This document shows, one piece after another, positions 1 through 64,000 of a DNA stretch of 64,000 nucleotides. The notes beneath the pieces are model-generated. The model ran no database searches. It was not told where the DNA came from and saw nothing but the letters and a program-made list of their open reading frames with translations. The DNA is taken from the NCBI RefSeq assembly GCF_963676685.1, contig NC_092352.1, forward strand, positions 1,922,001 to 1,986,000. The letters are read 5' to 3'. Positions within the stretch are counted from its first letter, which is position 1; the number at the start of each line of letters is the position of its first letter. The stretch comes from Mytilus edulis (Eukaryota). The translations under genes were made by a program, and so were the position numbers.

Positions 1-39
1 CACCTTAAAATTTCACCCCTTTTGTTGACATTATTTTCA

Positions 40-460
40 TTTTGTCGAGCATGCATGCGACTCTTATCGCAAAAACGCGAAACACAGCGAACCAACCTAT
101 GTTCCGTCATCAGCGGCTAAATTTTGATAACTTTCTTAAATTATCCTGGATTTCTACCTAACTTGAAAAGAAGCTTGTTTATGATCATAAGACAAATATT
201 AAGAGGTAAATTAATCATGTAAAATGAAATCCTTTTTTTCCGCATTTTATTATACATGTTATATTGAACTTGTTTGTAGTTTTCATGCCATTTAACATTA
301 ACTTTTCACTATGACTGGGTTTCCACCAAACTTGGACAGAAGCTTGTTTATGATCATAAGATAATATCTTGAAGTAAAGTTTGTAAAATAATACTTTTAT
401 CGTATATTACTTATAGTTGATCTTAGTTTTTTTCCAAGTTAACATTAATTTACATTCAAA
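40..460. mobile_element. Degraded Helentron/HINE-like non-autonomous repeat fragment
   Basis: It opens with a T-run and an imperfect palindrome (ttttgtcgagc...gcgact...). Two related internal units share agaagcttgtttatgatcataaga (about 168 and 338). Family assignment is by architecture only. Confidence 0.35.
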
Positions 461-1932
461 GAGGTCCAATTATTAACTTACAAGTGCACAAGTCATCAAC
501 CAATGAACCATGTTTCTCAGCATATTTAACAAAATAGAACCAGTGAGATTGCCTGCTAAAAGTGAATTCTAATATCATTATAATTAATGACTTTACAACA
601 CAAAAATCATGTTTAATTTGCTATATATTTCGTAGCTTATGCACCAATATCAAAAACAACACTTTAGGTTGATCACTTTCGAAGAGTATTCACTGATCTT
701 CTAGTAGGTATTACCACAACTTTTGATCAGCTGACCATATTACAACAGTGTTTTAACAGTTAGTAAATAGGTGTAAAAAATCATTTAAAAATTAGTAATT
801 ACTTGTAATAACTGGGCAGTTTTAGGAATTACTTGTATTTACTAAGTGTATCGGGAATTACATGTAATTCCTAAATTTTAGTAATTACATGTAATTCCTA
901 ATTTCAACTATTTACTGTAACATATATATAGTGATACTACATTTGAAGTCAGCCAGAGTTCTTAATTTTTTGAAATCGTCTCTCAACTACGCACTGTTCT
1001 TTTAAACAAGAAATATTAACATTTAGATAAATCTTATATATTAAAAGTTACATCTCATAAAGAATATTGATCTTTAATTGTACAAATGTATCAGAGATAT
1101 AATGAGTATAAAACATCTCTGCCTTGTAAATAGACATAGGATCATATAAATCTGTATATTTGACATGGGAGTTTTAATACATAGATACAAAGGACAAACA
1201 TAGAAATTCCAATATCTACATGTAGTCATTTGAACAACTCTGACAGTCTTGAAATATTGTACATAATAGGCTTATTTCGATTATATATAGTTCATTTAAC
1301 TAAAACTGTTTTCAAAAAGAATGAACGCGTTAGACAGACAACATCTTATGATAAAAATATTGACAAATCTGACTGGATCAGATTTGAAGGCAGAACAATG
1401 GACATTTGTATACTTGTGCTTCTTGTGTGATCTTTTCTTTTTTGCCATAACCACATATAATGGAAAAGTGTCTTTGTGTGTTGGAAAGAATGACAGTAAG
1501 GAAATTAAATGTAATATGAAATTTTAGGAATGAAATAATCTTTCAAAATATGACTATATGTACATAACATGAACTATACAGATATTCACTGTTGGGTTTG
1601 CTCAAATTAAATTTCCATCTGAATCCAATGTATTTAATAAAATTTCTTCTGAGTTATCTCCCTTAGACCATTTAGAGTGAATATCCTATACAACAACAGT
1701 GAATGTCTCAGAGTGCAGATTTAGTATTTGATTTTAATGTTGGACTCTGTCTTGCTATTGTATTTTATGCTTTCATATATATGTATTTATTGTAAATTAC
1801 AAATATGTCTTAAGGTTTCACAGATCTGGAAAAACTATACAGTTTTAAAGGAAAAGAATTTTAAAAGTCCCTTGATTTCACAAATTTCATGGTATATTTA
1901 TGTATACTCACTCATCATTAGAGTTATAAATA

Positions 1933-4900
1933 TTGATAAAGCTAAATGCATGCATGAAGGGTGATATTCTTAAAATAATTTCTTATAATTGTCAAGGTCT
2001 TTATACAAAGGAGAAACGGAGAGATGTTTTGAACTATTTAAAGTCAAAGAATTTTAATATATACTGTCTTCAGGACACACATTTTACAGAACAAGATGAA
2101 TTAAACATTAAAAATCAGTGGAAGGGAGAATGCCTTTTCAATTCATTTACATCCAATCAGAGAGGTGTGGCCATCTTTTTTAATGAAAACTTTGATCTTC
2201 AAATTCACAAAGTTAAAAAAGATGAGGGGGGAAATCTTCTTGGATTGGACATTACAATTGAAGAACAAAGAATTACCTTAGTAAATATTTATGGGCCAAA
2301 TGTAGACACTCCTTGCTTTTATCAAAAGGTGGCAGACATTATTGAGGAATTTGATAACCAATCTTGTATTCTTTGTGGTGATTTTAACCTCATTCAAAGT
2401 TTTAATCTTGACACCCATAATTATGTTAATATCAACAACCCAAAGTCTAGAGAAAAAGTATTACAGCTAATGGAAGACTTTAATCTAGTTGATCCATTTA
2501 GAGAATTATACCCCAATTTGAAAAGATTTACTTGGAGGAAAAAAAAACCCTTTAAACAATCTCGTTTAGATTTTTTTCTGATTTCTGATAATATTTTTCA
2601 CTTTGTTAGCGATGTTAAAATTGATAATAGTTACAGGTCTGATCATTCACCTGTGGTCTTTTCTTTCAAGAATAATGAATTTATAAAAGGCAGAGGCCTT
2701 TTGAAGTTTAATAATTCCCTTCTTCATGATACTGACTATGTTAAAGAGATAAAAAACCTCATAAGTATAGTAAAAGAACAATATGCTGTCAAGATATATA
2801 GAGATGAAAATTTACAAAATATTGACAACTCTGAAATTGAATTTACTGTTGATGACCAGTTATTTTTAGAAACTTTACTCACAGAAATACGCGGTAAAAC
2901 TATTTCATATGCCTCTTATAAAAAAAAGGCGGGTATAAAAATTGAAAATGAAATTATTTCAAAATTAAAACAATTAGAAGAAAATGCTCTAACAGTAGAA
3001 AATCTGGAAGAGATTGATCAGAAAAAAGCAGAACTTAAAATTTATAGACAAAAGAAGGTTCAGGGACAATATGTTAGGTCAAGAAGTCAGTGGATTGAAG
3101 AAGGAGAAAAACCTACCAATTTTTTTTTAAATCTAGAGACTAGAAATTATATAAATAAGACTATTCAAAAACTGACTTTAGAAAATGGTGTTATAGTGGA
3201 AGAACAAAAAGAAATCTTAAATCAGACAAAGGTGTTTTATGAAAAACTTTATAGAAAACAAGATTGTTTGAAAAAGGTTGATTTAACATGGGACTTTTGT
3301 TATGACGAGATACCGAAGCTTAGCGAGGATGAAAAGCAGTTATTGGAGGGAAATATTATTTTTTCTGAATTAACTGCAGCATTAAAAAGGATGAAAAATA
3401 ACAAAAGTCCGGGGTCTGATGGTTTCACTGCAGAATTTTTCAAATTTTTTTGGATTGATATTGGTAAATTTGTCCTTAGATCTATAAATTTTGGATATGG
3501 GAAGGGCCAAATGTCTGTCACCCAGAGGCAGGGAGTGATTACATGTATTCCAAAAGATGGTAAACCAAAACAATTTCTTAAAAATTGGAGACCTATTACT
3601 CTACTAAATTCTACATATAAATTGGCATCAAGCTGTATAGCAGAGAGAATAAAATCTGTTTTGTCAAAATTAATAAGTTCGGATCAAACTGGTTTTGTTC
3701 CAGGTAGATATATAGGCGAAAATTGTCGTTTAATATATGATATTTTACATTTTACTGAAGAAAATAATATTCCAGGAATTCTCTTGCTGATTGATTTTGA
3801 GAAGGCATTCGATTCCATATCGTGGTCATTTCTTTATGATACATTAAGATATTTTAATTTTGGTGAATCCGTTATATCCTGGGTTAAAACCTTCTATAAC
3901 AATATAACAGCTGCGGTGACACAAAACTGTTGTTTGTCAGAATTCTTCACTATAGAGAGAGGCTGTAGACAGGGAGATCCTTTATCCCCTTATATTTTCT
4001 TGCTATGTGCAGAAATATTAGGCATTTTGGTAAGAAATAGTAGGGAGATAAAGGGTATTACTATAGATGATACAGAATTTGTACTTTCTCAATATGCGGA
4101 TGATACATCATTGATATTAGATGGCTCGCCAGAATCGCTCGATGCATCTCTTCGTGTTCTCTAATTGTATGCTGAAATCTCGGGACTTAAGATTAATATA
4201 GAAAAAACAAGTGTTATTTGGATAGGTAGCAAAAAACATAGTCAGGATCAAATTTGTGTAAAGTGGGGATTGAAATGGGGCTCCAGTACATTTAAGTTGC
4301 TTGGAATTACGTTTTCAGTCGACCTAGATAGAATGATTAATTTAAATTATAGGCCAGTTTTAGATAATATAGACAACACTTTGAAAAAATGGTCAAAACA
4401 GTATCTCACCCCCTTTGGAAAGATTACCATTTTAAAAACTTTGGTCATAGCTAAATTAAATCATCTGTTTCTATCTATCCCTAGTCCAGATGAGAATATG
4501 TTACGTAATTTAACAAATAAAATGTATGCTTTTATCTGGGATAATAAACCAGATAAGATCAAGCGAGATCTTTTATGTCAAGATTATTATAAGGGTGGTT
4601 TTAAAATGCTAAATTTAAAAGCTTTTATACAGGGACTAAAACTTACATGGGTAAGACGTCTGTATAATTCGAACTCAAAGTGGGTGAAATTAGTCTCTAT
4701 TGTGGAGCAAATAAATTTTATTGAAATAAGTTATATTGGGCCTATTAAAAGGTCAACAAATAAATTTTGGCAAGAGGTTTTTGATGCTTGGAAAACCCTT
4801 AATCAAATTAGAAAACCAAGATGTATTGATGAAATTCTATCGTATTCTTTATGGGAGGTAGAAAATTTTAAAATTGGTGGTTCAAGAGTCTACTATAAAA

Positions 4901-5736
4901 ACTGGGCAAATGCGGGAATTTGGACAGTACAAGATTTGTTAGATGACCAGGGCAAAGTTATGTCATTTCAAAATTTCCAACAATTATATCAATTTAGGCC
5001 AAATATTTTACATTATTATGGAATAGCGCACTCGCTTAATGAGTGGTTAAACACGATTAATATTGAAATAAATGAGAAAAAAATTCATGCAATACTACCT
5101 TTTAACATAAGTATCTTTTTTGAATCAAAAAAAGGTTCAAGGGAAATGTACAAAGTATTGAATGAAAAATATGTTACATTTGCTGCAAAGGAAAAATGGG
5201 AGAACCATCTTAATATGACTGGTATTAACTGGAAAAAAATACACACTTCGTGTACAAAATATAGTAAAAGCACTAAGCTTTGCTGGTTCCAATATAGAAC
5301 TATCCATAGAATTTTGGGAACTAATTCACTACTTTACAAGATGAAAATAAATAGCAGTAACATATGTACATTTTGTAAAGAAGGACCAGAGACCATAGAA
5401 CATTTATTTTGGAGCTGTCCGATGGTTGCCAGTCTCTGGCATGCACTTAACATCTGGATTTTTGAAATGACAAGTATTGAACTGCCTTTGAATATTATGA
5501 TTATTTTATTTGGTATCTACGAAAATGTTAAATTGAATTTTGTTAAAAATAAGATTATTCTACTTTCAAAATACTACATTTACAGAACAAAATTACAAGA
5601 AGTTTTGCCAAACCTAAATGCTTTAAAAAACTATTTAAAGGAACACTTGAACTTAGAAAAATACATTTCATTTAAAAACCTCTCTGTAGAGGAATATAAC
5701 AAATACTGGAGTCCCTGGGCCCCTATCATAGAATAA
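1933..5736 (+). pseudogene. L1/Tx1-clade LINE ORF2 (APE endonuclease + RT + C-terminal zinc-binding domain), broken by one in-frame TAA at 4162-4164
   Basis: APE motifs: SYNCQGL, LQDTH, NIYGPN, GDFN, SRLDFFL, SDH. RT motifs: KSPGSDG, NWRPITLLN, DFEKAFD, RGCRQGDPLSP, QYADD. Zinc motif: CTFC...ETIEHLFWSC. ORFs 1933-4164 and 4165-5736 are in the same frame and separated only by the stop codon. Confidence 0.95.
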
Positions 5737-5812
5737 ATAATAAATGTTAAAATTTGCTTGAAACACTACTTATGTATTTTGCAAGAACACATAAGATTTC
5801 AATGTTATATAT

Positions 5813-5972
5813 AGATTCTTACATTGTTAGCAGTGGATTATCGTGTTTCTCCAATCGAGATAGTTAAATTATGAAATTTTAAGTCTGAGCCTTGGCGAGG
5901 ACTTAAAATTTCATAATTTAACTATCGAGATTGGAGAAACACGATAATCCACTGCTAACAATGTAAGAATCT
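5813..5972. repeat. Long terminal hairpin of the Crypton (73-bp arms, 71/73 paired, 14-nt loop)
   Basis: Arms 5813-5885 and 5900-5972 are reverse complements except for one GA/GA dinucleotide. The loop is tgagccttggcgag. Confidence 0.95.
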
Positions 5973-6307
5973 GTTTCTCTAATGACCAAAAAACCTATTT
6001 TAGTTTCATAAAAAAATAAATTCTCCCAACCATGCCTTAAACTACGTCATCCGGTGTTACGCGCCAGCATATTTATACGCACATAAGTCTTTTGTTTAAT
6101 TTCAAGTATTATCTAAAAAAACCACAATCCAATTCAATTTGAATTCCAACATATTCATATTTAATCACAAAAAGAACATTAAAATAGTTTTTATCAATTG
6201 AACGTTGATAAGAAAAAAGAACTTTTTTCGCGTAGAATGAAGTTCACCGCTCACTGAAATAAACACGAGGAGAATGAATGAAGTTCAAAACGGCTGACCA
6301 CAGTAGT

Positions 6308-6760
6308 TTATTCATCTTGTGAACTGTCACTCTCGATAACAAATCGGCGTTTCTTCTGAGGAGGCTGAACTGATGGTGATGTATTGTTAATATTGATATT
6401 AAATGTCCCTCCATAAATAGGTGCCCCAAAGATATAGTTCATTCCTGAACGCGGTGCATCGTGACTTTGGCTTTGCCCAACCACGAGTTGTGTCTCTGTT
6501 TGATGAACTGCTTGACGTCCCATCGTAACCGTCCTCGTTGTCTGCGAAGACTGTATTTGTTGCTCATTTTCATCCTGGTTACCTAAGATGCATTGACGTC
6601 CCATCGTAACCGTCCTCGTTGTCTGTGAAGACTGTATTTGTTGTTCATTTTCAGCCTCATGATCCTGGTTACCTAAGATGCATTGGGCTATCTGTTTATG
6701 TTTCTGAGGGTTCAGTTTTGAGTAAGTGGTGATACTCTGTATGTTTTTGTGTCCAGATAT
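6308..6760 (-). CDS. Crypton tyrosine recombinase, exon 3 (GH and catalytic Y)
   Basis: Acceptor ttttttag|ATA TCT GGA CAC. It encodes ISGHKNIQSITTYSK..., a duplicated QCILGNQD...MGRQ segment, and a GAPIYGGTFNININ tail. The spliced CDS is 1222+143+453=1818 nt (605 aa) and open throughout. Confidence 0.88.
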   Translation of the reverse strand: MSGHKNIQSITTYSKLNPQKHKQIAQCILGNQDHEAENEQQIQSSQTTRTVTMGRQCILGNQDENEQQIQSSQTTRTVTMGRQAVHQTETQLVVGQSQSHDAPRSGMNYIFGAPIYGGTFNININNTSPSVQPPQKKRRFVIESDSSQDE

Positions 6761-7020
6761 CTAAAAAATCAGTAAAAAAATCATAAACTTTCTAGTATGA
6801 ACCATATGTGAATTTTTGTGAAATAGTGTGGATCTGAGGAAGAAGTAAAGGTGGACTAGAATTTAGAATTGTGAAATATTAAATAAGGGTGTCTCATTGA
6901 CAGATTGAGGGGTTCTGATCCTGGATCCAACTTACTGTTTTGTCAAATTCCTGTATCCGCTTACACTATGTATGTAACTTTGTAAGCAATTCTCATTTTT
7001 TGTAAATTCTTGTGTCCCCC

Positions 7021-7152
7021 CTAGTCCAAATAATTATGACGTCTCGTTAGGCTATTTTTTAATATTTTTTTTGGGACGCTGTACATTGATGTACGACGTC
7101 CAAAAAATTATAAAAAAATAGCCTTTCAAGACGTCATAATTATTTGGACTAG
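7021..7152. mobile_element. 132-bp palindromic MITE in Crypton intron 2
   Basis: TIR ctagtccaaataattatgacgtc / gacgtcataattatttggactag. The direct repeat tgtccccc lies at 7013-7020 and 7153-7160 (8 bp; 9/10 bp if the termini are TAG..CTA). Confidence 0.85.
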
Positions 7153-7299
7153 TGTCCCCCTAGACTTCCTAACACAGTACAGTACAATAATTTGACTAAC
7201 ATGTGTCATGCTCTCAAAGAGTTAGCAATTCAGGGTTGCACTTAGACCCTAATGAGATCCACAAATAAAAAATAAATAATCCGACAATTTTAAAAAGGA

Positions 7300-7663
7300 T
7301 TTCTTCAATTTTTGTGCTATTTTTACATTTCCTGACCGGTGTGAGAAAAAATATTTCTCCTCACTAGTGAAAAATCTGTTCTTGGCAAGTGATTGATTGA
7401 ATTTCAATGGTTCAAATTTTGCCGTTATATAGCCTTTTTGTGCTAATGCGGCGTCAGCTGTGTGGCGTAAAGCAACTAACAATGAATCAATGAATTTAAT
7501 CTTTGATAAAATTAGAGAAACAAATTCCACCGATATGTGTTTCCACTTTCAACAGTTAAATTTTTAATATTGAAAAGCTCAGCAAGCCTTGTGTTTTAAA
7601 TTGTAAAATTTAACGTTAACTGTCTCGAGTGGAGAATTTCGTAACACTCTGTGAAATCTATAT
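7300..7663 (+). mobile_element. Non-autonomous Crypton-related element, inverted relative to the autonomous copy
   Basis: The 5' part is the reverse complement of 11340-11430. It has an internal aaaattagagaaa, a hairpin with an agctcagcaagccttg loop, and ends in gaaatctata. Confidence 0.75.
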
Positions 7664-7796
7664 TTTCATATCTCCAGTTACAAAATTTTCTTATCAGATG
7701 ATTGTTCAAAATTCAATCATGACAAAAATTGAGTGGATGAAAACTGTAATTAATGTAGTCAAGTGGTGTTGTAGTAATATTTTTATGATTAATAAC

Positions 7797-7939
7797 CTGT
7801 TTGATACGATTATGTTCAATTCCCTCATCGTCAAGCTTCTGAAGCATAAACCTTCTAGCTGAATGGTTGGTTAGGCGCCTGTTTGTATTGTCATCTAGAG
7901 GTTGGTTCTCATCATTTTGATTGTGTTCTTTAATAATAC
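7797..7939 (-). CDS. Crypton tyrosine recombinase, exon 2 (HxxR motif)
   Basis: Boundaries ttgtag|GT ATT ... AAA CAG|gttatt; 143 nt, phase 1 to 0. It encodes ...RRLTNHSARRFMLQKLDDEGIEHNRIKQ and is absent from the ORF track. Confidence 0.88.
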
Positions 7940-8484
7940 CTACAAGTATATGTACAGTATTAATAATTAAAAGCAGTGATTAAAAGAACATGCTGGTTAT
8001 ACACATGTACAGTGTTTATATGGGGAAATTCAAATATGGTATCAAATTTTCTTGATTTCTTCTGAATTTCCTATTGTGACGTCATAAAAAAAGACAACCA
8101 TGATGACGTCACTTACATGTATGCCTTCAAATTGATATTTTATTGTGTGTTTTTCTATGTTGTGATGTTATACTATTCAGTTTTGTGTCAGTAAAAGGGA
8201 GAAGGTTTGGTACCATTAAAACATTTAATCCCTCTGCAAATGTTTGCACCTGTCCTAAGTCAGGAATCTGATGAACACAACAGTAGTTGTTGTTTGTTTA
8301 TGCAATTTATACATGTTGCTTGTTTCACTTGTTTTTATAAAAGACCATTGGTTTACCCGTTTGAATGAATTTACACTTTAAATTTGGGCTCTTTATAGCT
8401 TGTGTTATCCAAGGCTACATAATGAAGGCTGTACCTTGACCTGTAATGGTTTACTTTTATAAATTGTAATTGGATTGAGAGTTG

Positions 8485-8730
8485 TTTCTCTAGTTTTCGT
8501 GCTATTTTCACCTTTCTCGACCGGTGTGAGAAAAATATTTCTCGTCTCTAGAGAGAAATTTGTTCTTGTTCTCAGCAAATGATTGGTTGAATTTCAATTA
8601 TGACATCAATTTTTTTTGCTTTCTTCTGAATTTTCTATTGTGACATCAGGAAACTAGGTGAATTTAAAAATTTAACTGTTTGAGTGGAGAAATATTGTAA
8701 TACAGTCTTGATGCAGTTGTGAAATCTATA
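8485..8730 (+). mobile_element. Internally deleted non-autonomous Crypton-related element inserted in a common dispersed repeat
   Basis: It runs tttctctag...gaaatctata. Removing it restores gagagttg+tctcattggcactcat, seen uninterrupted at about 34931 (agagttgtctcattggcactcat). Confidence 0.8.
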
Positions 8731-8821
8731 TCTCATTGGCACTCATACCATATCTTCCTATGCATGTACATTGTACCAATAAAGAGCACAACTTTCAGCA
8801 AATCTCTCAAAAGGAATATCT

Positions 8822-8937
8822 CGTGTATTATATTTCTCCAGTCTTGACAGTTAAATTTTAAATATATTCAAAATCTTGGCACGCCTTGCATTTTAAATTT
8901 TAAAATTTAACTGTCTCTCGTGGAGAAATATAACACG
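8822..8937. repeat. Isolated degraded copy of the Crypton-type hairpin
   Basis: The sequence reads gtgtattatatttctccagtcttgacagttaaatttt ... aaaatttaactgtctctcgtggagaaatataacac. Confidence 0.7.
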
Positions 8938-9188
8938 TAATATGTGTCTTTGTGGCATGTACAAATGTTTTATGCTTGCGTTAAAACTAACATGTAATCT
9001 TTTTTTTTAGGTTAAAGAATAGAGTTTATTTTGGATTTTTATCAACCTTAAACAAAATTTTAAGACGGCAGGGTTGATGAATTTTCTGGATATATCGAGA
9101 ATTTTTTATAAAAAAAGGGGGGAAACATATCAACCAAAGTATTGAGTATTTGACACAGATTATTCTACATGTACATGTATTTAAACTA

Positions 9189-9260
9189 TCCTTGTTAGTA
9201 CAATGGTCAGTACACTCATCTACAGATGAGGGATCTGGGTTCGATTCCTGGACTTGGAGT
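9189..9260 (+). pseudogene. tRNA-derived (SINE-head-like) degenerate sequence
   Basis: It has an A-box-like tagtacaatggt, a stem ctcat/atgag, and a B-box ggttcgattcc. The anticodon loop is irregular. Confidence 0.4.
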
Positions 9261-9539
9261 TTACATGTAGAGTCAAAATGTGTCTATTTACTCTTGCTTA
9301 AATTTGAATAAAAATGTACAAGTAACTTAATTTGACCATTGTTGAAATTTTAATTATCAACATGTTGTTCACAGTTCTACCTTCATATTGGTAAATACTC
9401 AATGATGACTTTCATTTTTTTTTTAATTTCAAAACTAAACTGATTTATAAAAGAAACAGATTAAACAGTTATCTGTCACTGTTGACAAATAGGTTTCTCA
9501 AATCTTTCTCCAATCAATGAATTTGGGAAAACCTGCACA

Positions 9540-9930
9540 TTTCTTGAGTGGTGTGAGTAAACTATTTTTCACCACTAGTAAAATATCTGTTCTAAATCAA
9601 AATTGATTATGACGTCATCATGTTTTGTTTTTTTCAGAATTTTCATATTGTGACGTGGGGGAAAAAAGGCGACCTTGCCTGATGACATTGCATATATTAA
9701 AGGAACACAAGTTTCTAAAAATCTTTGAAAAAGAATGATACAAATCATTAAACAAACTAATTTCGACACTATAAGTTATAACTCGTGTATTACAATATTT
9801 CTCCACTCTCGACAGTTAAATTTAATTATTTAAAAAGCTCGGCAAGCCTCGCTCTTTAAATAATAAAATTTAACTGTCTCGAGTGGAGAAATATTGTAAT
9901 ACACTTGTTGCAGTGTATGAATCAATATAT
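9540..9930 (+). mobile_element. Non-autonomous Crypton-related element with a well-preserved hairpin (9785-9904) in intron 1
   Basis: The motif ggtgtgag...tttttcaccactagt is shared with the 7340 and 8522 copies. The hairpin loop is agctcggcaagcctcgct. Confidence 0.75.
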
Positions 9931-9974
9931 ACATTAATAACAAGTAAATGTACCTGTTTACAATATTTTATTAC

Positions 9975-11196
9975 CTGTATTTAAAGCCATTTTCTTCATG
10001 AATTTTCCTAATTTATTGATACCAATTCTTTGTGCCTTAAACCAAAGGGCTGACTTGTCAGGGTTGTTGTTCTCCTGAATGTAGAAGGGATCTTCAGGCT
10101 TACTATATTTTGTAGGTCTTTTTGACTTGTAAAGCTTGTATGCAGCTACAGGACATTTTGTTTGATCAGTTGTGGCCCAGGCCCTTTGAGGAATTTCTCT
10201 TGTGTTTTTCAGATTTGCTCCAGTTCTTGTTTTAGTATTTCTCTCGTTCATTTGCAAGTATTCCTGACTTTTAGAGTCTTTACATAGTTGGACATCCCCC
10301 CATGTCATCTGATAATGTTCAGTTACACCACGTAGGCCAAAATATATTGTGTTAAAAAACCAGAGAGTGTGCAATAGAGTTGTAGGATTGGACAAGCCCA
10401 GCTGCCCAGTTTTAAACATTGCTTCAATGTCATCATCAGTGAGTGTTTCAGCTCTTTTATCACCATTTCCTTTACCCATTTTTTTTAACGCTATCTGTTT
10501 TGCCGTAAGAACATCTCTGGTTTTAGCAAATTCTACACTTTTACTTAATTCATAGCCATAATCATTGCTCCTCAGTATTCTATCAAATGAACACATCATT
10601 CCACGTAGTGAGGATGGCTCATACTCTTCTCCATCAGTTTTTCTCACAGAGAAAAAGTACTGACATAAAAGACTGTTTAATTCTTCAGGTGGAATTTTAT
10701 AAATTTCTCTTTTTTCATTTTTCTGTTGTAGGAACTGTGTAAGTGTGCGCATATCACTTATATTTTTTCTGGCAGTGCCTTGATTTTCCTGATCTTTAAC
10801 AAATTGTTCTACAGTTGATTCATCAACTGGAACAAACTGTCTTGGTTTTGATGCTTTTGAACTAGGCTTTTGTGTAGGTGCTTGAGGTGGTGCTGACACA
10901 TTTACAGGAGCTTCATTTGGCGTTTTATCAACTTCATTCAACTCTGGCTCAAACAGATACAGGAGTCCATCAGGAACATGTGGTGGGGAGTCATGTTCTA
11001 ATGGGTGTGTGACTGTTCTGTCAGGCTCAGAAATAATGTCAAACCTGTATCTGGCCTCAGTTACAAGTTTACCACCTTCTAGCTGAATTTCCCACAACGG
11101 AAACCCAAAGTTGTCTGTTTTACCTTTTATAACTCCCATTTGCCCCCCTACAAGTCTGACTTTTTGTCCCCTTGTCAAGTTTTCGTTGAGCGACAT
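9975..11196 (-). CDS. Crypton tyrosine recombinase, exon 1
   Basis: DUF3504/ZMYM/KCTD1-like motifs: RKTDGEEYEPSSL, FGLRGVTEH (catalytic R), ERNTKTRTG, KCPVAAYKLYKSKRP, WFKAQRIGINKL. The exon ends at ACA G|gtaata (phase 1). Confidence 0.9.
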
Positions 11197-11430
11197 TTCT
11201 TTCTTATAATGAAAATTGCAGACGACGAGTTCTCGATAGTTTGTTTACACGTTACTAAGATGTTTATCGAAGAAGGCCGAGAATTCTTGTTAACCTTGAA
11301 AAAGTAGTTCCGACAGGTCACGAACTTTGATTATCCAATCAATTGCTGAGAACAAATTTCTCTCTAGAGACGAGAAATATTTTTCTCACACCGGTTGAGA
11401 AGTGTGAAAATAGCTCGAAAATTAGAGAAA

Positions 11431-11608
11431 AGATATTTATTGATTTTCAACCTATTATAGCACCATCATATTTATTCAATTGTTGTTTTATTATTTAATA
11501 CTTCCTTTGTGTGAAAATGTCATTCTGTATACCTTTGTTCATACATGTTGTGCTAATCTATTTGTTACAATAAAGAAAATTCATTATAAAAAACAAAAAA
11601 CAAAAGAA
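11431..11608 (+). mobile_element. Probable displaced 3' UTR and A-rich tail of the first L1, split off by the Crypton insertion
   Basis: aataaa at about 11569 is followed by an A-rich tail (aaaaaacaaaaaacaaaag). ORF2 at 5736 has no such tail before the Crypton starts at 5810. Confidence 0.55.
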
Positions 11609-11804
11609 AGAATCAAAATTATAGATAATTGAAAGATAAATATTAAATTTAAAGGAAGTTAAAAGTTTTTTGTTTGTTTTTGGTTCTTTATTTGCAGAGA
11701 TGAATTATGTAGTTCTTTCTCATGTAATAGACAATATATCATAATATGACAATTTTCTTTCTACTAATTTATGTACACATATACAATGTAAAAAAAATAT
11801 CTGA

Positions 11805-14800
11805 TCATTCATCGAAAAGAATAGCAAAAGCATTCCAACTTTTGTCAAAAATATCTACTCTTTTATTTTTAACAGCAATTATTTTTTCAGTGCTGTATAA
11901 AGATTTTAATTTACTTTGCACTGCCTGCATTGTCAAAGCGTTCTTAAAATATTTGCAGTTGAAAATATATTGTTTTATCTGCATATATATCAAATTTGCA
12001 GCATTCCCCCTAAATGATTTTGTAATATCCCCAAATAAAAAATATTTTAAGGTAAATGGAACACTTATACCATTTGACAAAAACCAGGAGTCAATTTCAT
12101 CAATGAATGTTTGAACAATCTCACAATTCCAAAATAAATGTACAATAGTTTCTACTTCTTCTTGACAAAAAATACAATTTGGGTTGTCAATGACATTAAT
12201 TTTATTCAAAAACTTATTTGTACCTAAAATATGCTGATTTATTCTATATTGTAACCACTGTAGTTTGGTATTTTTTGTGACTTTAAAAGGTAATTTGAAA
12301 ATTAATTTCCATTCATCTTCATCTACTTTTACAATTTGATCCCATTTTTTCTGACCCGTTGAAACTATTTTTAATTAATAGTGAATACATGTCTTTTGTT
12401 CCCCTTGAGCTTTTAAAAAAAATCTTGGCAAATGAAGGAATAAAAGGGGTGACTAGTTTATAATTATCAAAAACATAGCCTTTTCTTGCATTCTTTACAG
12501 CCGAAATTATGTTGTTATATTTCATAACATTTCTATCAATTTTAAATATTTCTTCTAACTGTTCCAAACTGAGAATATTTCCAGCATCTGATACAATGTC
12601 ATTAATGAAAAATATACCTTTATTCAACCAGTTTTTATAAAATACAGGTTTATTTTCTATTTTTATACAAGTATTCATCCACAATGGGCTTGACAAAAAA
12701 TATTCCCACATATTCTTTTCTTCTTTATCAACAATAATGTCCCATGCATGGAATACGTCCTGCCAAAATTTATTTTTCATCTTTACTTTAATGTTTGACA
12801 AATAACCATTTCCAAACTTAAATAATTTTTCTTGATTTATTATGGAAAATAAAACATTTTTCCATTTATTATTAGATTGAAAAAGTTTTCTAACCCATGT
12901 AGATTTGAGTGCTATGATGAAGGAATTAAGATTGATCATTTTCAATCCACCTTCACTGTAATCCTTTTGTAACAGCTCCTTCTCGACTCTATGAACAGGT
13001 GAATTCCAAATAAATGTAAAAATAAGCTCATTAATCTTTTTCACAATTTCTTGATTTGGGTTTGGCAATGTAATTATAAGGTGATTAAGGACAGGTAAAA
13101 TCAGAGTTATTACAACTGTAATTTTCCCAATTACTGTAAGATTTCTTTTTGACCATATTTTGATTAGATTTTTTATCTGCAAAACTCTCTCATTATAATT
13201 GATGTTAATAATTTTATCAAGATCTACGTCAAAATTAATACCCAATAACTTAAAAGATGTTGCACCCCAGGATAAATTTCTGTTTGGACAAAGTTTGTCA
13301 CTACAGTATCTTTTACTCCCAATCCAAACTACCTGTGTTTTAGAAAAGTTTATATTTAGCCCAGAGAGGTTTGCATACCAATCTAATTCATTTAAAGTTT
13401 GATTTAAGGACTGTTCACTTCCATCTAAAATAAGTGAAGTATCATCTGCAAACTGTGATAACTTATGTTCTATCCTAGTCACAGTTATGCCAGTAATATT
13501 TTTATTCCCCCGTATTCTAATTGCCAAAATTTCTGCACAAAGTATAAAAAGGTAGGGTGATAAGGGATCCCCTTGTCTACAGCCACGTCCTATTTGAAAA
13601 AAGTCTGAAAGATTTCCTCCCTGAATGACTGCAGATGAGATATTATTATAAAATACTTTAACCCAGTTGATAATAGATTCACCAAAATTAAAAAATTGCG
13701 ATACTGACAACAAAAAGTCCCAAGATAGAGAATCAAATGCTTTTTCAAAATCAATTAAAAGCAACCTGGAATGTTATGTTCATCTGTATATTGTAAAAGA
13801 TCATAAATCAATCTGATGTTATCCCCAATAAAACGCCCACTAATAAAGCCAGTTTGATCTAAATCAATCAGTTTGTCTAAAACTTTTTTAAATCTACTAG
13901 CAATAACCCCTGAACCAATTTTGTATACAGTATTAAGCAAGGAGATAGGTCTTGGTTTATTGTATTTTAGTAAGCATGTAATGATTCCCTGTCTTTGAGT
14001 CACTGATAAATGTCCCAAATTTGACCCATAATTTAAAGATTTAACAACAAAAGATTTCAAATCCTTCCAGAAAAACTTAAAAAAATCTGTTGAAAAACCA
14101 TCTGACCCTGGTGATTTATTATTATTCATTTTCTGTAAAGTAATGCTTGCTTCATTAGTAGTTATCTCCCCTTCTAAATTCAACTGTTCATCCACAGATA
14201 ATTTATTAAAATTTAAATCTTTCAAATCTCTTTCTAAATCACTCAGTTTACACCCATTGCCAATAGTATCCTTATTTTTGTATAAATTTTCATAAAAGTA
14301 TTTTGTCTCCTTTAAAATATCAAATTGGTTTGTAATAATTTTCCCATCATCTTTTTCGACTTTGGGAATTATTTTGCTTGTAAAATTTTTTGATTCAAGA
14401 CCGCAAAAATACTTTGTAGGTTTTTCACCTTCTTCAATCCACTGCACTCTAGAGCGTATAAATTTACCTCTAATCTTTTCTTTTCTTATACTTTCTAATT
14501 CTTGTTTTTTAATTTCTAAGCTATGTAATAAATTTTCTTCCAGTTTAGCTTCTAATATTTCAATATCACATAATAGATCTTTTTCCTTTTTATCCCTTTG
14601 TTTTTTCTTATAGCTTGAATAAGATATGGTTTTACCTCTAATTTCTAACAACAAAGTTTCAAGAAACAATTGACTATTTACTGTAAAATGGAGATCATCA
14701 TTACTAATCTTATGTATATTTTCAAAATTATAAACCAATGCACCATACTGTTTTTTAACATCTAAAATCTTATCTTTAACAATATTTATGTATTCAATAT

Positions 14801-16090
14801 CATAAAGTAATGAATTATTGAATTTCCAAAGTCCTTTACCTCGAACAAAAGGATTAAATTCAAATTCTAAAACTACCATGGAATGATCTGAACGATAACT
14901 AAGTTCAATTTTACAGTTTATTAAATTTGTCAACATACAGTCTGGAATAAGAAAAAAATCAAGACGTGCTTGTTTGAATGGTGATTTTTTTCTCCAAGTG
15001 TATCTGTTAAGATCAGGAAACAGTTCTCTGAAGGGGTCCACAAGGGACCAGTGATCTATAATTTCTAGAACTTTATCTCTGGCATTGGGATTATTAACAT
15101 GTAAATAATTACAGTAATCAATACATGGATCTAATACTAAATTAAAGTCACCACAAAGTATGTAACTTTCATTTCCAAAATCTTCAATAACATTCATAAT
15201 CTGATCATAAAAACCAGGACTGTCTACACAAAGATTAAAAAAATTTGTTTGTACTTCCCCTCACGCATTCACGATGTCCTCAATCAGAACCGATCCCCTC
15301 ACGCATGACTTAATGAAAAATGTAGTTTTGGGAATTATTAAGACGTCTAACAACACCGGACAGCGCACACGCCGCCAAAAACAACATTCATACCCACTGC
15401 TCGAAAAAAAAAACTAATTTGAACTTGTAGGTCTGTAAATAGAACCATTTCAAAATTGAAATGTCACTTTTTTAGGCAATTCCTTGTGGGACAACTGATT
15501 TTGTAGGAGTTCAACTCTACATACAACAGTAAATGATACATGTATCTCTTCGTTAAAGTATTCACCACAGCATAGCATTCTCCGAATTTCAATATTTTGA
15601 TCAGTTGAATAAGAAAATTGAGATTTAGAAATGTACATGCCTTTTGAAGCGGTGACAATTACTCCACTCAAGCACAACCGGAAAATCCTCTCACGGTTTT
15701 CATTGCAGAACCAAATGTTCTGCGTGTGTAGATTACCAGCCGTGCTACATTAGGTCCATATAATGACACAAGTGTAAGTTTCTGTTTATCTATTATAACA
15801 TCTAATGCTAAGTAATTGCCATTCAAGTCTTTTTTTTCTTTAAGCACTTTAAATTCAAAATTATTATTAAACATGATTGATACTCCTCGTGAATTTGAGG
15901 AAAAAGAAGAGAAAAAACAATCAAAACCCCACATGGATCTGACAGCATTCTCAATTTCAGTAGTAAAATGCGTATCTTGTAAGCAGTAAATATTAAAAAA
16001 TTTTGTTTTCAGTAAATTAAACACATCTTTTCTTTCTGCACTATCTCGCAAACCCTGACAATTTACTGTTAAAAGTTTCAGAGACCCCAT
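11805..16090 (-). pseudogene. ORF2 (APE + RT + zinc-binding domain) of the second L1; frameshifted and interrupted
   Basis: The pieces are 15668-16090 (TVNCQGL, LQDTH, LYGPN), 13755-15197 (GDFN, SDH, KSPGSDG), 12319-13764 (DFEKAFD, QGDPLSP, QFADD) and 11805-12209 (CIFC..ETIVHLFWNC). All are homologous to the 1933-5736 ORF. Confidence 0.92.
15227..15744. mobile_element. 518-bp non-coding insertion in the L1 endonuclease domain
   Basis: It splits LYGPNV|DSPGFY. Termini are CAC...GTG, flanked by cta/cta; an alternative reading is a 5-bp ctaca repeat with boundaries 15229-15744. Superfamily is unresolved. Confidence 0.8.
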
Positions 16091-16391
16091 ATTGAGGTAA
16101 ATACATTTACACTATACATGTACATACATGTATCGATATTCACATAATATTGAGAACACATATTCATCAGGCAAACAAACAAATGTTTTTGAAAACTATT
16201 ATCTTTAAGTAATTGTTGAAAAACTGAATAAAAACATAAATATAAAACTAAGATACCTCGCATCGTTTTATACTTGAAGTATAGTACAATTTTTGCAAAT
16301 TCTAGAGTTCTTATTTCCTTTTTTTGTTAAATTTATCAAATTTTTCTCATATTACAACTGAAAATTGTCAGAAATATTTTTTCCACAAATG

Positions 16392-18830
16392 TTAACGCCC
16401 AGACTTAAATTGTCTGAGTCTAAAGTTTATGTCGTCATACATCCCAAACTTTATCTGTTCCCCACATTCTGTTCTACCATACACACCACAATTAAAGTAC
16501 CAAACCTGTTCAAAATGATTGCCCTTCTCTAGCCTATGAATAAGCTCCATATTTCTTTGTGTGACATCATCAACAAATTTCACTTTCCCATTCAATTGCT
16601 TCCTAACACGCATAACACTTCTCTTCACATCACTATTAAAGAAGCGAACAATAAGTGGACTTGGCTCATGTACAGCTGGTAACCTATGTATTGCCACAAC
16701 ATCCCTCTCTTCTAAACTAACATCCAGATCCTTTTTTACCATTTCAATGAAATCCTTGCGAAGGTTTTGTCTATCTCTCCTTGGAAAGTTAAACACCTTG
16801 ATATTGTTTTTTCTGGAATATTGTTCGTTATAGTTGCTGCTCAAATTGGCTATCTTGGCAACTTTTGCTGTTTCTGCTAGGTCTACTTCTACTTCTACCG
16901 GATAATGGCCACAATCAACTAATTGAATATTTTGCCATGACTTCGGTGCGCATACAGACCCAACCCCCCTCCCCCCATATTGTTTGAATTTAGTTCAGCT
17001 TTGTCACCGAGGCTTTAAAAGCCTCGACTGACGGCGCTGACACTACCCCTGGAGGGAGACTGTTCCAATCTTTGATGGTTCGTGGAAAGAAAGAAAATTT
17101 CCGGTAATCATTTGATGCTGCTGGAATTTGGAAGCTTCTGTCATGCATATTTCTTGACAATCGTTTAGGTGGAATCAAACGATCTTCCTTTGTCACAGCA
17201 ACTTTCTCGTTTACTATTTTAAAGAGCATGGTTAGTCTTGCATCTTTTCGTCTTTGTTAGAGTGATCTCCATTCTAGGTGGTTTAGCATCTTGCTTACAC
17301 TTGAGTGATTTTGGTGTTTATTCATCACATAACGTGCTGCACGTCTCTGGACCATCTCTATTCGGTCTATTTCTGTTTTGTTGTATGGATCCCATACAGG
17401 ACTGACGTATTCTGTTATTGGTCTAACAAGTGTTTTGTACGCACTTTCCTTTACAGACGTTGATCCGATGTTCAGGTTTCGTTTTAGGAAGCTGATTGTT
17501 CTATTGGCTTTGTTGCAGATGTTGTTAACATGGTCATTCCATTTCATTTCGGACGTGAATGTGCAGCCTAGGTATTTTGCGCTTTTGACAGGTTCTAAAG
17601 TGTGACCATGTAATTTGTATGATGTTGCAATGGTGTTGTTTTTCCGGCTGATGGTGAGTACATTGCACTTGTCTGGGTGGAAGGCAATTTTCCATTTGGT
17701 TTCCCATATTGCCAATTTATCTAGATCTTTTTGTAGGTCGTTGGAATCTTTGTCGTTTGATATTGTAAGGTAGGCTATGGTGTCGTCAGCAAATAGGCCA
17801 ATAGTAGATTTAATTCCATCAGGCATGTCGTTGATGTAAAACAGGAATAGCGAGGGCCCAAGGACTGAGCCTTGGGGTACCCCAGATTCTACATCAATAT
17901 GTGATGAGCTCTCTCCATCCACTACTACTGCTTGTGTCCGATGTGATAGGAAGCTAGCAATCCACCTATTGACATTTCCTCTGATTCCGTAGTGTTCGAG
18001 TTTATGGACGAGTAGACTGTGACCAACTTTGTCGAAAGCTTTAGAGAAATCCATAATTAGTACGTCTGTCTGTTTACCTGCACTCATGTTTTTAGTGATG
18101 TCGTCCACAAATTCAATTAGCTGGGTTTCACAAGATCGTTTGGAGCGAAAGCCATGTTGTAATGGGTATAGAATTTGGTGGCGATCTGCATGGTTCATGA
18201 TATGGCTTGTGATTATGTGCTCTATGAGTTTGCAGCATATACAAGTCAGAGATATTGGTCGGTAGTTCTCTGCTCTATATCTCTCGCCTTTCTTGAAGAC
18301 TGGGCTAACATTGGCATTCCTCCAGTCAGATGGTCTGTCTTAATAGGGGTTATATGAGAGGACATTGCATCAAGTCTCTTTTTCAGGTGCTCATTTTCAA
18401 TAGATAAGGCCTCTGCTTTCTCTTCCATCTCTTTTTCAATTTTAGTAATTTTATCATTTAACTTTTTTTCCAGTGATGACTCAAACTTACTGAACAATTT
18501 CTTTACAATTCCAGTAACAAGATTTTCTAAGTCTGAAGTCTTGACAAGATCTTTTGTGACGTCAATCAAATGCTCTTTTGTAGTTACATCCCTCAAGCTA
18601 AATTTTATTTCATCAAGGTCTTTTTGAAAGTTAATAAGACCTAATAAATCCAGACTAGTGTTTGAGTCATTAGAAACTTCAGAGTGAGTTCTTTTTGCCT
18701 TAGGTTCTTTTTCATCTTTGTTGTCCTTTTTAGCTGCCAATAAAGTCTGAACACTCCTTACTGTTTTACTATGTGTAGGTTTAGTGGAAGTTTTATTTAA
18801 AGTATTACTGCCTCCAGGCATAATGACCAA
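16392..18830 (-). pseudogene. ORF1 of the second L1 (coiled coil + RRM/CTD-like), split by a CR1-group insertion
   Basis: A coiled-coil N-terminal part (18830-18335) rejoins ...DLAETAKVAKIANLSSNYNEQYSRKNNIKV...AIHRL...LIVRF, the typical L1 ORF1 EQYSR..N motif region. Confidence 0.8.
16885..18331 (-). mobile_element. 5'-truncated CR1-group non-LTR retrotransposon (RT pseudogene)
   Basis: Motifs: QHGFRSKRSCETQL, DFSKAFDKV, SGVPQGSVLGP, LFADD, SFFPRTIKDWNSLP. It has an (agaagt)n tail and a ggtct TSD at 16880-16884 and 18332-18336. Confidence 0.9.
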
Positions 18831-19429
18831 TAGGTGTGAGTATTAATCTAAAGTTGAAATTCTTTTTCCTTTATATATATATAATATATAATAAAGTCTT
18901 TAAGGAAAAGTCATTAATTTCACAATTTTAACATGTATAAATCCATCTTCAGATAAATCATTCCAATATGAATCACAAAATCACAAAAATTTGTACATCC
19001 ACACTTGATTAACAAAGAAATTTGCAAAAATTGCAAGAGCTGGCTTTTACAGTGTTAACAGCTCGGCGGCCATCTTGGTTGAGGCAAACTTAAGTTAGAG
19101 AAAGAAAACGAAAAATTCAGCAATGTTTTTATTTGTAAAGGGGCGTAACTCTAGATGGTAAAAGTGATGCCAACAAATTTCATATCTGACCAGTTTTTTT
19201 GTGGTAAAAAGCAATGTGAATAAATTTCGTGATATTTTGTTGAGGGAAACAAAAGTTCATCAGTTGAAACTAATTTTGGGACATACAGATGTACAGACAA
19301 GGGTAAAATATAATGCCCCGTCCGCTACGATAGGGGCATAACAACTGTCAATAGTCCAGTTAATCTAGCATAAATTTTACCCTAACCTTGAAGTAATTGC
19401 AACAGAAGATTTTCAAGTTTAAATCTTAA

Positions 19430-21502
19430 CCCTTTCAACGCTATACACGGCATATATCCACGATGACATACGCCGTCTGCCACTGCTATTCGCGGCATAT
19501 GCTGCGATGACAACTGATTTTTCATTAGGACTCTTAAACCATTCGGTTTTCATTCTTTAATTTTTCCTTGTATAAAAATCGAGGATTTGCAAGGTCTCAT
19601 TTGTACTTGAAATCATGGCAATTTTTATTGTAAAATCAAGCAGTAGAATGAAAATTCAAAGGAAAATAAAAACAAATATTTTGAAAAATGCAAATGGCGG
19701 AAATCAAAAACTAAGCTGTAAATATGGAAATATTTCAGCATTTCTATGGCGAAACTGACGAGGATTAGTTAAAAGGTTTCTGGTTAACTAAATGTGTTTA
19801 TTACATTAAATTTGTGTGGGAAATATGAATTGATCGATCATTACCAGACATAGACAAAGGGGGGAAAACGGACGGAGCCACTAATTTGTGCCACGATTAC
19901 ATAATACGTTGTGTATGGTGTAATATGCTAAGGAATCGGGCAATTGGTGTCTTCTTTATTATATGGCAGATAAAACAACAAAACAGATGAAGACTAAAAT
20001 TAGTTTTTATTCAAAATTCAACACAAATTCAATAAATTACACCTTTCACCTGGTAATAATCTGAAAATGCAGGTAACCTGATAAAAATTTTACTGAAATA
20101 ACTGCCTAACATTACAGTTCATATTCTCCTCAGCATTTTTCATGCAATAACTTTCTCTGTATCTCTTATAATAAATAAAGGGCTGCGCTTTAGCACATGA
20201 TACGCCCGTTGCTCTTTCAACTTGTCTTTTATGCTTTAAATGAATTTATATGATCAACTAGCAATATATATACAAATCAAAAGGGATGTTACATTAATAT
20301 ATTCACCAAAGTTTCATAAAATCCCCCTTTTTTAAGTATAAAAATTCATTACTTAAGAAAACATAAAATCTAAAATTTATAAAAATGGAAAGGAAGCTTA
20401 TGTCAATAGATATAAACAATTTATCAAAGTTGCATAAAATTTTGTGAAAGTGTTAGTTATTGTCCCAAAATTCGAAAATCCCCCCTTTTTTAAGCATAAA
20501 AATTCATAACACGGAAATGTAAAATCTGAAATTTATAAAAATTGAAAGGGAGCTTACATCAATAGATATAAAGAATTCACCAAAGTTTTATGGACATTGG
20601 TGAAAGCCTTTTTGAGTTATTGTCCGAAGTGTTGAAAATCCCCCTTTTTTTATGAATAAAGCCCCATAAATCCAAAACTTAAAATCTGAAATTTATAAAA
20701 ATCAAAAGGGAGCTTACATAAATAGATATAAACAATTCACCAAAGTTTCATGGACATTGGTGAAAGCCTTTTTGAGTTATTGTCCGAAGTGTTGAAAATC
20801 CCCCTTTTTTTTTATGAAAAAAGCCCCATAAATCCAAAACTAAAAATCTGAAATTTATAAAAATTGAAAGGGAGCTTACATCAATAGATATAAACAATTC
20901 ACCAAAGTTTCATGGACATTGGTGAAAGCCTTTTTGAGTTATTGTCCGAAGTGTTGAAAATCCCCCTTTTTTTATGAATAAAGCCCCATAAATCCAAAAC
21001 TTAAAATCTGAAATTTATAAAAATTGAAAGGGAGCTTACATCAATAGATATAAACAATTCACCAAAGTTTCATGGACATTGGTGAAAGCCTTTTTGAGTT
21101 ATTGTCCGAAGTGTTGAAAATCCCCCCTTTTTTATGAATAAAACCCCATAAATCCAAAACTTAAAATCTGAAATTAAAAAAAAACGAAAGGGAGCTTACG
21201 TCAATAGATATAAACAATTCACTTAAGTTTCATGGAAATTGGTGAAAGTGTTTTTGAGTTATTGTCCGAAGTGTGGACGACGGACGGACGGACGGACAGA
21301 CGGACGGATAGACGGACGGACAGACGGACGGACAGACGGACGGACGGACAACGGTATACCATAATACGCCCCGTCTAAAAGACGACGGGCGTATAAAAAG
21401 ATACAGCAGTCTGAAAAGGAATATACTGTTCTATTGAATGAACACAAAAGAAATGCAGCAGCAGCAGCCATTTTTCTATTTTTTTGTGTAGCGTTGAAAG
21501 GG
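19430..21502. mobile_element. Non-autonomous piggyBac-like element
   Basis: TTAA|ccctttcaacgcta ... tagcgttgaaaggg|TTAA. Confidence 0.88.
20172..21398. mobile_element. Helentron/HINE-like element with an internal ~160-bp tandem array (about 6 units)
   Basis: It has a subterminal atacgcccg and units spaced 160-162 bp (gttgaaaatc at 20631, 20791, 20953, 21113). A (GACG/GACA)n microsatellite and the terminal palindrome atacgccccgtc...gacgggcgtat precede an A-run. Confidence 0.8.
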
Positions 21503-22896
21503 TTAAGCATTATACCCAAATTATACAATGAAAAAAGTCCCATAAAGTCTAACTTGAGGAAAACTAAAAAATCATAATATTAAAATTCCTATGGATATTT
21601 GCATTGATATGGGAGGTAACCCTGCAAAAAATGGCAGAAATATCAATAAACACTTATAACTTTACCCCTTCTATTAAACATAATGTATTGATTCTTGATA
21701 ATTAAGCCTTATTTAGAGTACAACAAAGGACTCTAAATGTGTTTTCATATCTTTTACAATCTAGATTTCATAATTTTTTAGCTGACCATTTATTAGATTT
21801 TTCAGCATGTCAAGGTAAAGAATCTCAAATTAAATAAAATTAATTAAGAATATATTCTTCTTTTGGTGGTTTAAAATTTCTTTAAACAAGGTAGATGCTG
21901 AACTAATATAATTTACAGACATAAACAATACCAAATATTATATACTCTTATGCTCATGTAATGTACAAAACCGAAGTTATATGTGTATTTTTATTTTTTT
22001 ACCACATGTTATATGTCAAATACAAACTTATAACCTCATCAAAGTATCATATTTTACATGAATTTTAAGAAAATCAACCATAAACTTACAAAAGAAGACT
22101 CATTTTTGCGGAGTTATCTTCATTACCAATGTAAATTTCCATAAGAATTAAAAATGCAAAATTTGAGTTTTCCTCAAGTTAGATTTTATGGGACTTTTTT
22201 CTGTGTATATTTGGGACTTAATGCTATAGATTAGAACTGAAACATTTGCTTTTGCAGTTTGAGGTTCAGACTGGACTACAATTTTTTGAAAGGTATTTCA
22301 GGATTTTTTTACTTTATCTTGTATCACAACTGATTAGTTCAGGTGCTTTTTTTTTAATGAAGCCAGAAAATCTTATTGCAGAAAGGTAATTTACTTGAGA
22401 CTTTCTATTCAAACAACTGAAACTGCAAGCTACTGCTCACTGATGATACCCCCACCGCAAGACAATAATTTTAATAGTGTTCGGTAAACAGGAAGTTGTT
22501 GAGTGATGAATCTGAAAACGCATCACACGATAAAGCAGACTTGTATAAACCCTGAAACCAAATTTCACAAATCCTTGTATTGTAGTTCCTGAGAAAAATT
22601 TTCAACTTGACTATCATGTGTAAAAACATACAAGTGTTCAGTAAACAGGAAGTTGTTGAGTAATGAATCTGAAAATGCATCACACGATAAAGCAGACTTA
22701 TATAAACCCTGACACCAAATTTCACAAATCCTTGTATTATAGTTCCTGAGAAAAATTTTCAACTTGACTATCATGTGTAAAATCATACAAATATTCAGTA
22801 AACAGGAAGTTGTTGAGTAATGAATCTGAAAACACATCACACGGTATAGCAGACTTATATAAACCCTGACACCAAATTTCACAAACCCTTGTATTG

Positions 22897-23737
22897 TATT
22901 CAGGTATTTCACATCCAATTTTTTATGGTAATATTCTTTATAAAGCACAAAGGTGTCAGTATTCACCTAAGAAACTTACAAAACCTTTGAATAGACTTAT
23001 TAAGAAGGGATATAATTACGATACTGTTGTCAAGTCATTAAAGATTGCATATTTTGGCGTTAATATTGAGTCACTGATAAGGTCTTTGCATCGGAACTAA
23101 ACACATTTATTCTAAAAACAGTTGTTGGCATGACACGGGTTATGTTCTTCTCATATATGTTATGATGGTATGATACTAAACCCCTAACGGGAAGGATTGT
23201 GCCTGATGTTCATATGATGAAATCATAATCTTTCAGTCAGTTTAGTTGAAGTCTGGAGCTGGCATGTCAGTTAACTGCTAGTAGTCTGTTGTTATTTATG
23301 TATTATTGTCATTTTGTTTATTTTCTTTGGTTACATCTTCTGACATCAGACTCGGATTTCTCTTGAACTGAATTTTAATGTGCGTATTGTTATGCGTTTA
23401 CTTTACTACATTGGTTAGAGGTATAGGGGGAGGGTTGAGATCTCACAAACATGTTTAACCCCGCCGCATTTTTGCGCCTGTCCCAAGTCAGGAGCCTCTG
23501 GCCTTTGTTAGTCTTGTATTATTTTAATTTTAGTTTCTTGTGTACAATTTGGAAATTAGTATGGTGTTCATTATCACTGGACTAGTATATATTTGTTTAG
23601 GGGCCAGCTGAAGGACGCCTCCGGGTGCGGGTATTTCTCGCTACATTGAAGACCTGTTGGTGACCCTCTGCTGTTGTTTTTTATTTGGGCGGGTTGTTGT
23701 CTCTTTGACATATTCCTCATTTCCATTCTCAATTTTA
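22897..23737 (+). mobile_element. 3' fragment of a Penelope-like (Naiad-type) retroelement: ORF C-terminus and 3' UTR
   Basis: It encodes SGISHPIFYGNILYK...LNRLIKKGYNYD...HRN*. It is inserted inside a tandem unit (ccttgtattg|...|gttcctgag). Its last ~100 bp recur inverted at 26560-26663. Family assignment is from recall of similar peptides. Confidence 0.65.
23151..23217 (+). promoter_or_regulatory. Candidate eukaryotic SECIS element (type II)
   Basis: Helix I is tcatatatg/catatga and the core is ATGA (23162-23165)...TGAT (23204-23207). Helix II is ggtatgat/attgtgcc, with apical AAA (23178-23180) and a ccc/ggg mini-stem. It lies 50 nt downstream of the ORF stop. Confidence 0.75.
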
Positions 23738-23864
23738 GTTCCTGAGAAAAATGTGACGATATTTTTCAACTTTGCTATAATGTGTAAAATCATACAAGTG
23801 TTCGGTAAACATGAAGTTGATGAGTGATGAATCTGAAAACCCATCACACAGTATAGCAGACTTA

Positions 23865-23987
23865 CTTGCCCGTATTTGGCACAACTTTTTGGAATTTTGG
23901 ATCCTCAATGTTCTTCAACTTTGTATTTGTTTAACTTTATAAATATTTTGATATGAGCGTCACATCACTGATGAGTCTTATTGTAGA
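23865..23987 (+). repeat. Fragment of a dispersed repeat with a hammerhead-ribozyme-like core (retrozyme-like), truncated
   Basis: It contains cactgatgagtctta(t)tgtaga with a CTGATGA core, but the GAAA half is missing. A degenerate inverted copy lies at about 41950-42022. Confidence 0.45.
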
Positions 23988-24122
23988 TCCTGAGAAAAAC
24001 ATGACGAAAAATATTCATGGGACAGACGGACAGACAGAGGTAAAACAGAATACCCCCCTCCTTTTTCAAAGCGGGGTATAATAAAGTAATATATTTGTCA
24101 GATCTTATTATATCATTAAATA

Positions 24123-24127
<5 letters not shown>

Positions 24128-24161
<34 letters not shown>

Positions 24162-24892
24162 ACTCGTCTAAACATCAACCCAACAATGTTAGATCTGTAA
24201 ATTTGCTTTCGCAAATTTTTGGTTCTTCCCTCGCCGAGATTCGAACCCATGCTACTGTGATATCGTGACACCAAATCGCCTGCACTGCAGCCGTCCCGCT
24301 AGACCACACGACCACCTGGGCTCTCAAAAAAAGAGCTTTCGGTGGGCATGTGTTACCTTTCCACGTCAGTTTTAATCTAGTGGCGTACTACAGTACATGA
24401 TATATAAGGCATGAAGATGTTATTGTTACAGATCAGCTAAATTATCTGTAGTAAAGGATCCTACAAATTAATGTAATATACAGTCACAGAAAATGATTAT
24501 ATTCATAAGTACGTCTGAGTCAGTGACAACTCTACAACAGATGTATCCATCGGATCGCCATCAATGATGGTGATACATGGCTGTGTACATAATGTATATA
24601 CAACTCGTCTAAACATCAACCCAACAATGTTAGATCTGTAAATTTGCTTTCGCAAATTTTTGGTTCTTCCCTCGCCGGGATTCGAACCCATGCTACTGTG
24701 ATATCGTGACACCAAATCGCCTGCACTGCAGCCGTCCCGCTAGACCACACGACCACCTGGGCTCTCAAAAAAAGAGCTTTCGGTGGGCATGTGTTACCTT
24801 TCCACGTCAGTTTTAATCTAGCGGCGTACTACAGTACATGATATATAAGGCATGAAGATGTTATTGTTACAGATCAGCTAAATATATATATA
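24128..24892 (-). repeat. 441-bp tandem repeat (about 1.6 copies) containing a tRNA-like Pol III cassette, embedded in (TA)n
   Basis: caactcgtctaaac occurs at 24160 and 24601. The minus strand reads gcccaggtggtcgtgtggtctagcg...gggttcgaatcccggcgaggg (A and B boxes). (TA)n lies on both flanks. Confidence 0.85.
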
Positions 24893-25300
24893 TTCAAAAG
24901 AAAATAATCAATTTAGAATTCAAAACAAGGTTAAGACACAATACTTCTACTGTTTAAGTGATAATCATGATTGATTTATTTTTTTAAAGAAAAAGATTAT
25001 ACAAGTATTACATATTATAAGGAAATGTCCATTGTACATGGATGCCCAACACACTCTACCATTTTCTATGTTTAGTGGACAATAAATCTAATGTACTAAG
25101 TTTCAAGTTGATTGGACTTTATCAAAAACTACCTTGACCAATAACTTTTATCTGAATCGTGACATTAAGACCGAAAAACATAATGCTCTTAAGTGGGGCC
25201 TAATAGTTACATTATCAATGATGCTGTTATAAAATGTGGTCAAGTTCAGATTAACCCTTTCAGACAGATAAGTACACCTTTCAAGCTTACAGTTACATAC

Positions 25301-25489
25301 CTTCCCATGTCCAAATACAGACTCTTTGGCATATCTTTCAAGACACTCCTGGCAAAACAGGTGCCCCTCATAACACTGAATCATCATCTCAAATGCCACT
25401 TCACCATAGCAACAACCACACTCTATCAACTGACCACTTTCCTCATACTCATGTTCGTTAACACTGACTGCCATTATATGATCCTGTTC
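25301..25489 (-). CDS. RNF216: RNF216-like exon encoding the start of RING1 of the RBR module
   Basis: It encodes EQDHIMAVSVNEHEYEESGQLIECGCCYGEVAFEMMIQCYEGHLFCQECLERYAKESVFGHGK, matching the recalled RNF216 pattern GQLIEC.CCYGE...HLFC.ECL.RYA.E.VFG.GK. Boundaries ttatag|GAA...AAG|gtatgt. The nine exons total 3201 nt in frame. Confidence 0.9.
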
Positions 25490-25872
25490 CTATAAAATAA
25501 CATTAACATCTTTAATACATTTACATGTATGTATGAAGTAGATTTTTGATCTCAGAAATGTTCATTTTATCAAATTTCTAATAATATTTCAATATTTAAA
25601 CAAAAGCAGTATGTAGATAAAATTATGTTTCTAATCTTTTCATTTAAAATTGTATGACATTTGATGTTAATTTGTTGTAAATCAACTTGTTAAGGTAGCC
25701 CATAGGTTGAACTTTGTGTATACAGCTGTTTCACAAACAACACTTCTTTTGGGGGAGTTACTGTATATATAGTGATTTAATTTTTTTTCGTAAGTAACAA
25801 TTTTCAAGGAGTAACGAAAACCTGCATGTTCTAGATATCAAATTCGTTGTTTCGTCTAAATATGTATACAAG

Positions 25873-26816
25873 CATACCTGTCAACTGATAGGTGTGACCC
25901 GAGATTTTCACAATTCTGAGGGATCACCTGTAACTCAGGAATTACCAAAATGACCCGTTTTTACCTGGATTTCATAGCCTTGTTGATTTCATAAGTGATT
26001 TTCCTTTAAAAAACGGGCAAATTCGTAATTTTTCCATGAACAGGAAGTTCAGATAGCTGTGTAAACTATCAAATTATGTGATCCATTAGTACATGGCTTC
26101 AAATGACAGCTTTGGTGTCAAACACACTGTTTTAAAATTATCACTAATTACCTTAGCTTTAGGTTGTAAATAAATTTCACTGTTGTTTTACAAACATTTT
26201 TCAACTTGAGTTACTTCCCCTTTTTTGTCACCATTCAAAATTGTTCCTTATATTTACGCTTTTTGGGGTAAAAAAAGATCTAAAACAAATAGACTTTATA
26301 TACATATTGAAATATAACTTTTCATTATTTTTATACCTTAATTTAATTATAAAAGAAAAATTGAAAATATTTTTTTTCATCTGTACTTTCTTTAACTGTT
26401 TATCTTTATTTTGCTATAGTCTAATTACAATCAACAATCAATTTATCTTAATATTGATAACTGAGGCTGAAACATATCAGATGAAGTACACTGTAGGAAT
26501 ATCTTTTAAAAGTGCAATGGTATAATAATTGATAAAATTTTAAATTACTTAACCAAGTGATAAAATTGAGAATGGAAATGGGGAATGTGTCAAAGAGACA
26601 ACAACCCGACCAAATAAAAAACAACAGCAGAGGGTCACCAACAGGTCTTCAATGCAGCGAGAACATGTTTTGGAAACTTTGATTTAAATTATAAAAAAAA
26701 TGTCCCCTAATTGCTGAAATTCAGCTCGAAAAAGTTTGTACGCGTTATGACCTGAGATTCCATTCTTCAACGCAGGTCATGACCTGCATTTTCATTGTCA
26801 CAGGTTGACAGGTATG
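25873..26816. mobile_element. Non-autonomous hAT-like TIR element
   Basis: 13-bp TIR catacctgtcaac / gttgacaggtatg. The flanks match only in part (tatacaag vs tataattc). Confidence 0.55.
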
Positions 26817-27132
26817 TATAATTCGACAGAAGATTCGTTATTCGTTGAACGTTTAATTTCATGGAAATCCACAAAAATGTGTATCCATCAAATAATAATG
26901 AATCCACAGTATATTTGACAGGGTGATTCATTGGTCAGATTGTTACCTGTAAAAAAATGATCACTAACTTTAATTTTAGTATGCATCAAGAGGAAGAGGG
27001 TTGATAATTCTGAAATTCATCATTACAATAATGCTCAGGTATATGTGGTGCAATGAAATGGCAACACCCCTTGATAGTGACTACTATTAACTTTCTAATG
27101 ATAATATTGGTCAATGCTCCATTTTACAATAC

Positions 27133-27263
27133 CTTTGTTTCTTCCTCTGTTTTAATTCTGATAAATTCTTTCTCGTGAACAAGTTCTGGACAGACAGGAA
27201 CTTCACTTCTGAGAGGTCGACCACACTTTAGGAACTGCATGCTGATAATTCTTTCACCATAAA
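27133..27263 (-). CDS. RNF216: RNF216-like exon (VYGERII...CPELVHEKEFIRIKTEEETK)
   Basis: Boundaries gttcag|TT TAT...AAG|gtattg; 131 nt, phase 1 to 0. Confidence 0.8.
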
Positions 27264-27687
27264 CTGAACATAAATTATACTTTAAAATATTATCAAACCA
27301 ATTTATCAAACACGCCTTAGGTGAAAAAAACATCAACTTAATGTTGCATTAAAAAAAATATTAAAGATTTCAGGTAAAGAAAAATAAATCAAATAGACAG
27401 AAAATATATTACAGATTAATTGTTGACACATATATATGTCTTGCCTGTGTGTAATTTCTCTTGTATCATTCAAATGTTGAAATATAAATAATAACATTAA
27501 CAACGCTAGATAAAACATGCCTAATTTATTCGTTCAGTGTATGTTTACTATTTTTTTTTGTTAATATGTCTTTTGATTGAGTTAAGCCATTTCAATTGAT
27601 ATTTGATAGTGTCTTTCTATATATGTTGTTATGTTACACTTTTATTTCAGGCTAGGGTGGAGGTTGGCATCTTTAAAATTGTTTAAA

Positions 27688-27929
27688 CCTGCCACATTTG
27701 TTTACATCTGTTCTCCTGCCACATTTGTTTACACCTGTTCTCCTGCCACATTTGTTTACATCTGTCCTCCTGCCACATTTGTTTACATCTGTTCTCCTGC
27801 CACATTTGTTTACATCTGTTCTCCTGCCACATTTGTTTACACCTGTCCTCCTGCCACATTTGTTTACACCTGTTCTCCTGCCACATTTGTTTACATCTGT
27901 TCTCCTGCCACATTTGTTTACACCTGTCC
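27688..27929. repeat. 27-bp minisatellite (about 9 copies) expanded inside a common dispersed repeat
   Basis: The unit is cctgccacatttgtttaca(t/c)ctgt(t/c)ct. The host repeat also occurs with a single unit at about 8230-8265. Confidence 0.92.
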
Positions 27930-28273
27930 TAAGTCAGGAACCTTTTGACCAGGGGTTGTCGCTTGTTGATGTGGTTCATAAGTGTTTCTAGATCTTGACT
28001 GGTTTTTTTTTAAGAGATAAGACTCTTGATTTTCATGTTTAAATGGTTTTATACTAGACATTTTTTTTGGCTAACTGTTCAGTGTCCGCCAAATCTTGGA
28101 ATTGTAGACCGTTCTTTGACCTATAATGGTTTTTCTTTTACACATTACGACTTGGGTACACAGTTGCCTCAATGGCACTCATACCACATCTTCTTATATC
28201 TATATAAAGCCTCCACTATTCGTCTTTATATCTACTCCAAGATCTATCAAGAAAATCTATATTTTACACTTAC

Positions 28274-28333
28274 CTCCGTCCACTTTAATTTCTGCCTTGG
28301 CTTGAGAATAAGGATGCATTAATGGGTTACTTT
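28274..28333 (-). CDS. RNF216: RNF216-like 60-nt exon (ESNPLMHPYSQAKAEIKVDG)
   Basis: Boundaries tttcag|AA AGT...GGA G|gtaagt; phase 1 to 1, so it is symmetric and skippable. Confidence 0.65.
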
Positions 28334-29914
28334 CTGAAAATATACAAACATAGTCATCAGAAAGAATATACTTTTTTTTAATAACTAATGGTGTTTAAAC
28401 TTAGATTCATCTTTTAAAATCAGTTAGTTGTCCCTGATGAATGAAAAAAAAACATTGAGTGAGCAAGCTTACAAACCCCAGGCCCCACACAGAACTAATA
28501 TGAAAAACCTCCCCCACTTCCATTACAGACTGTTTTTATTTAGGAAGGTTTCAATGAGTGAAAAAGGCTCACAACTGCATTAAGTCTAGTTTTAAAACAG
28601 TCATTTTGATTTTTAAATCACCTAAAAAGCTTGAACAATAATTAATTGAGTCATATTCAGTCTTTCAGTTCTGTTCACTTGTAGTCAAGTCAGTACTAGT
28701 ATGCAGGGATCTCCATGGCCCCGCCATCGTTCAAATGTCTTGCGCCATCGTCAAATGACTCGCGCCATCGTTAAACCTTCATCGTTTTTTGTAGCCCAAC
28801 GCCATTTTTTTTTATCAAATATAATCAAATGCATGTAATTGCATAACCCTTAGGCTTTTTATGTTATAATCCAATACAGTTCTAACGCCTGAGGGATATC
28901 CGATTAAGATCGCTAATCATTTGTACCTGAGCTTGTACAGGTAGATCAACAAACCAGACAGGAGAATACTATCTGAGGATAGACGATCCATTTGTCGAAT
29001 TAATCAACTAAGTTTCAGCAAATGATTATGATAATTTAGATTAAATAAATTAATTAATAATCCAGTTACAAAGAAAACAGTTTAACAAGTTGAACATGTG
29101 CTTTATTTTGACTTACGCATTCAGCATCCCCCTTTTTTTAAGAAGTACAAAATAAGACGCAAAACAGTAAATATTACTTCATCGCAAATAACTCGAGTAC
29201 TGCTGTAACGATAATTTAGAATTACTTTAAAAGTTTAAAAGTAAAAATTTTAATATTTCCAGTAAAGAAATATCGTATTGTAATTCCGAATTCATTTAGT
29301 ATATTACAATCAAATTGATACATCCGCGTTTCCGGTTTCTATTCAGACTCGAAAGATGCATGTTGCACAGCAGCAATTTGCCAGATAAAGTCATTAAAAA
29401 CCTTTTCATTTGTCAACGTTTGCTTTACAAAAAGTTTTATATTTTCATCTTCGGTAACAGATGATCATGCCACTAATATAAGTTGATGATAAGGACAATA
29501 CTTTTTCCAAAATCTTATTCTTATAACTCTCCTTTTACTTTTTCAAATCCATTGGCCCTGTCTTTGTTTTTTCAATAAAACAACATTTATCAAAAAACGA
29601 GAATGTGTCCATAGTACACGGATGCCCCATCCGCACTATTATTTTTGTTCAGTGGACTGTGAAAATGGGGTAAAATCTCTAAGTTGACATTAAAAATAGA
29701 AAATTATATCATAAGGAACATGAGTATTAAGTTTCAAGATGATAGGACTTCAACATGTTCAAGTTCATCAAAAACTACCTCGACCAAAAACTTTAACCTA
29801 AAACGGGACAGACGGACGAATGAATGAACAGATGCACACACCAGACAACATAATGCCCATAAATGGAGCATAAAAATTCATAAGCCCTGTTGTTTTGTGT
29901 TTCCAATAACTCAC

Positions 29915-30032
29915 CTTTCATCTTGGTGAACTCCTGAGCCCTGTTATTCATGATAGCTGTCATTACTTTATGAGAAGGAGCATAGTGACCATTAAAACAT
30001 TTCATAATGTTTCTTATATCTTTAAGAGAGAT
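29915..30032 (-). CDS. RNF216: RNF216-like exon (ISLKDIRNIMKCFNGHYAPSHK...)
   Basis: Boundaries tttcag|ATC...AAA G|gtgagt; 118 nt. It carries the GHYA motif recalled from RNF216. Confidence 0.82.
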
Positions 30033-30463
30033 CTGAAAAGACAAAATATTGCATTTCTAATATGAAGAGTCAGATATTTCTTCAGTTGTACAACAAAATT
30101 TCAGGATACTGAAGATTAGTTCTTGTTGCATAATTTAACATTAATTGTATGATGTTAAATTGCACACTACCAAAGTTGAAATAGTACTATTTAAAATTGT
30201 TAGTTTATACATGGGAAACCTGAAAATGGCATGTCCACTGCACTTTACATCTGATAAGTAAACTATATTCTCCAAGAATCCTGCATAACTAAAGGCTAAT
30301 GGAACGATATTATAAATTGCTAAGCCCCAATAACCCCTTGCAGAATAATTCATCAATGGTTCAGAACAACCTGCTAAGCACATCACATCAGATGGCACTG
30401 TTTCAACTCAAATTTGGCTGGAAATGTAACATCACTTTTGGTAATGAAATTCATAAATATATT

Positions 30464-31206
30464 TATAGTTTATCGTTGATCATCTCAACAAGATTGATAT
30501 TCTCACTTGAGCCGGGACGGCAAAAGCGATGAAAGGCAATCGAGTTGAGATGATCAATGATAATATGTTTATCGCTATTTTACCTATGACAACGTTGTCA
30601 ATTTCATGACAATTTCGTTAGCAACGCCACGTGCCTGTTTAGTTTCTAGCAATAATTTTCCATCTCAAGTGAGAAGCATGATATGAAAATTATCACAAAA
30701 CAAGAATGTGTCCATAGTACACGGATGCCCCACTCGCACTATCATTTTCTATGTTCAGTGGACTGTGAAATTGGGGTCAAAATTATAATTTGGAATTATA
30801 ATTAGAAAGATCATATCATAGGGAACATGTGTACTAAGTTTCAAGTTGATGTAACTTTAACTTCATCAAAAACTACCTTGACCAAAAACTTTAACCTGAA
30901 CTTCGCACTATCATTTTCTATGTTCAGTGGACCATGAAATTGGGGTCAAAACTAGAATTTGGCATTAAAATTAGAAAGATCATATCATGGGGAACATGTG
31001 CACTAAGTTTAAAGTTGATTGGACTTCAACTTCTTCAAAAACTACCTTGACCAAAAACTTTAACCTGAAGCAAACGGACGCACAGACGGACGCACAGACA
31101 GACGGACGAACGAACGGAGGCACAGACCAGAAAACATAATGCCCCTCTACTATCGTAGGTGGGGCATAAAAAAGATCAAAGGAAAAATGCACAAAATAGC
31201 GATAAA
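30464..31206. mobile_element. Second non-autonomous Crypton-type family, split by a Helentron-like insertion
   Basis: It starts with tatag and has a hairpin at about 30470-30563 with a gagccg..cggc loop. Internal tttatcgctatttt (30568-30581) is the exact inverse of terminal aaaatagcgataaa (31193-31206). Confidence 0.75.
30697..31172. mobile_element. Helentron/HINE-like element
   Basis: It runs aaacaagaatgtgtcc..gtacacggatgcccc, two internal units, (GACG/GAAC)n, and the palindrome atgcccctctactatcgtaggtggggcat. It is inserted in an A-run. Confidence 0.8.
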
Positions 31207-31697
31207 TATATATCTCTTCTAAATATCAGCCAAACAAAATTAGATCTATTAATTAGATCACCCATGCTACTGTCAGAGATATCGTGGCACCCAATCACCT
31301 TGAACTATGCCCAACACACAAGACCACTCGACCACCTAGGCTCTATATTTCTAAGTACGTCTGAAGCAGTGACAACTCTACCACAGATTGTATCCATCAG
31401 ATCAACAGTCGACCACCTAGGCTCTATATATATATAAGTACGTCTGAACCAGTGACAACTCTACAACAGATTATATCCATCAGATCAACAGTCGACCACC
31501 TAGGCTCTATATATATAAGTACGTCTGAACCAGTGACAACTCTACGACAGATTGTATCCATCAGATCAACAGTCAACCACCTAGGCTCTCTATATATAAG
31601 TACGTCTGAACCAGTGACAACTCTACGACAGATTTTATCCATCAGATCAACAGTGATGGTGATAAAAGGCTGAAACCATAACTTGACATAATGTATA
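31207..31697. repeat. Degenerate relative of the 441-bp tRNA-like repeat with a secondary ~81-bp tandem array (4 units)
   Basis: aagtacgtctgaa.cagtgacaactctac occurs at about 31352, 31436, 31517 and 31598. cccatgctactg...gatatcgtg is shared with 24246. Confidence 0.8.
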
Positions 31698-32198
31698 AAA
31701 AACAAGAATGTGTCCAAAGTACACGGATGCCCCACTCCCACTATCATTTTCCATGTTCACTGGACCGTGAAATTGGACAAAAAATATAATTAGGCATTAA
31801 AATTAGAAAGATAATATCATAGGGAACATTTGTACTAAGTTTCAAGTTGATTGGACTTCAACTTCATCAAAAACTACCTTGACCAAAAACTTTAACCTGA
31901 AACATGCACTTTCATTTTCTATGTTCAGTGGACCGTGAAATTGGGGTCAAAAGTTTAATTTGGCTTTAAAATTAGAAAGATCATATCATAAGGAACATGT
32001 GTACTACGTTTCAAGTTGATTGGACTTCAACTTCATCAAAAACTACCTTGACCAAAAACTTTAACCTGAAGCGGGACAGACGGACGAACGAACGAACAGA
32101 CGAATGAACGAACAGACGGACGGACGAACGAACGAACGAACGGACGCACAGACCAGAAAACATAATGCCCCTCTACTATCGTAGGTGGGGCATAAAAA
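31698..32198. mobile_element. Helentron/HINE-like element of the same family (older copies at 29595-29875 and 25020-25203)
   Basis: It has the same termini, internal units, microsatellite and palindrome as 30697-31172. Confidence 0.8.
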
Positions 32199-33124
32199 TA
32201 ACATCATAATGAAAATATGGACTAAAGTACCACAACTTCATGGTAAACTAAACCTTGAATTTTTGTATTGGACAGACTGGAATGTCTACAACCATATGCC
32301 CCCTCCCTACAAACCAAGCAGATGAGTCTTGAATCTTTCTTCTTAATACAATGTGCTTACAGGAAACAATATACATGGTATAAGATGTATTGCCCAACTG
32401 GCCAAACAGGCAAAATCCATCCTATATTAACTTTCCTTTTAATTAGTGTACATAAATAAAATTTTCTGACGAAGTTAAGATTAGGTTAAGTTTGTTCTTG
32501 GCCAACAGGCAGCCACTTATTTACTGACATCAGACACGCGAAGCCCATATTTTGACTATTTTATTTATTATGTCTGTTTAGTTCACGCATCATTGTAATT
32601 ATAGCGGAATTTGATGAGACTATCGTACAAAGTGAGAGGTTTAGCGCTATAAAACAAGGTTTAATCCACCATTTTCTACATTTGAAAATGTCTGTACCAA
32701 GTCAGGAATATGTTAGTTCTTGTCCATTCGTTTTTAATGTGTTTTGTCATTTGATTTTGCCATGTGATTAGGGACTTTCGGATTTGATTTTCCTCTGAGT
32801 TCAGTATATTTGTGATTTTACTTTTTACCCCTTTGTTCAACGAGGAAGTAATACATACAAATGATCAAGTCTTTGGTTTGACCTGTGTAAGCATCAAACT
32901 TATTTTGTTGAGACCATGAGACCGCAGACATGGTTCACCGTAGATTATAAATCATATCACATAAACTTATGTGTCATATAACTAGTAAAAACAAGACAAG
33001 ATTCCTACATTTGGCACTGGTACTACAACATTATGTCAGTATCATTCAGTAAAAATAATTCCTCAATTATCTCCCTTATAGTTCTTCCTTCAATCTATCT
33101 TTTAACTTGTTTTTAATCACCTAC

Positions 33125-33223
33125 CCATTTGAATTCTGACTGTAGTAGCATCTCACACTGGTTTCTGTAGGGACCAGTTACATGGCCACTGTATTCTTTG
33201 TAATAATCAATCTTAGGTAATGT
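33125..33223 (-). CDS. RNF216: RNF216-like exon (TLPKIDYYKEYSGHVTGPYRNQCEMLLQSEFKW)
   Basis: Boundaries ttacag|ACA...TGG|gtaggt; 99 nt. Confidence 0.8.
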
Positions 33224-33840
33224 CTGTAAGTAAAATTACATGCCTTTAATGTGGAAACAATTTATTTTTACTGCATACAGTTCGACAATGGTACTTTTTA
33301 AGGAACATTGTGAATTATTCAATAAAAATTTTGCTACACAAGACTGGTGTTTTAAAATTTTTAGAGCATTTCCAGAATACATTGATGAGACTGAGATTCA
33401 TTTCTTGGAAAATGTTGATTTTCCAGAATCTATCATTGTGATCATAGGATGATATTTATTTTTTTAAACTGTACTTGTGGTTTTTCCAGAATCTTCTTTA
33501 GTATCTGTAGGTTGAGGTTTATTCCTAAAAAAAATTTAAGACATTTTTGATTTTCTAGAACTTACCTTTGGTACCTGAGGTTGAGGTTTTTTTTCCAGGT
33601 AGCATTCCATTTAGAAAATTATATTAAATTAGACATCAAAACGTCAAATCATCTTCTATTCCTGGCGTTCTAATACTATGAAGGCTTTAAATTAATCTTC
33701 ACCCACCCCAAAGAGAAATCTATTGCTCACTAACTTTTATATTTATAGAAAAATCCACAGGCGCAAAAATGAGAAACTACACACCTAAATGTGGAGCGCT
33801 ACCTTAGACCTTAGGACACTGGAGATTTTCTAAAAATTAC

Positions 33841-34005
33841 CTTTGGTACTTGAGGTTGAGGCTTATTTTCAGACTTTTTAGGATATTGTGGATTTTCCAG
33901 TATTAGCATACAGGCATTATTGATAATCATCTGCCAGTTATGATCTTGTAATCGGTCATACAACTGGTCAACATAAGTCGGGTCAATATCTGGAAACATG
34001 TTGGT
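33841..34005 (-). CDS. RNF216: RNF216-like exon (TNMFPDIDPTYV...ILENPQYPK)
   Basis: Boundaries ttgtag|ACC...AAG|gtaatt; 165 nt. FPD.DP and ENP.YPK resemble RNF216 N-terminal conserved blocks. Confidence 0.8.
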
Positions 34006-34564
34006 CTACAAAAAAAGTTGTTTTATAATATGGACTAAAATGTCAGTCATAATATCTATAATGTTTGTTTACATACTTAATTCATTGTTATCTTCTTTAG
34101 GTCCAGTGGCAAATATTTCAAGAACATAGAAATGAACTAATTATTCCTTTTTTTTTAAACTCACATGTTATTTTGTCATGCTTGTACTTCTATTTTACAT
34201 GTTCATAGGATGTTTGTCTATGCCTTTTTTAAAGTGTTTTCAAATGATATTTTCATATCTATGGGTGTCAACTCACTCAAAAGAAGCAATAATGTAAGTG
34301 AAATTCTGACTTTGTCTCCATAAGTTGTTTGCACCATTTTAAAAGTGCCTTCTCTTGCATGGGTGCCATATGCATGTATGTTTTAATTTAACTACCCTCA
34401 TTCTGTTTTGAGAACAGTTATATCATTTTTTTTTGGGGTAAATATATTATTTTCTTTAATTATTTGTTATGCATGTGCCTTACACAATGTACATCATGTA
34501 CATATGTTCAAACTAGATACAATGTAGAAGTTTGCTAAGTTCCGCTTTTACTTTCTAATCTTAC

Positions 34565-34646
34565 CATTTCCTGCCTTAACTTCTCTTTTGCTTCTGCTTT
34601 CTTCCTTTCTGGTGTGGATTCTTCATCAGGAATGACAACTGGAGGA
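34565..34646 (-). CDS. RNF216: RNF216-like exon (PPVVIPDEESTPERKKAEAKEKLRQEM)
   Basis: Boundaries tttcag|...ATG|gtaag; 82 nt, phase 2 to 0. Confidence 0.75.
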
Positions 34647-35370
34647 CTGAAATAAAAAGAATCAAGGTCACATATACATGTTTACCTTTTTCATAACAAT
34701 GTATGTATGGACTCTATATCTGAAACCATAATCTAATTAATGCTACCATGCCACAGTTAATGTCCAATCATCAAATTCTTACAAGAAGTTAGGACTTTTT
34801 ATTACAAAGTTACATAAGTTCCTGGTATCTATAAAATGATGTATAATTGATGGGTTTAGTGTAACCAGAAAGAACCTTTTATTTTTATACTAGACAAACA
34901 TGTTACTTTTACACATTGTAACTTGCATGAAGAGTTGTCTCATTGGCACTCATGCCACATCTTCTTATTTCTAATGACTTCAGAATAATCTTTAATATAA
35001 TTGTAATTTATGGTTCTGTGTGCATTCTTCCTAAGTTATAAATTGACTGCTACATTGATGCATATTTGGCCATTGAGCTTCATCATTGTTTTAATTAGTG
35101 TTTAAATGGATTTTGTAGGCTTTCATGTAGCGCGCATAAAAATATTTCATCAGATCATTTTTTGAAAAGATTGCAGACTTACAACAATTGGCATTCAAAG
35201 ACATGACAGATGAACTCCATTTTAAAACTAAATAAAATTTTAAAACTTTCATTCAAGATGTTTAATTTGTCAGTGAGGTCCACTTTTATTTCTTGAACTT
35301 GGTGACCTTTTTACAGAAATCTCTTTAACCAAAAAATTGTTATTCTATTTCAATTTTCATTCTTTCTTAC

Positions 35371-37498
35371 TTTTGATTTTGGACAATAGCAGGATCTTGA
35401 ATTTCCTCTTTATTAACGGCAACAGATTTATTGGTAGGTTGGTTATTGGATGGAACTAAGTTAGGCTTGGCAAGTACAGGCACAACAAACTGATGTCCAT
35501 TATTAGTGTGTCCTGGAACCAAGTCGGGTTGCTTTACACTGTTCACTGGAGGAACATGTTGGGGCTGCACAGCATTTGGTTCTGATAAAGCAACTGCAGG
35601 TCTATTTAGGTTTGCTGATGCATTACCAGGTCTAATCAGAAAACCTCCATTTGGAACTTGACTAGGAACAGGTCTGTTAGGATTTACTGCTGCTGGCCTT
35701 TGACTAACTGCAGGCCTGAATGGAATGTCCATTGTTGGAACCTGACCAGCTACATGTCTGGTTGGATTATTCATGGTAGGGAATTGACTTCCTGCTGGTC
35801 TCTTCAGGTTAACTGTTGTTTGACCAGGTATATTCTGAGTTGTTGACGTCACAGTAGCAAGTCCAGCAGTTTGTGGCCCAGTAATGGTACTTGATGGCCT
35901 TTGAACCCCCATGAGCAGTGGATTAAATGGAGGTCTATTCATGTTTGTCATTTGGTGTACATTTGATGGAGGCCTCTGAACGCCTGCAGTTGGATTGAAC
36001 ATTTGATTAAAATGTGGTCTATTCATGTTTGTCATTTGGTGTATAGTTGATGGAGGCATTGGTACACCAGCGTTTTGGTTTAACAATGGATTAAATGGAG
36101 GTCTGTTCATATAAGGCATTTGGTGTACAGTTGATGGAGGCCTCTGTATTCTAGTGTTTGGATTAAACGATGGATTAAACGAAGGTTTGGGCAGTAGCCC
36201 TTTATTTGACTGACTATCAGCTGTATTTAATACGTTGTTTGAAACATTACTATTTAACTGTGGTCTGTTCATACTAATGTTTGATGAATTAGCTGTTATA
36301 GTAGACTGGTTTCCTATCCTCATGTTCAGAGGGTTAGATGGATTAGGATAAGACACTGCTAACGTTTGATTGGTCATTGGTACTGGTACATTTGCAGATG
36401 TCATTAATTGTGGCAGATTTCCTAATGGTGTTTGCTGAATCATGTGACCAGCACCTAGACCAGGAGGTAATATGTCTAGTCCTATTGTCTTTTCCTGTCT
36501 AGACGGACCAGCTTGTGGAATGTGTGTCGCAGGCTTCTGACTTACAGACTGAGATTTCAATTGTTGATTTTGTGTGATGTTATTAATAATATTGATTGCA
36601 GACTGAGCACTAGGTTTCACATGTTGTTTTTGAGTGATATTATTATTGCTTACAGACTGAGCACTAGGTTTCACTTGCTGTTTTTGTGTTGTATTTTTCC
36701 TGCCTAAAGACTGAGCACTAACATTAACTGTTATATTAACGTTCATATCAGATGCATGACTAACGTTTACAGTGGCTGTTACACCTCTACTTGGACTAAC
36801 CGAGGGAGTGGTAAGGAGGCTGTTCTTAGTACCTATCACACTGGACGGAGTGGTAGTTAGTATATTTGGTACTGTATTTGACCTTACTAGTAAGTCATTA
36901 CGACCTTGTATTAAAGTTTTATCACTTGCTACAACAGAACTAGGAGATGATGACTTGTTTGCCTTGTCCCTCCAGTTCGAGAAGTCTGGACTACTCATTA
37001 CCTTGTCCAGTTTACCATGGAATTGAGAAGGTTTTAGAGGTGAGTTTTTAATTGGACTGTTTAACATTGGTAAGTCATCTTCACTGTCAGTTTGGTCAAA
37101 TATTTGATGTATTAAATCACTAGAATTAGAATCTGAACTAAACTCTATTTCTCTATACATATCATCACTTGTTGATTTGACTTTCTTTGTCTCTAAAGCC
37201 AATGTCCTTTTCTCAGCTCCACTCAAATCTTTCACACTGGTACAAGCTGCTTTAAATTTGTTATCTTTTAAGATCGGTTTGTCTTTCTTTCCCTGCTTTC
37301 TCCCTGTTTTTTCTGATACAATGAGACAATCTTTGGATGGGGTGTGTCCAGTTATTTGGACATCATTGTCATTGTTATGACCTGTGATAGTTGCATCAGA
37401 TAGACTTATATTTGATGGACTTATTATATTACTTTTAGCCAGTCTGATATCATTTACAGTCTTGTCTTTAGATGTATCTCTTTCACTGTCTGTAGAAT
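35371..37498 (-). CDS. RNF216: RNF216-like, large low-complexity exon (S/P/N/Q-rich)
   Basis: Boundaries ttacag|AT TCT ... CAA AA|gtaaga; 2128 nt open, phase 1 to 2. It has internal PPSTxHQMxxMNRPxFN repeats. Confidence 0.8.
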
Positions 37499-37979
37499 CT
37501 GTAAGGTAAAAAATAAAAGTCTTCTATTACTTTTTTCTAAATTCTAGCTTAGCCTTAAATTTTCAAATAAGGATTAATGGCCTCCATCACAATATATCAT
37601 TATGATCATAGCTTTATTTAAGTCTACATGTAGATAGGAAATAAGTATTTTTGTTTACATATCAGCATATGACTTGACACAATAAGCACTAATCTTTCTT
37701 TACGAAAAACTTAATAAATATATACATGAAATAAATTCAATGAAAAATCATAAAAATAAGAAGATTTGGCGTTAGGTCTGACGGGGAGCATATAGCAGAT
37801 GCGCCCACAAAAAAAATACTCTGTTTTCTTCTATAAAATTAAATATCTGCTTCATACTGAATTTGTTGAACCATGCGCTCAATGTATCCTAGGTCTAATT
37901 GTAGTTGAATTCAATAATTATTTTTTTTTGTCTTAAGGCATACAAAGTCATTTAATTGCCACCCTTTTATGATACTTTG

Positions 37980-38781
37980 TTGAATTTAGTGCATTACGTT
38001 TGCATGCATTACCATTACATTTGCACGCAAAAATCATTACGTTTGCGGGCAGCTTTTGATTACAATTGCGCGCATTTTTTTTTACATGTAAATTCAGGTA
38101 AATACAGGTAATAATACTTATTTATTTATAATTTGTTCAATTATTTACAAGTGTAAGCACTCATTCCCTTAGTCTTAGTCCCCAGCTGCTCACCAACGAT
38201 GAGGTGGAAGTGGGATTTCGAGCAAGACAAGTCCATTTTATTATGCACAAGCACTAAATCCTAGAAATATATATACAGATGAAAATGTTGAAATTTTAAA
38301 ACATAGCTAATCTTTAACAAAGGTTAAAGTATTGATAAATTCATTACTTTACATGTCAGTACGTGCCGAAACTCCATGTTTGTACCTTGGTATAACTTTA
38401 CAAACTAACTTAAATTATTTATTAATTTTAAAAAAGAACACTTTTAGTTGAAACACTTTTCATCCTGAAATATTCACAATGAAGTTACATGTATGCCTTT
38501 ATGCAACAGAGTTTATTATGATCACTTTATAATTGGTTTTAGAATTCAATATGAACCATATATAATTTGAATTAAGAAATATTTTCAAAATTAAAAATTG
38601 ATAGTCATATTTACTATGGAAATAAACAAATATATAGTCAATTACAATTTGATTTAATTTTTTTTTCTATTTTTACTTGAGTTTACCTGTAAAATGAATG
38701 CACGCAAATGTCATCAAAAGTTGTGTGCAAACGTAAAACACTTTAATCCCCAAATGCGCGCAAACGTAGTGCGCCTGTTCA
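37980..38781. mobile_element. Old MITE-like element with long imperfect TIRs
   Basis: ttgaatttagtgcattacgtttgcatgcatt pairs imperfectly with aatgcgcgcaaacgtagtgcgcctgttcaa. Inner taaattcaggtaaa pairs with tttacctgtaaaat. Confidence 0.5.
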
Positions 38782-39201
38782 ATTTGTATTTAGTTTATGT
38801 TGTCAATTCACATTATTTTCAGAAGGATAACTTAAAACAGGATTAATCAGGGGAAGTAACCCGAATTATTTTTGAATTGATTACAAACTAAGCTTGAAGC
38901 AAAAGTCATTAATGATTGTAAATTAGTACTATGTTTGACAAACAAGCTGTCAAGTGAAGCCATTAACTTTCACATATGGTCTGTGATTTACAGGTAACAA
39001 CAACCCTCATCAGTGACACAAAAATGTAATTAATGTTGACTTGTCATTCAAGGTTAAAATATCCAAAAGCGGGAGGGTACCGGCAAGCGGGAGATTTCCC
39101 GATATTCGCCATTTGAGCGGGAGTCTCCTGCTTAAACGGGAGGGTTGGCAGGTATGCATGCCACAGCCGTTAAATTTATCTATCTATTTATTGAAACTTA
39201 C

Positions 39202-39430
39202 CATCAGAATCTATCTCGGTTGGCTGTCTGTATGGAGAGGCAACCAATGTCTTTTCAGTGAATGTTCTTAATTCTAACAAGTCATCAATACATCTTTGTA
39301 GGAGTGTATCTGATGTCAGTGGATCTCCATGGTTACTAGGATGTTGTACACTTGCTTGTAATATTTCCTGTGTCAAGTTTGGGAAGATTGGAACTAACAT
39401 TTCCAAGACAGATTTTTCCATATCACCCAT
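39202..39430 (-). CDS. RNF216: RNF216-like E3 ubiquitin ligase, first coding exon
   Basis: Boundaries ttttag|G ATG GGT ... GAT G|gtaagt. It has a CUE/UBA-like IFPNL motif and joins the next exon in frame. Confidence 0.7.
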
Positions 39431-40070
39431 CCTAAAAGAAGAAATATGTACATGTTGTATAAAATAATTGAGAATTATTTTTTTTTATGATAGAGCCAAA
39501 ACACAAACAATAACAATAAACCTTTATAAATCTACATATATCCTTTATCGAGAAGCATAATTTCTGCATTTAAAATATATGAAATCTACATGTAGGTTAT
39601 GTATTGGTTATCACAACTGGTTTGTGTATTGCATTGATGGTGCGTAGTGTATTGTATGGCCCTTCTGCAGGTATTCATTAATATCAGTTAGGTATACCTG
39701 TAGAACTGTAACAATACATCTACCTCACCTGTGCCCTTAGCAAAACCTACATTAAGGATATACACAAAGTCAGACCATATTATACAATTATGGCCTTTGT
39801 AAGTTTGTATGACGTCGATTATATGGACCTGTAGGGTAAGAAGTATAATGATGGAGGACAAAGTCTGAGGTCGATATACTTCTTTCATGTCTTTGGGTGG
39901 TTATATCCTGTACTGGCCTCATACGAAGGCTATTATTGTTATTTTATTAACCATACTTTTCTTTTTATCAAAATCTTCAGTGCATTTATATATATTTTAT
40001 TTGTTTTATCATTTTTTTTTTTTTAGAATTTTGTAGATATCATTATATTGTCACGTTGACAATAACATGA

Positions 40071-41645
40071 ATAGCAACATTTTATTTTTAGTAAATATTT
40101 CTATTATTTTTAATGTTTTATTATCATGATTATGGACATCCATTGTTTTCATTGTTTGCTACTAAATGTTCAATACTGCTCTCCTATAAAGAAGGTGAAG
40201 AAATAAACAGAATACCGTAATTAGCATGCATATTTGCATACTTCAGTCTTGAGGCCGTGAAGTCTCTCGTAACTTGACGTCCATATGAAAATAAAAGTAA
40301 AAATGTCTGAATTGGTGGGTCACTATGAAAACTGTCAATATGAGAAAATAAAGTGTGGCAGGTAGATGAAACTTACATAAATGAAGAGATAAATGAAAAA
40401 TGAACAGTTCGATGCTTGAATTATATTAATCCAAGGCCGTCAGTCGGCTCCAGAAGCATCGAAGTAGCACATCCACTTTGGACGGGCAATTATATACTTT
40501 TTGATACAGGACGAGCTTGTCTGGCAAAACAGCTGTTGGACTTAAAGAGTTATATTGACTAATTTAAATATGCTTTTCTTTATTTTTTTAAATTTTCTGT
40601 GAAAAAGTGTCCACCTGGACACTTTTACAATGTTTTATGGCTTACACTTTCACTGGTCTTAAATTCAATCCTGGTAACTGCAGTTACCACAATCCCAATA
40701 TGTGATAGTAGAAATAAGTAAAATTGCTTTCTTCAGCCTGTCAATTTCGGTTACAATAGGGACTTTGAACAAGATGCCTAGTGCAGTAAATGTCAAATTA
40801 TACAAATGTATCTCCGATATCTCGATGCATGTGAATATTTAAGTTATACATACATGTATAGCAACATTTTATTTTTAGTAAATATTTCTATTATTTTTAA
40901 TGTTTTATTATCATGATTATGGACATCCATTGTTTTCATTGTTTGCTACTAAATGTTCAATACTGATCTCCTATAAAGAAGGTGAAGAAATAAACAGAAT
41001 ACCGTAATTAGCATGCATATTTGCATACTTCAGTCTTGAGGCCGTGAAGTCTCTCGTAACTTGACGTCCATATGAAAATAAAAGTAAAAATGTCTGAATT
41101 GGTGGGTCACTATGAAAACTGTCAATATGAGAAAATAAAGTGTGGCAGGTAGATGAAACTTACATAAATGAAGAGATAAATGAAAAATGAACAGTTCGAT
41201 GCTTGAATTATATTAATCCAAGGCCGTCAGTCGGCTCCAGAAGCATCGAAGTAGCACATCCACTTTGGACGGGCAATTATATACTTTTTGATACAGGACG
41301 AGCTTGTCTGGCAAAACAGCTGTTGGACTTAAGAGTTATATTGACTAATTTAAATATGCTTTTCTTTATTTTTTTAAATTTTCTGTGAAAAAGTGTCCAC
41401 CTGGACACTTTTACAATGTTTTATGGCTTACACTTTCACTGGTCTTAAATTCAATCCTGGTAACTGCAGTTACCACAATCCCAATATGTGATAGTAGAAA
41501 TAAGTAAAATTGCTTTCTTCAGCCCGTCAATTTCGGTTACAATAGGGACTTTGAACAAGATGCCTAGTGCAGTAAATGTCAAATTATACAAATGTATCTC
41601 CGATATCTCGATGCATGTGAATATTTAAGTTATACATACATGTAT
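40071..41645. repeat. Near-identical 787-bp tandem duplication
   Basis: atagcaacattttatttttag occurs at 40071 and 40858. Only a few differences are seen (e.g. tactgctc/tactgatc, cttaaag/cttaag, agcctg/agcccg). Confidence 0.95.
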
Positions 41646-42589
41646 CATGCATATTGTTCATGTTCATTGGAGATTGGTTTACAATTTTGTATTTACAGAT
41701 ACTTATAACAAAGTTATTATTTGGATGACTCATTCAATCTTTACGCTTGACCACAAGCCCAGGCTTTAAAATTCTTCTCTACAAGTCAATAGAACCCAAT
41801 TAAAATTTTCATAGAAGTAAGCTTCAGGCTTGTGCATGTTGTGCATTAAATTTATTGTGAAGACTGCTTATTTACATTGCAGAAAATAGCCCACAAAAAC
41901 AGCACAATTAAAAGTAAATAGTTTATATCATGTATATCAAAGGCACTAGGCTTATAATTTGATAAGACAGGGGAGTGTTTCATCTACATAAGATTCATCA
42001 GTGACCCTCAGATCAAAATAGTAAGTCCTTTTCTAATTTAGTCTTTGTGGATTGGTGACAGCTATATCTCCTCCCAGTCCAAGTTGGTGTCCTATTTTTC
42101 ATAATTCCTGGAACAATATCGTGTGAGCTTTCACAAGGTGTTATCCCCAACCAGGAGTTCTGTTCTAAATTCAGTAGGAGCCTTCAGATCTGTCTTACAT
42201 AGAAGAGGGGCAGGACCTTTTTCGGGACGTAGGAATCGGGTGTTTTTAAGCTCGGGATTTCGGGATTGATACTTTGGGAATCCCCCCTCACAATATGCAA
42301 GGTTTGGGTGTACACTTTCAAATGGTAAAGTTTTGCTAAAGATACTGTTCCCCGGATCCCTTAGAACCCTGCTCTATTACTCAGACACACTTTGTGGACA
42401 TTTAGCAAATCATACATAGGAGGACTTTCAACATCAAAGTGCAGAAGTGTGACACCGCAAACAACCTTACGTCAGTAACAGTTACGAAACTGTCTTGAAA
42501 CTTTTGTCGTTTTGAGTGACCTGTCATTTTCATTTTCTTTTTCCTTTTCTGGCTGTAGTATTGAATATTTCAAACATTTTTTGTTATTT

Positions 42590-42770
42590 ACCTGGACTAC
42601 ATAACCCTTAATTAGATTATAAAATAAATAATTCACAGGAATTCTGTTAAATCTGCATCATCAACTTTTGACTTCAAAATAACATCTCGCGCGCTGCCTC
42701 GTTTTAATTACATGACTTACTCCCCCTTGAAGTGCTACTTTCACTTTCGTTTTATATTCGCGCCAAATTA
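42590..42770 (-). promoter_or_regulatory. Possible promoter and non-coding first exon of the RNF216-like gene
   Basis: There is local CpG enrichment (tctcgcgcgc), an E2F-like ttcgcgccaaa, and actttcactttc. A donor-like ccag|gtaaat lies at about 42591, and the first coding exon begins with an acceptor, so an upstream exon is needed. Confidence 0.35.
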
Positions 42771-43319
42771 TGAAATTTTAAAAGAAGTCTGTTTTTAAAT
42801 TACATCACACATTAAGGGTCCCATTGCTTTCTCTCTTAGTAAGTAATATTTATGATTAAACATAAATGTCATTGTACACATAATTATACATCTTTGGCGA
42901 AATTCAGAATTGAAACTGTGGCGGAGAGCCAGTTTTTAAAACAACATTACTTCCCTTGAAAATGGACTGTTGTGAAATTAACATTTAAATATTACTGTTG
43001 GTATAAATTATTGATAAAAATGATTGTTTTACATGTCATAATATCTATTTACTTTATTGTGCTTTAATTTGTTGAAGATATTCACAGATTTTGATATATT
43101 TGCAACTTATCATTTACTTATAGAGCTTTTCTATTGATCTTGCTCTTGTAAAATTAGTCCTGAGTTAAATATATGTTAAGCGTTCATCCATGGATTCATC
43201 AATCCATCACAATCCAGTCACGTCTCAGTCCTTACAGCTGAACGGACGTGCTGGGTCAGCTCTCCTTTACCCGCTATCTTCGATGAGGGTTTATTGCTAG
43301 ATGGTCAACGACATACTAC

Positions 43320-43621
43320 TAAAAGAGGGACGAAAGATACCAAAGGGACAGTCAAACTCATAAATCTAAAACAAACTGACAACGCCATGGCTAAAAATGA
43401 AAAAGACAAACAGAAAAACAATAGTACACATGACACAACATAGAAAACTAAAGAATAAACAACACGAACCCCACCAAAAACTAGGGGTGATCTCAGGTGC
43501 TCCGGAAGGGTAAGCAGATCCTGCTCCACATGCGGCACCCGTCGTGTTGCTTATGTGATTACAAATCCGGTAAATAGTCTAATTCGGTAGGTCAAATTCA
43601 TGAAAGGGAAGGGGATTGTAG
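43320..43621 (-). mobile_element. 3' UTR/terminal repeat region of the intact Naiad
   Basis: This non-coding segment directly follows the stop and ends ...ggtatctttcgtccctctttt. Confidence 0.6.
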
Positions 43622-46387
43622 TTACGACGTGAGGAACATATCCGATATCATCTGTGAAATGGTTATTCCATAACGGTCAACCAACTCGTGATGGCGTCCG
43701 TAAAATTTACGAAGGGATGATTTCAACTTCACCATTTGGAACTCTTGATTTAATAGCTTCCGTGTGAGCAGTAACCCTCTATCAAGAAAATCATGATAGG
43801 AAATGCAAGCACGGGAATATCGTATCAATTGAGAGATATATACCCCGTATGCAGGTGCTGCTGGAATGTTGCTACTTAGAAATGGAAAGTTCACAATAGG
43901 AAAGCTGAAATCATCTCTTTTGTCGTAAAGTTTTGTCTTCAACCGACCCTCATTGTCAATTTCTAGATGTAAGTCAAGATATGAAGCTGACTTAACTGTA
44001 TCTGTAGTATCCTTTATCTCCAATTCGATGGGATAGATGCGTTCCACATAGTCACCAAATTTTGAATTGTTTAGTGAAAGAACGTCATCTATATAGCGGA
44101 AAGTAGAGTTAAAGGATATTGCTAACTTCTTATCTTTCTTCCTAAGAAGTTCCTGCATGAAGTCAGCCTCATAATAATAAAGAAACAAGTCAGCAAGTAG
44201 AGGGGCACAGTTTGTTCCCATTGGTATGCCGACAGTCTGTTGAAAAACACGTCCTCCGAACGTAACAAATATGTTGTCAATCAAGAAATCAAGCATCTTG
44301 ATAATATCGGTTTCAGAGAATTTTTTGTTTGAATCAGAGTGATTCTTTACAAAGTAGGATTTATCCCTCCCTAAGACAAGATACTTGTATCTACGTTGGC
44401 CATTCTTTTTTATGAAGCAAAGTAATACCAACTCTTTTAATTTGTCTTTAAGTTTGGAATGTGGAATACTTGTGTAAAGAGTAGAGAAGTCAAATGTTTT
44501 AATACTGTTACAAGATGAAAGAGAGTTAGATTGTATGTACTCTAAAAGATCTTTGGAATTTTTAAGTATCCACATCTGATTCACGCCACCTCTAGAATAG
44601 GCAGTTTCACAATAACTTTGAAGCCCGTCTTTGATTGCTGATAAAATGGATGTTAATAATTTAGAAAGAGGTTTTGTGGAGCACTTGGAAGACCCAGCAA
44701 TATACCGCTGTTTGTAAGGACACTTATGTAGTTTAGGTATCCAATACAGTGATGGAAGATCCAGTTCTTCATCTTTGGTTGAAATACCAAAGGAACAAAG
44801 AACAGACCTATGATTATCCAGGATTTCCTCTTTGGTAAGTGTCGTGAGGGTATATGTTGAGTTTCCAAGTGAATTGTCTATACCTAATTCGTTTATCAAG
44901 CAATTAATGTAATGACTTTTACAGACAAAAACGATGTTATTTGGGGCTTTGTCTGCGGGGACAACAACATATTTATCATGGAGGTCGGATAGGTGTTTAG
45001 CAACATTTGGGTCTTTAAAAATTGACGTAGCATGGGCATTGATGGACCCATTCAGTTTCTTAATTCTGATTTGTATTAAGGACCTCACTGCCTTTATCCA
45101 TTCGGATAGAGTGTCTACGTCTTCCTTCTCGCGCTTAGCCCATTGCCTGGCATAATCCTCGACTGAATCCATCAAAATTTTAAAGTTGTATTTCCAATTG
45201 ATGGATTTAGGCTCACGATATTTCGGACCTTTCGATAACACGTTTCGTAGAGAAGTGTTATTAACAATGTTAAGGTCACCGGTAATAACGTGGCCAGCGG
45301 GATTATATGTGAATTGGGAACTAGCACAAGTGCAATCAGGAGGTTTAGACTTGAAGTCGTCAATATCGAGATCCTGCAAAACGCGTTTGTAATTGAAAAT
45401 TTTAGTTGCAATAGGTTTGGTATAGGTATAAGAAATTATTGGTACAGACTGGTCTTTAAAATAAGGAGGTATTTTCGATTGAACTAATTTATGATGAAGG
45501 ATATTGCCAAGGTTGACGCCATCGAGACCTTTGTTGGCAAAGGAAAGATTTAGAAAATATCTTTTCTCTTTTTCATCTTTTCCAATGCGAACTGGCTTGA
45601 AAAGTCTGTGACTTGCAATATCCGAAATTATAGCTTGAAGTTTGTATTGGTTTGAATGAGGGTTTGTAACAGTGGATTCCAAACATAAATTAAACAGAGA
45701 ATGAAGTTTTGAAAGGGGTAATGAATAAAGTTTCGTGCGAATGTGATGAATACCTAACGGTTTTTGTATGAATGGCAGCAAGTCATTAATAGAGACATCA
45801 TGCAGAGAGGGTGATGTATAATGACGATGACCATGACTGCGTCTACGTCGAGGAGTCGAGTTGAAAATATTCATCACATTCACCGAGTTACACGAAGGAC
45901 TAGATAGAATGCCTATACCATCAATTTTGTCATTGCAGCCATACGGTGTTGCAGTTCCCAATTGTCTAATCCAGTAGTCTTCTTTTTGTCTACGGAGAGT
46001 CGTTGAAAGATTAGGATTGTTAGAGCTATGGTATATCTTTTCGATAATGCGAACTGTCATAGAAACGATGGAATGATCGGGCTGATTGAAATGCTGGTAT
46101 AGAATGTCGTTAGCATTGAGGTTAATGTCTGATCTATGACCGCACATCCGTTTGTTTAGCCTTCCTTTCGTTTCACCGACGTATACCAATCCGCAAAGGT
46201 TGCACTCTAATCCGTAGACGACATTTATCGATTTACAATTCAGATCATCGTAACTTCTGGTAAAATATGACTTCTTGGTCAAATTGCTAGTGAATTCAGC
46301 ATCTGTAATTAAAATAGCACAAGTTTTGCAGCCTTTGGTCTCACATTTTGAAATGCGACAGTGTTGTACTGTGTCATCAAAAACCAA
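43622..46387 (-). CDS. Penelope-like element of the Naiad type: N-terminal GIY-YIG endonuclease + RT, intact ORF
   Basis: CETKGCKTC and VVYGLECNLCGLVYVGET...RMCGH...HFN...YWIRQLGT..PYGCN lie upstream of the RT motifs LYWIPKLHK, TFDFSTLYT, GIPMGTNCAP and FRYIDD. There are no stops in 921 codons. Confidence 0.93.
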   Translation of the reverse strand: MVFDDTVQHCRISKCETKGCKTCAILITDAEFTSNLTKKSYFTRSYDDLNCKSINVVYGLECNLCGLVYVGETKGRLNKRMCGHRSDINLNANDILYQHFNQPDHSIVSMTVRIIEKIYHSSNNPNLSTTLRRQKEDYWIRQLGTATPYGCNDKIDGIGILSSPSCNSVNVMNIFNSTPRRRRSHGHRHYTSPSLHDVSINDLLPFIQKPLGIHHIRTKLYSLPLSKLHSLFNLCLESTVTNPHSNQYKLQAIISDIASHRLFKPVRIGKDEKEKRYFLNLSFANKGLDGVNLGNILHHKLVQSKIPPYFKDQSVPIISYTYTKPIATKIFNYKRVLQDLDIDDFKSKPPDCTCASSQFTYNPAGHVITGDLNIVNNTSLRNVLSKGPKYREPKSINWKYNFKILMDSVEDYARQWAKREKEDVDTLSEWIKAVRSLIQIRIKKLNGSINAHATSIFKDPNVAKHLSDLHDKYVVVPADKAPNNIVFVCKSHYINCLINELGIDNSLGNSTYTLTTLTKEEILDNHRSVLCSFGISTKDEELDLPSLYWIPKLHKCPYKQRYIAGSSKCSTKPLSKLLTSILSAIKDGLQSYCETAYSRGGVNQMWILKNSKDLLEYIQSNSLSSCNSIKTFDFSTLYTSIPHSKLKDKLKELVLLCFIKKNGQRRYKYLVLGRDKSYFVKNHSDSNKKFSETDIIKMLDFLIDNIFVTFGGRVFQQTVGIPMGTNCAPLLADLFLYYYEADFMQELLRKKDKKLAISFNSTFRYIDDVLSLNNSKFGDYVERIYPIELEIKDTTDTVKSASYLDLHLEIDNEGRLKTKLYDKRDDFSFPIVNFPFLSSNIPAAPAYGVYISQLIRYSRACISYHDFLDRGLLLTRKLLNQEFQMVKLKSSLRKFYGRHHELVDRYGITISQMISDMFLTS

Positions 46388-46884
46388 AATGTCTTTAAGG
46401 AGAACTGAACATGGCTGTATATGTGTAATGTTGCTGTTTTCACTAGGACTAAGATGACAGAAACCAATCCATGCCGTACAGAGAGACGTAGTAGTTGGCG
46501 TACCCGCGTTAACATGCCTCCAAAACCATTGTCTATTATGGGGAGTGTCATGCCGATTAACGTCCGAGGGCTGTATCCTAGGCTGTTGGGTGATACGACC
46601 TTCATTTTACTGCCTCACGGCTTTGGTCCTGATAACGCTTCCTGTCATCTTTAGAACTACGTCCACGATTCATCTGCCAGTACTCCTTCATCGAGGCTAG
46701 CGGGCTGCCAAGCTGACCAAACTGGCCCTGAAAGCAGCCGTTAGTGAAGAAAAACATCAAAATAGTAAACAAAGAAAAATCAACTCACCAAAACCAAGAT
46801 GGCGGCCTACATATTGCGACCTCCACTACTTGTTCCTGACCCATGGCATCAAATCATTTAAAGCTCACCAAACGCCTTCGGGCA

Positions 46885-47725
46885 CCGAGCCGACCGTGCG
46901 AGGGCTGAAAGGCCAGTCAAGGTCGTTAAACACCACCACATATATATGTTAAGCGTGCGGATAAGTGTTCCAGTGTACTAGCACTCTAAAGTCCTGCAAC
47001 TACGGTAGGCTAGCACAAAGCAGTCAAAATTTACATACACCCTTTGGTTTTTTATTTATTTTATTTTATTTATATTTTTACTTTTCTTTTTTTTTCTATT
47101 ACATACAAAACATCCCACTAAATATTTTTGCAAAACTCACATACACTAATTTAGGCTTATTGTGGTTTATACATAATATTTGGCATATAAATTCACATAC
47201 ACAATTTGGCATATCAAAATTATCCGCTCTTTACTTGGCTGCTGGTGTACCAGGACAACGTTGCTGCCGTTCACTGCTGTTTACTTGGCCAAGCTTTCCT
47301 CCTGTTCCTACTTCCGGTGGCTCCGTGTTTAATAATTATTTATTTATTTTGTTTTATTTTATTTTTATTTTTATACAAAATTATTTCTATAATATTTTAT
47401 TATATTTAATTTTATATTCTTTTATTATTTTTTTTATTATTTTATTATTTACTTAATCTTAAATATTTTACTTTTTTCATTCATTTATTTATCTAAAATT
47501 TTGCTTTTTAAATTTTTTGCTTTTATTAAATTTTCTTATCATTATAAATTATTTAAATTACCACATGGTAAAAATATAAATTATTTAATGCCCAAAAAGG
47601 CGCAAGCCAGGGCCGACCGTGCAAGGGCTGTATAGCCAGTCAAGGTCGTTAAAAACTTCCATTTGTTGTTAAGCGTGCGAGGGCTGTATAGCCAGTCAAG
47701 GTCGTTAAACACTTCCATTTGTTTG
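46885..47725. repeat. Three copies of a ~40-bp GC-rich direct repeat around an AT-rich spacer
   Basis: cgtgc(g/a)agggctg(aaag/tata)gccagtcaaggtcgttaaa occurs at about 46895, 47617 and 47674. Confidence 0.75.
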
Positions 47726-48634
47726 TTAAATTGCTTAATCATTTAGAGAGCCACAGTCTATTAAAGAGATTTTTTACGGTAAGTGCTTTTATGAAAGCCT
47801 TGAAAAGATACACAACACTGCTTGTCGACAGTAGTTACTCTGCAGTATAGCTTTACATATAGAAAGCTTGATGGTCTTGCACAGACCTTACCACTAATTG
47901 TAAGATGACATTGTTATATAAAGAACAAAATGTCTATCTTCAGTCTTGCTGGTCTTTCACAGACCTATCATATTTTGTCACTTTTATGTGAGTTTTAACT
48001 TATTTACATTTGAATACTTTTATCTATATAATATTGTTGTTATTTGCTAATTTGTAATTTATCATAATAAACTATGAAAACTTGCTAGTGTTAAGTTCTA
48101 CAATGCCACTTATGAAGGATCAGAGACTCAGGATTCCGATACCTACTCTTTACACGGTCTGGGGTAAAATATGTAAAGTTCACACAGAAAATACGCAACG
48201 TCAAAACCCCTCCGGTTACAAAACATTCAATCATTACTATCTATAATAAAGACTTTAACAGCTGTCTCTGTTAAGGATGTTAGCTTCCACTATAAAATTA
48301 CCTCTGCTTCTGAATATTATCATCCAAATAATATGATCGACATTATCTTTATCTTAAAACTCATCTAGTCATGCAGTTAAAACGACGGTTTAAGATATGG
48401 TATAAACTCTGAATAATTTCAGTAATGCCACAGGATTTCTTTACTTAATCCAATTAATCTTAATAAAAAGTTGTAACTGGCTTCTAAAAAGATGAAAGGA
48501 CTGAAAGGTAAAATCGACTACTAGCGCACCTCAGTAGCCCTTGGATTAACCCCAGTCTCGCCCCATATGTATATCATCTGTGAAAAATAGTCTTCTACAC
48601 GGCTTTATATGACGCAAGGACGTATATATATATA

Positions 48635-48978
48635 TAGTTGATATACGTATTCAACATTTTAAAGAACATTTTACTATTAACAATAACCACAAAAAAACCT
48701 ATTTCTCGTATCAAACATAAACTAAAAGAACTAGCCAAGAAATTTGTTTTTGTCCCGGCCGATAAAGCTGCTAATAATATTATAATTGTTTGACGTAAAT
48801 TTTACATTGAGGTTCTGAAAAAAGAAATCACCAATTCACCAACATTCCAACTGACTCCATTTTCAGAAAACGACATCTGTAACAAAAAAGAAATCACCAA
48901 TTCACCAACATTCCAACTGACTCCATTTTCAGAAAACGACATCTGTAACAAACATAAACTTTTAGCTACCGCTTTACA
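48635..48978 (+). pseudogene. Second Naiad family, RT N-terminal part, with an in-frame TGA (48791-48793) and an in-frame 66-bp duplication
   Basis: It translates IVDIRIQHFKEH...KFVFVPADKAANNIIIV*RKFYIEVLKKEI, homologous to YVVVPADKAPNNIVFVCKSHYINCLINEL in the intact Naiad. It begins in a (TA)n tract. Confidence 0.85.
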
Positions 48979-49111
48979 GAACATATTTATTTCCAATTAA
49001 GGGCCCACAAGGGGCATACAGAGCATACATGAATAAGGCAAAAGAATATTGATTTGCATAGATACATAGATACAAACAATTTTTTACATACAGTTACAAT
49101 ACAATTACTAA

Positions 49112-49711
49112 TATTCTGCCTCAGTGCATACTAGTATAACCATAAGCCACAGTAATGTATATCATTTATTTCGAAAACCATGAAATAACAAGTTCTACAT
49201 ATGTGTGCTGTGATGTTGGTAAAAAGCTACAAAAAACAAAAACAAAACCTTAGCTAACTCATCATACTCATGACTACAAAAATCATAAAACTAACAGTTC
49301 AAATCTATGTATCAAAATGAATTTTCAATCAAATCATTCAAAAATTATAGCACCAAATGGCTTTCCATACTTTTATAAAAACAGTGACAAAATAAACAAT
49401 CATCATATTTCACTTTTGGCTGATATACACATATACAAAATTTATCTTGATGTGGAAACATATTAACTTTCATCATACAATCATTAAAAACTATGAATTA
49501 TAAACTTATATTGTGAGTTGGCGTAGTTTACGATACTTTTAAATGCCTGTGACCACGTTCATGCTTTCAATTTAGGAAACAAAAAAGTAAGGGGGACAGT
49601 AACGAACTTCAAAGTACAAAAATCTAGCAATAAAAAATAGTCCGGGAAAACTTATGAAAAATCGATAGAATTTCTGTTAAACAATAAAAAATCAACACTG
49701 GTAACAGTACA
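49112..49711 (-). repeat. BEL/Pao 3' LTR
   Basis: It matches 56137-56736 with only one difference noticed (cttatattg vs cttacattg). Minus-strand termini are TGTA...AATA. Confidence 0.95.
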
Positions 49712-49917
49712 CTCCCCGTCTATTATCATTCCCATGATAATATTTTACAACAAATTTATGCAAATATACCAAATGTAAAAATAAGTCACAATTTTGACTA
49801 TTACGAAAAATCAATGCTATCGAAGAACATTCCTTCAGCATAAAAAACACACTAAAAATACAAACAACAGTTCACTTAAACCTTTTATAAATTGTTCAAT
49901 ATTGTCAATATTCACAA

Positions 49918-52900
49918 TCAGTCTACCAATAAAACCATCTCACTAATCGGTCTAGTATATGTAACAGCTTTTCCTTCCTTGTAAATGCGGAGGCGAGCCT
50001 TGCGTATTTTTCCATCATCGCTTTTGAAAACTTCCTCCACAATGCCTAGTGGCCACTCTCCTCGGTAAATAGATTTGTCTCTCATAAGAATTACATCACC
50101 AACTTTGATATCGTCTTTGTCAATGTGCCATTTACGTCTCTGTTGCAAACATTGTAAATAATCTGACCTCCAATGCTTCCAGAATATATCTGATAGAACT
50201 TGCACATGTTTCCATTGTGCACGATACATATCCTTGAGATTGTATGTGTCCGTTATCACAGGTAAGTAGTCTTGTTTTCCAGTTAAGAGCATTGATGGAC
50301 TTAGAATCAAAGGCATTTCCGGATCTGATGATATCTGTGCAATGGGTCTTGCGTTAATAATAGCGGTCACTTCAGCTAAGAATGTTGTTAAACTTTCATG
50401 AGTCAAACTTTTACTACTAGAAGTTAAGATAACAGCGTCTAATATTCTTCGTGTGACACCTATCATCCTTTCCCACACTCCTCCCATGTGGGAAGAGTGG
50501 GGAGGGTTAAATTTCCATACTGAACCAGATTCACATAGAAAGTTTTTAACTGTCAAATCTTCAACATTTATAGCTTCAATATTTGAATCATCTGTGGCAC
50601 CTATGAAATTTGTCCCACGGTCAGATCGATACACTTTGGCTTGTCCGCGTAATGACTGGAACCTACGAAGTGAATTTATAAAACAGGAACTGCTTAATGA
50701 TTCTATCACTTCTATATGGACTGCTCTCGTAGTCATACATGTAAATAAAATAGCCCACCTTTTACTATTTGCTGAACCTCCACGTGTCTTACGAGTTAAT
50801 ACTTGCCAAGGTCCGAAGGTATCCAAACCTACAAATGTGAACGGAGGCCCTGGTGTTAGTCTATCAGAAGGCAAGTCCGCCATTTTTTGTTCCTGGAACT
50901 TTCCTCGAAGTTTCCTGCATATTACACACTTTTGTATAAATGAAGAAATTAATCGTTTAGCTCCAATTAGCCAGTATCCTGCACTCCTTAACGCACCTTC
51001 AGTTAAATGTCTACCCTGATGTTTCACTGAATTGTGATAGCGGTCTATAAGAAGCTTACTAATGTAACTATTTTTCGGAATGATAATTGGGTTAATTTCT
51101 CCTGTCGGAAGCCAAGACTTTGCCTTTTCCAAACGTCCTCCTACACGAATCAAACCTTGTGAATCCAAAAATGGCGAAAGAGAGATTAAAGATGATTGTT
51201 TTGAAATGTTTGTGCCTCTAGCCAAACATTCTATCTCTTGCGAATATACTTCCTTCTGACATTCCTTCAAGATAAATAATTCCGCTTTTTGGTAACTATC
51301 AACTGACATGACATTTTGACAAAAATGCCAACCTTGGCACGACTTATCCTTTAAACTGAATGACTGAGCCACATGTTGCAAAAATGATATAGCTTTCACA
51401 AGCCGTCTCCAACTAGAGAATTTTTTAAAACGCCCCACTATTGGCGCAAGCGCATCTATTGACGTTTTCGATGCACTTATCTCTTTTCTAATCTCTTTAT
51501 CATTATCTGGACTAACTAACGGATATAATATTTTGACATCACATTGAGCTTCTTCGTCAGAGTTCTTCATCCACTTCGGCCCAAGAAGCCATGGATTGTT
51601 TTCCATATCAACAGATATTGAGTAACGTGTACCGCAATCTGATGGGTTTAAATGTGTTGGGACAAACTGCCACTGATTTGATGACGATACACTCAGAATG
51701 CGTTCAATTCTGTTTGACACGTAGGTGTGAAAACGTCGGGTCTGATTAGTGATATATCCTAACACAATTTTGCTATCAGAATAATACTTGATAGAGTCCA
51801 ACGGAACATCTAAATTTTCAGATATTATTTTTCCAATTTCGGTTGCCAAGACAGCCCCACATAACTCTAATCTTGGTATCGTGTTTCCGCTAAGAGGTGC
51901 TAGTTTCGATTTTCCCATAATAAATCCTACGGTACTGGTCCCATATGTGTCGATAGCTCTTAAATATGCCGAAGCCGCAACTGCCTTCTCTGAAGCGTCT
52001 GAAAATACATGTACTTCTAAGTTGTCCATAACACTGATTGACATAGGTATATACATACGTGGTATACTAAGTTCTCGAAGTGACAAAACAGAGATCCTCC
52101 ATTCATTCCATTTCTCTTGAAAACTTTGTGATAAACATTCATCCCAATCAGTACCCGGTGGGGATGCATCTCGCAACAAAATCTTTCCGCTAATTGTGAG
52201 TGGTGACAAGAATCCAATCGGATCAAAAATACTATTCAATGACGAAAGAATACCTCTACGGGTGCAGGGTTTATCATCTTGTAATGGGGTAAATATAAAG
52301 CTATCGGTGTTTAAGTCCCAAGCGAGGCCAAGGCTGTGTTGTACCGGAAAATAGTCTTCACACAAGTTTAAATTCTTGAGATCCTTTCCAATATCATCGG
52401 CAGGGAAAGCCTTCATTACGTCGCTACTATTTGATGTAATCTTGTGTAACCTAATGTTACCTTCTGTTTTTAGCGCCATCTGTGTTCTTGTTATAAGATC
52501 AATTACTTGTTCACTTTCAGGCAAGGAAATGAGCCCATCGTCTACGTAAAAATCCCTGTTAACGAAAGTCTTAACATCTGAGCCGAACGTTTCATTAGAG
52601 TTTTCAACTGTCTTACGTAATCCGTACGTTGCCACTGCAGGAGAAGCGCTATTGCCAAAAACATTGACACACATCCGATGTTCTATAAGCGGATTATCTG
52701 GGTTATTGTCCTTGTACCAAAAGAACCTCAAAAAGTTTCTATCTTCTTCTCTCACGTAGAATTGATAAAACATTTGTTCTATATCAGCAGTGGCCGCAAA
52801 CTGGTCACTGCGAAAACGCAACAAAATACCAAGTAGGTTGTTAGTGAGATCTGGTCCTGACATCATAACGCTATTGAGAGATACTCCTTCGAAAGATGCT

Positions 52901-53925
52901 GAGGAATCAAATACGCCTCTTATCTGGTTAGGCTTGTTCTGGTGGTAAACGCCAAAAAGGGGGAGATACCAACACTCCTCATCTGTGATTATGGGAGCTA
53001 CCTCCGCTGCTCCGCTAACTAATACTTTTTGCATAAATTCTACAAAATGAGTCTTTTTTGTAAAATTTTGTTGGAAAGATTTATCGAGTATTTGAGCCCT
53101 TTTCCATGCTTGACTCCTATTGTTCGGCAATCGTTGTCTATTTGGTCTAAAAGGGAGGGGTGCAGTCCAGTGCCCATTTGAATCTTTCTTAAATTCAGAA
53201 TCCATGAGATTAAGGAACAAGCGGTCTTGGACTGATGTGCCAATCTTGTCGTCATCTTTGGTTTTAATAAACAATGGGTCATTGTTACATCTTTGTGAAT
53301 GAACATTATCTCTGATATGAGCCAATTCAGTGTTTTCCTTTACATACAAAGTGTTAATACAAGGTTCAAATATAGTTCCTCTACCATTGTTCATTACATT
53401 AGTCTTATTGACATTGACAAAATTTGGTTTGTGTACTTTGCCTAAGCAAACATCGCCTATAATTACCCAACCGAAAAAGAGCTCCTGGGCAAATGGCGTG
53501 CCCTTCGGTCCTGTCAACTGTCTAAACACGTGGTGCGCTTCTGGGACATCTCTTCCAATCAAAAGTTGAATGTCTATATTTGGATTCAAATCTAACATTT
53601 GATGAGCTATCTCCCGTAAATGGGGATAGGATTTAGCAATATCCGGAGTCGGAATTTCTGATTTTTCGTCTGGGATTGCACTGCACTCTATTACTGAATG
53701 TATTTCAAGTTCTCCATTACCAGACAATGACTCAACTATCAGACTTTCTGCACATCTACCATTCATGATAGTGCGTCCAGCACAAGACGACATAGTATAC
53801 TGAATGGCCGATGTATTTATACCTAATTGATCGAACAGCTCAGTCTTAGCAAGAGTTCTGTTACTTTGGTCGTCCAGTATAGCGTACACATTAACGGCTT
53901 TATCTGGGAAGTTCTTCGGGTACAC
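49918..53925 (-). CDS. BEL/Pao pol (protease, RT, RNase H, integrase)
   Basis: Motifs: AILDDQS protease, ADIEQMF, FGNSASP, FYVDD, VFSDAS, IPRLELCGA, H..KHQG...CVIC, GLDTFGP, SDRGTNF and GGVWER. Confidence 0.95.
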   Translation of the reverse strand: MYPKNFPDKAVNVYAILDDQSNRTLAKTELFDQLGINTSAIQYTMSSCAGRTIMNGRCAESLIVESLSGNGELEIHSVIECSAIPDEKSEIPTPDIAKSYPHLREIAHQMLDLNPNIDIQLLIGRDVPEAHHVFRQLTGPKGTPFAQELFFGWVIIGDVCLGKVHKPNFVNVNKTNVMNNGRGTIFEPCINTLYVKENTELAHIRDNVHSQRCNNDPLFIKTKDDDKIGTSVQDRLFLNLMDSEFKKDSNGHWTAPLPFRPNRQRLPNNRSQAWKRAQILDKSFQQNFTKKTHFVEFMQKVLVSGAAEVAPIITDEECWYLPLFGVYHQNKPNQIRGVFDSSASFEGVSLNSVMMSGPDLTNNLLGILLRFRSDQFAATADIEQMFYQFYVREEDRNFLRFFWYKDNNPDNPLIEHRMCVNVFGNSASPAVATYGLRKTVENSNETFGSDVKTFVNRDFYVDDGLISLPESEQVIDLITRTQMALKTEGNIRLHKITSNSSDVMKAFPADDIGKDLKNLNLCEDYFPVQHSLGLAWDLNTDSFIFTPLQDDKPCTRRGILSSLNSIFDPIGFLSPLTISGKILLRDASPPGTDWDECLSQSFQEKWNEWRISVLSLRELSIPRMYIPMSISVMDNLEVHVFSDASEKAVAASAYLRAIDTYGTSTVGFIMGKSKLAPLSGNTIPRLELCGAVLATEIGKIISENLDVPLDSIKYYSDSKIVLGYITNQTRRFHTYVSNRIERILSVSSSNQWQFVPTHLNPSDCGTRYSISVDMENNPWLLGPKWMKNSDEEAQCDVKILYPLVSPDNDKEIRKEISASKTSIDALAPIVGRFKKFSSWRRLVKAISFLQHVAQSFSLKDKSCQGWHFCQNVMSVDSYQKAELFILKECQKEVYSQEIECLARGTNISKQSSLISLSPFLDSQGLIRVGGRLEKAKSWLPTGEINPIIIPKNSYISKLLIDRYHNSVKHQGRHLTEGALRSAGYWLIGAKRLISSFIQKCVICRKLRGKFQEQKMADLPSDRLTPGPPFTFVGLDTFGPWQVLTRKTRGGSANSKRWAILFTCMTTRAVHIEVIESLSSSCFINSLRRFQSLRGQAKVYRSDRGTNFIGATDDSNIEAINVEDLTVKNFLCESGSVWKFNPPHSSHMGGVWERMIGVTRRILDAVILTSSSKSLTHESLTTFLAEVTAIINARPIAQISSDPEMPLILSPSMLLTGKQDYLPVITDTYNLKDMYRAQWKHVQVLSDIFWKHWRSDYLQCLQQRRKWHIDKDDIKVGDVILMRDKSIYRGEWPLGIVEEVFKSDDGKIRKARLRIYKEGKAVTYTRPISEMVLLVD

Positions 53926-56066
53926 ACGGACCTGAACGGTTTTTCCACATGATTTACCACTAAATCCACATAAAAACGTGCACTTGGATGATCATTAGCA
54001 TTTTGCGTTGTATCAGATGATTTCTCTCCGCCGTCAGGACAACTAGATTTTGCAGTTACATGCATAGCGGTTATATGATAATTACTTCCACAATGATCGC
54101 ATTTTACAGTTACAGTGCAATTTCGTGACATATGAGTTGTCGAATGGCAGCATTTGAAACAAATATTATTGTCCTTCAGATACTTTCTGCGTTCTTCATA
54201 AGTCATTGCTTTAAAGGCTCGACAAGTATTCAAATGATGATTGGCTTTATGAATAGGACAACGTACTGTCTCTTTCTCTTCCTTCTGTTTAATATTAACA
54301 TCCGTTTTTCGGTTAAACACTGACGTTGCACCATGGTTAACTTTCCGTGTTTCATTTTTCCTAGAATACGACGTTTCAGTATTACTATAAATAAACGCGG
54401 GATCATTTTTGACAGCACTAACCTCTCTGATAAATTGCACCAAGTACGAAAAAGGTGGAAATGGTACGTTGTTCCTCAGTTTGTATTGCGATGCACGTGT
54501 TGTCCACTTCTCTTGTATATTATATGGTAATTTGTCCACAATTGGTAAAACACCAGAAGAAGAGTCGAAATATGACAATAAATTTGAAAATGTCTCATTC
54601 TCTTTCGAAGATTCTATTTGTGTGAGAATATCTAATAGCTCATAAAGTCGACTATGATCCTTGTTTGTTAACTTTGGAAACTTCTGTAGTTTTGTTTTAA
54701 TTGCAGCTTCTACCATCTCAGGTCTACCATAGCGTTCGTCAAGACGCTCCCATATACGACGAAGACCAGCATTTGGATTGTTCACATTTGACGCACGAAT
54801 ATTTTGCGAAAACTTTGAAGATTCACGGCCGAGCCATTTAACTAATAAGTCCATTTCTTCGAAAGCCGTAACTGAGAGTTCTTCAGTAATACTTTTAAAG
54901 GTAGCTTTCCATGAAGCATAAGTTTCGGGACAGTCATCGAAATTCTGAAATCTAGAAAGTAGTAAATCTTTCTTCAACAAAAACTTTGTCAAGTCAGACA
55001 CTACAGACTGATCATGATTTGGTGGCAGTGGTGGTTGAGTTAATTCAAAATCAGCTGCATAAGGATTTAATGTTTGTTTTTGCCGAATTTCTGGTTTAAT
55101 ATCTTCAACTATCGATCGATCCAAATCGTCGACTTGAAATTTTGGCAAATTCCTTGGCGTAGGAATTATGTTTAACTGGTTCCGAGGTGCCGGAATATGT
55201 GAACTAAATTTGTCTTGATTGTTCGGAATATCTTGCGGAACATTATTATTCTTGTCTTGAGATTTGAGTTGTTCCACTTCATTAAATTGTTCATTTACAT
55301 ACTTTTCTGTTAGTGTCATTTTCACTTTTTGTAAATACTCTTTGTCTTCTTGTAACGACAAGGATCTTCTATCGCTCTCGGCTTCTTCTAAAACTTTGAC
55401 CTCGACCTCTGCGACAGCGGCTTCTGTCTGTTGTTTAAGCAGTGCTAAATCTGCATCAACTTCAGCTTTTTCACGGTCCTTCAAAGCTTTAGACTGTGTT
55501 TCTAATTCACTTAATCTTGCTTTTTGCTTAATTAATTTTGTTTGTTGTTCCGCATATTGTAACTTTGTTCGTTGAACTTCAGCATTTACACGCTTCCTAG
55601 CCATAGCTGAACTCGAAATTGAGCCGCTTTTACCACTATTGTTTGAACGGACAGACTCTACAGGAACTACTGACATAGTTTCAGCTGCGGTTAATTTCAA
55701 TGTCTTAATTTGTTGTAATGTATTGTCAATGATTTCATTGCACTTTTTAAACTCAGTCTTAAAGGTGGGTAATGCGTCATTACTGTCTTCATTATTCTTG
55801 CGTGTCAAAAACTCAATATATTGATTTGAGTTTTCACAGTATTTTTCACGAGACTTCAAAATGTTTTTCTCTAGTTTGCGTAGAGGTTTCAGCTCCTTCG
55901 AGCACTCTGATAATTCTTCGAGTAAATTTTCTATAGTTTCCCACGAACCGTCAATTTGCTTAAGGTATTTTATCTTATGTGAATGATAAAGTTCTTTACC
56001 TTTCTCTGTCATTTTATGTTCATGTGTTACTGTTGTTTCAGGCGGAAGTGGTTGTGATTGAGCCAT
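53823..56066 (-). CDS. BEL/Pao gag (coiled coil, capsid-like region, three Cys/His knuckles)
   Basis: It has the knuckles CPIHKANHHLNTC, CFKCCHSTTHMSRNC and CDHCGSNYHITAMH. The frame shifts to pol near 53990. Confidence 0.9.
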   Translation of the reverse strand: MAQSQPLPPETTVTHEHKMTEKGKELYHSHKIKYLKQIDGSWETIENLLEELSECSKELKPLRKLEKNILKSREKYCENSNQYIEFLTRKNNEDSNDALPTFKTEFKKCNEIIDNTLQQIKTLKLTAAETMSVVPVESVRSNNSGKSGSISSSAMARKRVNAEVQRTKLQYAEQQTKLIKQKARLSELETQSKALKDREKAEVDADLALLKQQTEAAVAEVEVKVLEEAESDRRSLSLQEDKEYLQKVKMTLTEKYVNEQFNEVEQLKSQDKNNNVPQDIPNNQDKFSSHIPAPRNQLNIIPTPRNLPKFQVDDLDRSIVEDIKPEIRQKQTLNPYAADFELTQPPLPPNHDQSVVSDLTKFLLKKDLLLSRFQNFDDCPETYASWKATFKSITEELSVTAFEEMDLLVKWLGRESSKFSQNIRASNVNNPNAGLRRIWERLDERYGRPEMVEAAIKTKLQKFPKLTNKDHSRLYELLDILTQIESSKENETFSNLLSYFDSSSGVLPIVDKLPYNIQEKWTTRASQYKLRNNVPFPPFSYLVQFIREVSAVKNDPAFIYSNTETSYSRKNETRKVNHGATSVFNRKTDVNIKQKEEKETVRCPIHKANHHLNTCRAFKAMTYEERRKYLKDNNICFKCCHSTTHMSRNCTVTVKCDHCGSNYHITAMHVTAKSSCPDGGEKSSDTTQNANDHPSARFYVDLVVNHVEKPFRSVCTRRTSQIKPLMCTLYWTTKVTELLLRLSCSIN

Positions 56067-56136
56067 TTCATAAAATTGTTTGTAGGAACTACTGCATGTT
56101 ATTCTGTATCGAACTGTGTCTTTGCAATCTTTTTAC

Positions 56137-56736
56137 TATTCTGCCTCAGTGCATACTAGTATAACCATAAGCCACAGTAATGTATATCATTTATTTCGAA
56201 AACCATGAAATAACAAGTTCTACATATGTGTGCTGTGATGTTGGTAAAAAGCTACAAAAAACAAAAACAAAACCTTAGCTAACTCATCATACTCATGACT
56301 ACAAAAATCATAAAACTAACAGTTCAAATCTATGTATCAAAATGAATTTTCAATCAAATCATTCAAAAATTATAGCACCAAATGGCTTTCCATACTTTTA
56401 TAAAAACAGTGACAAAATAAACAATCATCATATTTCACTTTTGGCTGATATACACATATACAAAATTTATCTTGATGTGGAAACATATTAACTTTCATCA
56501 TACAATCATTAAAAACTATGAATTATAAACTTACATTGTGAGTTGGCGTAGTTTACGATACTTTTAAATGCCTGTGACCACGTTCATGCTTTCAATTTAG
56601 GAAACAAAAAAGTAAGGGGGACAGTAACGAACTTCAAAGTACAAAAATCTAGCAATAAAAAATAGTCCGGGAAAACTTATGAAAAATCGATAGAATTTCT
56701 GTTAAACAATAAAAAATCAACACTGGTAACAGTACA
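56137..56736 (-). repeat. BEL/Pao 5' LTR
   Basis: It is a direct repeat of 49112-49711. Confidence 0.95.
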
Positions 56737-56737
56737 A

Positions 56738-59700
56738 CTAACTCATATTCACTTTAATAAATTTACCAACAGCATTAAGGACCTGATTGTCTTCACAGTT
56801 TAATAAATAAATAAATTCATGCTGATTATCAAGTATAGAAAAATTCGGAATTCTTTGGCAAACAAAGTCAAAGAGAGCATCTCTATCCGATTTAAAATTT
56901 TCACAGTTAGTTAAAAAATGGATTTCATCTTCAACGCAGCCAAGAGGAGCATTTTTTGCAAATTCTTTCATTTCGTGGAATATTTGAAAAACGACCAACT
57001 TCAATTTGAAGCTTATGAGCAGAAATACGTAATTTGCATATAGATCTTCTAAAATCAAAGTTCTTAATTAAAGAAAGATAATTTTCATAACCAAAATTCT
57101 GCTTAAATTTCACATAATTAAACAGTTTTCCATCGGAAGCTTTATTTTGGCTAGCATACCAATTGCTAATATATTTAGTGTGAATTAATTTACTAGATAT
57201 GTTCAAAAATTTATATTGTCCGAAATGTTTTACTTCTTGTTTAATTTCAAAAACTTCTAATACTTTTTTAACAAATGAGAACCAAGAAGTTATGTTAGAT
57301 TTGTGAAGCTCTTGGCTGCATTTATAAGCATCTTTCAATAGACTGAAATCAGTTGTAAGATTTTCAAATCTATACCAGTATTTTACAATTGACTTTACAA
57401 TATCATAATGTAAGGGGAAACATTCCAGTTCTGATAATACAGCAAAATTGACACTCCTTTTGTGTACACCAAGTATAAATTTAGAAAATTTAAGATGGAG
57501 ATTCTCACACTTAAGATTTTTAAAAACATTTTCAAGATTAAATAAGGAAGACTGTAATTTAGTACAAGTGACATTATAACCTCCCCATACCTCTGAATTA
57601 TATAACAGAATGGGTTTAAGGGTATGATCAAAAATATGAACAGAAGATTTTATTCCAGGAGACAAATTGATAAAATCCTTTCTAAGTTTGTAGTAGGCCT
57701 TAAGAGCCTTATTATAAAGTTCAGTTTTAGCTAGATGAAAACTTCCAGATGCAGTAAAGTGAACACCTAAATATTTGTAATGAGCGACACAGTCAATCAA
57801 GTTATTCTGCAGTCGAAAATTTGCCTGAATTTTCCTTCCAGCCTTATTAAAAATTATGACTTTAGTCTTTCTAATATTAACTTTCAGGCACCAGTCAGCA
57901 CAATATTTTTCTAGCTGATCAAGTCTACTTTGAAGCCCTGTGGCTGATGTTGACATAATCACAATATCATCCGCATACATCAAACAATTTAATTTCTCTG
58001 AGTGCAGGGAAACTGCATCCAGACAGGAGTCAAGATATTGATAAGATGGGAAGTCATTTATAAAAATTTTAAATAATGAAGGACTCAAGTTGTCTCCTTG
58101 TCTTACACCTAATTTAATGCTAAAAGGGTCAGTGAGAGAAGCTCCAACTCTTACACATGCTTTACTATTATTATACATATCTGATATAATATTATAAAAT
58201 AAAGTACCAACTTTCATATTAATAAGCTTCAGTTTAAGACCTATATGAATTACACTGTCGAATGCTTTGCGAAAGTCTACAAAACAAGTATATAGTCTAC
58301 CCTCTTTACTGTGACAGTATTTGTCTATCAGTGTTTTCAAAATAAATATATGATCTGAAGTTCTGGCATTTTTTGTAAAGCCAATCTGAGAATTATGAAT
58401 TAAGTTGTTTTGGTACAAAAATTTGTCAAGTCTTGTATTCAAAATATTGTTAAAAAGTTTACCAATGGTACTAGTAATTGTTATACCTCTATAGTTAGAT
58501 GGATCACAAGGATCATCTGATTTAAAAATTGGCGAAATAAAACCATCAGCCCAAATCTTTGGGTACACACTATTCTTGAGGCACAAATTAAATAATTTAT
58601 ATAAGCAACCTATCAAATATGACTGACTATATTTTAACATTTCATTTGAAATCAAATCAGGTCCACAGGCCTTGCCTGATTTTAAGCTCGCAATAGCATC
58701 AGAAATTTCTTTTTTACTAATATCATTATCTAAATCATTAAAAACTAAAGATTTTTCTTTGTCATTTAGGATCATTTCCAACTGGTTAAGTCGTGAATAA
58801 AATGTGTTATCAATTGCAGAGTGAAGATTACGAAAGTGATTGGCCCATGTATCAGAATCAATTTGTGAAGAGCAGTTTTCTTTTTTGCTATCCTGAATGT
58901 CATTTATTAATTTCCAATACTGCTTAGGGTTTTCAACTCTAAGAGTATCAAGTTTTTGTAGCATGGAATTGATAAATTGCTTATATTTAACTTTTCTATA
59001 TTTATTATAGATTCTAAAATATTTATAATATCTGCCTTTAATAACAGGATCCTTAGGATATCTTGAATAAATTTTACCTAAGGATATAACATTTTTGCGC
59101 ATTTTAAAAAGATCACTATCAAACCATTTTTTTCTGGGGTCTGGGACCCTTTTTATTCTTTTTTTGGGGTTACCAGGGAAATTTTGGCTGCAGAAAGAAA
59201 GATATCACATAAATCCTGTGCCTTTTTGTTAATGTCTTCAGAAGAGCAATAACTATCATTAATAAGGAAAGATGAAATTTTCTGCTGATTATCCGGTGAC
59301 AAAAGTGCTTGCTGAAATTTAAGTGGGGAGTCCTCAGTCCATCTAAAATTAACAGGGGCAGCATGAAGATTATTTGACTGAGTTTCTGTTATTTGATATT
59401 TAGCCAAAATTTCCCATGATATTTTACAATGACAGTCTGAGAATGTTGAGACAAACTCTGACACTCTGAAATAAAGTATCTGATTAAATAATCTTTCATT
59501 TGCTATAAGGTAATCAACAGTGCTTTGGCCATGTGTATTAAAACAAGTAAAATGACCAAATAAATCACCCATGCATCTACCATTTATATTTATATATAAA
59601 TGATTTAACAGATTATTTGAATAGCAAAAATATAAATGGCTTATTGTCTATATCTGAATGTTTGGAAAATGATCTCAATGTGTACCTAAAATTATTTATA

Positions 59701-61223
59701 CTACTTTATGCTGATGACACAGTCATTATGTCAGAGAATAGAGACGATCTTCAAAATCAATTGGATATATTTAGTGAATACTGTGATATTTGGAAATTAA
59801 AAGTTAATGTGGCAAAAACAAAAGTTATGATATTCTCAAAGGGAAGACCTCCTAGTAACGTACATTTCTTGTACAAAGGAAACAAACTAGACATAGTAAA
59901 CGAGTTCAATTATTTGGGTATAAATCTTGCCAGGACAGGACCATTTACAAAAGCAAAGAAAAAGATTGCAGAAAAAGCAACGAAAGCCATGTATGGCGTC
60001 ATACAAAAAAGCCGTTTATTTAACCTTTCAATAAAATGCCAACTTGATCTGTTCGACAAAATAGTTAAACCCATACTTCTGTATGGATGTGAAGTTTGGG
60101 GATCTGAGAAAAATTATGTTATCGAACAAGTTCACCTGAAATTTCTAAAACATATATTGCACTTGAAAAAATCAACACCAAGCATAATTGTGTATGGTGA
60201 AACAGGCAGATACCCACTTGACATCAACATAAAATGCCGAACTATTTCGTTCTGGTGCAAACTATGTTCAGACGAAAACAAACTGTCTTCATTAATTTAC
60301 AAGACTGCATATTACCAACATTGTGTGAAAAATCAAAGCATCAAATGGATCAAATATGTTCAAAATATTCTTAACATGAGCGGGTTTTCAAATGTTTTTC
60401 AACAACAAAATGGACATTTCTCAAAGTGGCTAAATCAGAGCATCAAAATGAGGCTAATCGACCAATACAAGCAGACGTGGTATTCTTCAGTACAAGACTC
60501 ACCAAAATGCATTAACTATAGACTGTTTAAAAAGACATTGGAGTTTGAGAACTACTTGAATATTCTTGAAGATAAACATTTGTTTACATTATGTAAATTC
60601 AGAGCAGGTAACCATGCGTTACCTATAGAAAAGGGAAGATGGCAAAACATTGCCCGAAATGAAAGAACATGTTCGTTGTGTAGTTCCGGTGAGATAGGCG
60701 ACGAATTTCATTATTTGTTTTGCTGTTCGCATTTGAAGAACGAAAGACAATTAAATCTACAAATTAAGTTTTCAAATAATCCAAATATAATTTCATTTTG
60801 CTCATTATTTAATAGTAAAAAACAATCTGTCTTAAGGAAACTATGTTTATTTATTAAGTATATGTCATTTTGAAGAAAGAAAAACTGTTTTTCAAATTTT
60901 ATCCACTGAAAATCTTTGGACAACCCAGGAATTATTTTGATATGATCTTTTAAAGATGTCCTTCGAAAAATGCCTAACCCACCATAGTATCTTCCATTGG
61001 TTGAAATATTTCTACAAACAGGAAAATAATTAAAACCTTCAACATGTAAGTTAACATCATATCCAATATGTGTTTCTGCTAAAATAACCACATCATACTC
61101 TTTTATTTCTTGTACAAAAAGGTGATCTTCTAACTTATTCATATTATGTGTATTTATACCACCAATGTTCCAGTAACATATTTTCAAATTGTTCTTAACA
61201 ATAGAACGACCATGTTTAGCCAT
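56738..61223 (-). pseudogene. RTE-X ORF2 (APE + RT + Cys/His tail); frameshifted and partly replaced
   Basis: Motifs: YWNIGG, LAETH, STVDY, SDCH, NYRGITI, VDFRKAFDSV, GVRQGDNLSP, LMYADD, KLRISAHKLQIEVGR, RICKKC and EDEIHFLTNC. Confidence 0.9.
59587..60860 (+). pseudogene. Inverted internal RT fragment of a different RTE-X family
   Basis: Motifs: LLYADD, KPILLYGCEVWG, GETGRYPL, FRAGNHALPIEKGRW and RTCSLC...GDEFHYLFCC. It has no 5' part and no 3' tail. Confidence 0.88.
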
Positions 61224-61580
61224 ATTTAAAAATCTAAATTAGACACCAAATTCACTTGTTTCCAGTAATGTTTCTTAATTGGTAACAAAATAGGCTACTA
61301 ATAATGAGCAACAAAAACTTTGAAAAATAAAATAAACAACAAAAAAACAAAAAATGAATTAGTCTCAGAGACAAATTGGCTACTTGCCAGAAAAAGAAAA
61401 AAAAAGTTACCACTTGTAACTAACTACCTTTTATCAGCTTTTAATTTTCCAAAGATATACAGATAACACTTGAACAAATATAGATCAATTAGCTGGCTAT
61501 TATCTGAGTTAATCAAATACCTTGCTGATTATATTATAGGAAAAAATAAAAAGATAGTACAATAAGTATATTTTCATGGT

Positions 61581-63594
61581 TTACCCTGTTCTTTTGAACT
61601 TGACCCTATTTTGCTCATTATGATCATGATAATTATTAGATGATTGGCGATGTTGTGGCCGATACTGTTGACGAGCACGGTCAGTGGATCTGGAATATCT
61701 GTTGTTCCTTTGTTGTACCTTAATACCTAAGACAGTATGTAATGCATTCTTAATGTTAGAAGCCAACATTGATGTTCCCCTCTCTGACAAGTGAAATTTA
61801 TCTTCATTTAAGAGTTGTTGTATTGAGACTTGCCCATGCCACATGTTTGAGTTGTCAGAAACATATACATCTTTATTGTCTAGATATCTTCGTTTTACTA
61901 GTCCATCAATGATTTCTGAATTAAGACGATGTAAGCGATTATCAAGGCGGGGAGTAGTTAGTGACACTATGGTTTTAGCTTCTTTCCATTTGCTAGAAAT
62001 TGATTCTACTACCATTTGTAGCTTGTCCATGCATTCATTTGGGTTGTTGTTTTTAACGTCGTTAGTTAGTGAATGTATGATAACAACATCAGGGCTACAC
62101 TGTGCGGTTGAGATTACCTCGTATGCTTCATCTAAAGTATATGCTGTAGTTTTCGTTATATCCACTGCCGTTGATAGTTTGTTTTCATTAATCCTATCAG
62201 TGTTTGATGTGCCAATAAATAGAGCTGTAGGTTTGTTAGATTTGCCTTCATTGTTGAAGGACCCATTAGCAAAATGCTGCTCATTTTGTTGCTGTGTAGG
62301 TAAATACATGCTCGATAGCTGTGATTTGAGAGATAATACTTCATTAAATTGAGAGTCAGTTTTCTCTTTTAAAAGTTTGTTTTCTTCACTAATTTTCACC
62401 ATTTCACTACATTTGGTGTTCAATTTGACCTTGAGATCATCATTAATATCATTGATATCCTCCATTTTCTGGTCCATTCTAGTATTAACTATTTCAAATT
62501 TATTATTTTCAATGCGAAATTTGGAATCAAACTCAGCGTAATCTGTTGCAGCTTTGTGTTTGCCCATAGAAAGGTTATGGACTTGGTTTTCGAGTTCTAC
62601 AATGCGATGTTCTAGTTTATTGAATTGTTTTTCCATGTTGCTGTGTTCCTTTATATTACACGTAGAGGCATTATGCAAAATTGTATCTGATTGATGTTTG
62701 TTATTAACCTGTTCTTGTAGTTTTTTAACTGTTTCTACAACTGGTGTAATTGCTGATCTTATTACATCGGAAAAGCTTTTTTCTGCTTGCACTATAAGTG
62801 CCGTTTTAGATTTGGTGATACCAGCTAAAGCTTCAACAAAAGTAGACTGAAGCCTATCTAAATCTTCATATCCGATAGAAATCTTAGCCTGTGTGGCTAT
62901 TGTAGTTTCTGTACATGTATTAGAAGTGGGAACATTTGCTTGAATGCTTGTATGTGAGTTGTTATTGTTATCTGTTAATGTATTGTCTACAGAACTAGCA
63001 TTTGAGTTAAAAACTGATTTTACACTTGTAGATTCTTCGATTGAGTTCTTGTCTGAAGATTTACATGTAGAATCAACATCTGTGTTGACTATCAATGATG
63101 GATTGTGTAAACAAATACAATTGACTAGTGTTATCAATGTTGGGAAGTCCCTTGTGGTGAATAGGTCTTTGCTAAGTCCTTGAGCTTGCAACACACCAGT
63201 AGTGATAAATAATGTAATTTTATATACAAGTTGTTTATCATTGGTAAGGTTTATACATAGTAGCTTTGTTACTTTCACCCTCCCACTGGTGAGGATCATC
63301 GTACCAGTCAACTTGATACAATTCAGCTTTTTTACCAAAATGTTCATAATATAAGATACCAAGAGCACGTATCCAAGCCTCCAACCTGTTTCTCTTAATT
63401 CTACATGCAACCATTCTTGCGGGGGGCTCATAAAGGTTTGGATCAATTATCTCGTATTGTAGTTTCTTGGCTTTTGCACCCGAGTGATTCTTAAATTTTT
63501 CTGGAAGACACCCTCTTGGATAATCCTTAAATATTGGGGTGATTGACTTGTCAATTTCATCCTCGTGTATCTCAAATGGAAATTTATCTGACAT
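61581..63594 (-). pseudogene. RTE-X ORF1: coiled coil + SGNH esterase-like domain (one frameshift near 63250)
   Basis: Motifs LFIGTSN, VIIHSLTND and DKFHLSERG fit GDSL/SGNH blocks. Overlapping ORFs 63238-63594 and 61581-63446 indicate the frameshift. Confidence 0.75.
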
Positions 63595-63768
63595 GCTGAT
63601 TTGTGCGTCGTCTGCAGACGTCTGCAGACGAGGAGTTTGACTTTTTATGTGTAGAAGTAACGCCGAATTGTCACTGGTATTTATCTATATTGACATATTA
63701 ATGCTTATAAAAGGGTAAAACTCTCATTCTTTTCTTGGTCAGTCATCTAAAAGGGCAAAACCACGAGA

Positions 63769-64000
63769 AGAGCCAAATACAATGAAAGTCCCAACTATGT
63801 ACTGGCTTCCGAAGCTACACAAAACACCTTACAAATATAGATTTATTTCGTCTTCAAGCCATTGTTCCACTACTAAATTGTCTATTCTTCTTACTAGCAC
63901 ACTTGGTACAATTAAAAACCTGATAATAAATTGTTCAAATAAGGCCTTCGAAAATAGTGGAATTAATTACTTTTGGAGTGTCAAGAACTCGTTGGAAGTA
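63769..64000 (+). pseudogene. Continuation of the second Naiad RT after a 14.8-kb insertion (runs off the window)
   Basis: It translates EPNTMKVPTMYWLPKLHKTPYKYRFISSSSHCSTTKLS...INYFWSVKNSLEV, collinear with LPSLYWIPKLHKCPYKQRYIAGSSKCSTKPLS...VNQMWILKNSKDL. Confidence 0.88.

What the first reader, a model, noticed from the sequence alone, without database searches (positions are those of the whole stretch)
5810..11430. Crypton ends look like a folded single-strand recombination site completed only on circularisation (integron attC-like)
Seen in the sequence: the element begins TAT, then a 73-bp-arm hairpin, then G, then TTTCTCTAAT (5974-5983), and it ends 5.4 kb away with the inverse ATTAGAGAAA (11421-11430). 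Joining the two ends would extend the hairpin stem by 10 bp, with a TAT-versus-G asymmetry exactly at the junction. The same layout occurs in the non-autonomous family at 7300-7663 (inverted). It also occurs in a different-sequence family at 30464-31206, where the 14/14 inverted repeat is 30568-30581 versus 31193-31206, again with TAT versus G. Established: integron IntI and CTXphi/XerCD tyrosine recombinases act on folded ssDNA sites, and Cryptons are thought to move through circles. Inference: this YR may recognise a folded-strand or cruciform site whose crossover lies at the hairpin base. I do not know of this mechanism being described for eukaryotic Cryptons, but I cannot check the literature.
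Basis: partly seen in the sequence, partly recalled or inferred. Interest (0 to 1): 0.9.

Follow-up and report, generated by a model that had tools for sequence, protein, structure and literature searches.

The report
Mussel Crypton transposon with hairpin-and-inverted-repeat ends
This is an intact, expressed jumping gene of the Mediterranean mussel, moved by a tyrosine recombinase, whose ends (a short inverted repeat plus a 160-base hairpin) are shared by related elements in other molluscs and in coral-type DNA, and they suggest the enzyme works on folded DNA, which the papers I could search do not describe for this class.

Summary
Window 5809/5810-11430 is a 5.6-kb CryptonA-type transposon of Mytilus galloprovincialis, with its sense strand on the minus strand.

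- **Gene:** a three-exon, 605-codon tyrosine recombinase (YR) gene with R, HxxR, GHK and Y all present. RNA contigs show it is expressed and spliced.
- **Ends:** 5' TTTCTCTAAT; near the 3' end its complement, then C, a 160-nt palindrome and ATA(T).
- **Insertion:** a paralogous empty site shows no target duplication; a single T is shared.
- **Copy number:** the 3' junction 17-mer occurs 1165 times.
- **Hairpin:** stems covary (23-27 pairs with compensatory changes) around an invariant CTCG/CTCG tandem mismatch.
- **Other hosts:** YR-encoding contigs of bivalve and cnidarian type (YR 33-47% identical) have the same layout and a similar 3' end.

So the ends belong to the recombinase.

Folded-strand recombination is plausible but unproven, and no circle was seen. 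Two earlier notes of this scan on other DNA of this genome reached a similar reading.

The parts
5809..11430 (-). Whole autonomous element, 5,622 bp; the sense strand is the minus strand. One terminal T is shared with the target, so the 3' end is 5809 or 5810.
   Evidence: Copies at about 99% identity share these ends in different flanks. A paralogous empty site was found.
11421..11430 (-). 5' terminal inverted repeat (sense TTTCTCTAAT).
   Evidence: The flanks diverge immediately outside it.
11197..11420 (-). 5' non-coding region. It is about 85% conserved (estimated by eye) with the second autonomous family although dS is above 2. The RNA contig starts at 11378.
9975..11196 (-). Recombinase exon 1 (QRICH1-like N-domain, DUF3504, catalytic Arg in FGLRG).
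   Evidence: Pfam DUF3504 at 8e-29. RNA contig 9972-11378. RefSeq model P0001 is 100% identical.
7797..7939 (-). Recombinase exon 2 (HSARR box).
   Evidence: Translation. The spliced RNA contigs in X15 and X19 cover 7797-7941, two bases beyond the exon because the intron's last AG equals exon 1's last AG.
6308..6760 (-). Recombinase exon 3 (GHK...Y catalytic tyrosine and the conserved C-terminal tail). It contains an in-frame 81-bp tandem duplication.
   Evidence: The three exons read as 605 codons plus one stop.
5974..5983 (-). 3' subterminal inverted repeat (sense ATTAGAGAAA), complementary to the 5' end.
5973..5973 (-). Single spacer base (C on the sense strand) between the 3' repeat and the palindrome; kept in all Mytilus subfamilies and in most cnidarian-type families.
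5813..5972 (.). 160-nt palindrome: 73-nt arms and a 14-nt loop, with one invariant tandem mismatch (CTCG on both arms of the sense strand).
5809..5812 (-). 3' tail ATA(T) after the palindrome; the element's 3' end.
7300..7663 (+). Nested non-autonomous copy A, antisense to the gene, in intron 2; it has the complete layout.
8485..8731 (+). Nested non-autonomous copy B in intron 1, with half of its hairpin deleted. A separate hairpin remnant lies at 8810-8951.
9494..9928 (+). Nested, degraded non-autonomous copy C in intron 1, ending 30 bp from the pseudo-stop of the exon-1 ORF.
30464..31206 (-). Second family with the same geometry: a 14-nt repeat pair, C, a ~100-nt hairpin and ATA. Internally it has ~180-bp tandem repeats and a GTCY-type microsatellite, matching the published bivalve HINE layout. 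Its mobilising enzyme is unresolved.
   Evidence: PMC7492417.

Best explanation
**What it is.** An autonomous CryptonA-type DNA transposon of Mytilus galloprovincialis. Its only enzyme is a DUF3504-type tyrosine recombinase.

**How I think it works.** The cis-acting ends are a 10-nt terminal repeat, its inverted copy, a one-base spacer, a 160-nt palindrome and a 4-nt tail. When the two ends are brought together, in a circle or by pairing within one strand, the terminal repeat pairs with its inverted copy and stacks on the palindrome. This builds one long imperfect stem whose irregular point (1 nt opposite 4 nt) is exactly the element boundary.

The most likely mechanism is that the recombinase recognises this composite site as a folded strand or an extruded cruciform. 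It would exchange strands at the single T shared between ...CTATA and TTCTC... and integrate at a T in AT-rich DNA.

**Shown:** the anatomy, the boundaries, the lack of duplication, the junction sequence, stem covariation, the link to the recombinase across phyla, and expression.

**Inferred:** folding as the recognised form, one-strand exchange resolved by replication, and a circular intermediate.
For: **Recombinase**
- Intact, with R, HxxR, GHK and Y.
- Spliced and expressed: the join 6760^7797 appears in two RNA studies, and an exon-1 contig runs from 11378.
- Under purifying selection: dN/dS 0.12 against a 62%-identical second autonomous family that keeps the same ends.

**Boundaries**
- A paralogous empty site shows precise insertion with no duplication.
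- 24 complete short copies show the same ends.
- The head-to-tail junction AGAATCTATA-T-TTCTCTAAT occurs 10 times exactly plus one variant, against 0 in the control.
- One of these junctions abuts the second autonomous copy. That copy appears to sit exactly between the 3' repeat and the C-hairpin of a resident copy, a natural mimic of the joined site.

**Hairpin**
- Across 31 distinct hairpins of 3 subfamilies, 88.8% of cells pair against 34-44% when the partner is shifted.
- 27 of 73 pairs change on both sides, and one tandem mismatch never changes.
- RNAalifold finds 23 of 62 pairs compensatory.

**Other hosts**
- At least 20 5' ends and 20 3' repeats with an 80-160-nt palindrome flank YR ORFs of cnidarian and bivalve type.
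- The repeat pairs covary per family, and the 3' end AATCT(C)TATA(T) is shared with Mytilus.
- A reversed-sequence control gave 0 hits against 5 and 2 loci against 11.

**Rep/helicase**
- None of the 13 Rep/helicase loci on chromosome 1 lies within 30 kb of any of the 83 listed end junctions there.
Against: - No circle junction read, excision footprint or polymorphic empty allele was seen. The single reads call used mostly assembled contigs.
- Covariation of a palindrome can also arise if both arms are duplex binding sites, or from template switching.
- The tandem mismatch is not universal: L142 and L138 pair fully there, and L085 carries it as GA/GA on the sense strand.
- The same geometry serves HUH Rep/helicase elements elsewhere (PMC3627910, PMC4067079), and this genome holds at least 150 Rep/helicase loci.
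- Tyrosine recombinases normally act on duplex core sites.
Confidence: 0.55

Rival explanations
1. Ordinary duplex recombination. The recombinase acts on a double-stranded circle whose junction forms a conventional core site: the element's end as one arm, a 4-6-bp spacer, and the first bases of the palindrome as the other arm. The long palindrome would be an accessory feature, such as a binding platform or a second-strand priming site.
For: - In family 2 the joined ends would give a perfect 7-bp inverted repeat around a 5-nt spacer (CGATAAA / TATAG / TTTATCG), read.
- Fungal Cryptons fit a duplex model with 4-6-bp direct repeats (PMC3212892, PMC13465315).
- The base of the palindrome (TCTTACAT...ATGTAAGA) is conserved between Mytilus and L084/L106, as a protein-binding arm would be.
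Against: - In family 1 the two would-be arms match at only 6 of 10 positions (read).
- A two-strand exchange across a spacer should leave spacer-length direct repeats at both ends. Only one shared T is seen.
- Covariation runs along all 73 stem positions, far beyond a binding arm.
Confidence: 0.25
2. Helentron/HINE-type element. The ends are rolling-circle ends served in trans by a mussel Rep/helicase, and the recombinase gene is cargo.
For: - The layout equals Helitron2/Helentron: a 5' T, the 5' repeat at the tip, and the 3' repeat just upstream of a 3' hairpin, with no duplication and tandem copies (PMC3627910, PMC4067079, PMC7492417).
- The genome has at least 150 Rep/helicase loci with long open frames.
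Against: - The recombinase sits in a fixed place and orientation in every autonomous copy examined: its start is about 170-360 nt from the 5' end, in Mytilus and in cnidarian-type contigs.
- It is under purifying selection.
- End motifs follow the recombinase across phyla.
- No Rep/helicase lies in the element or near its ends on chromosome 1.
- The palindrome is 80-160 nt, against 5-10 bp in Helentrons.
- The target is AT-rich (ATA), not oligo-T.
Confidence: 0.08
3. The palindrome serves another step of the life cycle, for example self-primed second-strand synthesis of a single-stranded intermediate, or an RNA-level signal. The recombination site itself would be only the short terminal motifs.
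For: - The palindrome lies 4 nt from the 3' end, where a fold-back could prime synthesis.
- The conserved motifs TTTAT/TTTCT at the 5' end and TCTATA(T) at the 3' end could alone define cleavage.
Against: - RNA depth over the palindrome is about 1, against 13-50 over the exons, so an RNA role is unlikely.
- The inverted repeat abutting the palindrome, with a conserved one-base spacer, is unexplained by priming alone.
Confidence: 0.07

Closest known systems
CryptonA transposons (Kojima and Jurka 2011, PMC3212892; Glomhopper paper 2026, PMC13465315)
   Same: - A DUF3504-type tyrosine recombinase with the catalytic tetrad is the only enzyme.
- No LTRs, no DDE enzyme and no target-site duplication.
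- Non-autonomous derivatives far outnumber the autonomous copies.
   Different: - Published animal Cryptons are described as having no terminal repeats, direct or inverted.
- Fungal Cryptons have 4-6-bp direct repeats.
- Here the ends are defined: a 10-25-nt asymmetric inverted repeat plus an 80-160-nt 3' palindrome, with only one shared base.
Helitron2 / Helentron / HINE elements, including DINE-1, Cg_HINE and pearl/MgE (PMC3627910, PMC4067079, PMC7492417)
   Same: - 5' repeat at the tip, 3' repeat just upstream of a 3' hairpin, and a 5' T.
- No duplication, head-to-tail copies and abundant short derivatives.
- Window family 2 also has the tandem repeats and the GTCY microsatellite.
   Different: - The autonomous copies encode a tyrosine recombinase, not an HUH Rep/helicase/endonuclease.
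- The palindrome is ten times longer and ends 4 nt from the tip.
- The target is AT-rich rather than oligo-T.
- The oyster study could not link any autonomous Helentron to its Cg_HINEs.
Integron attC sites with IntI (my own knowledge)
   Same: - In the linear cassette the first bases are complementary to the bases just upstream of an imperfect palindrome, so the full site exists only after joining.
- Irregularities in the stem are conserved.
- Insertion leaves no duplication.
   Different: - Bacterial system; the crossover is at G|TT and attC is 60-140 nt.
- A dedicated attI partner site exists.
- Folded bottom-strand use is proven by experiment there and only inferred here.
- The recombinase family is distant.
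CTXphi attP with XerCD, and IS200/IS605 TnpA (my own knowledge)
   Same: Single-stranded DNA folds to create or present the recombination site, and subterminal hairpins mark the ends.
   Different: - CTXphi uses host Xer on a phage genome.
- IS200/IS605 uses an HUH Y1 enzyme with short hairpins at both ends.
- Neither has the split repeat-plus-palindrome geometry with an element-encoded eukaryotic tyrosine recombinase.

Membership tests
Crypton (CryptonA group) | Encodes a tyrosine recombinase (DUF3504 type) with the R-H-R-Y catalytic residues. | tested here: met
   - Pfam DUF3504 at 8e-29.
- Invariant R270, H-x-x-R (S415/R417), H440 and Y449 in a 16-sequence alignment.
- The three exons read open.
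Crypton (CryptonA group) | No reverse transcriptase, DDE transposase or Rep/helicase in the element. | tested here: met
   The ORF lists of 5800-11500 show only the recombinase exons and short ORFs inside nested repeats. Only three ORFs were scanned against Pfam.
Crypton (CryptonA group) | No target-site duplication, no LTRs and no symmetric TIRs. | tested here: met
   Empty site against occupied site; 24 further copies.
Crypton (fungal model) | 4-6-bp direct repeats at both ends, as the crossover region. | tested here: not met
   Only one T is shared.
Crypton | Extrachromosomal circular intermediate. | tested here: inconclusive
   No circle joint appeared among the listed joints of four runs, three of which were contigs. 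Head-to-tail junctions exist in the assembly.
Helitron2 / Helentron / HINE | Asymmetric or subterminal inverted repeats, with the 3' copy upstream of a 3' palindrome. | tested here: met
   definition in PMC3627910 and PMC4067079.
Helitron2 / Helentron / HINE | A T at the 5' end, insertion in T-rich DNA and no duplication. | tested here: inconclusive
   The 5' T and the absence of duplication are met. The target is AT-rich, with ATA on the 3' side in about half of copies, not oligo-T.
Helitron2 / Helentron / HINE | The autonomous partner encodes an HUH Rep plus helicase. | tested here: not met
   - The autonomous copies encode only the recombinase.
- 0 of 13 Rep loci on chromosome 1 lie near the end junctions.
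Helitron2 / Helentron / HINE | Short 3' palindrome (5-10-bp stem), 8-35 bp from the end. | tested here: not met
   73-bp arms, 4 nt from the end.
Integron attC-type folded site | The outer arms of an imperfect palindrome are split between the two ends of the linear element and rejoined on circularisation. | tested here: met
   - Folding of the joined ends.
- Junctions in the genome.
- An L106 contig with the joined form.
Integron attC-type folded site | Conserved unpaired bases that set strand choice. | tested here: inconclusive
   - An invariant tandem mismatch and a 1-versus-4-nt junction loop in Mytilus.
- Recurrent in other hosts, but not universal and not always on the same strand.
Integron attC-type folded site | One-strand exchange on a folded single strand by an IntI-type integrase. 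| not testable with these tools
   Needs biochemistry. The lack of spacer-length repeats is consistent with it, but is not proof.

The most novel reading that the evidence does not exclude
CryptonA recombinases are eukaryotic tyrosine recombinases that recombine a folded-strand (attC-like) site assembled from the two element ends, by a one-strand exchange at a single shared T. As a corollary, at least part of the abundant 'HINE/pearl/MgE' hairpin-ended repeats of bivalves, for which no autonomous Helentron partner could be found, would be non-autonomous Cryptons rather than rolling-circle elements.
Probability: 0.35. Interest if true: 0.9.

Novelty: new variant of a known kind. Interest (0 to 1): 0.78.

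Why it matters
- **Defined ends.** Animal Cryptons are the least understood class of eukaryotic DNA transposons. Their ends have been reported as featureless, which has blocked annotation, detection of their non-autonomous derivatives and any mechanistic work. This family gives base-exact ends, a junction sequence, more than 1000 derivatives, and a conserved architecture shared by mollusc-type and cnidarian-type elements.
- **Mechanism.** The architecture is the one that single-strand-acting recombination systems use (integron attC, Helitron2). If it holds, it would be the first case I know of in which a eukaryotic tyrosine recombinase uses a folded site.
- **Classification.** It would also change how hairpin-ended repeats are classified. 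Such repeats make up a large share of bivalve genomes and carry satellite-like arrays.
- **Domesticated relatives.** The same recombinase fold was domesticated as ZMYM2/3/4, QRICH1 and KCTD1-type DUF3504 proteins. A preference for structured DNA could therefore bear on what those proteins bind.

Tried and rejected
- **Other recombinase loci of the genome.** I did not try to obtain those letters another way.
A metagenome scan replaced this.
- **Circle junctions and excision.** The listed joints showed neither. The loose end at 5809 in run X1 is the paralogous LINE copy, not an empty allele. This is no evidence of absence.
- **Family 2 (30464-31206).** I could not link it to an enzyme. Its 18-mer has 32 genomic hits, none within 90 kb of a recombinase or Rep locus. 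Its 5' 87 nt mostly hits an unrelated dispersed 57-nt repeat.
- **Insertions into resident copies.** The pattern AGAATCTGTTTCTCTAATT, meant to count them, was not specific, because it also matches the normal inner side of the L081-type family.
- **Nested copies.** I first read the hairpins at 8810-8951 and 9780-9931 as possible alternative 3' ends of a shorter element. I rejected this: the ORF stop at 9958 lies just inside an intron, and splicing is confirmed for intron 2.
- **Joined protein model.** The exons were joined only inside a script to check the reading frame, and the database model P0001 served for alignment.

Full report
**1. The observation**

The sequence is as described.
- Palindrome arms 5813-5885 and 5900-5972 are 97% complementary.
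- They are followed by G at 5973 and TTTCTCTAAT at 5974-5983. ATTAGAGAAA is at 11421-11430.
- As single-stranded DNA the 3' region folds at -75.7 kcal/mol, z = -22.7.
- Joining the ends in silico adds the 10-bp repeat to the stem, with one base opposite four at the junction.
- The copy at 7300-7663 and the family at 30464-31206 have the stated layout.

**2. Is it a mobile unit, and where are its ends?**

The window is C9:1922001-1986000 of a 1.37-Gb assembly. A 100%-identical RefSeq protein names the species as Mytilus galloprovincialis.
- At least six copies of 5.5-5.9 kb at about 99% identity share both ends in unrelated flanks.
- The window copy sits in the 3' end of a LINE-like repeat. More than ten uninterrupted paralogues read ...caatgttat-aagatattt..., and the occupied site reads ...caatgttat|ATATAG...GAGAAA|agatattt. 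So there is no target duplication, and one base is ambiguous.
- On the sense (minus) strand the unit is (T)TTCTCTAAT ... GAATCTATA(T).
- Twenty-four complete short copies confirm this. Their flanks are AT-rich, often (TA)n, with ATA on the 3' side in about half.
- The 17-mer across 3' repeat, C and hairpin start occurs 1165 times, against 0 for the control.
It occurs 10 times, plus one variant with one T fewer, against 0 for the control.
- One case on chromosome 1 is a true tandem of two short copies.

**3. What it encodes**

The 412-codon ORF at 9958-11196 (minus strand) is DUF3504 plus a QRICH1-type domain. It is exon 1 of a three-exon gene: 9975-11196, 7797-7939 and 6308-6760.
- Together the exons read 605 codons with one terminal stop.
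- They carry the catalytic Arg (FGLRG), HSARR, GHK and the tyrosine in SITTY.
- RNA contigs from two studies join 6760 to 7797, and an exon-1 contig runs from 11378, 52 nt inside the 5' end.
- Depth over the palindrome is about 1 in RNA, so the hairpin is not part of the mRNA.
- The introns hold three antisense non-autonomous copies (A, B, C) and unrelated high-copy repeats. All full-length copies examined share the nested copy B (its hit is listed in each), so the composite moved as a unit.

**4. Do the ends belong to the recombinase?**

A second autonomous family (L081 on chromosome 4) is 62% identical in exon 1 (dN 0.29, dS 2.3, dN/dS 0.12). It has the same three-exon gene, the same 10-nt repeats, the C spacer and a similar palindrome.

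Its right side abuts C plus another hairpin, and its 3' end abuts ...TTCTCTAAT. The simplest reading is an insertion exactly between the 3' repeat and the C-hairpin of a resident short copy, a sequence that mimics the joined site.

A metagenome scan with a recombinase profile gave 80 loci. Their recombinases are 33-47% identical to the mussel one.
- They are closest to anthozoan proteins (Paramuricea, Actinia, Oculina; mostly 55-80%) or bivalve proteins (Mercenaria, Saccostrea).
- A blind script looked for a hairpin downstream of the ORF whose upstream neighbour is complementary to sequence ahead of the ORF. It found 5 hits of 10 nt or more against 0 in a reversed control, and 11 loci against 2 in a looser scan.
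- Inspection then showed one conserved architecture in at least 20 5' ends and 20 3' ends: 5' TTTAT...GTACTGAGATTT lying 170-360 nt ahead of the ORF match, its complement ending ...ATAAA-C, an 80-160-nt palindrome, and the 3' end AATCT(C)TATA(T).
- Both ends are present in eleven loci, and the repeat pairs covary family by family.
- L084 and L106 (bivalve-type) even share the base of the palindrome (TCTTACAT...ATGTAAGA) with Mytilus. L106 contains a joined form: hairpin, TCTA, then the 5' end of a neighbouring short copy.

End motifs that follow the recombinase across phyla are hard to reconcile with a cargo gene.

**5. Is the hairpin under structural constraint?**
- Across 31 distinct Mytilus hairpins of three subfamilies (about 72% identical between types), 88.8% of cells pair against 34-44% with shifted partners, and 27 of 73 pairs change on both sides.
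- RNAalifold on 15 of them gives 62 pairs, 23 of them compensatory.
- One tandem mismatch never closes: CTCG on both arms of the sense strand, giving T.C/C.T there and G.A/A.G on the other strand. It persists although its neighbours covary.
- The same 2x2 loop at C-NN-G recurs in L084, L106, L116, L118, L129 and L131, and in window family 2. It is paired in L138 and L142, and lies on the opposite strand in L085.
- Homogenisation of a palindrome would erase such a mismatch, so selection on a specific irregular stem is the simpler reading. Two oriented duplex binding motifs remain possible.

**6. Mechanism**

Shown:
- fixed ends and a single shared T;
- no spacer-length direct repeats;
- a site that becomes continuous only when the ends meet;
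- a preference for AT-rich targets and for mimics of the joined site.

Inferred: the recombinase reads the composite stem as a folded strand or cruciform and exchanges one strand at the T, the product being fixed by replication, as with integron cassettes and CTXphi (my own knowledge of those systems).

In a single strand the integrated element can form the same structure, with the flanks emerging at the irregular point. That would allow excision of a single-stranded circle. This step is speculative.

**7. What is known**

Papers state that animal Cryptons have no terminal repeats, direct or inverted (PMC3212892), and a June 2026 paper states that CryptonA repeats are variable or undescribed (PMC13465315). 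Full-text searches for Crypton with hairpin, stem-loop or subterminal inverted repeats, and for tyrosine recombinase with Helentron, found nothing relevant. Repbase entries could not be checked.

The geometry itself is known for Helitron2 (PMC3627910) and for Helentron/HINE. There, autonomous Rep/helicase partners share 98%-identical ends in flies and more than 95% in Culex (PMC4067079).

Against a Helentron reading here:
- the autonomous copies encode only the recombinase;
- the palindrome is ten times longer;
- none of 13 Rep loci on chromosome 1 lies near an end junction.

For that plan the authors could not find an autonomous Helentron partner (PMC7492417). It shares the TTTATC start, ATAAA-C, a CAAC-TC-G loop and a CTATA end with recombinase-bearing elements. 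I could link it to neither enzyme.

**8. Earlier notes of this scan**

Two earlier notes on other DNA of this genome (s1-832299, s1-834042) describe a mussel Crypton with a hairpin end, and mismatched hairpins shared with a coral/anemone-type family. I read them after my own analysis. They agree with it, except that I find the mismatch strand is not fixed in every family.

**9. Limits**
- The single reads call relied mostly on contigs.
- The metagenome loci have no organism names.

**Verdict**

This is a new variant of a known kind: a CryptonA element with a defined, conserved hairpin-plus-asymmetric-repeat end. The folded-strand mechanism remains a testable hypothesis.

Noticed in passing
window 4165-5808 and 11431-11560: The insertion target is the 3' end of a LINE-like element (ORF with a zf-RVT domain). 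It has at least 40 genomic copies at 94-98% identity, which supplied the paralogous empty sites.
   Followed up: partly
window 6512-6685: An 81-bp tandem duplication inside recombinase exon 3 repeats a 27-residue peptide in frame. It is also present in the RefSeq model P0001.
   Followed up: partly
window 7021-7152: A separate palindrome with 51-nt arms (90% complementary) lies in intron 2. Contig depth there is over 100 times that of the element body (40,000-68,000 against about 250), so it belongs to a different, very high-copy foldback or MITE family.
   Followed up: no
window 8040-8820: A stretch of intron 1 has extreme contig depth (50,000-190,000), many variant joints and RNA coverage on both strands. 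These are unrelated, very abundant repeats around and inside nested copy B.
   Followed up: no
window 30700-31176: Family 2 carries two ~180-bp tandem units and a (GACG/GACA)n microsatellite. It also carries a 57-nt segment (31120-31176), with a tRNA-like look, that has over 1400 candidate matches genome-wide independently of the family's ends.
   Followed up: partly
L081 4787-4962 and G000:C4:86921398-86921417: The second autonomous family's copy appears to be inserted exactly between the 3' repeat and the C-hairpin of a resident short copy. If so, the element's own end acts as a preferred target.
   Followed up: partly
L106 2250-2724: A bivalve-type metagenome contig holds an autonomous element followed directly (hairpin, TCTA, TTTATC...) by a short non-autonomous copy with its own hairpin: a head-to-tail pair in another host.
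   Followed up: partly
G000: The genome holds at least 150 Helitron-like Rep loci, many inside open frames of 2000-3200 codons. Apparently intact Helentron-type elements therefore coexist with the Cryptons.
   Followed up: no

Follow-up and report, generated by a model that had tools for sequence, protein, structure and literature searches.

Strand-specific tandem G-A mismatches are conserved in the terminal hairpins of a mussel Crypton lineage

Cryptons are elements that encode only a tyrosine recombinase, and include CryptonA, whose DUF3504-type domain is also found in the derived ZMYM/QRICH1/KIAA1958 genes (Goodwin 2003; Kojima and Jurka 2011). They are described as lacking terminal inverted repeats and as having 4-6 bp terminal direct repeats, taken as the crossover sites (PMC3212892; PMC13465315). 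How Cryptons move has never been studied experimentally, and their ends are described as featureless apart from a few repeated bases. In bacteria, the tyrosine recombinase IntI recombines the folded bottom strand of the integron attC site, an imperfect palindrome of 60-140 nt whose two strands fold almost alike and whose unpaired features and purine skew set the choice of strand (PMC5027507). The IS200/IS605 and other HUH single-strand transposons also use subterminal imperfect hairpins that are recognised on one strand only, with irregularities in the stem distinguishing the top from the bottom strand. Small purine mismatches have been described in two further settings. In the left-end hairpin of the parvovirus MVM a GA doublet faces a GAA triplet (PMC1185569), and in DNA hairpins of the AUTS2 promoter repeat the block 5'-CGAG-3' facing 3'-GAGC-5' has been shown by NMR to form tandem sheared G:A pairs and to be thermally stable (PMC10085684).

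The window analysed here is a stretch of 64,000 nucleotides of the Mytilus edulis genome (contig NC_092352.1), and all coordinates are numbered from its first letter. The 160-nt palindrome at 5813-5972 is the left terminus of a 5.6-kb autonomous DUF3504 Crypton-type element (5810-11430; family A), written here in the orientation of the strand that carries GA and reading TATAGATTC...ATTAGAGAAA. At least five other places in the genome match almost its whole length at 97.5-99.5% identity, some with internal deletions. A DNA contig of run X1 joins 5809 directly to the sequence at 11431-11450, which is the empty site, and so shows that the element is insertion-polymorphic and has no target-site duplication; the boundaries have a 1-nt (A) ambiguity, leaving an overlap of at most that length. 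An ATAT target duplication, assumed at first, was rejected on the basis of this contig, and the flanks of 13 family C and 9 family B copies show no consistent repeat. The short direct repeats expected at both termini of a Crypton are therefore absent. There are no classical terminal inverted repeats either, although there is a terminal palindrome at one end, and one base inside it a 10-nt box, TTTCTCTAAT (5974-5983), which is complementary to the last 10 nt of the element, the right terminus ATTAGAGAAA (11421-11430). The box is conserved in families A-D and F, while family E has a different pair of letters in the same arrangement.

The element carries a spliced tyrosine-recombinase gene on the minus strand (6308-11196), with exon 1 at 9958-11196, an HxxR box near 7865 followed by an H...Y region, and the stop at 6308. 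RNA contigs join 7797-7941 to 6596-6760. Exon 1 matches DUF3504 (E 8e-29) and QRICH1, and a 586-aa M. galloprovincialis protein is 100% identical over 94% of it. A search for homologous proteins gave relatives from oyster, clam, hemichordate and coral, and relatives carry PF00589. The assignment as a tyrosine recombinase rests on these matches and boxes rather than on a residue-by-residue mapping of the full R-H-R-Y tetrad. The only reverse transcriptase-like ORF (4165-5736) lies outside the element.

The arms of the terminal hairpin, 5813-5885 and 5900-5972, are 73 nt long and 97% complementary. They pair everywhere except at one site, where G5857 A5858 faces G5927 A5928, each inside atcGAgat. 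This site, termed site 2, reads C-GA-G on both arms (5856-5859 and 5926-5929). The apex module tGAgc-cttg-gcGAg (5886-5899) can form a second GA/GA, site 3, in which 5887-5888 faces 5897-5898, closed by a 2-3 bp G:C clamp and a small loop. T5886 is private to this copy, as all other copies and the DNA contigs of run X1 have C there, giving CCGAGCC..GGCGAGG. The observation made in the original prediction, that the single mismatch in the stem, the possible second one at the apex and the TC/TC pattern of an inverted copy all place GA on one strand, is confirmed in every statement on the sequence, and extends further than was first seen.

The hairpin at 9780-9909, which had been described as the inverted copy at 9785-9904, carries TC/TC on the plus strand at 9809-9810 with 9879-9880 and at 9839-9840 with 9849-9850, which is GA/GA on the minus strand. 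It is not a second end of this element, but the end of a nested, inverted, C-like non-autonomous relative in an intron (9536-9931, minus strand; also delimited as 9928-9536). Two further sets of nested, inverted and decayed relatives lie on the minus strand, at 8485-8951 (hairpin 8810-8951, with a right-end-like piece at 8485-8661) and at 7299-7661 (hairpin 7514-7661, right end 7299-7394). A parvovirus-like reading, in which a 4-kb unit would lie between inverted hairpins at 5813 and 9904, was considered and rejected, since the unit shared by all copies is 5810-11430 and the inner hairpins belong to nested elements.

Elsewhere in the window, a family E non-autonomous element of about 750 bp (30454-31206, plus strand) has a 99-nt-type hairpin at 30457-30566. 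The AA/GA that had been reported at the equivalent site of the copy at 30470-30563 is present, with AA (30490-30491) facing GA (30542-30543), and at the apex GA (30509-30510) faces AA (30522-30523). In 20 other copies of that family the left arm reads CAACGAGATTG, so that the family state is GA/GA; both AA are CpG decay of this copy, that at 30490-30491 being a G-to-A change. The post-hairpin box TTTATCGCTA (30568-30577) is complementary to the right end TAGCGATAAA (31197-31206).

In all, six hairpin families share one layout, two of them autonomous (A and F) and four of them groups of short non-autonomous elements (B, C, D and E) with thousands of copies. Each has two or three tandem purine mismatches, always on the same strand relative to the element. 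Sites 2 and 3 are 5'-C-GA-G-3' facing 5'-C-GA-G-3' in families A, B, C, D and F, as is site 2 in E, whereas in E the apex reads T-GA-G facing C-GA-A, so that the closing pair has changed in a compensatory way and the pyrimidine-GA-purine rule is kept. A third site, site 1 (stem positions 19-20), is dispensable, being paired in families A and F, AA/GA in C and CA/GA in B, and so not every block is needed. In A and F the strand that carries GA is antisense to the recombinase gene, as was seen in this element and in a 62%-identical paralogous element (L107).

This is more than chance. In 43 copies from five families the main stem is 93.8% paired and 25 pairs (20 + 4 + 1 over the three main-stem helices) show changes on both sides, while site 2 (columns 45-46 with 119-120) and site 3 (75-76 with 88-89) are standard pairs in 0-2 of the 43 sequences. 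None of 500 shuffles reached the observed covariation score, and slid-partner controls gave 34-45% paired. Among family majorities, computed for the 160-nt hairpins only, 38% of stem columns vary and 24 of 70 pairs switch between two Watson-Crick types, but the 16 columns of sites 2 and 3 and their closing pairs stay fixed, apart from CpG decay in the two old families. The flanks of the blocks also co-vary: ATCGAGAT; CTCGAGAC with GTCGAGAG; and GGTAG with CTACC in F. This is consistent with structure rather than letters being kept, although most of the compensatory changes lie on a few deep branches (A/B/F against C/D), and the number of independent events is far below the number of cells counted. 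As all the families are homologous, the shared state could be shared ancestry, the mismatches having persisted from an ancestor without selection on them. This reading is already disfavoured and would seem unlikely, since the 16 fixed columns include hypermutable CpGs, and a naive independence estimate gives P between 5e-4 and 0.02.

Genome-wide, 463 hairpins have the canonical orientation relative to the inner flank, about 15 have one arm converted to a Watson-Crick pair, and 1 (L119) has a flipped inner segment, so there is no flip/flop. In 12 loci the left arm, and in 3 the right arm, has been converted by exactly the two bases that restore pairing. These loci are scattered over subfamilies and at most two look related. 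One copy, L006, shows such a conversion together with a 34-nt templated duplication. The arms do therefore meet in vivo, but correction does not spread: arm-templated conversion of GA to TC is found in about 3% of copies, even in families under 1% diverged, yet none of the six families carries a converted site 2 or 3. Similarly, the CpG inside CGAG decays quickly to CAAG or TGAG in old copies but is intact in every active lineage, including young families of 99% identity. It is also possible that the mismatches are kept merely as palindrome breakers, of whatever base identity, because perfect long palindromes are unstable or toxic in duplex DNA through cruciform cutting or replication slippage, or because a perfect hairpin RNA would trigger silencing. 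The mismatches do sit at the apex and mid-arm, where they would hinder extrusion, and rearranged copies exist, namely L006 with its duplication, L033 with a deletion inside a nested hairpin, and L119. However, this would predict arbitrary mismatches of arbitrary polarity, whereas those observed are always G-A/A-G with C:G and G:C (or T:A) closing pairs, on one strand, in six families, and tandem sheared GA stabilises rather than weakens the fold of that strand (PMC10085684). This explanation is regarded as improbable.

Support from other species is thin. Of 64 hits in a pattern scan of metagenomes, about 60 are chance matches without a palindrome, one is a family C copy (L174), and three (L144, L156 and L175) come from one other assembly, JYMV01. 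These three are old hairpins with CAAG or TGAG facing CGAG at the expected sites, for which right ends could not be found, and they offer weak support only.

A structure acting in RNA was also considered, in which a transcript with the sense of the GA strand would fold and serve as a small-RNA precursor or a protein-binding RNA. Tandem GA pairs are common in functional RNAs, and Rfam gave matches to microRNA-precursor models, but these are all below threshold (best 58 bits against a gathering score of 83) and occur on both strands, as for any long hairpin. RNA contigs cover the gene at a depth of 15-54 but the hairpin only at about 1, and those of the gene stop about 170 nt short of the hairpin, which argues, weakly, against a role in the mRNA. 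Raw RNA reads on the unique parts were too few to call a strand. The RNA able to form GA/GA would be antisense to the gene, the short elements have no promoter of their own, and the exact placement of the hairpin at the recombination point would be left unexplained. This possibility is considered the least likely of those examined.

A more serious alternative, though still an unlikely one, is that CGAG, repeated head-to-tail four to six times along one strand, is a short duplex recognition word for an extra DNA-binding domain of the recombinase or for a host factor, like the arm-type sites of lambda attP, with the mismatch only a by-product of placing direct repeats on a palindrome. Consistent with this, the sites share the same four letters on the same strand, in families A-D and F the four inner copies are spaced 30, 10 and 30 bp apart, close to whole helical turns, and the protein carries a QRICH1/DUF3504 N-terminal part of unknown DNA specificity. 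In addition, element F inserted next to a resident hairpin that presents the TC form on the same strand, which suggests that the target is read as duplex and indicates that the target side at least tolerates the other polarity. On the other hand, only four bases are constant and everything around them co-varies with the opposite arm, family E breaks the word at the apex (TGAG facing CGAA) while keeping the pyrimidine-GA-purine geometry, and its spacing of 19 nt is not a whole number of turns. Nor does this reading explain why about 70 further pairs are kept complementary. A directional double-strand protein motif is nevertheless not excluded.

The interpretation in the original prediction, that retention of the mismatch in diverging stems implies selection on a single-stranded structure like the extrahelical bases of attC, is supported only in part. 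The mismatches are kept at the same places and on the same strand while the stems co-vary, the motif is exactly that shown by NMR to form tandem sheared G:A pairs, and only the strand antisense to the recombinase gene can form it. The case for selection is strengthened by the recurrent arm-templated conversions that no family carries at site 2 or 3, by the CpG that is intact in every active lineage, and by the compensatory change of the closing pair in family E. Selection on a strand-specific fold is the best reading, and is held to be somewhat more likely than not. In this view the sites are CGAG blocks (C:G, sheared G:A, sheared A:G, G:C), and when the strand reading 5'-TATAGATTC...ATTAGAGAAA-3' folds on itself, as single-stranded DNA or as one arm of an extruded cruciform, the blocks would stack like ordinary pairs and the stem would be continuous, while the complementary strand would have pyrimidine-pyrimidine TC/TC bubbles at the same places. 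Besides the small apex loop and the asymmetric base of the stem, the blocks would be among the few features that tell the two otherwise identical folds apart, and may fix which strand, and so which orientation, the recombination complex uses, either by favouring that fold or by being read directly. The recombinase would cut and join at the foot of the hairpin (GAGAAA|TATAG) without duplicating the target. The geometry fits a folded site, as the hairpin sits exactly at the terminus and the box just inside it can pair with the other terminus. However, ViennaRNA with DNA parameters, which treats the sites as generic 2x2 loops, did not separate the strands, the difference running from -0.4 to +3.3 kcal/mol in favour of the GA strand across families (0.8 in A, -0.4 in C and F). 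It was rejected as a test because 2x2 loops are generic in that model, and any energetic asymmetry rests on published oligonucleotide work rather than on this computation. The anatomy, the polarity, the covariation, the conservation and the polymorphic insertion without target duplication are established by the analysis, whereas sheared pairing at the sites, folding in vivo as the active form, binding of the fold, strand choice as the function of the blocks, any effect of theirs on transposition, and single-strand exchange are inferences from sequence and from precedent.

A bolder reading, possible but doubtful on present evidence, is that the whole element moves through a folded single-stranded intermediate. 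The GA strand would fold into the terminal hairpin, the 10-nt box would pair with the other end, and the recombinase would exchange that strand alone at GAGAAA|TATAG, with the CGAG blocks as strand selectors and replication finishing the job. This would explain the lack of a target duplication and how 420-bp derivatives reached thousands of copies, and would be the first animal counterpart of integron attC or CTX-phage single-strand recombination.

No paper describing the feature was found. The lineage is young and insertion-polymorphic, with a sharply defined cis-element (a hairpin, two CGAG blocks and a 10-nt closing box), an intact recombinase as judged from sequence, and very short natural non-autonomous partners, which together make the mechanism directly testable. 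If the fold is the substrate, recombination of folded single strands by tyrosine recombinases would extend from bacteria to animals, and would supply a compact, orientation-defined recombination site and a biological role for a DNA motif so far known mainly from oligonucleotide studies. Even if that reading fails, the data give a case for purifying selection on a non-Watson-Crick DNA element, in-genome evidence that the arms of a palindrome template each other's repair, and a correction to the textbook description of Crypton termini.

Compared with the described systems, the element shares with integron attC sites a tyrosine recombinase, an imperfect palindrome with a few purine-rich features that differ between the strands, and insertion without target duplication. 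In attC, however, these features are extrahelical bases and an unpaired central spacer, with conserved R/L boxes (RYYYAAC/GTTRRRY) close to the cleavage point, while here there are no bulged bases but symmetric 2x2 G-A/A-G blocks that lie 44 and 74 bp from the crossover, much further than the attC extrahelical bases lie from their cleavage site. The termini read TATAGATT and TTAGAGAAA, with no AAC/GTT core, the recombinase is a eukaryotic DUF3504 protein, and single-strand exchange is at present only a hypothesis. The strand-specific blocks, the lack of a target-site duplication and a stem completed across the ends are only compatible with recombination of one folded strand. The four-base unit is identical to the CGAG block of the AUTS2 promoter repeat, but there the blocks are consecutive repeats in a promoter, and here they are isolated at fixed positions in a 73-bp Watson-Crick stem at a transposon end. 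With canonical Cryptons the lineage shares the coding of only a tyrosine recombinase with a DUF3504-type domain, but it differs in its terminal palindrome of 100-160 nt, its 10-nt end-to-subterminal complementarity, its overlap of 1 nt at most, and its abundant MITE-like derivatives of 420-750 bp. The IS200/IS605 and other HUH transposons likewise insert without duplication, but use an HUH nuclease, small hairpins at both ends and guide-sequence base triples, in place of a tyrosine recombinase and one long hairpin at one end. The parvovirus MVM likewise has a small conserved purine mismatch in a long terminal hairpin, which there makes the two arms functionally unequal (PMC1185569), but that bubble is asymmetric (2 against 3 nt) and works as a spacer in the duplex junction origin for an HUH nickase, and parvoviral or poxviral telomeres flip and flop, whereas in the mussel hairpins the loops are symmetric and the polarity is fixed.

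The palindrome at 5813-5972 has 73-nt arms that are 97% complementary, and the only mismatch within the arms is G5857 A5858 facing G5927 A5928, both inside atcGAgat. At the apex, (t)GAgcc-tt-ggcGAg allows a second G-A/A-G pair of pairs to form between 5887-5888 and 5897-5898. T5886 is private to this copy, as every other copy and the DNA contigs of sequencing run X1 read C at this position. The hairpin at 9780-9909 shows TC/TC at both of the corresponding places on the + strand, which is GA/GA on the minus strand, while the copy at 30470-30563 shows AA/GA. The original prediction, which had noted a single GA/GA mismatch in the stem, a possible second one at the apex, the complementary pattern in the inverted copy and AA/GA at the equivalent site at 30470-30563, was therefore correct in each of its statements on the sequence.

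At least five other places in the 1.37-Gb assembly match the window over about 5809-11431 at 97.5-99.5% identity, some of them with internal deletions. The unit encodes a spliced tyrosine recombinase on the minus strand. Exon 1, an open reading frame at 9958-11196, matches DUF3504 (E 8e-29) and QRICH1 and is 100% identical over 94% of its length to a 586-aa protein of Mytilus galloprovincialis. An HxxR box lies near 7865, and RNA contigs of two runs join 7797-7941 to 6596-6760 and cover exon 1. The hairpin is the very end of the element, with the alignments of copies breaking immediately before (A)TATAGATTC. No stretch of N was met in the sequence. When sequencing data were compared with 5,901 nt, a DNA contig of run X1 was found to run from the left flank at 5809 straight into AGATATTTATTTATTTTCAA, which is the sequence at 11431-11450 with one difference. 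This is the empty site. It shows that the 5.6-kb insertion is polymorphic, fixes the element at 5810-11430 with a 1-nt (A) ambiguity, and shows that insertion between TTATA and AGATATT took place without a target-site duplication. One base inside the hairpin lies TTTCTCTAAT (5974-5983), which is complementary to the last ten bases of the element, ATTAGAGAAA (11421-11430). Near-identical copies exist outside the source individual and perhaps outside the species, since runs X11, X5 and X12-X13, which comprise a second organism label and mollusc/gill metagenomes, hold 84-85% of the sampled words of the element. A 523-aa open reading frame on the + strand at 4165-5736, with a zf-RVT domain (the tail of a LINE-type retrotransposon), ends about 75 bp before the left end of the Crypton.

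The hairpins at 9780-9909, 8810-8951 and 7514-7661 are not ends of this element. They belong to at least three decayed non-autonomous relatives (7299-7661, 8485-8951 and 9536-9931) nested in the introns of the recombinase gene, all inverted relative to the host element and present in the sister copies too. The first begins only about 27 bp after the end of exon 1, raising the question of whether these insertions created or enlarged the introns. Two further repeats lie inside the element. At 7021-7152 there is an unrelated palindrome with 51-nt arms (CTAGTCCAAATAATTATGACGTC...) of very high copy number, with a word depth above 40,000 in run X1; the same repeat flanks a family C insertion at locus L061, and its mismatches are not of the GA/GA type. 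The intronic stretch 8064-8851 has a DNA word depth of up to 300,000 and many RNA reads on both strands, and is another very abundant repeat, in which a segment of 261-266 nt (8467 to 8731) is skipped in many reads.

Searches of the genome gave six families that share one grammar: flank | TATAGATT..hairpin..AATCT G (10-nt box) ... (10-nt complement ending AAA) | flank. Two are autonomous, namely family A, which is the element described here, and family F, whose recombinase is 62% identical, whose hairpin lies at 2712-2872 of locus L107 and whose gene is again on the opposite strand. The remainder are non-autonomous: family B, of about 420 bp, with 1074 first-look candidates; family C, also of about 420 bp, with 2226 candidates and copies up to 99.8% alike; the older D1/D2, with 210 candidates; and family E, of about 750 bp, with 1731 candidates and a 99-nt hairpin. 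In family E the ten-base box and its partner have quite different letters, TTTATCGCTA at 30568-30577 and TAGCGATAAA at 31197-31206, showing that it is the arrangement and not the sequence that is kept. The family E element in the window, at 30454-31206, carries an internal tandem duplication (30734-30900 and 30903-31069, 92% alike) and an ACGGACGCACAGACGG-type simple repeat near 31070-31130, and partial relatives of its interior lie nearby at 31699-32226 and 29587-29858.

Counting from the foot of the stem there are three mismatch sites, at positions 19-20 (site 1), 45-46 (site 2) and 75-76 (site 3), the last next to a 3-4 bp G:C clamp and a 2-5 nt loop. Sites 2 and 3 read C-GA-G on both arms in A, B, C, D1, D2 and F. 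Family E also has two sites, CAAC-GA-GATTG facing CAATC-GA-GTTG and CTT-GA-GCC facing GGC-GA-AAG. The AA at 30490-30491, which had been taken as the mismatch of that family, is a G-to-A change of this one copy. The apex of family E has a T:A closing pair in place of C:G, a compensatory change that keeps the pyrimidine-GA-purine context. Site 1, on the other hand, is GA/GA in D1, AA/GA in C, CA/GA in B and Watson-Crick in A and F, and is therefore dispensable. A scan of metagenomes gave three old, related hairpins, 71-77% alike, in contigs of another assembly from another organism (WGS JYMV01; loci L144, L156 and L175), with CAAG or TGAG facing CGAG at sites 2 and 3, which is compatible with decayed blocks but is weak support. 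Their post-hairpin box is GTTTCTCCTAT instead of GTTTCTCTAAT, and L175 has a (GA)n run at the apex.

To investigate whether this conservation exceeds chance or inheritance, the full stem was specified on an alignment of 43 copies, with the three sites placed in a separate bracket class. The main stem is 93.8% paired, and 25 pairs show changes on both sides. None of 500 shuffles reached the observed covariation score, and sliding the partners by 1-3 columns dropped pairing to 34-45%. In contrast, site 2 forms a standard pair in 0 and 2 of the 43 sequences and site 3 in 2 and 0. Among family majorities, 24 of 70 stem pairs switch between two Watson-Crick types and 38% of stem columns vary, while the 16 columns of sites 2 and 3 with their closing pairs do not vary, except for G-to-A at the CpG in small samples of the two old families; intact D-type copies are common in the genome-wide list. 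A naive independence estimate gives P of about 0.02 for the eight G/A columns and about 5e-4 for all sixteen, although most of the double changes lie on a few deep branches, so that the number of independent events is modest. That the mismatches merely break up a palindrome, with the identity of the bases being arbitrary, is quite unlikely, given that their identity and polarity are uniform. It also seems unlikely that CGAG is a directional binding word read in the duplex, as only four bases are constant and family E breaks the word but not the geometry.

Two further lines point to selection. The CG inside CGAG is hypermutable here, with old copies showing CAAG or TGAG at high frequency, and yet every lineage that amplified recently has CGAG. 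In addition, exact two-base conversions that restore pairing at site 2 recur (L006 and among L108-L120), with 12 loci in which the left arm is changed from GA to TC and 3 in which the right arm is changed, against 463 canonical hairpins under the same pattern. The conversions are spread over C-type and several D1-type subfamilies at unrelated insertion sites, and at locus L006 (1509-1712) such a conversion is joined to a 34-nt templated duplication. A specific dinucleotide replacement cannot be ordinary point mutation and means that the arms serve as templates for each other in vivo, by templated repair or template switching. Since correction happens at a rate comparable to point substitution, even in families under 1% diverged, master copies should have lost the sites unless corrected copies transpose poorly. 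None of the six families carries a corrected site 2 or 3. The retention of the CpG and the failure of the conversions to spread to a whole family make mere inheritance of the mismatches an improbable explanation.

The purines lie on the strand that reads 5'-TATAGATTC...ATTAGAGAAA-3', with only one locus (L119) having the inner part of the hairpin inverted relative to the flank. There is no flip/flop as in parvovirus or poxvirus telomeres. In both autonomous families this strand is antisense to the recombinase gene. An RNA structure would appear very unlikely, as RNA contigs cover the gene but not the hairpin and Rfam gives only sub-threshold microRNA look-alikes on both strands.

Chemically, 5'-CGAG-3' facing 3'-GAGC-5' is the 'CGAG block', for which NMR on DNA hairpins shows a C:G pair, two sheared G:A pairs with cross-strand purine stacking and a G:C pair, with melting temperatures well above physiological temperature. 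It is a case of the known pyrimidine-GA-purine rule (PMC10085684). The complementary strand can offer only T-C/C-T. The nearest-neighbour model in ViennaRNA treats both as generic 2x2 loops and so barely separates the strands, with -78.7 against -77.9 kcal/mol in family A, +0.4 the other way in C and F, and 3.3 in E. This computation is uninformative rather than contradictory.

The analysis itself establishes that a hairpin lies exactly at the crossover point, that its pairing is kept by compensatory evolution, that the blocks are strand-specific, conserved and stackable, that a ten-base stem can bring the other end to the foot of the hairpin, and that insertion occurs without a target duplication. 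Targets also resemble the joined ends. Four of 22 family C flanks end in GAGAA, and element F, the right end of which is identical to that of the family C short elements, inserted into a resident inverted D1 element (L107:2660-2720 and 7585-7760) precisely at ATTAGAGAAA|C-AGATTC, a mimic of the junction and the complement-strand image of the joined ends. What is inferred, from sequence alone, is that the GA strand folds, as single-stranded DNA or as an extruded arm, and that the blocks would keep that stem continuous while the complementary fold has two pyrimidine bubbles. In this view the asymmetry, together with the loop and the TAT/G internal loop at the foot, would let the recombination complex choose one strand and one orientation. 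This would parallel the way in which the unpaired features and purine skew of attC do so for integron integrases (PMC5027507), and on balance it is considered somewhat more likely than not. The proposal that the retained mismatches reflect selection on a single-stranded structure, like the extrahelical bases of attC, is thus partly supported: selection on a strand-specific feature is well supported, whereas a single-strand, attC-like function remains a plausible inference.

Papers on Cryptons describe elements without terminal inverted repeats and with 4-6 bp terminal direct repeats, and do not mention hairpins (PMC3212892; PMC13465315), and a literature search for Cryptons in bivalves found no description either. 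The element is a Crypton by its protein, but it lacks the short direct repeats and adds a terminal palindrome. By the inferred mechanism it would work like the attC class but is not a member of it, having no extrahelical bases and no AAC/GTT core. The MVM bubble, in which a GA doublet faces a GAA triplet, is a conceptual relative, but it is asymmetric and acts in duplex form (PMC1185569).

Follow-up and report, generated by a model that had tools for sequence, protein, structure and literature searches.

A young, spliced CryptonA-type element in a mussel LINE and the architecture of its ends

The element, its host LINE and its recombinase gene

The window analyzed here is a 64,000-nt stretch of the Mytilus edulis genome (contig NC_092352.1). 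It contains a plus-strand L1/Tx1-like LINE (1930..5808), with ORF2 (endonuclease, RT and zf-RVT domains) and the start of a 3' UTR, followed by a CryptonA-type DNA transposon on the minus strand (5809..11430; 5,622 nt, both ends defined). The rest of the LINE 3' UTR lies on the far side (11431..11612, plus strand), with an AATAAA and an A-rich tail, and is continuous with 5808 in empty copies. Over 5500-5809 the host LINE is 97-98% identical to all 12 of 12 other copies, and the joined empty site was found in 11 of 12 empty LINE copies, with one shared T and no target duplication; the terminal T of the element is either common with the target or supplied by it. The initial annotation had placed the element in the 3' UTR of a nearly intact L1. 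The position holds, as the Crypton begins 73 nt beyond the ORF2 stop, but ORF2 is interrupted by one in-frame stop, and upstream of it the window contains no ORF of at least 100 aa.

As the initial annotation had proposed, splicing of 11196-9975, 7939-7797 and 6760-6308, with GT-AG borders at both introns, gives 1818 nt encoding an open protein of 605 aa with a single terminal stop, and the catalytic set is spread over the three exons. The motifs FGLRG, NHSARR, SGHK and TTYS start at residues 286, 432, 457 and 466, giving R289, H433, R436, H459 and Y468; in an alignment of 44 relatives these are conserved in 44, 38, 43, 43 and 42 sequences, respectively. Exon 1 (9975..11196, minus strand) encodes a predicted N-terminal small beta-barrel, a core-binding domain and the start of the catalytic domain (R289 at 10330-10332), and the suggested profile search gave a DUF3504 match to it above the Pfam cut-off (E 7.9e-29). 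Exon 2 (7797..7939, minus strand) carries the HxxR pair (H433, R436), is flanked on either side by spliced joints in RNA contigs, and is the same exon in sister family G; both intron positions are common to a family 60% identical. Exon 3 (6308..6760, minus strand) carries H459, the catalytic Y468 (6722-6724) and a low-confidence C-terminal tail that is predicted to be disordered. Pfam found no GCR1_C, other C-terminal domain or RT in the three exons and no Zn-finger or BTB domain in the recombinase, and besides the recombinase there is no frame of at least 100 aa within 5809-11430.

The predicted fold is that of a complete Cre-like tyrosine recombinase. Comparison of the predicted structure with Cre gave Z 16.6 (rmsd 4.0, 307 residues aligned) and with an integron integrase Z 13.9 (rmsd 4.4, 268 aligned); IntI (2a3v) ranked below Cre and Xer among the structure matches. 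The top match both by sequence and by structure was QRICH1, which has FLLKT at the position of the catalytic R that is present in the recombinase. The gene had been described as hidden, and the ORF track did miss it, but it is already annotated: database model P0110 has the identical 605 residues, with 0 differences, under the name 'KIAA1958 homolog', which is a misnomer. Full-length models of the recombinase are in the database for several Mytilus species.

Copies, intron inserts and transcripts

A check of copy number found six dispersed copies of the element, 0.35-0.60% apart, with sharp and common ends; in the other five the homology ends at the same bases and the flanks differ. Exact matches to the right end numbered 604, vs 25 for a control pattern, and the element is an interspersed multi-copy one (six loci of the full element) with non-autonomous derivatives. 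The recombinase frame is open in the window copy only, and five of the six copies are broken. Coding changes among the copies comprise 4 synonymous, 19 missense and 4 nonsense; the nonsense changes fall in four copies, and some one-base indels elsewhere lie in homopolymers and are possibly assembly errors. Variable sites make up 1.5% of exons and 1.2% of introns, and a dN/dS test among the six copies, which had also been suggested, gave no sign of selection. The decay of the copies after insertion is neutral. The earlier contrast of intact exons with insert-laden introns fails as an argument for recent mobility: the inserts are common to all copies, and the exons are unprotected. The introns themselves are present in all copies, so that the intermediate is DNA rather than sense RNA.

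These inserts had been taken for several MITEs. One, in intron 2 (7021..7152), is a true TIR MITE with 51-nt arms (90%) and an 8-bp target duplication; four others are Crypton-derived, either short elements or fragments, all on the plus strand. Intron 2 also holds a nested short non-autonomous Crypton with both ends present (7300..7663). Intron 1 holds an internally deleted short Crypton (8485..8731) inserted in a very high-copy repeat whose empty form is seen in reads and contigs; this Crypton is without the inverted left-end copy described below, which may have been lost after insertion. Also in intron 1 are the palindrome of a further decayed short Crypton (8810..8951) and a decayed nested one (9536..9928) that is 76-77% like free 420-nt elements. 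Since the inserts are common to all copies, they predate the window insertion and cannot date it. The family with its intron inserts was found in all four DNA or unlabelled read runs, and the empty LINE site appeared as well; because that site exists in many LINE copies, the matches listed speak neither for nor against polymorphism of the window insertion.

Four RNA runs were examined (X15, X16, X17 and X24, the last as raw reads, with 6% of the run read). Contigs of X15 and X17 run across the site of intron 2 without it (sides of 145 and 141 nt), and a single X15 contig does so for intron 1, with a side of only 25 nt; these are the junctions that the initial annotation had suggested looking for. 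Neither joint was seen in X16 or in the 6% of X24 read, where the exons were almost uncovered. One RNA contig spans 9972-11378 ungapped with one difference; at base 10967 RNA contigs have the family-majority base rather than the private base of the window copy. The transcripts seen are evidence for expression of the family rather than of the window copy itself.

We conclude that this is a young, spliced, multi-copy element of the known CryptonA type. The six closely similar copies with different flanks, the empty sites and the presence of the catalytic R support the original suggestion of a recently mobile element, not a domesticated ZMYM/KCTD1/QRICH1-type gene.

Ends, targets and joints

The ends of the element, on which the initial annotation was silent, proved the more interesting part. 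The left end core of 10 nt (11421..11430, minus strand) is common to the autonomous and short elements. At the other end lies a terminal palindrome of ~160 nt (5813..5972; arms 5813-5885 and 5900-5972, 97% complementary). Adjoining its arm, one base away, the left end core recurs as an inverted copy (5974..5983, minus strand). The element closes with a constant 7-nt right spacer (5809..5815, minus strand), unchanged among the copies and among the short relatives that were picked by their left ends. When the ends are joined, the joint is 2 nt longer than the inverted copy.

To see how general this is we can turn to the end survey, in which 31 loci were examined and 3 were without an end, leaving 28 two-ended copies. 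The inverted left-end copy, the palindrome and the 2-nt-longer joint occur together in 26 of these 28, from seven mussel families with six unrelated end types, whose end sequences are wholly different, and with recombinases 23-60% identical to the 605-aa protein; right-end positions were set by eye once the pattern had been seen, which makes the +2 circular in part, by one base, and direct only in natural joints. In two of the mussel families the gene is antisense to the ends, and for family H (L042, L043, L141) ends were not definable. The joined ends fold as one stem with a bubble in all four elements folded. Palindromes, it should be said, fold regardless of role. As duplex, the joined ends also have a 4-bp inverted repeat around 7 nt, which makes a conventional double-stranded site possible. 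Outside mussels, a first, cruder test (automated, on metagenome contigs) was null (10/26 vs 8/26); a second, designed after the first and with related loci of which one was counted twice, found the inverted copy, in contigs of other animals, at 11 of the 26 palindromes that were eligible in the vicinity of related genes, vs 2 of 78 control windows.

The classical TIR/TSD structure was rejected for this element: target duplication and terminal inverted or direct repeats are absent, flank-to-flank repeats of at least 4 nt occur in at most 1 of 27 rows, and only one base is common to both sides. The inverted repeats found in the element are internal and do not form terminal pairs. No paper found in the Crypton literature searched describes the end architecture; other sources, Repbase entries among them, may have recorded the palindrome or the inverted repeat, and Repbase notes may mention subterminal repeats in oyster Cryptons. 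The Crypton type itself is already known, and the end architecture appears to be the new part.

Targets have the consensus A-N6-T-N-T, position 0 being fixed by the script in both target logos. The first target set had the preferred bases in 22 of 27 rows each, one row being spurious. The second, picked by right end and including at least one duplicate pair, had T at +2 in 30/30 and A at -7 in 17/20 (background 0.35); T at +4 (13/20) and C at +5 (12/20) both mimic the left end. Among protein-picked copies and left-end-picked short elements the right spacer is constant per family and always element-derived, while the left flank varies; left and right spacers are unlike, with one base in common. 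Exact joints of right end to left core were found 24 times in the genome, vs 0 for a control pattern: 17 are head-to-tail, often between different short families, 5 lie in an inverted copy and 2 are other. No circle joint was among the matches listed for the four DNA or unlabelled runs.

A candidate mechanism, its rivals and known systems

We think it somewhat probable that single-strand, integron-like recombination moves the element. The 605-aa recombinase would act in the manner of integron integrases, recombining a single DNA strand in folded form with a target that is double-stranded. With the ends joined, the inverted copy and the palindrome of one strand would pair across the joint, and the folded strand, paired in two arms with a small asymmetric bubble between them, would offer a recombinase core site from one strand. 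In the integrated state the downstream flank would stand in for the left end, which would be why targets mimic it. A single strand pair would be exchanged where the 7-nt spacer ends on the right, probably involving the strand antisense to the gene, and the strand junction would be resolved by replication. The target would not be duplicated by the insertion, the right spacer would come from the element and the left one from the target, and the donor would probably be kept; short derivatives with like ends likely moved in the same way. We infer all of these steps from sequence. Because the protein resembles integron integrase no more closely than it does Cre, any integron likeness would be convergent. 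More tentatively, it is quite possible that animal CryptonA are in general self-mobilising, integron-cassette-like units, in which a hairpin strand recombines with loosely specified targets, with replicative copying and head-to-tail arrays, and that this undescribed architecture has been conserved between mussels and other marine animals; if so, this would also be what the ancestor of the human ZMYM/QRICH1/KCTD1 domain did.

A possible objection is that the element follows the textbook Crypton route, in which a double-stranded circle is excised and two strands are exchanged, the inverted copy and palindrome being accessory binding or regulatory sites or the circle's replication origin, and biased repair keeping the right spacer; this is the published model (PMC3212892, PMC13565253). 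We consider it unlikely, even though Cre and Xer match best in structure and the target shows a rough symmetry about 7-8 nt, like ordinary recombinase sites. It leaves unexplained why unrelated end types all have a long palindrome in exact register with the far-end copy, and a fixed 2-nt offset. Two-strand exchange between unlike spacers (Tn916 type) should often replace the right spacer; here the spacers are unlike, and replacement is unseen in protein-picked or left-end-picked copies.

Improbable, in our view, is a second objection, that these are Helentron-type (Helitron group 2) ends moved in trans by a HUH Rep-helicase, with the recombinase as cargo. Helentron-type ends do resemble these, in their short asymmetric inverted repeats, hairpins, 5' T and insertion beside T (PMC8969392), but each recombinase family has its own ends, compact families of 2.1-2.9 kb hold one long recombinase frame, and catalytic residues are kept across 44 relatives. 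A base preference 7 nt upstream of where the element inserts furthermore suggests a two-armed site, and no Rep-helicase is encoded within the element. Finally, a domesticated, host-serving DUF3504 gene (KIAA1958/QRICH1-like, per the database names) that was passively copied would fit the introns, the spliced transcripts and the full-length models in several Mytilus species, but is scarcely credible in the face of sharp ends, unrelated flanks, empty sites, neutral decay and five broken copies of six.

Crypton transposition has never been demonstrated experimentally, and a double-stranded circle is assumed, according to a 2026 review (PMC13565253). The locus offers an open-frame, spliced recombinase of a very young family, with exact ends, a target consensus, 400-nt natural mini-elements and a precise prediction of which pairing matters. 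If single-strand recombination is true, integrons would have a counterpart in eukaryotes, one that would offer a compact integration system which leaves no scar and tolerates introns. A practical point is that many of the 'MITEs' of bivalves derive from Cryptons, and that 'KIAA1958/QRICH1-like' models like this one are transposon genes.

The domesticated genes QRICH1, ZMYM2-4, KCTD1 and KIAA1958 share the DUF3504 and QRICH1 domains with the mussel element, which differs in being multi-copy and mobile, with catalytic residues intact and no sign of purifying selection. DIRS retrotransposons have an internal complementary region (PMC13465315). As in the mussel element, this sequence lies near the 3' end and is complementary to the joined ends, and integration is by a tyrosine recombinase; the mussel element, however, lacks reverse transcriptase and keeps its introns. 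A DIRS-like template model was rejected: natural joints keep 2 extra bases relative to the internal copy, so that the joint cannot have been templated by it. Glomhoppers (fungal CryptonA) likewise have DUF3504 with catalytic residues, often introns, and nested repeat regions, but their ends and repeats are undefinable and their intron positions variable (PMC13465315), whereas in the mussel element the ends are defined to the base and the two introns lie where they do in the 60%-identical family.

Integron cassettes, with attC and IntI, have in common with the element a tyrosine recombinase and a palindromic site with which the unit ends on its 3' side; by analogy of architecture, an inverse core inside the unit pairs with a core beyond the crossover; and there is an unpaired asymmetric spacer, minimal homology at the crossover and head-to-tail arrays (PMC2727003, PMC8946536). 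The mussel element differs in being eukaryotic, in having the recombinase gene inside the mobile unit, and in the absence of an attI platform and cassette promoter; its stem is ~70 bp and nearly perfect, its protein is a DUF3504 one not closer to IntI than Cre, and its single-strand chemistry is a prediction from sequence. The CryptonA of animals likewise have a sole DUF3504-type tyrosine recombinase with R-H-R-Y intact and GCR1_C absent, are without TIR or target duplication, have abundant non-autonomous derivatives and occur in molluscs (Kojima & Jurka 2011, PMC3212892; Repbase/RepeatMasker Crypton-A). For animal Cryptons that account reports that terminal repeats were not found and follows a circular double-stranded model, and polymorphic Crypton-A insertions are reported in a study of an oyster (bioRxiv 10.64898/2026.02.10.705023). 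To published CryptonA the mussel element adds a terminal palindrome, an inverted far-end copy, a target consensus and head-to-tail joints, together with two spliced introns that carry nested elements.

The recombinase gene and its copies

The three exons joined in the initial annotation (11196-9975, 7939-7797 and 6760-6308, minus strand) do splice, across GT-AG introns, into an open reading frame of 605 aa that contains all the catalytic motifs named there. Exon 1 matches DUF3504 (E 7.9e-29, Pfam profile search) and, below cut-off, the QRICH1 domain. In 44 aligned relatives the catalytic residues are conserved at R289 (44), H433 (38), R436 (43), H459 (43) and Y468 (42). The AlphaFold model of the protein (mean pLDDT 73.9) finds as structural matches, also by Foldseek, QRICH1 (Z 16.9), Cre (16.6), XerA (16.1), XerH (14.5) and IntI (13.9); the first catalytic arginine is absent from QRICH1. 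Among four RNA runs examined, exon-joining contigs skip intron 2 in X15 and X17 and intron 1 in X15 (one contig), with neither splice joint in X16 or X24.

The element, a CryptonA-type DNA transposon, adds a new family to a known superfamily, and databases already carry a misnamed model of its gene: P0110, labelled Mytilus edulis and 'KIAA1958 homolog', is identical to the 605-aa protein, and near-identical models of 586-605 aa exist for M. edulis and M. galloprovincialis. A small beta-barrel is predicted confidently at the N terminus (11026-11190, residues 3-57, pLDDT about 92), so we favour the first ATG over the Met20 start of the 586-aa models. In structure the barrel is like Tudor/KOW/SH3 folds, although its best Z (7.6) falls under the tool's caution line of 8; it may serve as a chromatin-reading module. 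The disordered tail holds an in-frame duplication of about 27 codons (6512-6685), absent from an 85% relative (L037).

With 40 of 11,966 candidates scored from a DNA search of the 1.37-Gb genome, copy counts are lower bounds: at least five further chromosomal copies at about 99% (C6, C8, C10 and two on C11) make at least six dispersed copies including this one. The candidates scored also include one relative at 85%, as well as two unplaced contigs that repeat the copies on C11. Homology between copies ends at 11430 and 5809, beyond which the flanks differ. The six copies diverge by 0.35-0.60%, with 4 synonymous, 19 missense and 4 nonsense changes (0.21 synonymous expected if neutral); all five others carry frame indels, leaving the window copy the only open one among those found. 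Nothing therefore protects the exons after insertion, contrary to the earlier idea that they stay intact while the introns collect inserts.

Every copy has these intron inserts, and so do contigs of four other sequencing runs. They had been taken for several MITEs; one is a true MITE, whereas the others show the two end types of the host element, match free 366-606-nt elements across the genome and represent non-autonomous Cryptons that lie nested within the introns in antisense orientation. One right-end pattern by itself has 604 exact genome matches (25 for the control pattern). A very high-copy, abundantly transcribed short repeat (8180-8484 and 8732-8761) hosts one nested Crypton.

The location in an L1 3' UTR also held: the element (5809-11430, minus strand) starts 73 nt after ORF2 ends in an L1/Tx1-like LINE on the plus strand. 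A single T replaces it at the joined empty site in 11 of 12 other copies of this LINE, and a contig of run X6 has the same empty site. The insertion lacks a target duplication. Tail-to-tail with the host LINE, at 11620-15260 on the minus strand, is a second, frameshifted L1/Tx1-like LINE. Elsewhere in the window are Pao/BEL-type LTR retroelement frames (49918-56132; Pfam Peptidase_A17, DUF5641, DUF1759), a 718-aa open frame without Pfam match containing 84-nt and 54-nt tandem repeats (35367-37523), and a LINE ORF1-like 621-aa frame with coiled-coil and weak GDSL-esterase Pfam matches below cut-off (61581-63446).

End architecture across families

The right end of the element is formed by a 160-nt palindrome, and one base inside it the opening 10 nt of the left end recur as an exact inverted copy. 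When right end is joined to left end, one strand is predicted to form a single stem that spans the joint and contains a 3-against-1 bubble, as was the case for all 4 elements folded. For generality, copies of more distant recombinase matches were fetched and their ends defined by flank comparison. Families A, G, B, C, D, E and F, with recombinases 23-60% identical to the window protein, have six unrelated end types. In 26 of 28 two-ended copies of these seven families the inverted copy abuts the palindrome and the joint exceeds it by 2 nt, three further loci without one end being left out. The right ends of the copies were set by eye with the pattern already known, so the 2-nt offset can be relied on only for natural joints, L122 included. 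One miss has its palindrome deleted; the other is a left-end variant for which the script took a spurious match.

Families B-F (L122-L137, L044-L047, L138-L140) are five further young families, mostly 91-99% identical within family; in C and E the gene is antisense to the end architecture. L036 (G000:C4:86.92 Mb), a copy of sister family G 60% identical in exon 1, shares two intron positions with the window gene, has intact motifs, and has landed in a short antisense Crypton, precisely at the T of that element's inverted copy.

In metagenome contigs, 80 loci carrying related recombinases gave 26 eligible palindromes, on which a crude end test was null (10/26 versus 8/26 controls). Another test, designed after the null one and on loci related to each other, scored the longer match and gave 11/26 versus 2/78 controls, and the same 3-against-1 offset is visible by eye in several rows. 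Eight metagenome elements (L200, L204, L210, L214, L216, L224, L234, L273) have terminal bases nearly those of the mussel family, most with T at +2 of the right flank; judging by protein likeness, they probably come from corals.

Target sites and natural joints

Numbering targets from the shared T as 0, the first set has A at -7 and T at +2 in 22 of 27 rows each (one row spurious); the second, which holds at least one duplicate pair, has A at -7 in 17/20 and T at +2 in 30/30 (background 0.35). Positions +3 to +6 tend to resemble the left end. Within any one family the 7 nt preceding the right crossover are invariant, while the 7 nt preceding the left end depend on the site, including in protein-picked and left-end-picked copies. 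The first left-end base is sometimes not T (for example in three two-ended rows of the second set), a weak hint that it may be target-derived, the cut falling after it. Exact right-end/left-core joints number 24 in the genome, against 0 for a control pattern: 17 head-to-tail, 5 inside an inverted copy and 2 other, two duplicate pairs included. At L144-L167, short Crypton elements joined head-to-tail, in many cases from different families, resemble small cassette arrays.

Mobility and known systems

We lean, by analogy, towards integron-like recombination of one folded strand. The inverted copy and palindrome would pair across the joint, as the attC inverse core does with the core on the far side of the crossover; one folded strand would be recombined, and replication would then resolve the junction. 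A single strand exchange, as proposed, would account for the constant right spacer and one-base homology, and likewise for the absent duplication, the mimicry of the left end by targets and the head-to-tail arrays. Against this reading, the modelled protein has no special likeness to IntI, and neither an intermediate nor activity was observed. A conventional double-stranded circle, with palindrome and inverted copy as accessory sites, is a credible though less probable route; a circle of this kind is what is assumed for Cryptons, whose mechanism is undemonstrated according to the available text of PMC13565253. Helentron-type mobilisation in trans seems unlikely, and a domesticated gene, which the initial annotation had set against recent mobility, very improbable.

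In the portions of PMC2727003 and PMC8946536 available, the inverse core of the integron attC palindrome pairs with the core past the crossover, leaving an asymmetric spacer unpaired, and attC is recombined as a single folded strand whose product replication resolves. Mussel Crypton ends appear to share this layout of inverse core plus palindrome. Other partial sources describe fungal CryptonA with introns and ends not definable (PMC13465315), polymorphic Crypton-A insertions in oyster (10.64898/2026.02.10.705023), and salmon Cryptons and Eulor5/6 similar at their termini, whose terminal structure the available text does not describe (PMC5753468). Our literature search found no description of a folded-end Crypton architecture; Repbase and a 2019 review lay outside its scope and are the main risk to novelty. 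For animal CryptonA, molluscs included, non-autonomous derivatives have been described and 'no terminal repeats' found (PMC3212892, available text), whereas the mussel elements have a conserved folded-end architecture. Such ends do not match what has been published on animal Cryptons, and they make the unproven mechanism of these elements directly testable.

Follow-up and report, generated by a model that had tools for sequence, protein, structure and literature searches.

The locus raises the question of whether a short hairpin in the tail of a broken mobile element is a genuine SECIS and, if so, which protein it would serve. The window (the whole 64-kb stretch of mussel DNA that was analyzed) had been given a sequence-only reading, in which a hairpin 50 nt past an ORF stop was said to carry all SECIS hallmarks, to lie in a Naiad-type 3′-UTR antisense to an RNF216-like gene, and to support Sec recoding if the fragment belonged to the same TGA-containing family as two other pieces of the window (beginning at 48635 and 63769). 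Truncated copies were expected to scatter SECIS elements through the genome, and an unconserved core, or a parent ORF with no in-frame TGA, was named as a reason to abandon the idea. The reading favored here, held with a probability of about 0.9, is that the hairpin is the SECIS of a Naiad family that would insert Sec at four UGA codons to make a full endonuclease-reverse transcriptase (EN-RT), and that the truncated, intronic copy in the window is itself most likely inert.

Anatomy of the hairpin

Eukaryotic SECIS elements have a helix II of about 10-11 positions and an unpaired AA 11-12 nt from the core, values that are also those of the Rfam consensus. Helix I, the core, helix II, the apical AAA and the mini-stem were all located in the window, at the distance from the stop that had been claimed (Table 1). 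The AUGAU and UGAU strands supply the non-Watson-Crick RUGAN...NGAN core, and the length of helix II and the AA spacing are those of known elements. Nine of the ten helix II positions are paired, three of them as G-U, and one is an A.G mismatch. The Rfam model SECIS_1 (RF00031) was matched over its whole length by 23152-23216 (+) with 32.3 bits (E = 0.017 for 64 kb and 4227 families), which was the only SECIS among five Rfam matches in the whole window. This is below the Rfam gathering score of 35, a score threshold rather than a biological feature; a sister copy in which the A.G mismatch is closed reached 41.4 bits, above the cut-off, and the elements of relatives scored 38.8-42.8 bits. Intact copies of the family carry exactly the same hairpin sequence, and in the SECIS of subfamily B the first position of helix II is an A.C mismatch. 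Compared with eukaryotic SECIS elements at large (RF00031), the hairpin is alike in its AUGA/UGA core, 10-position helix II, AAA at 11 nt, mini-stem and 3′-UTR site, whereas it is unusual in riding on a mobile element present in thousands of copies and in scoring just below the cut-off. The folding energy lay within chance (z = -1.47; 16 of 200 shuffles were equally good), and was dropped as proof of a SECIS because it was not significant.

Table 1. Coordinates of the hairpin, of Naiad sequences and of host exons (window positions, except in the last row)
Feature	Position	Strand	Basis or remark
SECIS, type II-shaped	23151-23217	+	Rfam RF00031 match, fold, covariation
ORF stop TAA	23098-23100	+	sequence; spacer to hairpin 50 nt
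SECIS helix I, 6 bp	23151-23156/23212-23217	+	sequence, fold
SECIS core, AUGAU opposite UGAU	23162-23166/23204-23207	+	sequence
SECIS helix II, 10 positions	23167-23176/23194-23203	+	sequence, fold
Apical AAA	23178-23180	+	offset 11 nt from SECIS core
Mini-stem CCC/GGG, 3 bp	23182-23184/23189-23191	+	type II shape
Young Sec-type Naiad (Penelope-like retroelement), subfamily A; 5′-truncated, 3′ 839 bp present	22899-23737	+	99.0-99.3% to full-length L032/L031
Last 66 codons of element ORF and TAA	22900-23100	+	translation; aa 937-1002 of full-length ORF
Remainder of element 3′-UTR	23218-23737	+	last ~280 bp are pseudo-LTR in L031
Internal fragment, same family, 69-bp internal duplication	48634-48978	+	95-96% to L032
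TGA at DKA+8 (site 522) in that fragment	48791-48793	+	sequence
Internal RT fragment, same family, cut at window end	63763-64000	+	97% to L032
103-bp 3′ tip, same family, without SECIS	26561-26663	-	98% to L032
Cys-only Naiad of another family	43622-46606	-	38% aa to Sec family; Cys at all four TGA sites
RING1 exon of host RNF216 gene	25301-25489	-	PDB RNF216 match E 1.5e-15; 100% to proteins named Mytilus RNF216
Nine RNF216 exons	39430-25298	-	exon map
Second Sec-type Naiad family (62% aa)	L104:473-3484; L216; L203-L208		five TGAs

The parent element and its UGA codons

The Naiad identity proposed for the 3′-UTR was borne out by the near-identity of the 839-bp segment to full-length copies elsewhere in the genome (L031 and L032), which also supply the missing link between the two internal pieces and this 3′ end: all three segments match one full-length copy at 95-99%. 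Both full-length copies have a 1002-codon frame from an ATG if TGA is read through, with in-frame TGAs at codons 55, 86, 97, and 522 and an open frame of 480 codons after the last. The frame was intact in these two of the seven long copies fetched, and another 20 stretches, selected for the length of their open frames, brought the intact frames to eight in subfamily A and six in subfamily B (L031 and L032 included), every one of which carries all four TGAs. A 361-bp query from the hairpin segment gave 615 genome candidates, and the 40 that were scored were 99-100% identical. Among 30 fetched loci of the segment, the 5′ ends were variable and most shared a common 3′ end; the limits of the window copy were the same against 29 other copies. 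The element body is ~3.9 kb, with a 282-bp pseudo-LTR in L031 and tandems of ~4.03 kb elsewhere in the family, in agreement with the 5′ truncation, partial tandems, pseudo-LTRs and 3.4-4.4-kb body of Naiads.

By inspection, the protein joins an N-terminal GIY-YIG EN (IIY..GIQYVG at aa ~92-108) to a C-terminal RT with YLDD in the same ORF. The motif list in section 6 of Craig et al. 2021 (PMC8557442) comprises a CX2-5CxxC finger, a KR-rich block, CxC, GxKF/Y and DKA; the mussel protein has C50-x4-U55-xx-C58, a KR-rich stretch at aa ~217-235, C385-N-C387, GPKY and PADKA, respectively. Homologs of the protein carry PF01541 and PF00078, and a Pfam scan of the read-through protein returned no domain at E 0.01. 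No Rfam hammerhead ribozyme match was obtained in L031-L033, L101 and L102, in line with the lack of a canonical hammerhead in Naiads. The C-terminal motif of the family was not found in the supplement text of PMC8557442, where long sequences are incomplete and absence is not implied.

The parent ORF is thus anything but free of in-frame TGAs, and all four align with Cys in the Cys-only Naiad of the window, a near-complete element with an unbroken 994-codon frame that serves as an internal control and in which neither Rfam nor a strict scan for core, helix and AA detected a SECIS. Through the full-length copies, the hairpin is assigned to the 3′-UTR that follows an ORF whose UGAs occupy Cys-homologous sites. 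Among EN-region matches, 134 of the 150 that were scored had exactly three TGAs and no other stop (hand count). In alignments from 57 loci of the same genome, picked for their likeness to the query, TGA occupied codons 55, 86, 97 and 522 in 56/58, 57/58, 54/58 and 60/60 cases. Subfamilies A and B, which share 93.5% protein identity at a dS of 0.27, have kept all four; dN/dS between them is 0.12 over codons 55-521 and again 0.12 over codons 522-1002, and the equality of the values between and after the TGAs indicates, from codon comparison, that the whole ORF is under purifying selection straight through them. The fragment belongs to a TGA-containing family with TGAs at four conserved Cys sites, which was the proviso for reading the hairpin as support for Sec recoding, and Sec is the probable residue at each. 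By the motif assignment of PMC8557442, three of the four predicted Sec residues would be predicted metal ligands. Five genome matches to tRNA-Sec exceeded the Rfam cut-off, with anticodon TCA in the one inspected; the loci lie at C7:74.8-75.4 Mb and C1:49.15 Mb (L218-L220), four of them with equal scores within 0.6 Mb.

In eukaryotes, SBP2 binds the kink-turn core of the SECIS, and eEFSec with Sec-tRNA decodes UGA. An intact element RNA would accordingly recruit host SBP2 through the kink-turn core of its SECIS, and eEFSec and Sec-tRNA would decode the UGAs, placing Sec at aa 55, 86, 97, and 522. The full EN-RT protein would then begin reverse transcription at the 3′ end of that RNA and frequently break off before completion, which would leave thousands of SECIS-bearing tails like that in the window. 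If codon 55 were not read through, translation would yield no more than a 54-aa peptide, and mobility would therefore probably depend on host selenium. Sec incorporation is deduced here from established Sec biology and comparative evidence, and it likewise has the standing of a prediction for the Naiads in the available part of PMC8557442.

Covariation, and probable exchange of Sec and Cys, in relatives

Relatives were gathered from a metagenome scan (80 loci) and a genome scan (22 loci), and the closest 42 were examined. In L103 (80% aa identity), five of ten helix II pairs are changed on both sides and the apical loop is unchanged. When L103, subfamily B and the window were compared, sliding the partner strand by 1-3 columns lowered pairing from 92% to 36-51%, in a comparison of three sequences for which 7 of 500 shuffles scored as high. 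In a wider set, 22 of 25 regions gave a SECIS candidate and the 19 with at least seven pairs were kept; 92.6% of their helix II cells were paired, against 58.9% after arm swap (0/5000). Selection of the best register and omission of six regions bias the 92.6% upward. The strict scan, which had hit rates of 0.17% (in shuffled 3′-UTRs) and 0.06% on shuffled sequence, returned a SECIS downstream of 14 of the 21 ORFs that carry TGAs. Rfam matches in L113, L120 and L123 raised this to 17, and neither method found one after L106, L115, L126 or L128. None was found in eight outgroup ORFs (four with the EN region covered, three with site 522 only, one with neither), and the strict scan found one in one of two in-clade frames that have Cys at site 522 and an uncovered EN. 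Far from being unconserved, the AUGA/GA core and the AA spacing are kept in relatives while the helix sequence varies. Profile match and covariation together confirm, at the level of sequence, that the window hairpin is a real SECIS.

A reading of the hairpin as an accidental SECIS mimic, thrown up by an A+T-rich UTR, could appeal to its sub-threshold Rfam score and weak folding z-score. It is hard to reconcile with the covariation, the 0.17% shuffle rate, the recurrence of a SECIS just past the stop in most TGA-bearing relatives and its absence from the outgroups, and these comparative data already largely refute it; its probability is very small.

A second proposal accepts the fold and denies it a role in Sec insertion: the UGAs might be read by a near-cognate Cys or Trp tRNA, or genuinely terminate translation, with RT synthesis starting at an internal AUG; the hairpin might then be a relic or serve some other function, for example to package the RNA together with its RT. 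In favor of this are the 480-codon frame past the last TGA, plain Cys at site 522 in the close relatives L103 and P0002-P0004, and Trp there in some database proteins. However, purifying selection is the same on the EN and linker between the TGAs as on the RT, the TGAs coincide with Cys positions across families that are only 45-62% alike and have few other stops, the AUGA/GA core and AA spacing outlast changes of helix sequence, and the hairpin is missing from Cys-only relatives; the Trp residues, moreover, may be TGA translated as Trp by gene callers. This proposal is improbable, although less so than a chance fold, and Sec insertion at the four UGAs remains the preferred reading. Trp stands at Sec sites in database proteins P0079, P0087, P0092, P0104, P0108 and P0121.

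In an RT tree of 44 rows, every one of the 20 rows whose site 522 is TGA belongs to one 32-row group (support 100/98), which also contains eight Cys and four Trp rows, whereas the 12 rows outside it all have Cys. Seven changes of the site-522 label are required, so that site 522 switches often between states; the tree is midpoint-rooted and built without the published clam and spider sequences, and these counts do not separate gain from loss. Close relatives with Cys at DKA+8 are L103, L107, P0002-P0004 and P0017; L103 keeps a perfect SECIS and L107 has a TGA at CxC, suggesting that single sites switch while the system stays. The metagenome relative L122 falls in the same clade as the family of the window. 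It shares 29 nt around the stop with the line of Fig. S3B that is given, by order, for Naiad_Mmer (PMC8557442), which ties the clam lineage to the 32-row group. The pattern fits one Sec origin among the sampled aquatic families, as judged from the tree, and says nothing on spiders. In L181 (2378-2382), and also in L186 and L114, the UGA stop of the ORF doubles as the UGA of the SECIS AUGA core. The Naiad sequences L181-L202 lie within records labelled as bacterial genomes, and most likely represent animal DNA carried into those assemblies rather than bacterial elements.

Spread, published relatives and the intronic copy

The expectation that truncated copies scatter SECIS elements through the genome was borne out: exact 24-base SECIS half-sites numbered 4,294 for subfamily A and 1,760 for subfamily B genome-wide. 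With 219 for the second family (L104 type), the genome holds at least 6,273 in the two families, and reversed control half-sites gave 0 for each. The second family has the same four TGAs and a fifth at the first Cys of CxC, also in a copy from this genome, and its SECIS, without a mini-stem, is type I-shaped and ~140 nt past the stop. The CxC site is TGA in 9 of 23 covering rows, and is not among the Sec sites named in section 8 of PMC8557442. An Rfam SECIS search of the genome, in which 130 of ~47,000 candidates were scored and which is no census, gave one SECIS match, a copy of the window's family. When the same genome was searched with the diverged relative P0043, 136 matches at 81-82% were found, as for the known family, and no closer family; a search for the Naiad_Mmer-like L122 family was empty, which carries little weight.

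Craig et al. 2021 (PMC8557442; compared here as far as the available part of the paper allows) reported Sec-type Naiads from two clams and two spiders. The SECIS elements there are of type I, and 5′-truncated copies were proposed as possible donors of SECIS elements to genes. Like the clam Naiad_Mmer and Naiad_Scon, the mussel family encodes its N-terminal GIY-YIG EN and its C-terminal RT in a single ORF and has a SECIS directly past the stop; the UGA sites common to all are the Cys that precedes GIY-YIG, the first CCHH Cys and DKA+8. It differs in its host, in a fourth UGA at the second Cys of CX2-5CxxC, which is Cys in both clam families, and in a type II-shaped SECIS 50 nt past the stop, whereas the published ones are type I at 1-21 bp. 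The spider Naiad_Sdum and Naiad_Smim also have UGA before GIY-YIG and at DKA+8, and Naiad_Sdum has it at the second Cys of CX2-5CxxC as well; unlike the window's family (Cys50 and Sec97), the spider Naiads have UGA at the first finger Cys and none at CCHH. The two mussel families of that paper carry no selenoprotein comment in the part available, and Naiad_Mgal has Cys at the EN sites. A literature search, which covered few subscription papers, found no other report on Sec-type or mussel Naiads.

The mechanism and the SECIS-donation idea are therefore already in print (PMC8557442). New here are the mussel Sec-Naiad families with their half-sites in one genome, the further Sec site at CxC, and, on the present alignments, one well-supported clade with sites switching between Sec and Cys. 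Selenoprotein-encoding transposons are thereby extended to mussels, with many intact, near-identical copies. Copy number, intact young families and extra Sec sites bring two questions of PMC8557442 within reach of a test in a single animal, namely SECIS donation to host genes by truncated copies and a single versus a repeated gain of Sec. For annotation, TGA-bearing Naiad ORFs have the appearance of pseudogenes, and Naiad copies will swamp any search for SECIS elements in mussels. A broader conjecture, unlikely when taken as a whole, is that Sec use is an old trait of one large aquatic-invertebrate Naiad clade rather than several independent inventions, with sites switching between Sec and Cys while the SECIS stays, and that in mussels more than 6,000 SECIS elements have been sown, the activity of jumping genes is gated by selenium supply and capture of a Naiad SECIS has turned one or more host genes into new selenoprotein genes.

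Three raw RNA runs of a related mussel covered the whole element, which was also present in metatranscriptome contigs (X17). With strand set by host exons (first mates lie opposite the RNA), a sense excess of about five-fold over the 5′ ORF was seen in one of the three runs, and was weak or absent in the other two. The 3′-UTR was covered on both strands, with many loose read ends at the 3′ end of the element, as expected from copies inside other transcripts, and a small number of reads run from the 3′ end into the 5′ start, a pattern expected of tandems. Such reads are not attributable to this copy among thousands, and are uninformative on Sec recoding.

The antisense position to an RNF216-like gene was upheld by exon match, splice joints and exon map alike. 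Five upstream RNF216 introns were confirmed by CT..AC splice joints, and a motif scan found no downstream exons inside the window; these lie outside it, the next ~4.3 kb to the left. Placed by the RING1 exon and that next exon, the copy is antisense within an RNF216 intron of ~29.6 kb. The copy lacks both a promoter and a UGA-bearing frame and points the wrong way, so that in all likelihood it is inert. This particular copy could act on the host if it supplied its SECIS to a host transcript, for which its identity to the hairpin of intact copies and the abundance of family 3′ ends in RNA, on both strands, might be cited. Yet it is intronic and antisense to RNF216, the reverse strand showed no SECIS fold in a folding check, no plus-strand host gene was seen at the copy, and reads over it are unassignable; a host role is extremely unlikely, and an inert copy of a Sec-type Naiad is preferred.

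The copy sits inside an array of ~157-bp tandem repeats (22476-22898 and 23732-23864), and no clear target-site duplication was seen there. An LTR retrotransposon at 49109-56736, whose 603-bp repeats agree at 99.7% and whose two long frames overlap, is presumably BEL/Pao-like, given its domain order. To the left of the window, other RNF216 introns contain multi-kb tandem arrays (L209:4-3514 / L210:6609-9967 and L212:1-2262 / L213:1880-10000), with a 46-bp unit (~150 copies) and a 42-bp unit (~247 copies), in which the unit consists of the 3′ end of the upstream exon and its GT splice donor. A single duplicate of such an exon end and donor may lie within the window, at 33536-33595 versus 33811-33870.

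Follow-up and report, generated by a model that had tools for sequence, protein, structure and literature searches.

The in-frame TGA codon at positions 48791-48793 (+) of the window, the 64,000-nucleotide stretch of the Mytilus edulis genome analysed here, is one of four TGA codons fixed in a high-copy family of Naiad (Penelope-like) retrotransposons, hereafter family 1. On the evidence of sequence, this codon is very probably read as selenocysteine (Sec) by means of a SECIS-type hairpin located in the 3' UTR of the element itself. Selenoprotein-encoding transposons have so far rested on four consensus sequences from one paper and, as given in the available part of Craig et al. 2021 (PMC8557442), on no experiment. 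The M. edulis genome offers young, intact and transcribed copies, along with two or more families that differ in their Sec sets, which makes the claim directly testable. If true, the jumping of these elements would be tied to selenium supply.

The split Naiad copy in the window

The TGA codon occurs within VPADKAANNIIIV-TGA-RKFYI, at the Cys position eight residues past the Naiad DKA motif (DKA+8). The features of the copy that carries it, and of the Cys-type Naiad with which it was aligned, are as follows:

48791-48793 (+), putative selenocysteine codon at the DKA+8 Cys position, equivalent to codon 522 of intact copies
48634-48978 (+), 5' part of a Naiad copy truncated at its 5' end, from an older subfamily of family 1, adjoining a (TA)n run at its start
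48695 (+), extra A in an A-run, giving a frameshift just upstream of the DKA region by comparison with full-length copies
48818-48949 (+), 66-bp in-frame tandem duplication, private to this split copy
48979-63768 (-), nested insertion of 14.8 kb that splits the copy, made up of LINE-type element(s) (Pfam), without target duplication at the outer junction
63769-64000 (+), continuation of the split copy (RT), extending past the window to G000:C9:1987735
43622-46606 (-), intact Cys-type Naiad of a distant family, with a 994-codon frame and Cys at all five sites

As an earlier note on this DNA had claimed, the TGA sits at a Cys position, where tblastn aligns it to the Cys within VPADKAPNNIVFVCKSHYI of the intact Naiad (ORF 43622-46606 (-); E 1.6e-5, 40% over 60 aa), while the continuation piece 63782-64000 matches the same ORF with an E-value of 4.6e-16. 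The frames at ~48697-48978 and 63769-64000 are open, the TGA aside, in agreement with the description of both pieces in that note as otherwise free of stops. The halves of the copy meet at 48978/63769 with the loss of ~3 bases. The 5' piece is 98.8% identical to the full-length copy L035/L038 (blast), and L035 is also the nearest copy across the 3' 1.97 kb (98.4%). Beyond the window, the copy contains a +2 frameshift, a TAA stop, a SECIS (L034:2144-2208) and a (TA)n end, and TA runs flank both of its ends. Because it is 5'-truncated, frameshifted and split by the 14.8-kb nested insertion, the copy is unable to encode protein and is a dead descendant with an inherited codon. The probable selenocysteine codon proposed in the earlier note thus stands for the family, where fixation, the hairpin, selection and a host tRNA-Sec speak for it, and falls for the window copy itself. 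Directly after the 3' end of the split copy, a tRNA-like (B-box) stretch at L034:2800-2900 (-), recognised by eye and in which ARAGORN calls no tRNA, is probably the head of a SINE.

Fixation of the TGA codons in family 1

The earlier note proposed establishing whether TGA is fixed in the family, as opposed to most copies carrying TGT or TGC. When the window site was searched genome-wide with exact 34-mer flanks, the third codon position being varied and the first two bases held constant, 656 of the 659 matches were found to carry TGA, three TGG and none TGT or TGC; a reversed-pattern control for this search gave 0 matches. The best 40 genome matches of the TGA region are 98-100% identical, with TGA in 30 of the 30 retrieved. 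Among 46 near-full copies, 40 of which were selected via a site other than codon 522, codons 55, 86, 97 and 522 are TGA in 46, 46, 43 and 46 copies, respectively, the exceptions at codon 97 being TGC/TGT in two copies (L065 and L067) and TAA in one. Genome pattern matches for the three endonuclease TGAs gave 100 of 100 among the matches listed (of 212), 100 of 100 among those listed (of 242) and 66 of 67.

Organisation of the element and its predicted protein

The body of family 1 spans 3.89 kb (L083:300-4191), and many copies carry partial repeats of the 3' end upstream. The ORF of L083 extends from ATG to TAA over 1002 codons with exactly four TGAs (codons 55, 86, 97 and 522), and in nine of the 46 near-full copies TGAs alone interrupt a frame of 999 or more codons. 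A GIY-YIG endonuclease (EN), a CxC linker and a telomerase-like reverse transcriptase (RT) are encoded in this order. The Naiad traits present comprise the single ORF, the N-terminal GIY-YIG EN, the CX2-5CxxC and CCHH fingers (with C50-U55-C58 and U97-C102-H121-H138 conserved), a KR-rich block, the CxC, GxKF/Y and DKA motifs and the C-terminal RT, together with the structural traits of a 3.4-4.4 kb body, 5' truncation, pseudo-LTR tandems and a (TA)n preference. Homologues of the endonuclease carry PF01541, while Pfam RVT_1 gave no match on the family 1 RT and 22.6 bits on that of the Cys-type Naiad. In a predicted structure model (pLDDT 86), the best Foldseek matches are telomerase reverse transcriptase (E 7e-11), a fold match that would be expected for a Penelope-like RT, at ~11% identity and a TM of 0.3; no solved Penelope-like protein was among the Foldseek matches listed. 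The endonuclease half found no long protein above 41% identity in protein databases, to which the seleno-Naiad clade is almost invisible.

All four TGAs align with Cys of the Cys-type Naiad in the window, which shares 38% identity with family 1, and database homologues have Cys at columns 55, 86, 97 and 522 in 54/55, 57/59, 59/61 and 76/81 rows, respectively. C385, C387, H399 and C522 are all near-invariant in these homologues, which suggests that they may form one metal site. In the proposed mechanism, host SBP2, eEFSec and tRNA-Sec would bind the 3' UTR hairpin and insert Sec four times, giving a full EN-RT protein that would copy its own RNA. Without recoding, translation would halt at codon 55 and neither endonuclease nor RT would be made, making jumping dependent on selenium. 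More tentatively, the Sec residues could serve as metal ligands (C50-U55-C58-U86, U97-C102-H121-H138 and C385-C387-H399-U522).

The SECIS-type hairpin and the host machinery

Further family 1 sequences in the window include a second copy with its own 3' UTR:

22899-23737 (+), second, shorter 3' copy of family 1, 96% identical to L035, with TAA at 23098-23100
23152-23216 (+), SECIS-type hairpin of the second copy, with the same sequence as that of the split copy
23426-23492 (+), RNA motif of the 3' UTR that resembles Twister-P5, scoring below threshold
26560-26663 (-), short fragment of the extreme 3' end of family 1

Approximately 50 nt past the TAA of the split copy, Rfam SECIS_1 gave its only match in 761 nt (32.3 bits, E 2e-4, cut-off 35). 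The 65-nt family 1 hairpin combines an AUGAU/UGAU core, an 11-pair helix II, AAA and an apical CCC-UAAC-GGG stem, and would be type II-like given this predicted apical stem; its fold z-score is modest (-2.3). Conservation of the hairpin inside family 1, where the comparison includes two rows without hairpin coverage, is uninformative because the copies decay neutrally. In a custom scan of diverged metagenome 3' UTRs (RT identity 64-99%), a SECIS-like hairpin was found in nine of 11, with 0 of 1200 resampled controls matching, and there was no SECIS-like match in L131, where the TGA is present, or in L138. The same scan located the hairpin in nine of another 20 genome loci, a set that includes many decayed ones. 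Helix II is paired in 86 of 90 cells across nine distinct hairpins, an upper figure given that these were chosen for best pairing, compared with 30-44 cells after sliding and a maximum of 83 in 5000 arm shuffles, and the 5' arms often have only 2-5 of 10 bases in common. Compensatory changes maintain the helix in families with as little as ~63% protein identity. The Cys-type Naiad at 43622-46606, which serves as an internal negative control, gave no SECIS-like and no twister-like match.

Host tRNA-Sec genes with a TCA anticodon occur at five loci above the cut-off. Four equal-scoring tRNA-Sec genes lie within 0.6 Mb (G000:C7:74.8-75.4 Mb), and at G000:C10:14.40-14.44 Mb a tRNA-like gene is part of an 895-bp tandem array. 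The 47-nt SECIS core has 2,689 exact occurrences in the genome, which, when part of host transcripts, could possibly serve as donors of SECIS or as sponges for SBP2. At least this number of exact cores makes testable the speculation, in the available part of PMC8557442, that transposons donate SECIS to host genes.

Alternative readings of the TGA codons

The alternative that survives best, although it is very improbable, is that the UGAs are read through as Cys or Trp rather than Sec, be it through a near-cognate tRNA, by A-to-I editing that yields UGG or under a changed code. The three non-TGA copies do carry TGG, and Sec insertion itself is deduced from sequence. However, Trp would not stand in for a metal-type Cys, and the SECIS would be left unexplained. 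In the family 1 ORF, only four of the 29 Cys-type codons are TGA, and Trp is encoded by seven TGG codons; because the other 25 Cys codons are TGY and TGA terminates two of six other ORFs checked in the window, where other elements also end in TGA, the genetic code is not changed. Editing is likewise countered by RNA data, in which the best-supported 40 of 84 difference rows (depth ~40-90) include none of the four TGAs. In four public RNA runs, from an organism with this sequence in its other runs, all 30 bins of the element are covered, mainly at the 3' end and on both strands, and most reads therefore represent passenger transcription. The endonuclease region is strand-biased in one run (~50-70 vs 5-20), which fits sense transcripts in a stranded library, and mixed in a second run. 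These data show transcription of the element, not recoding.

Less probable still, and hardly tenable, is a dead master element with true stops whose amplification in trans relied on proteins of Cys-type Naiads. Intact Cys-type Naiads are present in the same genome, as this would require, but all four stops are TGA and fall at conserved Cys, no TAA, TAG or frameshift is shared, and the SECIS is conserved in structure. Selection downstream of the TGAs, both within and between families, also stands against it. Variants common to at least four of the 46 copies, taken as subfamily changes that became fixed during the active life of the element, comprise 45 synonymous, 20 non-synonymous and 0 nonsense changes (pN/pS 0.12), versus 242 synonymous, 447 non-synonymous and 32 nonsense changes among single-copy variants (pN/pS 0.51; Fisher p 2.7e-8), a comparison restricted to single-base codon changes and excluding variants found in two or three copies. 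After codon 522, the shared changes counted from the list are 24 synonymous and eight non-synonymous. The relative L125 (92% nucleotide identity) differs by 138 synonymous and 66 non-synonymous codon changes and retains all four TGAs. Purifying selection has thus acted on the ORF both upstream and downstream of codon 522, in support of translation across the UGAs. The same shared variants and L125 changes disfavour a passenger copied in trans.

The caveat in the earlier note, a single TGY-to-TGA nonsense mutation in one copy, has a negligible probability. The window copy is decayed, and some Cys-type Naiads of the same genome (L100, L106 and L119/L157) do carry private TGAs, but 656 of 659 copies have TGA, none TGY, and relatives at 93% and 63% identity carry TGA as well.

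A sister family and putative Sec/Cys switching

Besides family 1, for which Sec remains the preferred reading, a degenerate genome search identified 113 further DKA..TGA sites, mostly belonging to family 2. This family is 63% identical to family 1 and is represented by L140, L141, L101, L113 (G000), L128 and L129, which are young and have open frames. Its open copies contain five TGAs, namely the four of family 1 and one at the first Cys of CxC, the latter being TGA in 12 of 12 covering loci. The family 2 SECIS has a different sequence, is situated 144 nt past the stop and was detected by the custom scan, not by Rfam. Two relatives, L127 and L135, instead have Cys at DKA+8 and TGA at the CxC Cys and have retained the SECIS; the codon in L127 (L127:2-4) lies at the contig edge, and the L135 copy has decayed. 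A quick, unrooted tree of the RT places these elements in one clade (27 rows, SH-aLRT 98), distant from the Cys-type Naiad of the window, with Cys and TGA at DKA+8 interspersed. We infer that this position may have switched repeatedly between Sec and Cys. The family 2 RT cluster in the database has members named Mytilus edulis and M. californianus. Five database proteins outside the mussel clade (P0121, P0111, P0088, P0093 and P0134) have W at Sec columns, probably resulting from TGA translated by code 4 (TGA=Trp), and would then represent further Sec-Naiad lineages.

A twister-like RNA in the 3' tail

Twister-P5 (Rfam RF02684) was matched at 23426-23492 and L034:2418-2484 with 23.1 bits, below the cut-off of 37.6, and was seen only when 131 nt were scanned. 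The twister-P5-like motif, with its two covarying palindromes, was also observed in the Sec-clade 3' UTRs of L133, L135 and L143. The motif resembles type-P5 twister in its core (GAGGG, UAA, GC and GUCCCAAG) and in that P2, P4 and both pseudoknots (T1 and T2) can be formed. It differs in its score below the cut-off, in the replacement of P1 by two short palindromes and in an added P3 hairpin, and self-cleavage at U/A is putative. The core is invariant and paired in six of six distinct rows, although invariance alone is not covariation; both arms of the hairpin and of the two palindromes vary (6 cells, 0 of 500 shuffles). Dimer formation is known for the hammerheads of Penelope elements, and the covarying palindromes would fit dimer formation of the twister-like RNA. 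Rfam scans gave no hammerhead ribozyme match. The word "twister" is absent from the main text of Craig et al. 2021 (PMC8557442), and no link to Naiads was found in the available parts of the twister literature (PMC10085705 and PMC6765202).

Comparison with published Naiads

The available part of Craig et al. 2021 (PMC8557442) confirms the selenoprotein Naiads that the earlier note had cited. It describes four UGA/SECIS Naiads, found in two clams and in two spiders, each of which has UGA both ahead of GIY-YIG and at DKA+8. The four SECIS are there all given as type I, SECISearch3 grade A, 1-21 nt after the stop. The same combination is found in family 1, with at least three in-frame UGAs fixed at conserved Cys, including the pre-GIY Cys and DKA+8, and a SECIS in the 3' UTR (Rfam score below cut-off, core features, covariation).

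As far as the available part of PMC8557442 allows the comparison, family 1 is most like the clam elements Naiad_Mmer and Naiad_Scon, sharing the N-terminal GIY-YIG and RT, the UGAs at the pre-GIY-YIG Cys, the first CCHH Cys and DKA+8, and a SECIS past the stop; over the first 400 residues, compared by eye, its endonuclease resembles these two far more than it does the Mytilus entries. It differs from the clam elements in an additional UGA, at the second CX2-5CxxC Cys (where both clams have Cys), in having no UGA in RT6, in its hairpin ~50 nt past the stop with an apical stem of predicted type II-like form, and in its mussel host. The spider elements Naiad_Sdum and Naiad_Smim likewise have UGA before GIY-YIG and at DKA+8, and Naiad_Sdum also at the second Cys of CX2-5CxxC; unlike family 1, they recode the first Cys of this finger, keep Cys in CCHH and have a reduced IFD and much shorter ORFs. 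The Sec set of family 1 therefore corresponds to that of the clams plus the second finger Cys recoded in one spider. The mussel elements Naiad_Mcor, Naiad_Mgal, Naiad_Bpla and Naiad_Mphi, not listed as selenoproteins in the same source, share the Naiad architecture but have Cys at the endonuclease sites and, by eye, a different endonuclease sequence.

A literature search outside the subscription journals returned only Craig et al. 2021 and one oyster preprint on the topic. Relative to the available part of the former, the new features are the mussel host, the type II-like SECIS, the set of Sec sites, the five-TGA sister family, the putative Sec/Cys switching at DKA+8, the 2,689 exact SECIS cores and the twister-like RNA in the tail. 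A more far-reaching reading, which we consider rather unlikely, would be that of an old and diverse mussel clade of selenium-gated retrotransposons with a structure-kept SECIS, in which the ligand positions of three metal sites exchange Sec between them (the DKA+8/CxC swap), a dimer-forming twister takes the place of the absent hammerhead and thousands of scattered, intact SECIS have given rise to a host selenoprotein or UGA read-through gene.

Other elements in the window

Several further elements were annotated, those within the nested insertion being listed first:

61581-63446, 60711-61238 and 56931-59204 (-), LINE parts of the insertion, respectively esterase-like ORF1, APE and RT (Pfam)
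59551-60873 (+), second LINE RT fragment in the opposite orientation, inside 48979-63768
49109-56736 (-), Bel/Pao LTR retrotransposon nested in the LINE-type insertion, with 603-bp LTRs that are 99.7% identical
1930-5736 and 11805-16111, two LINE elements with endonuclease and RT frames
9958-11244, ORF resembling a tyrosine recombinase, which we take to be Crypton-like
35367-37523, long low-complexity host exon

With its near-identical LTRs, the Bel/Pao element is young. A short repeat at 46889-46959 and 47612-47679, near the Cys-type Naiad at 43622-46606, may be the pseudo-LTR of that element.
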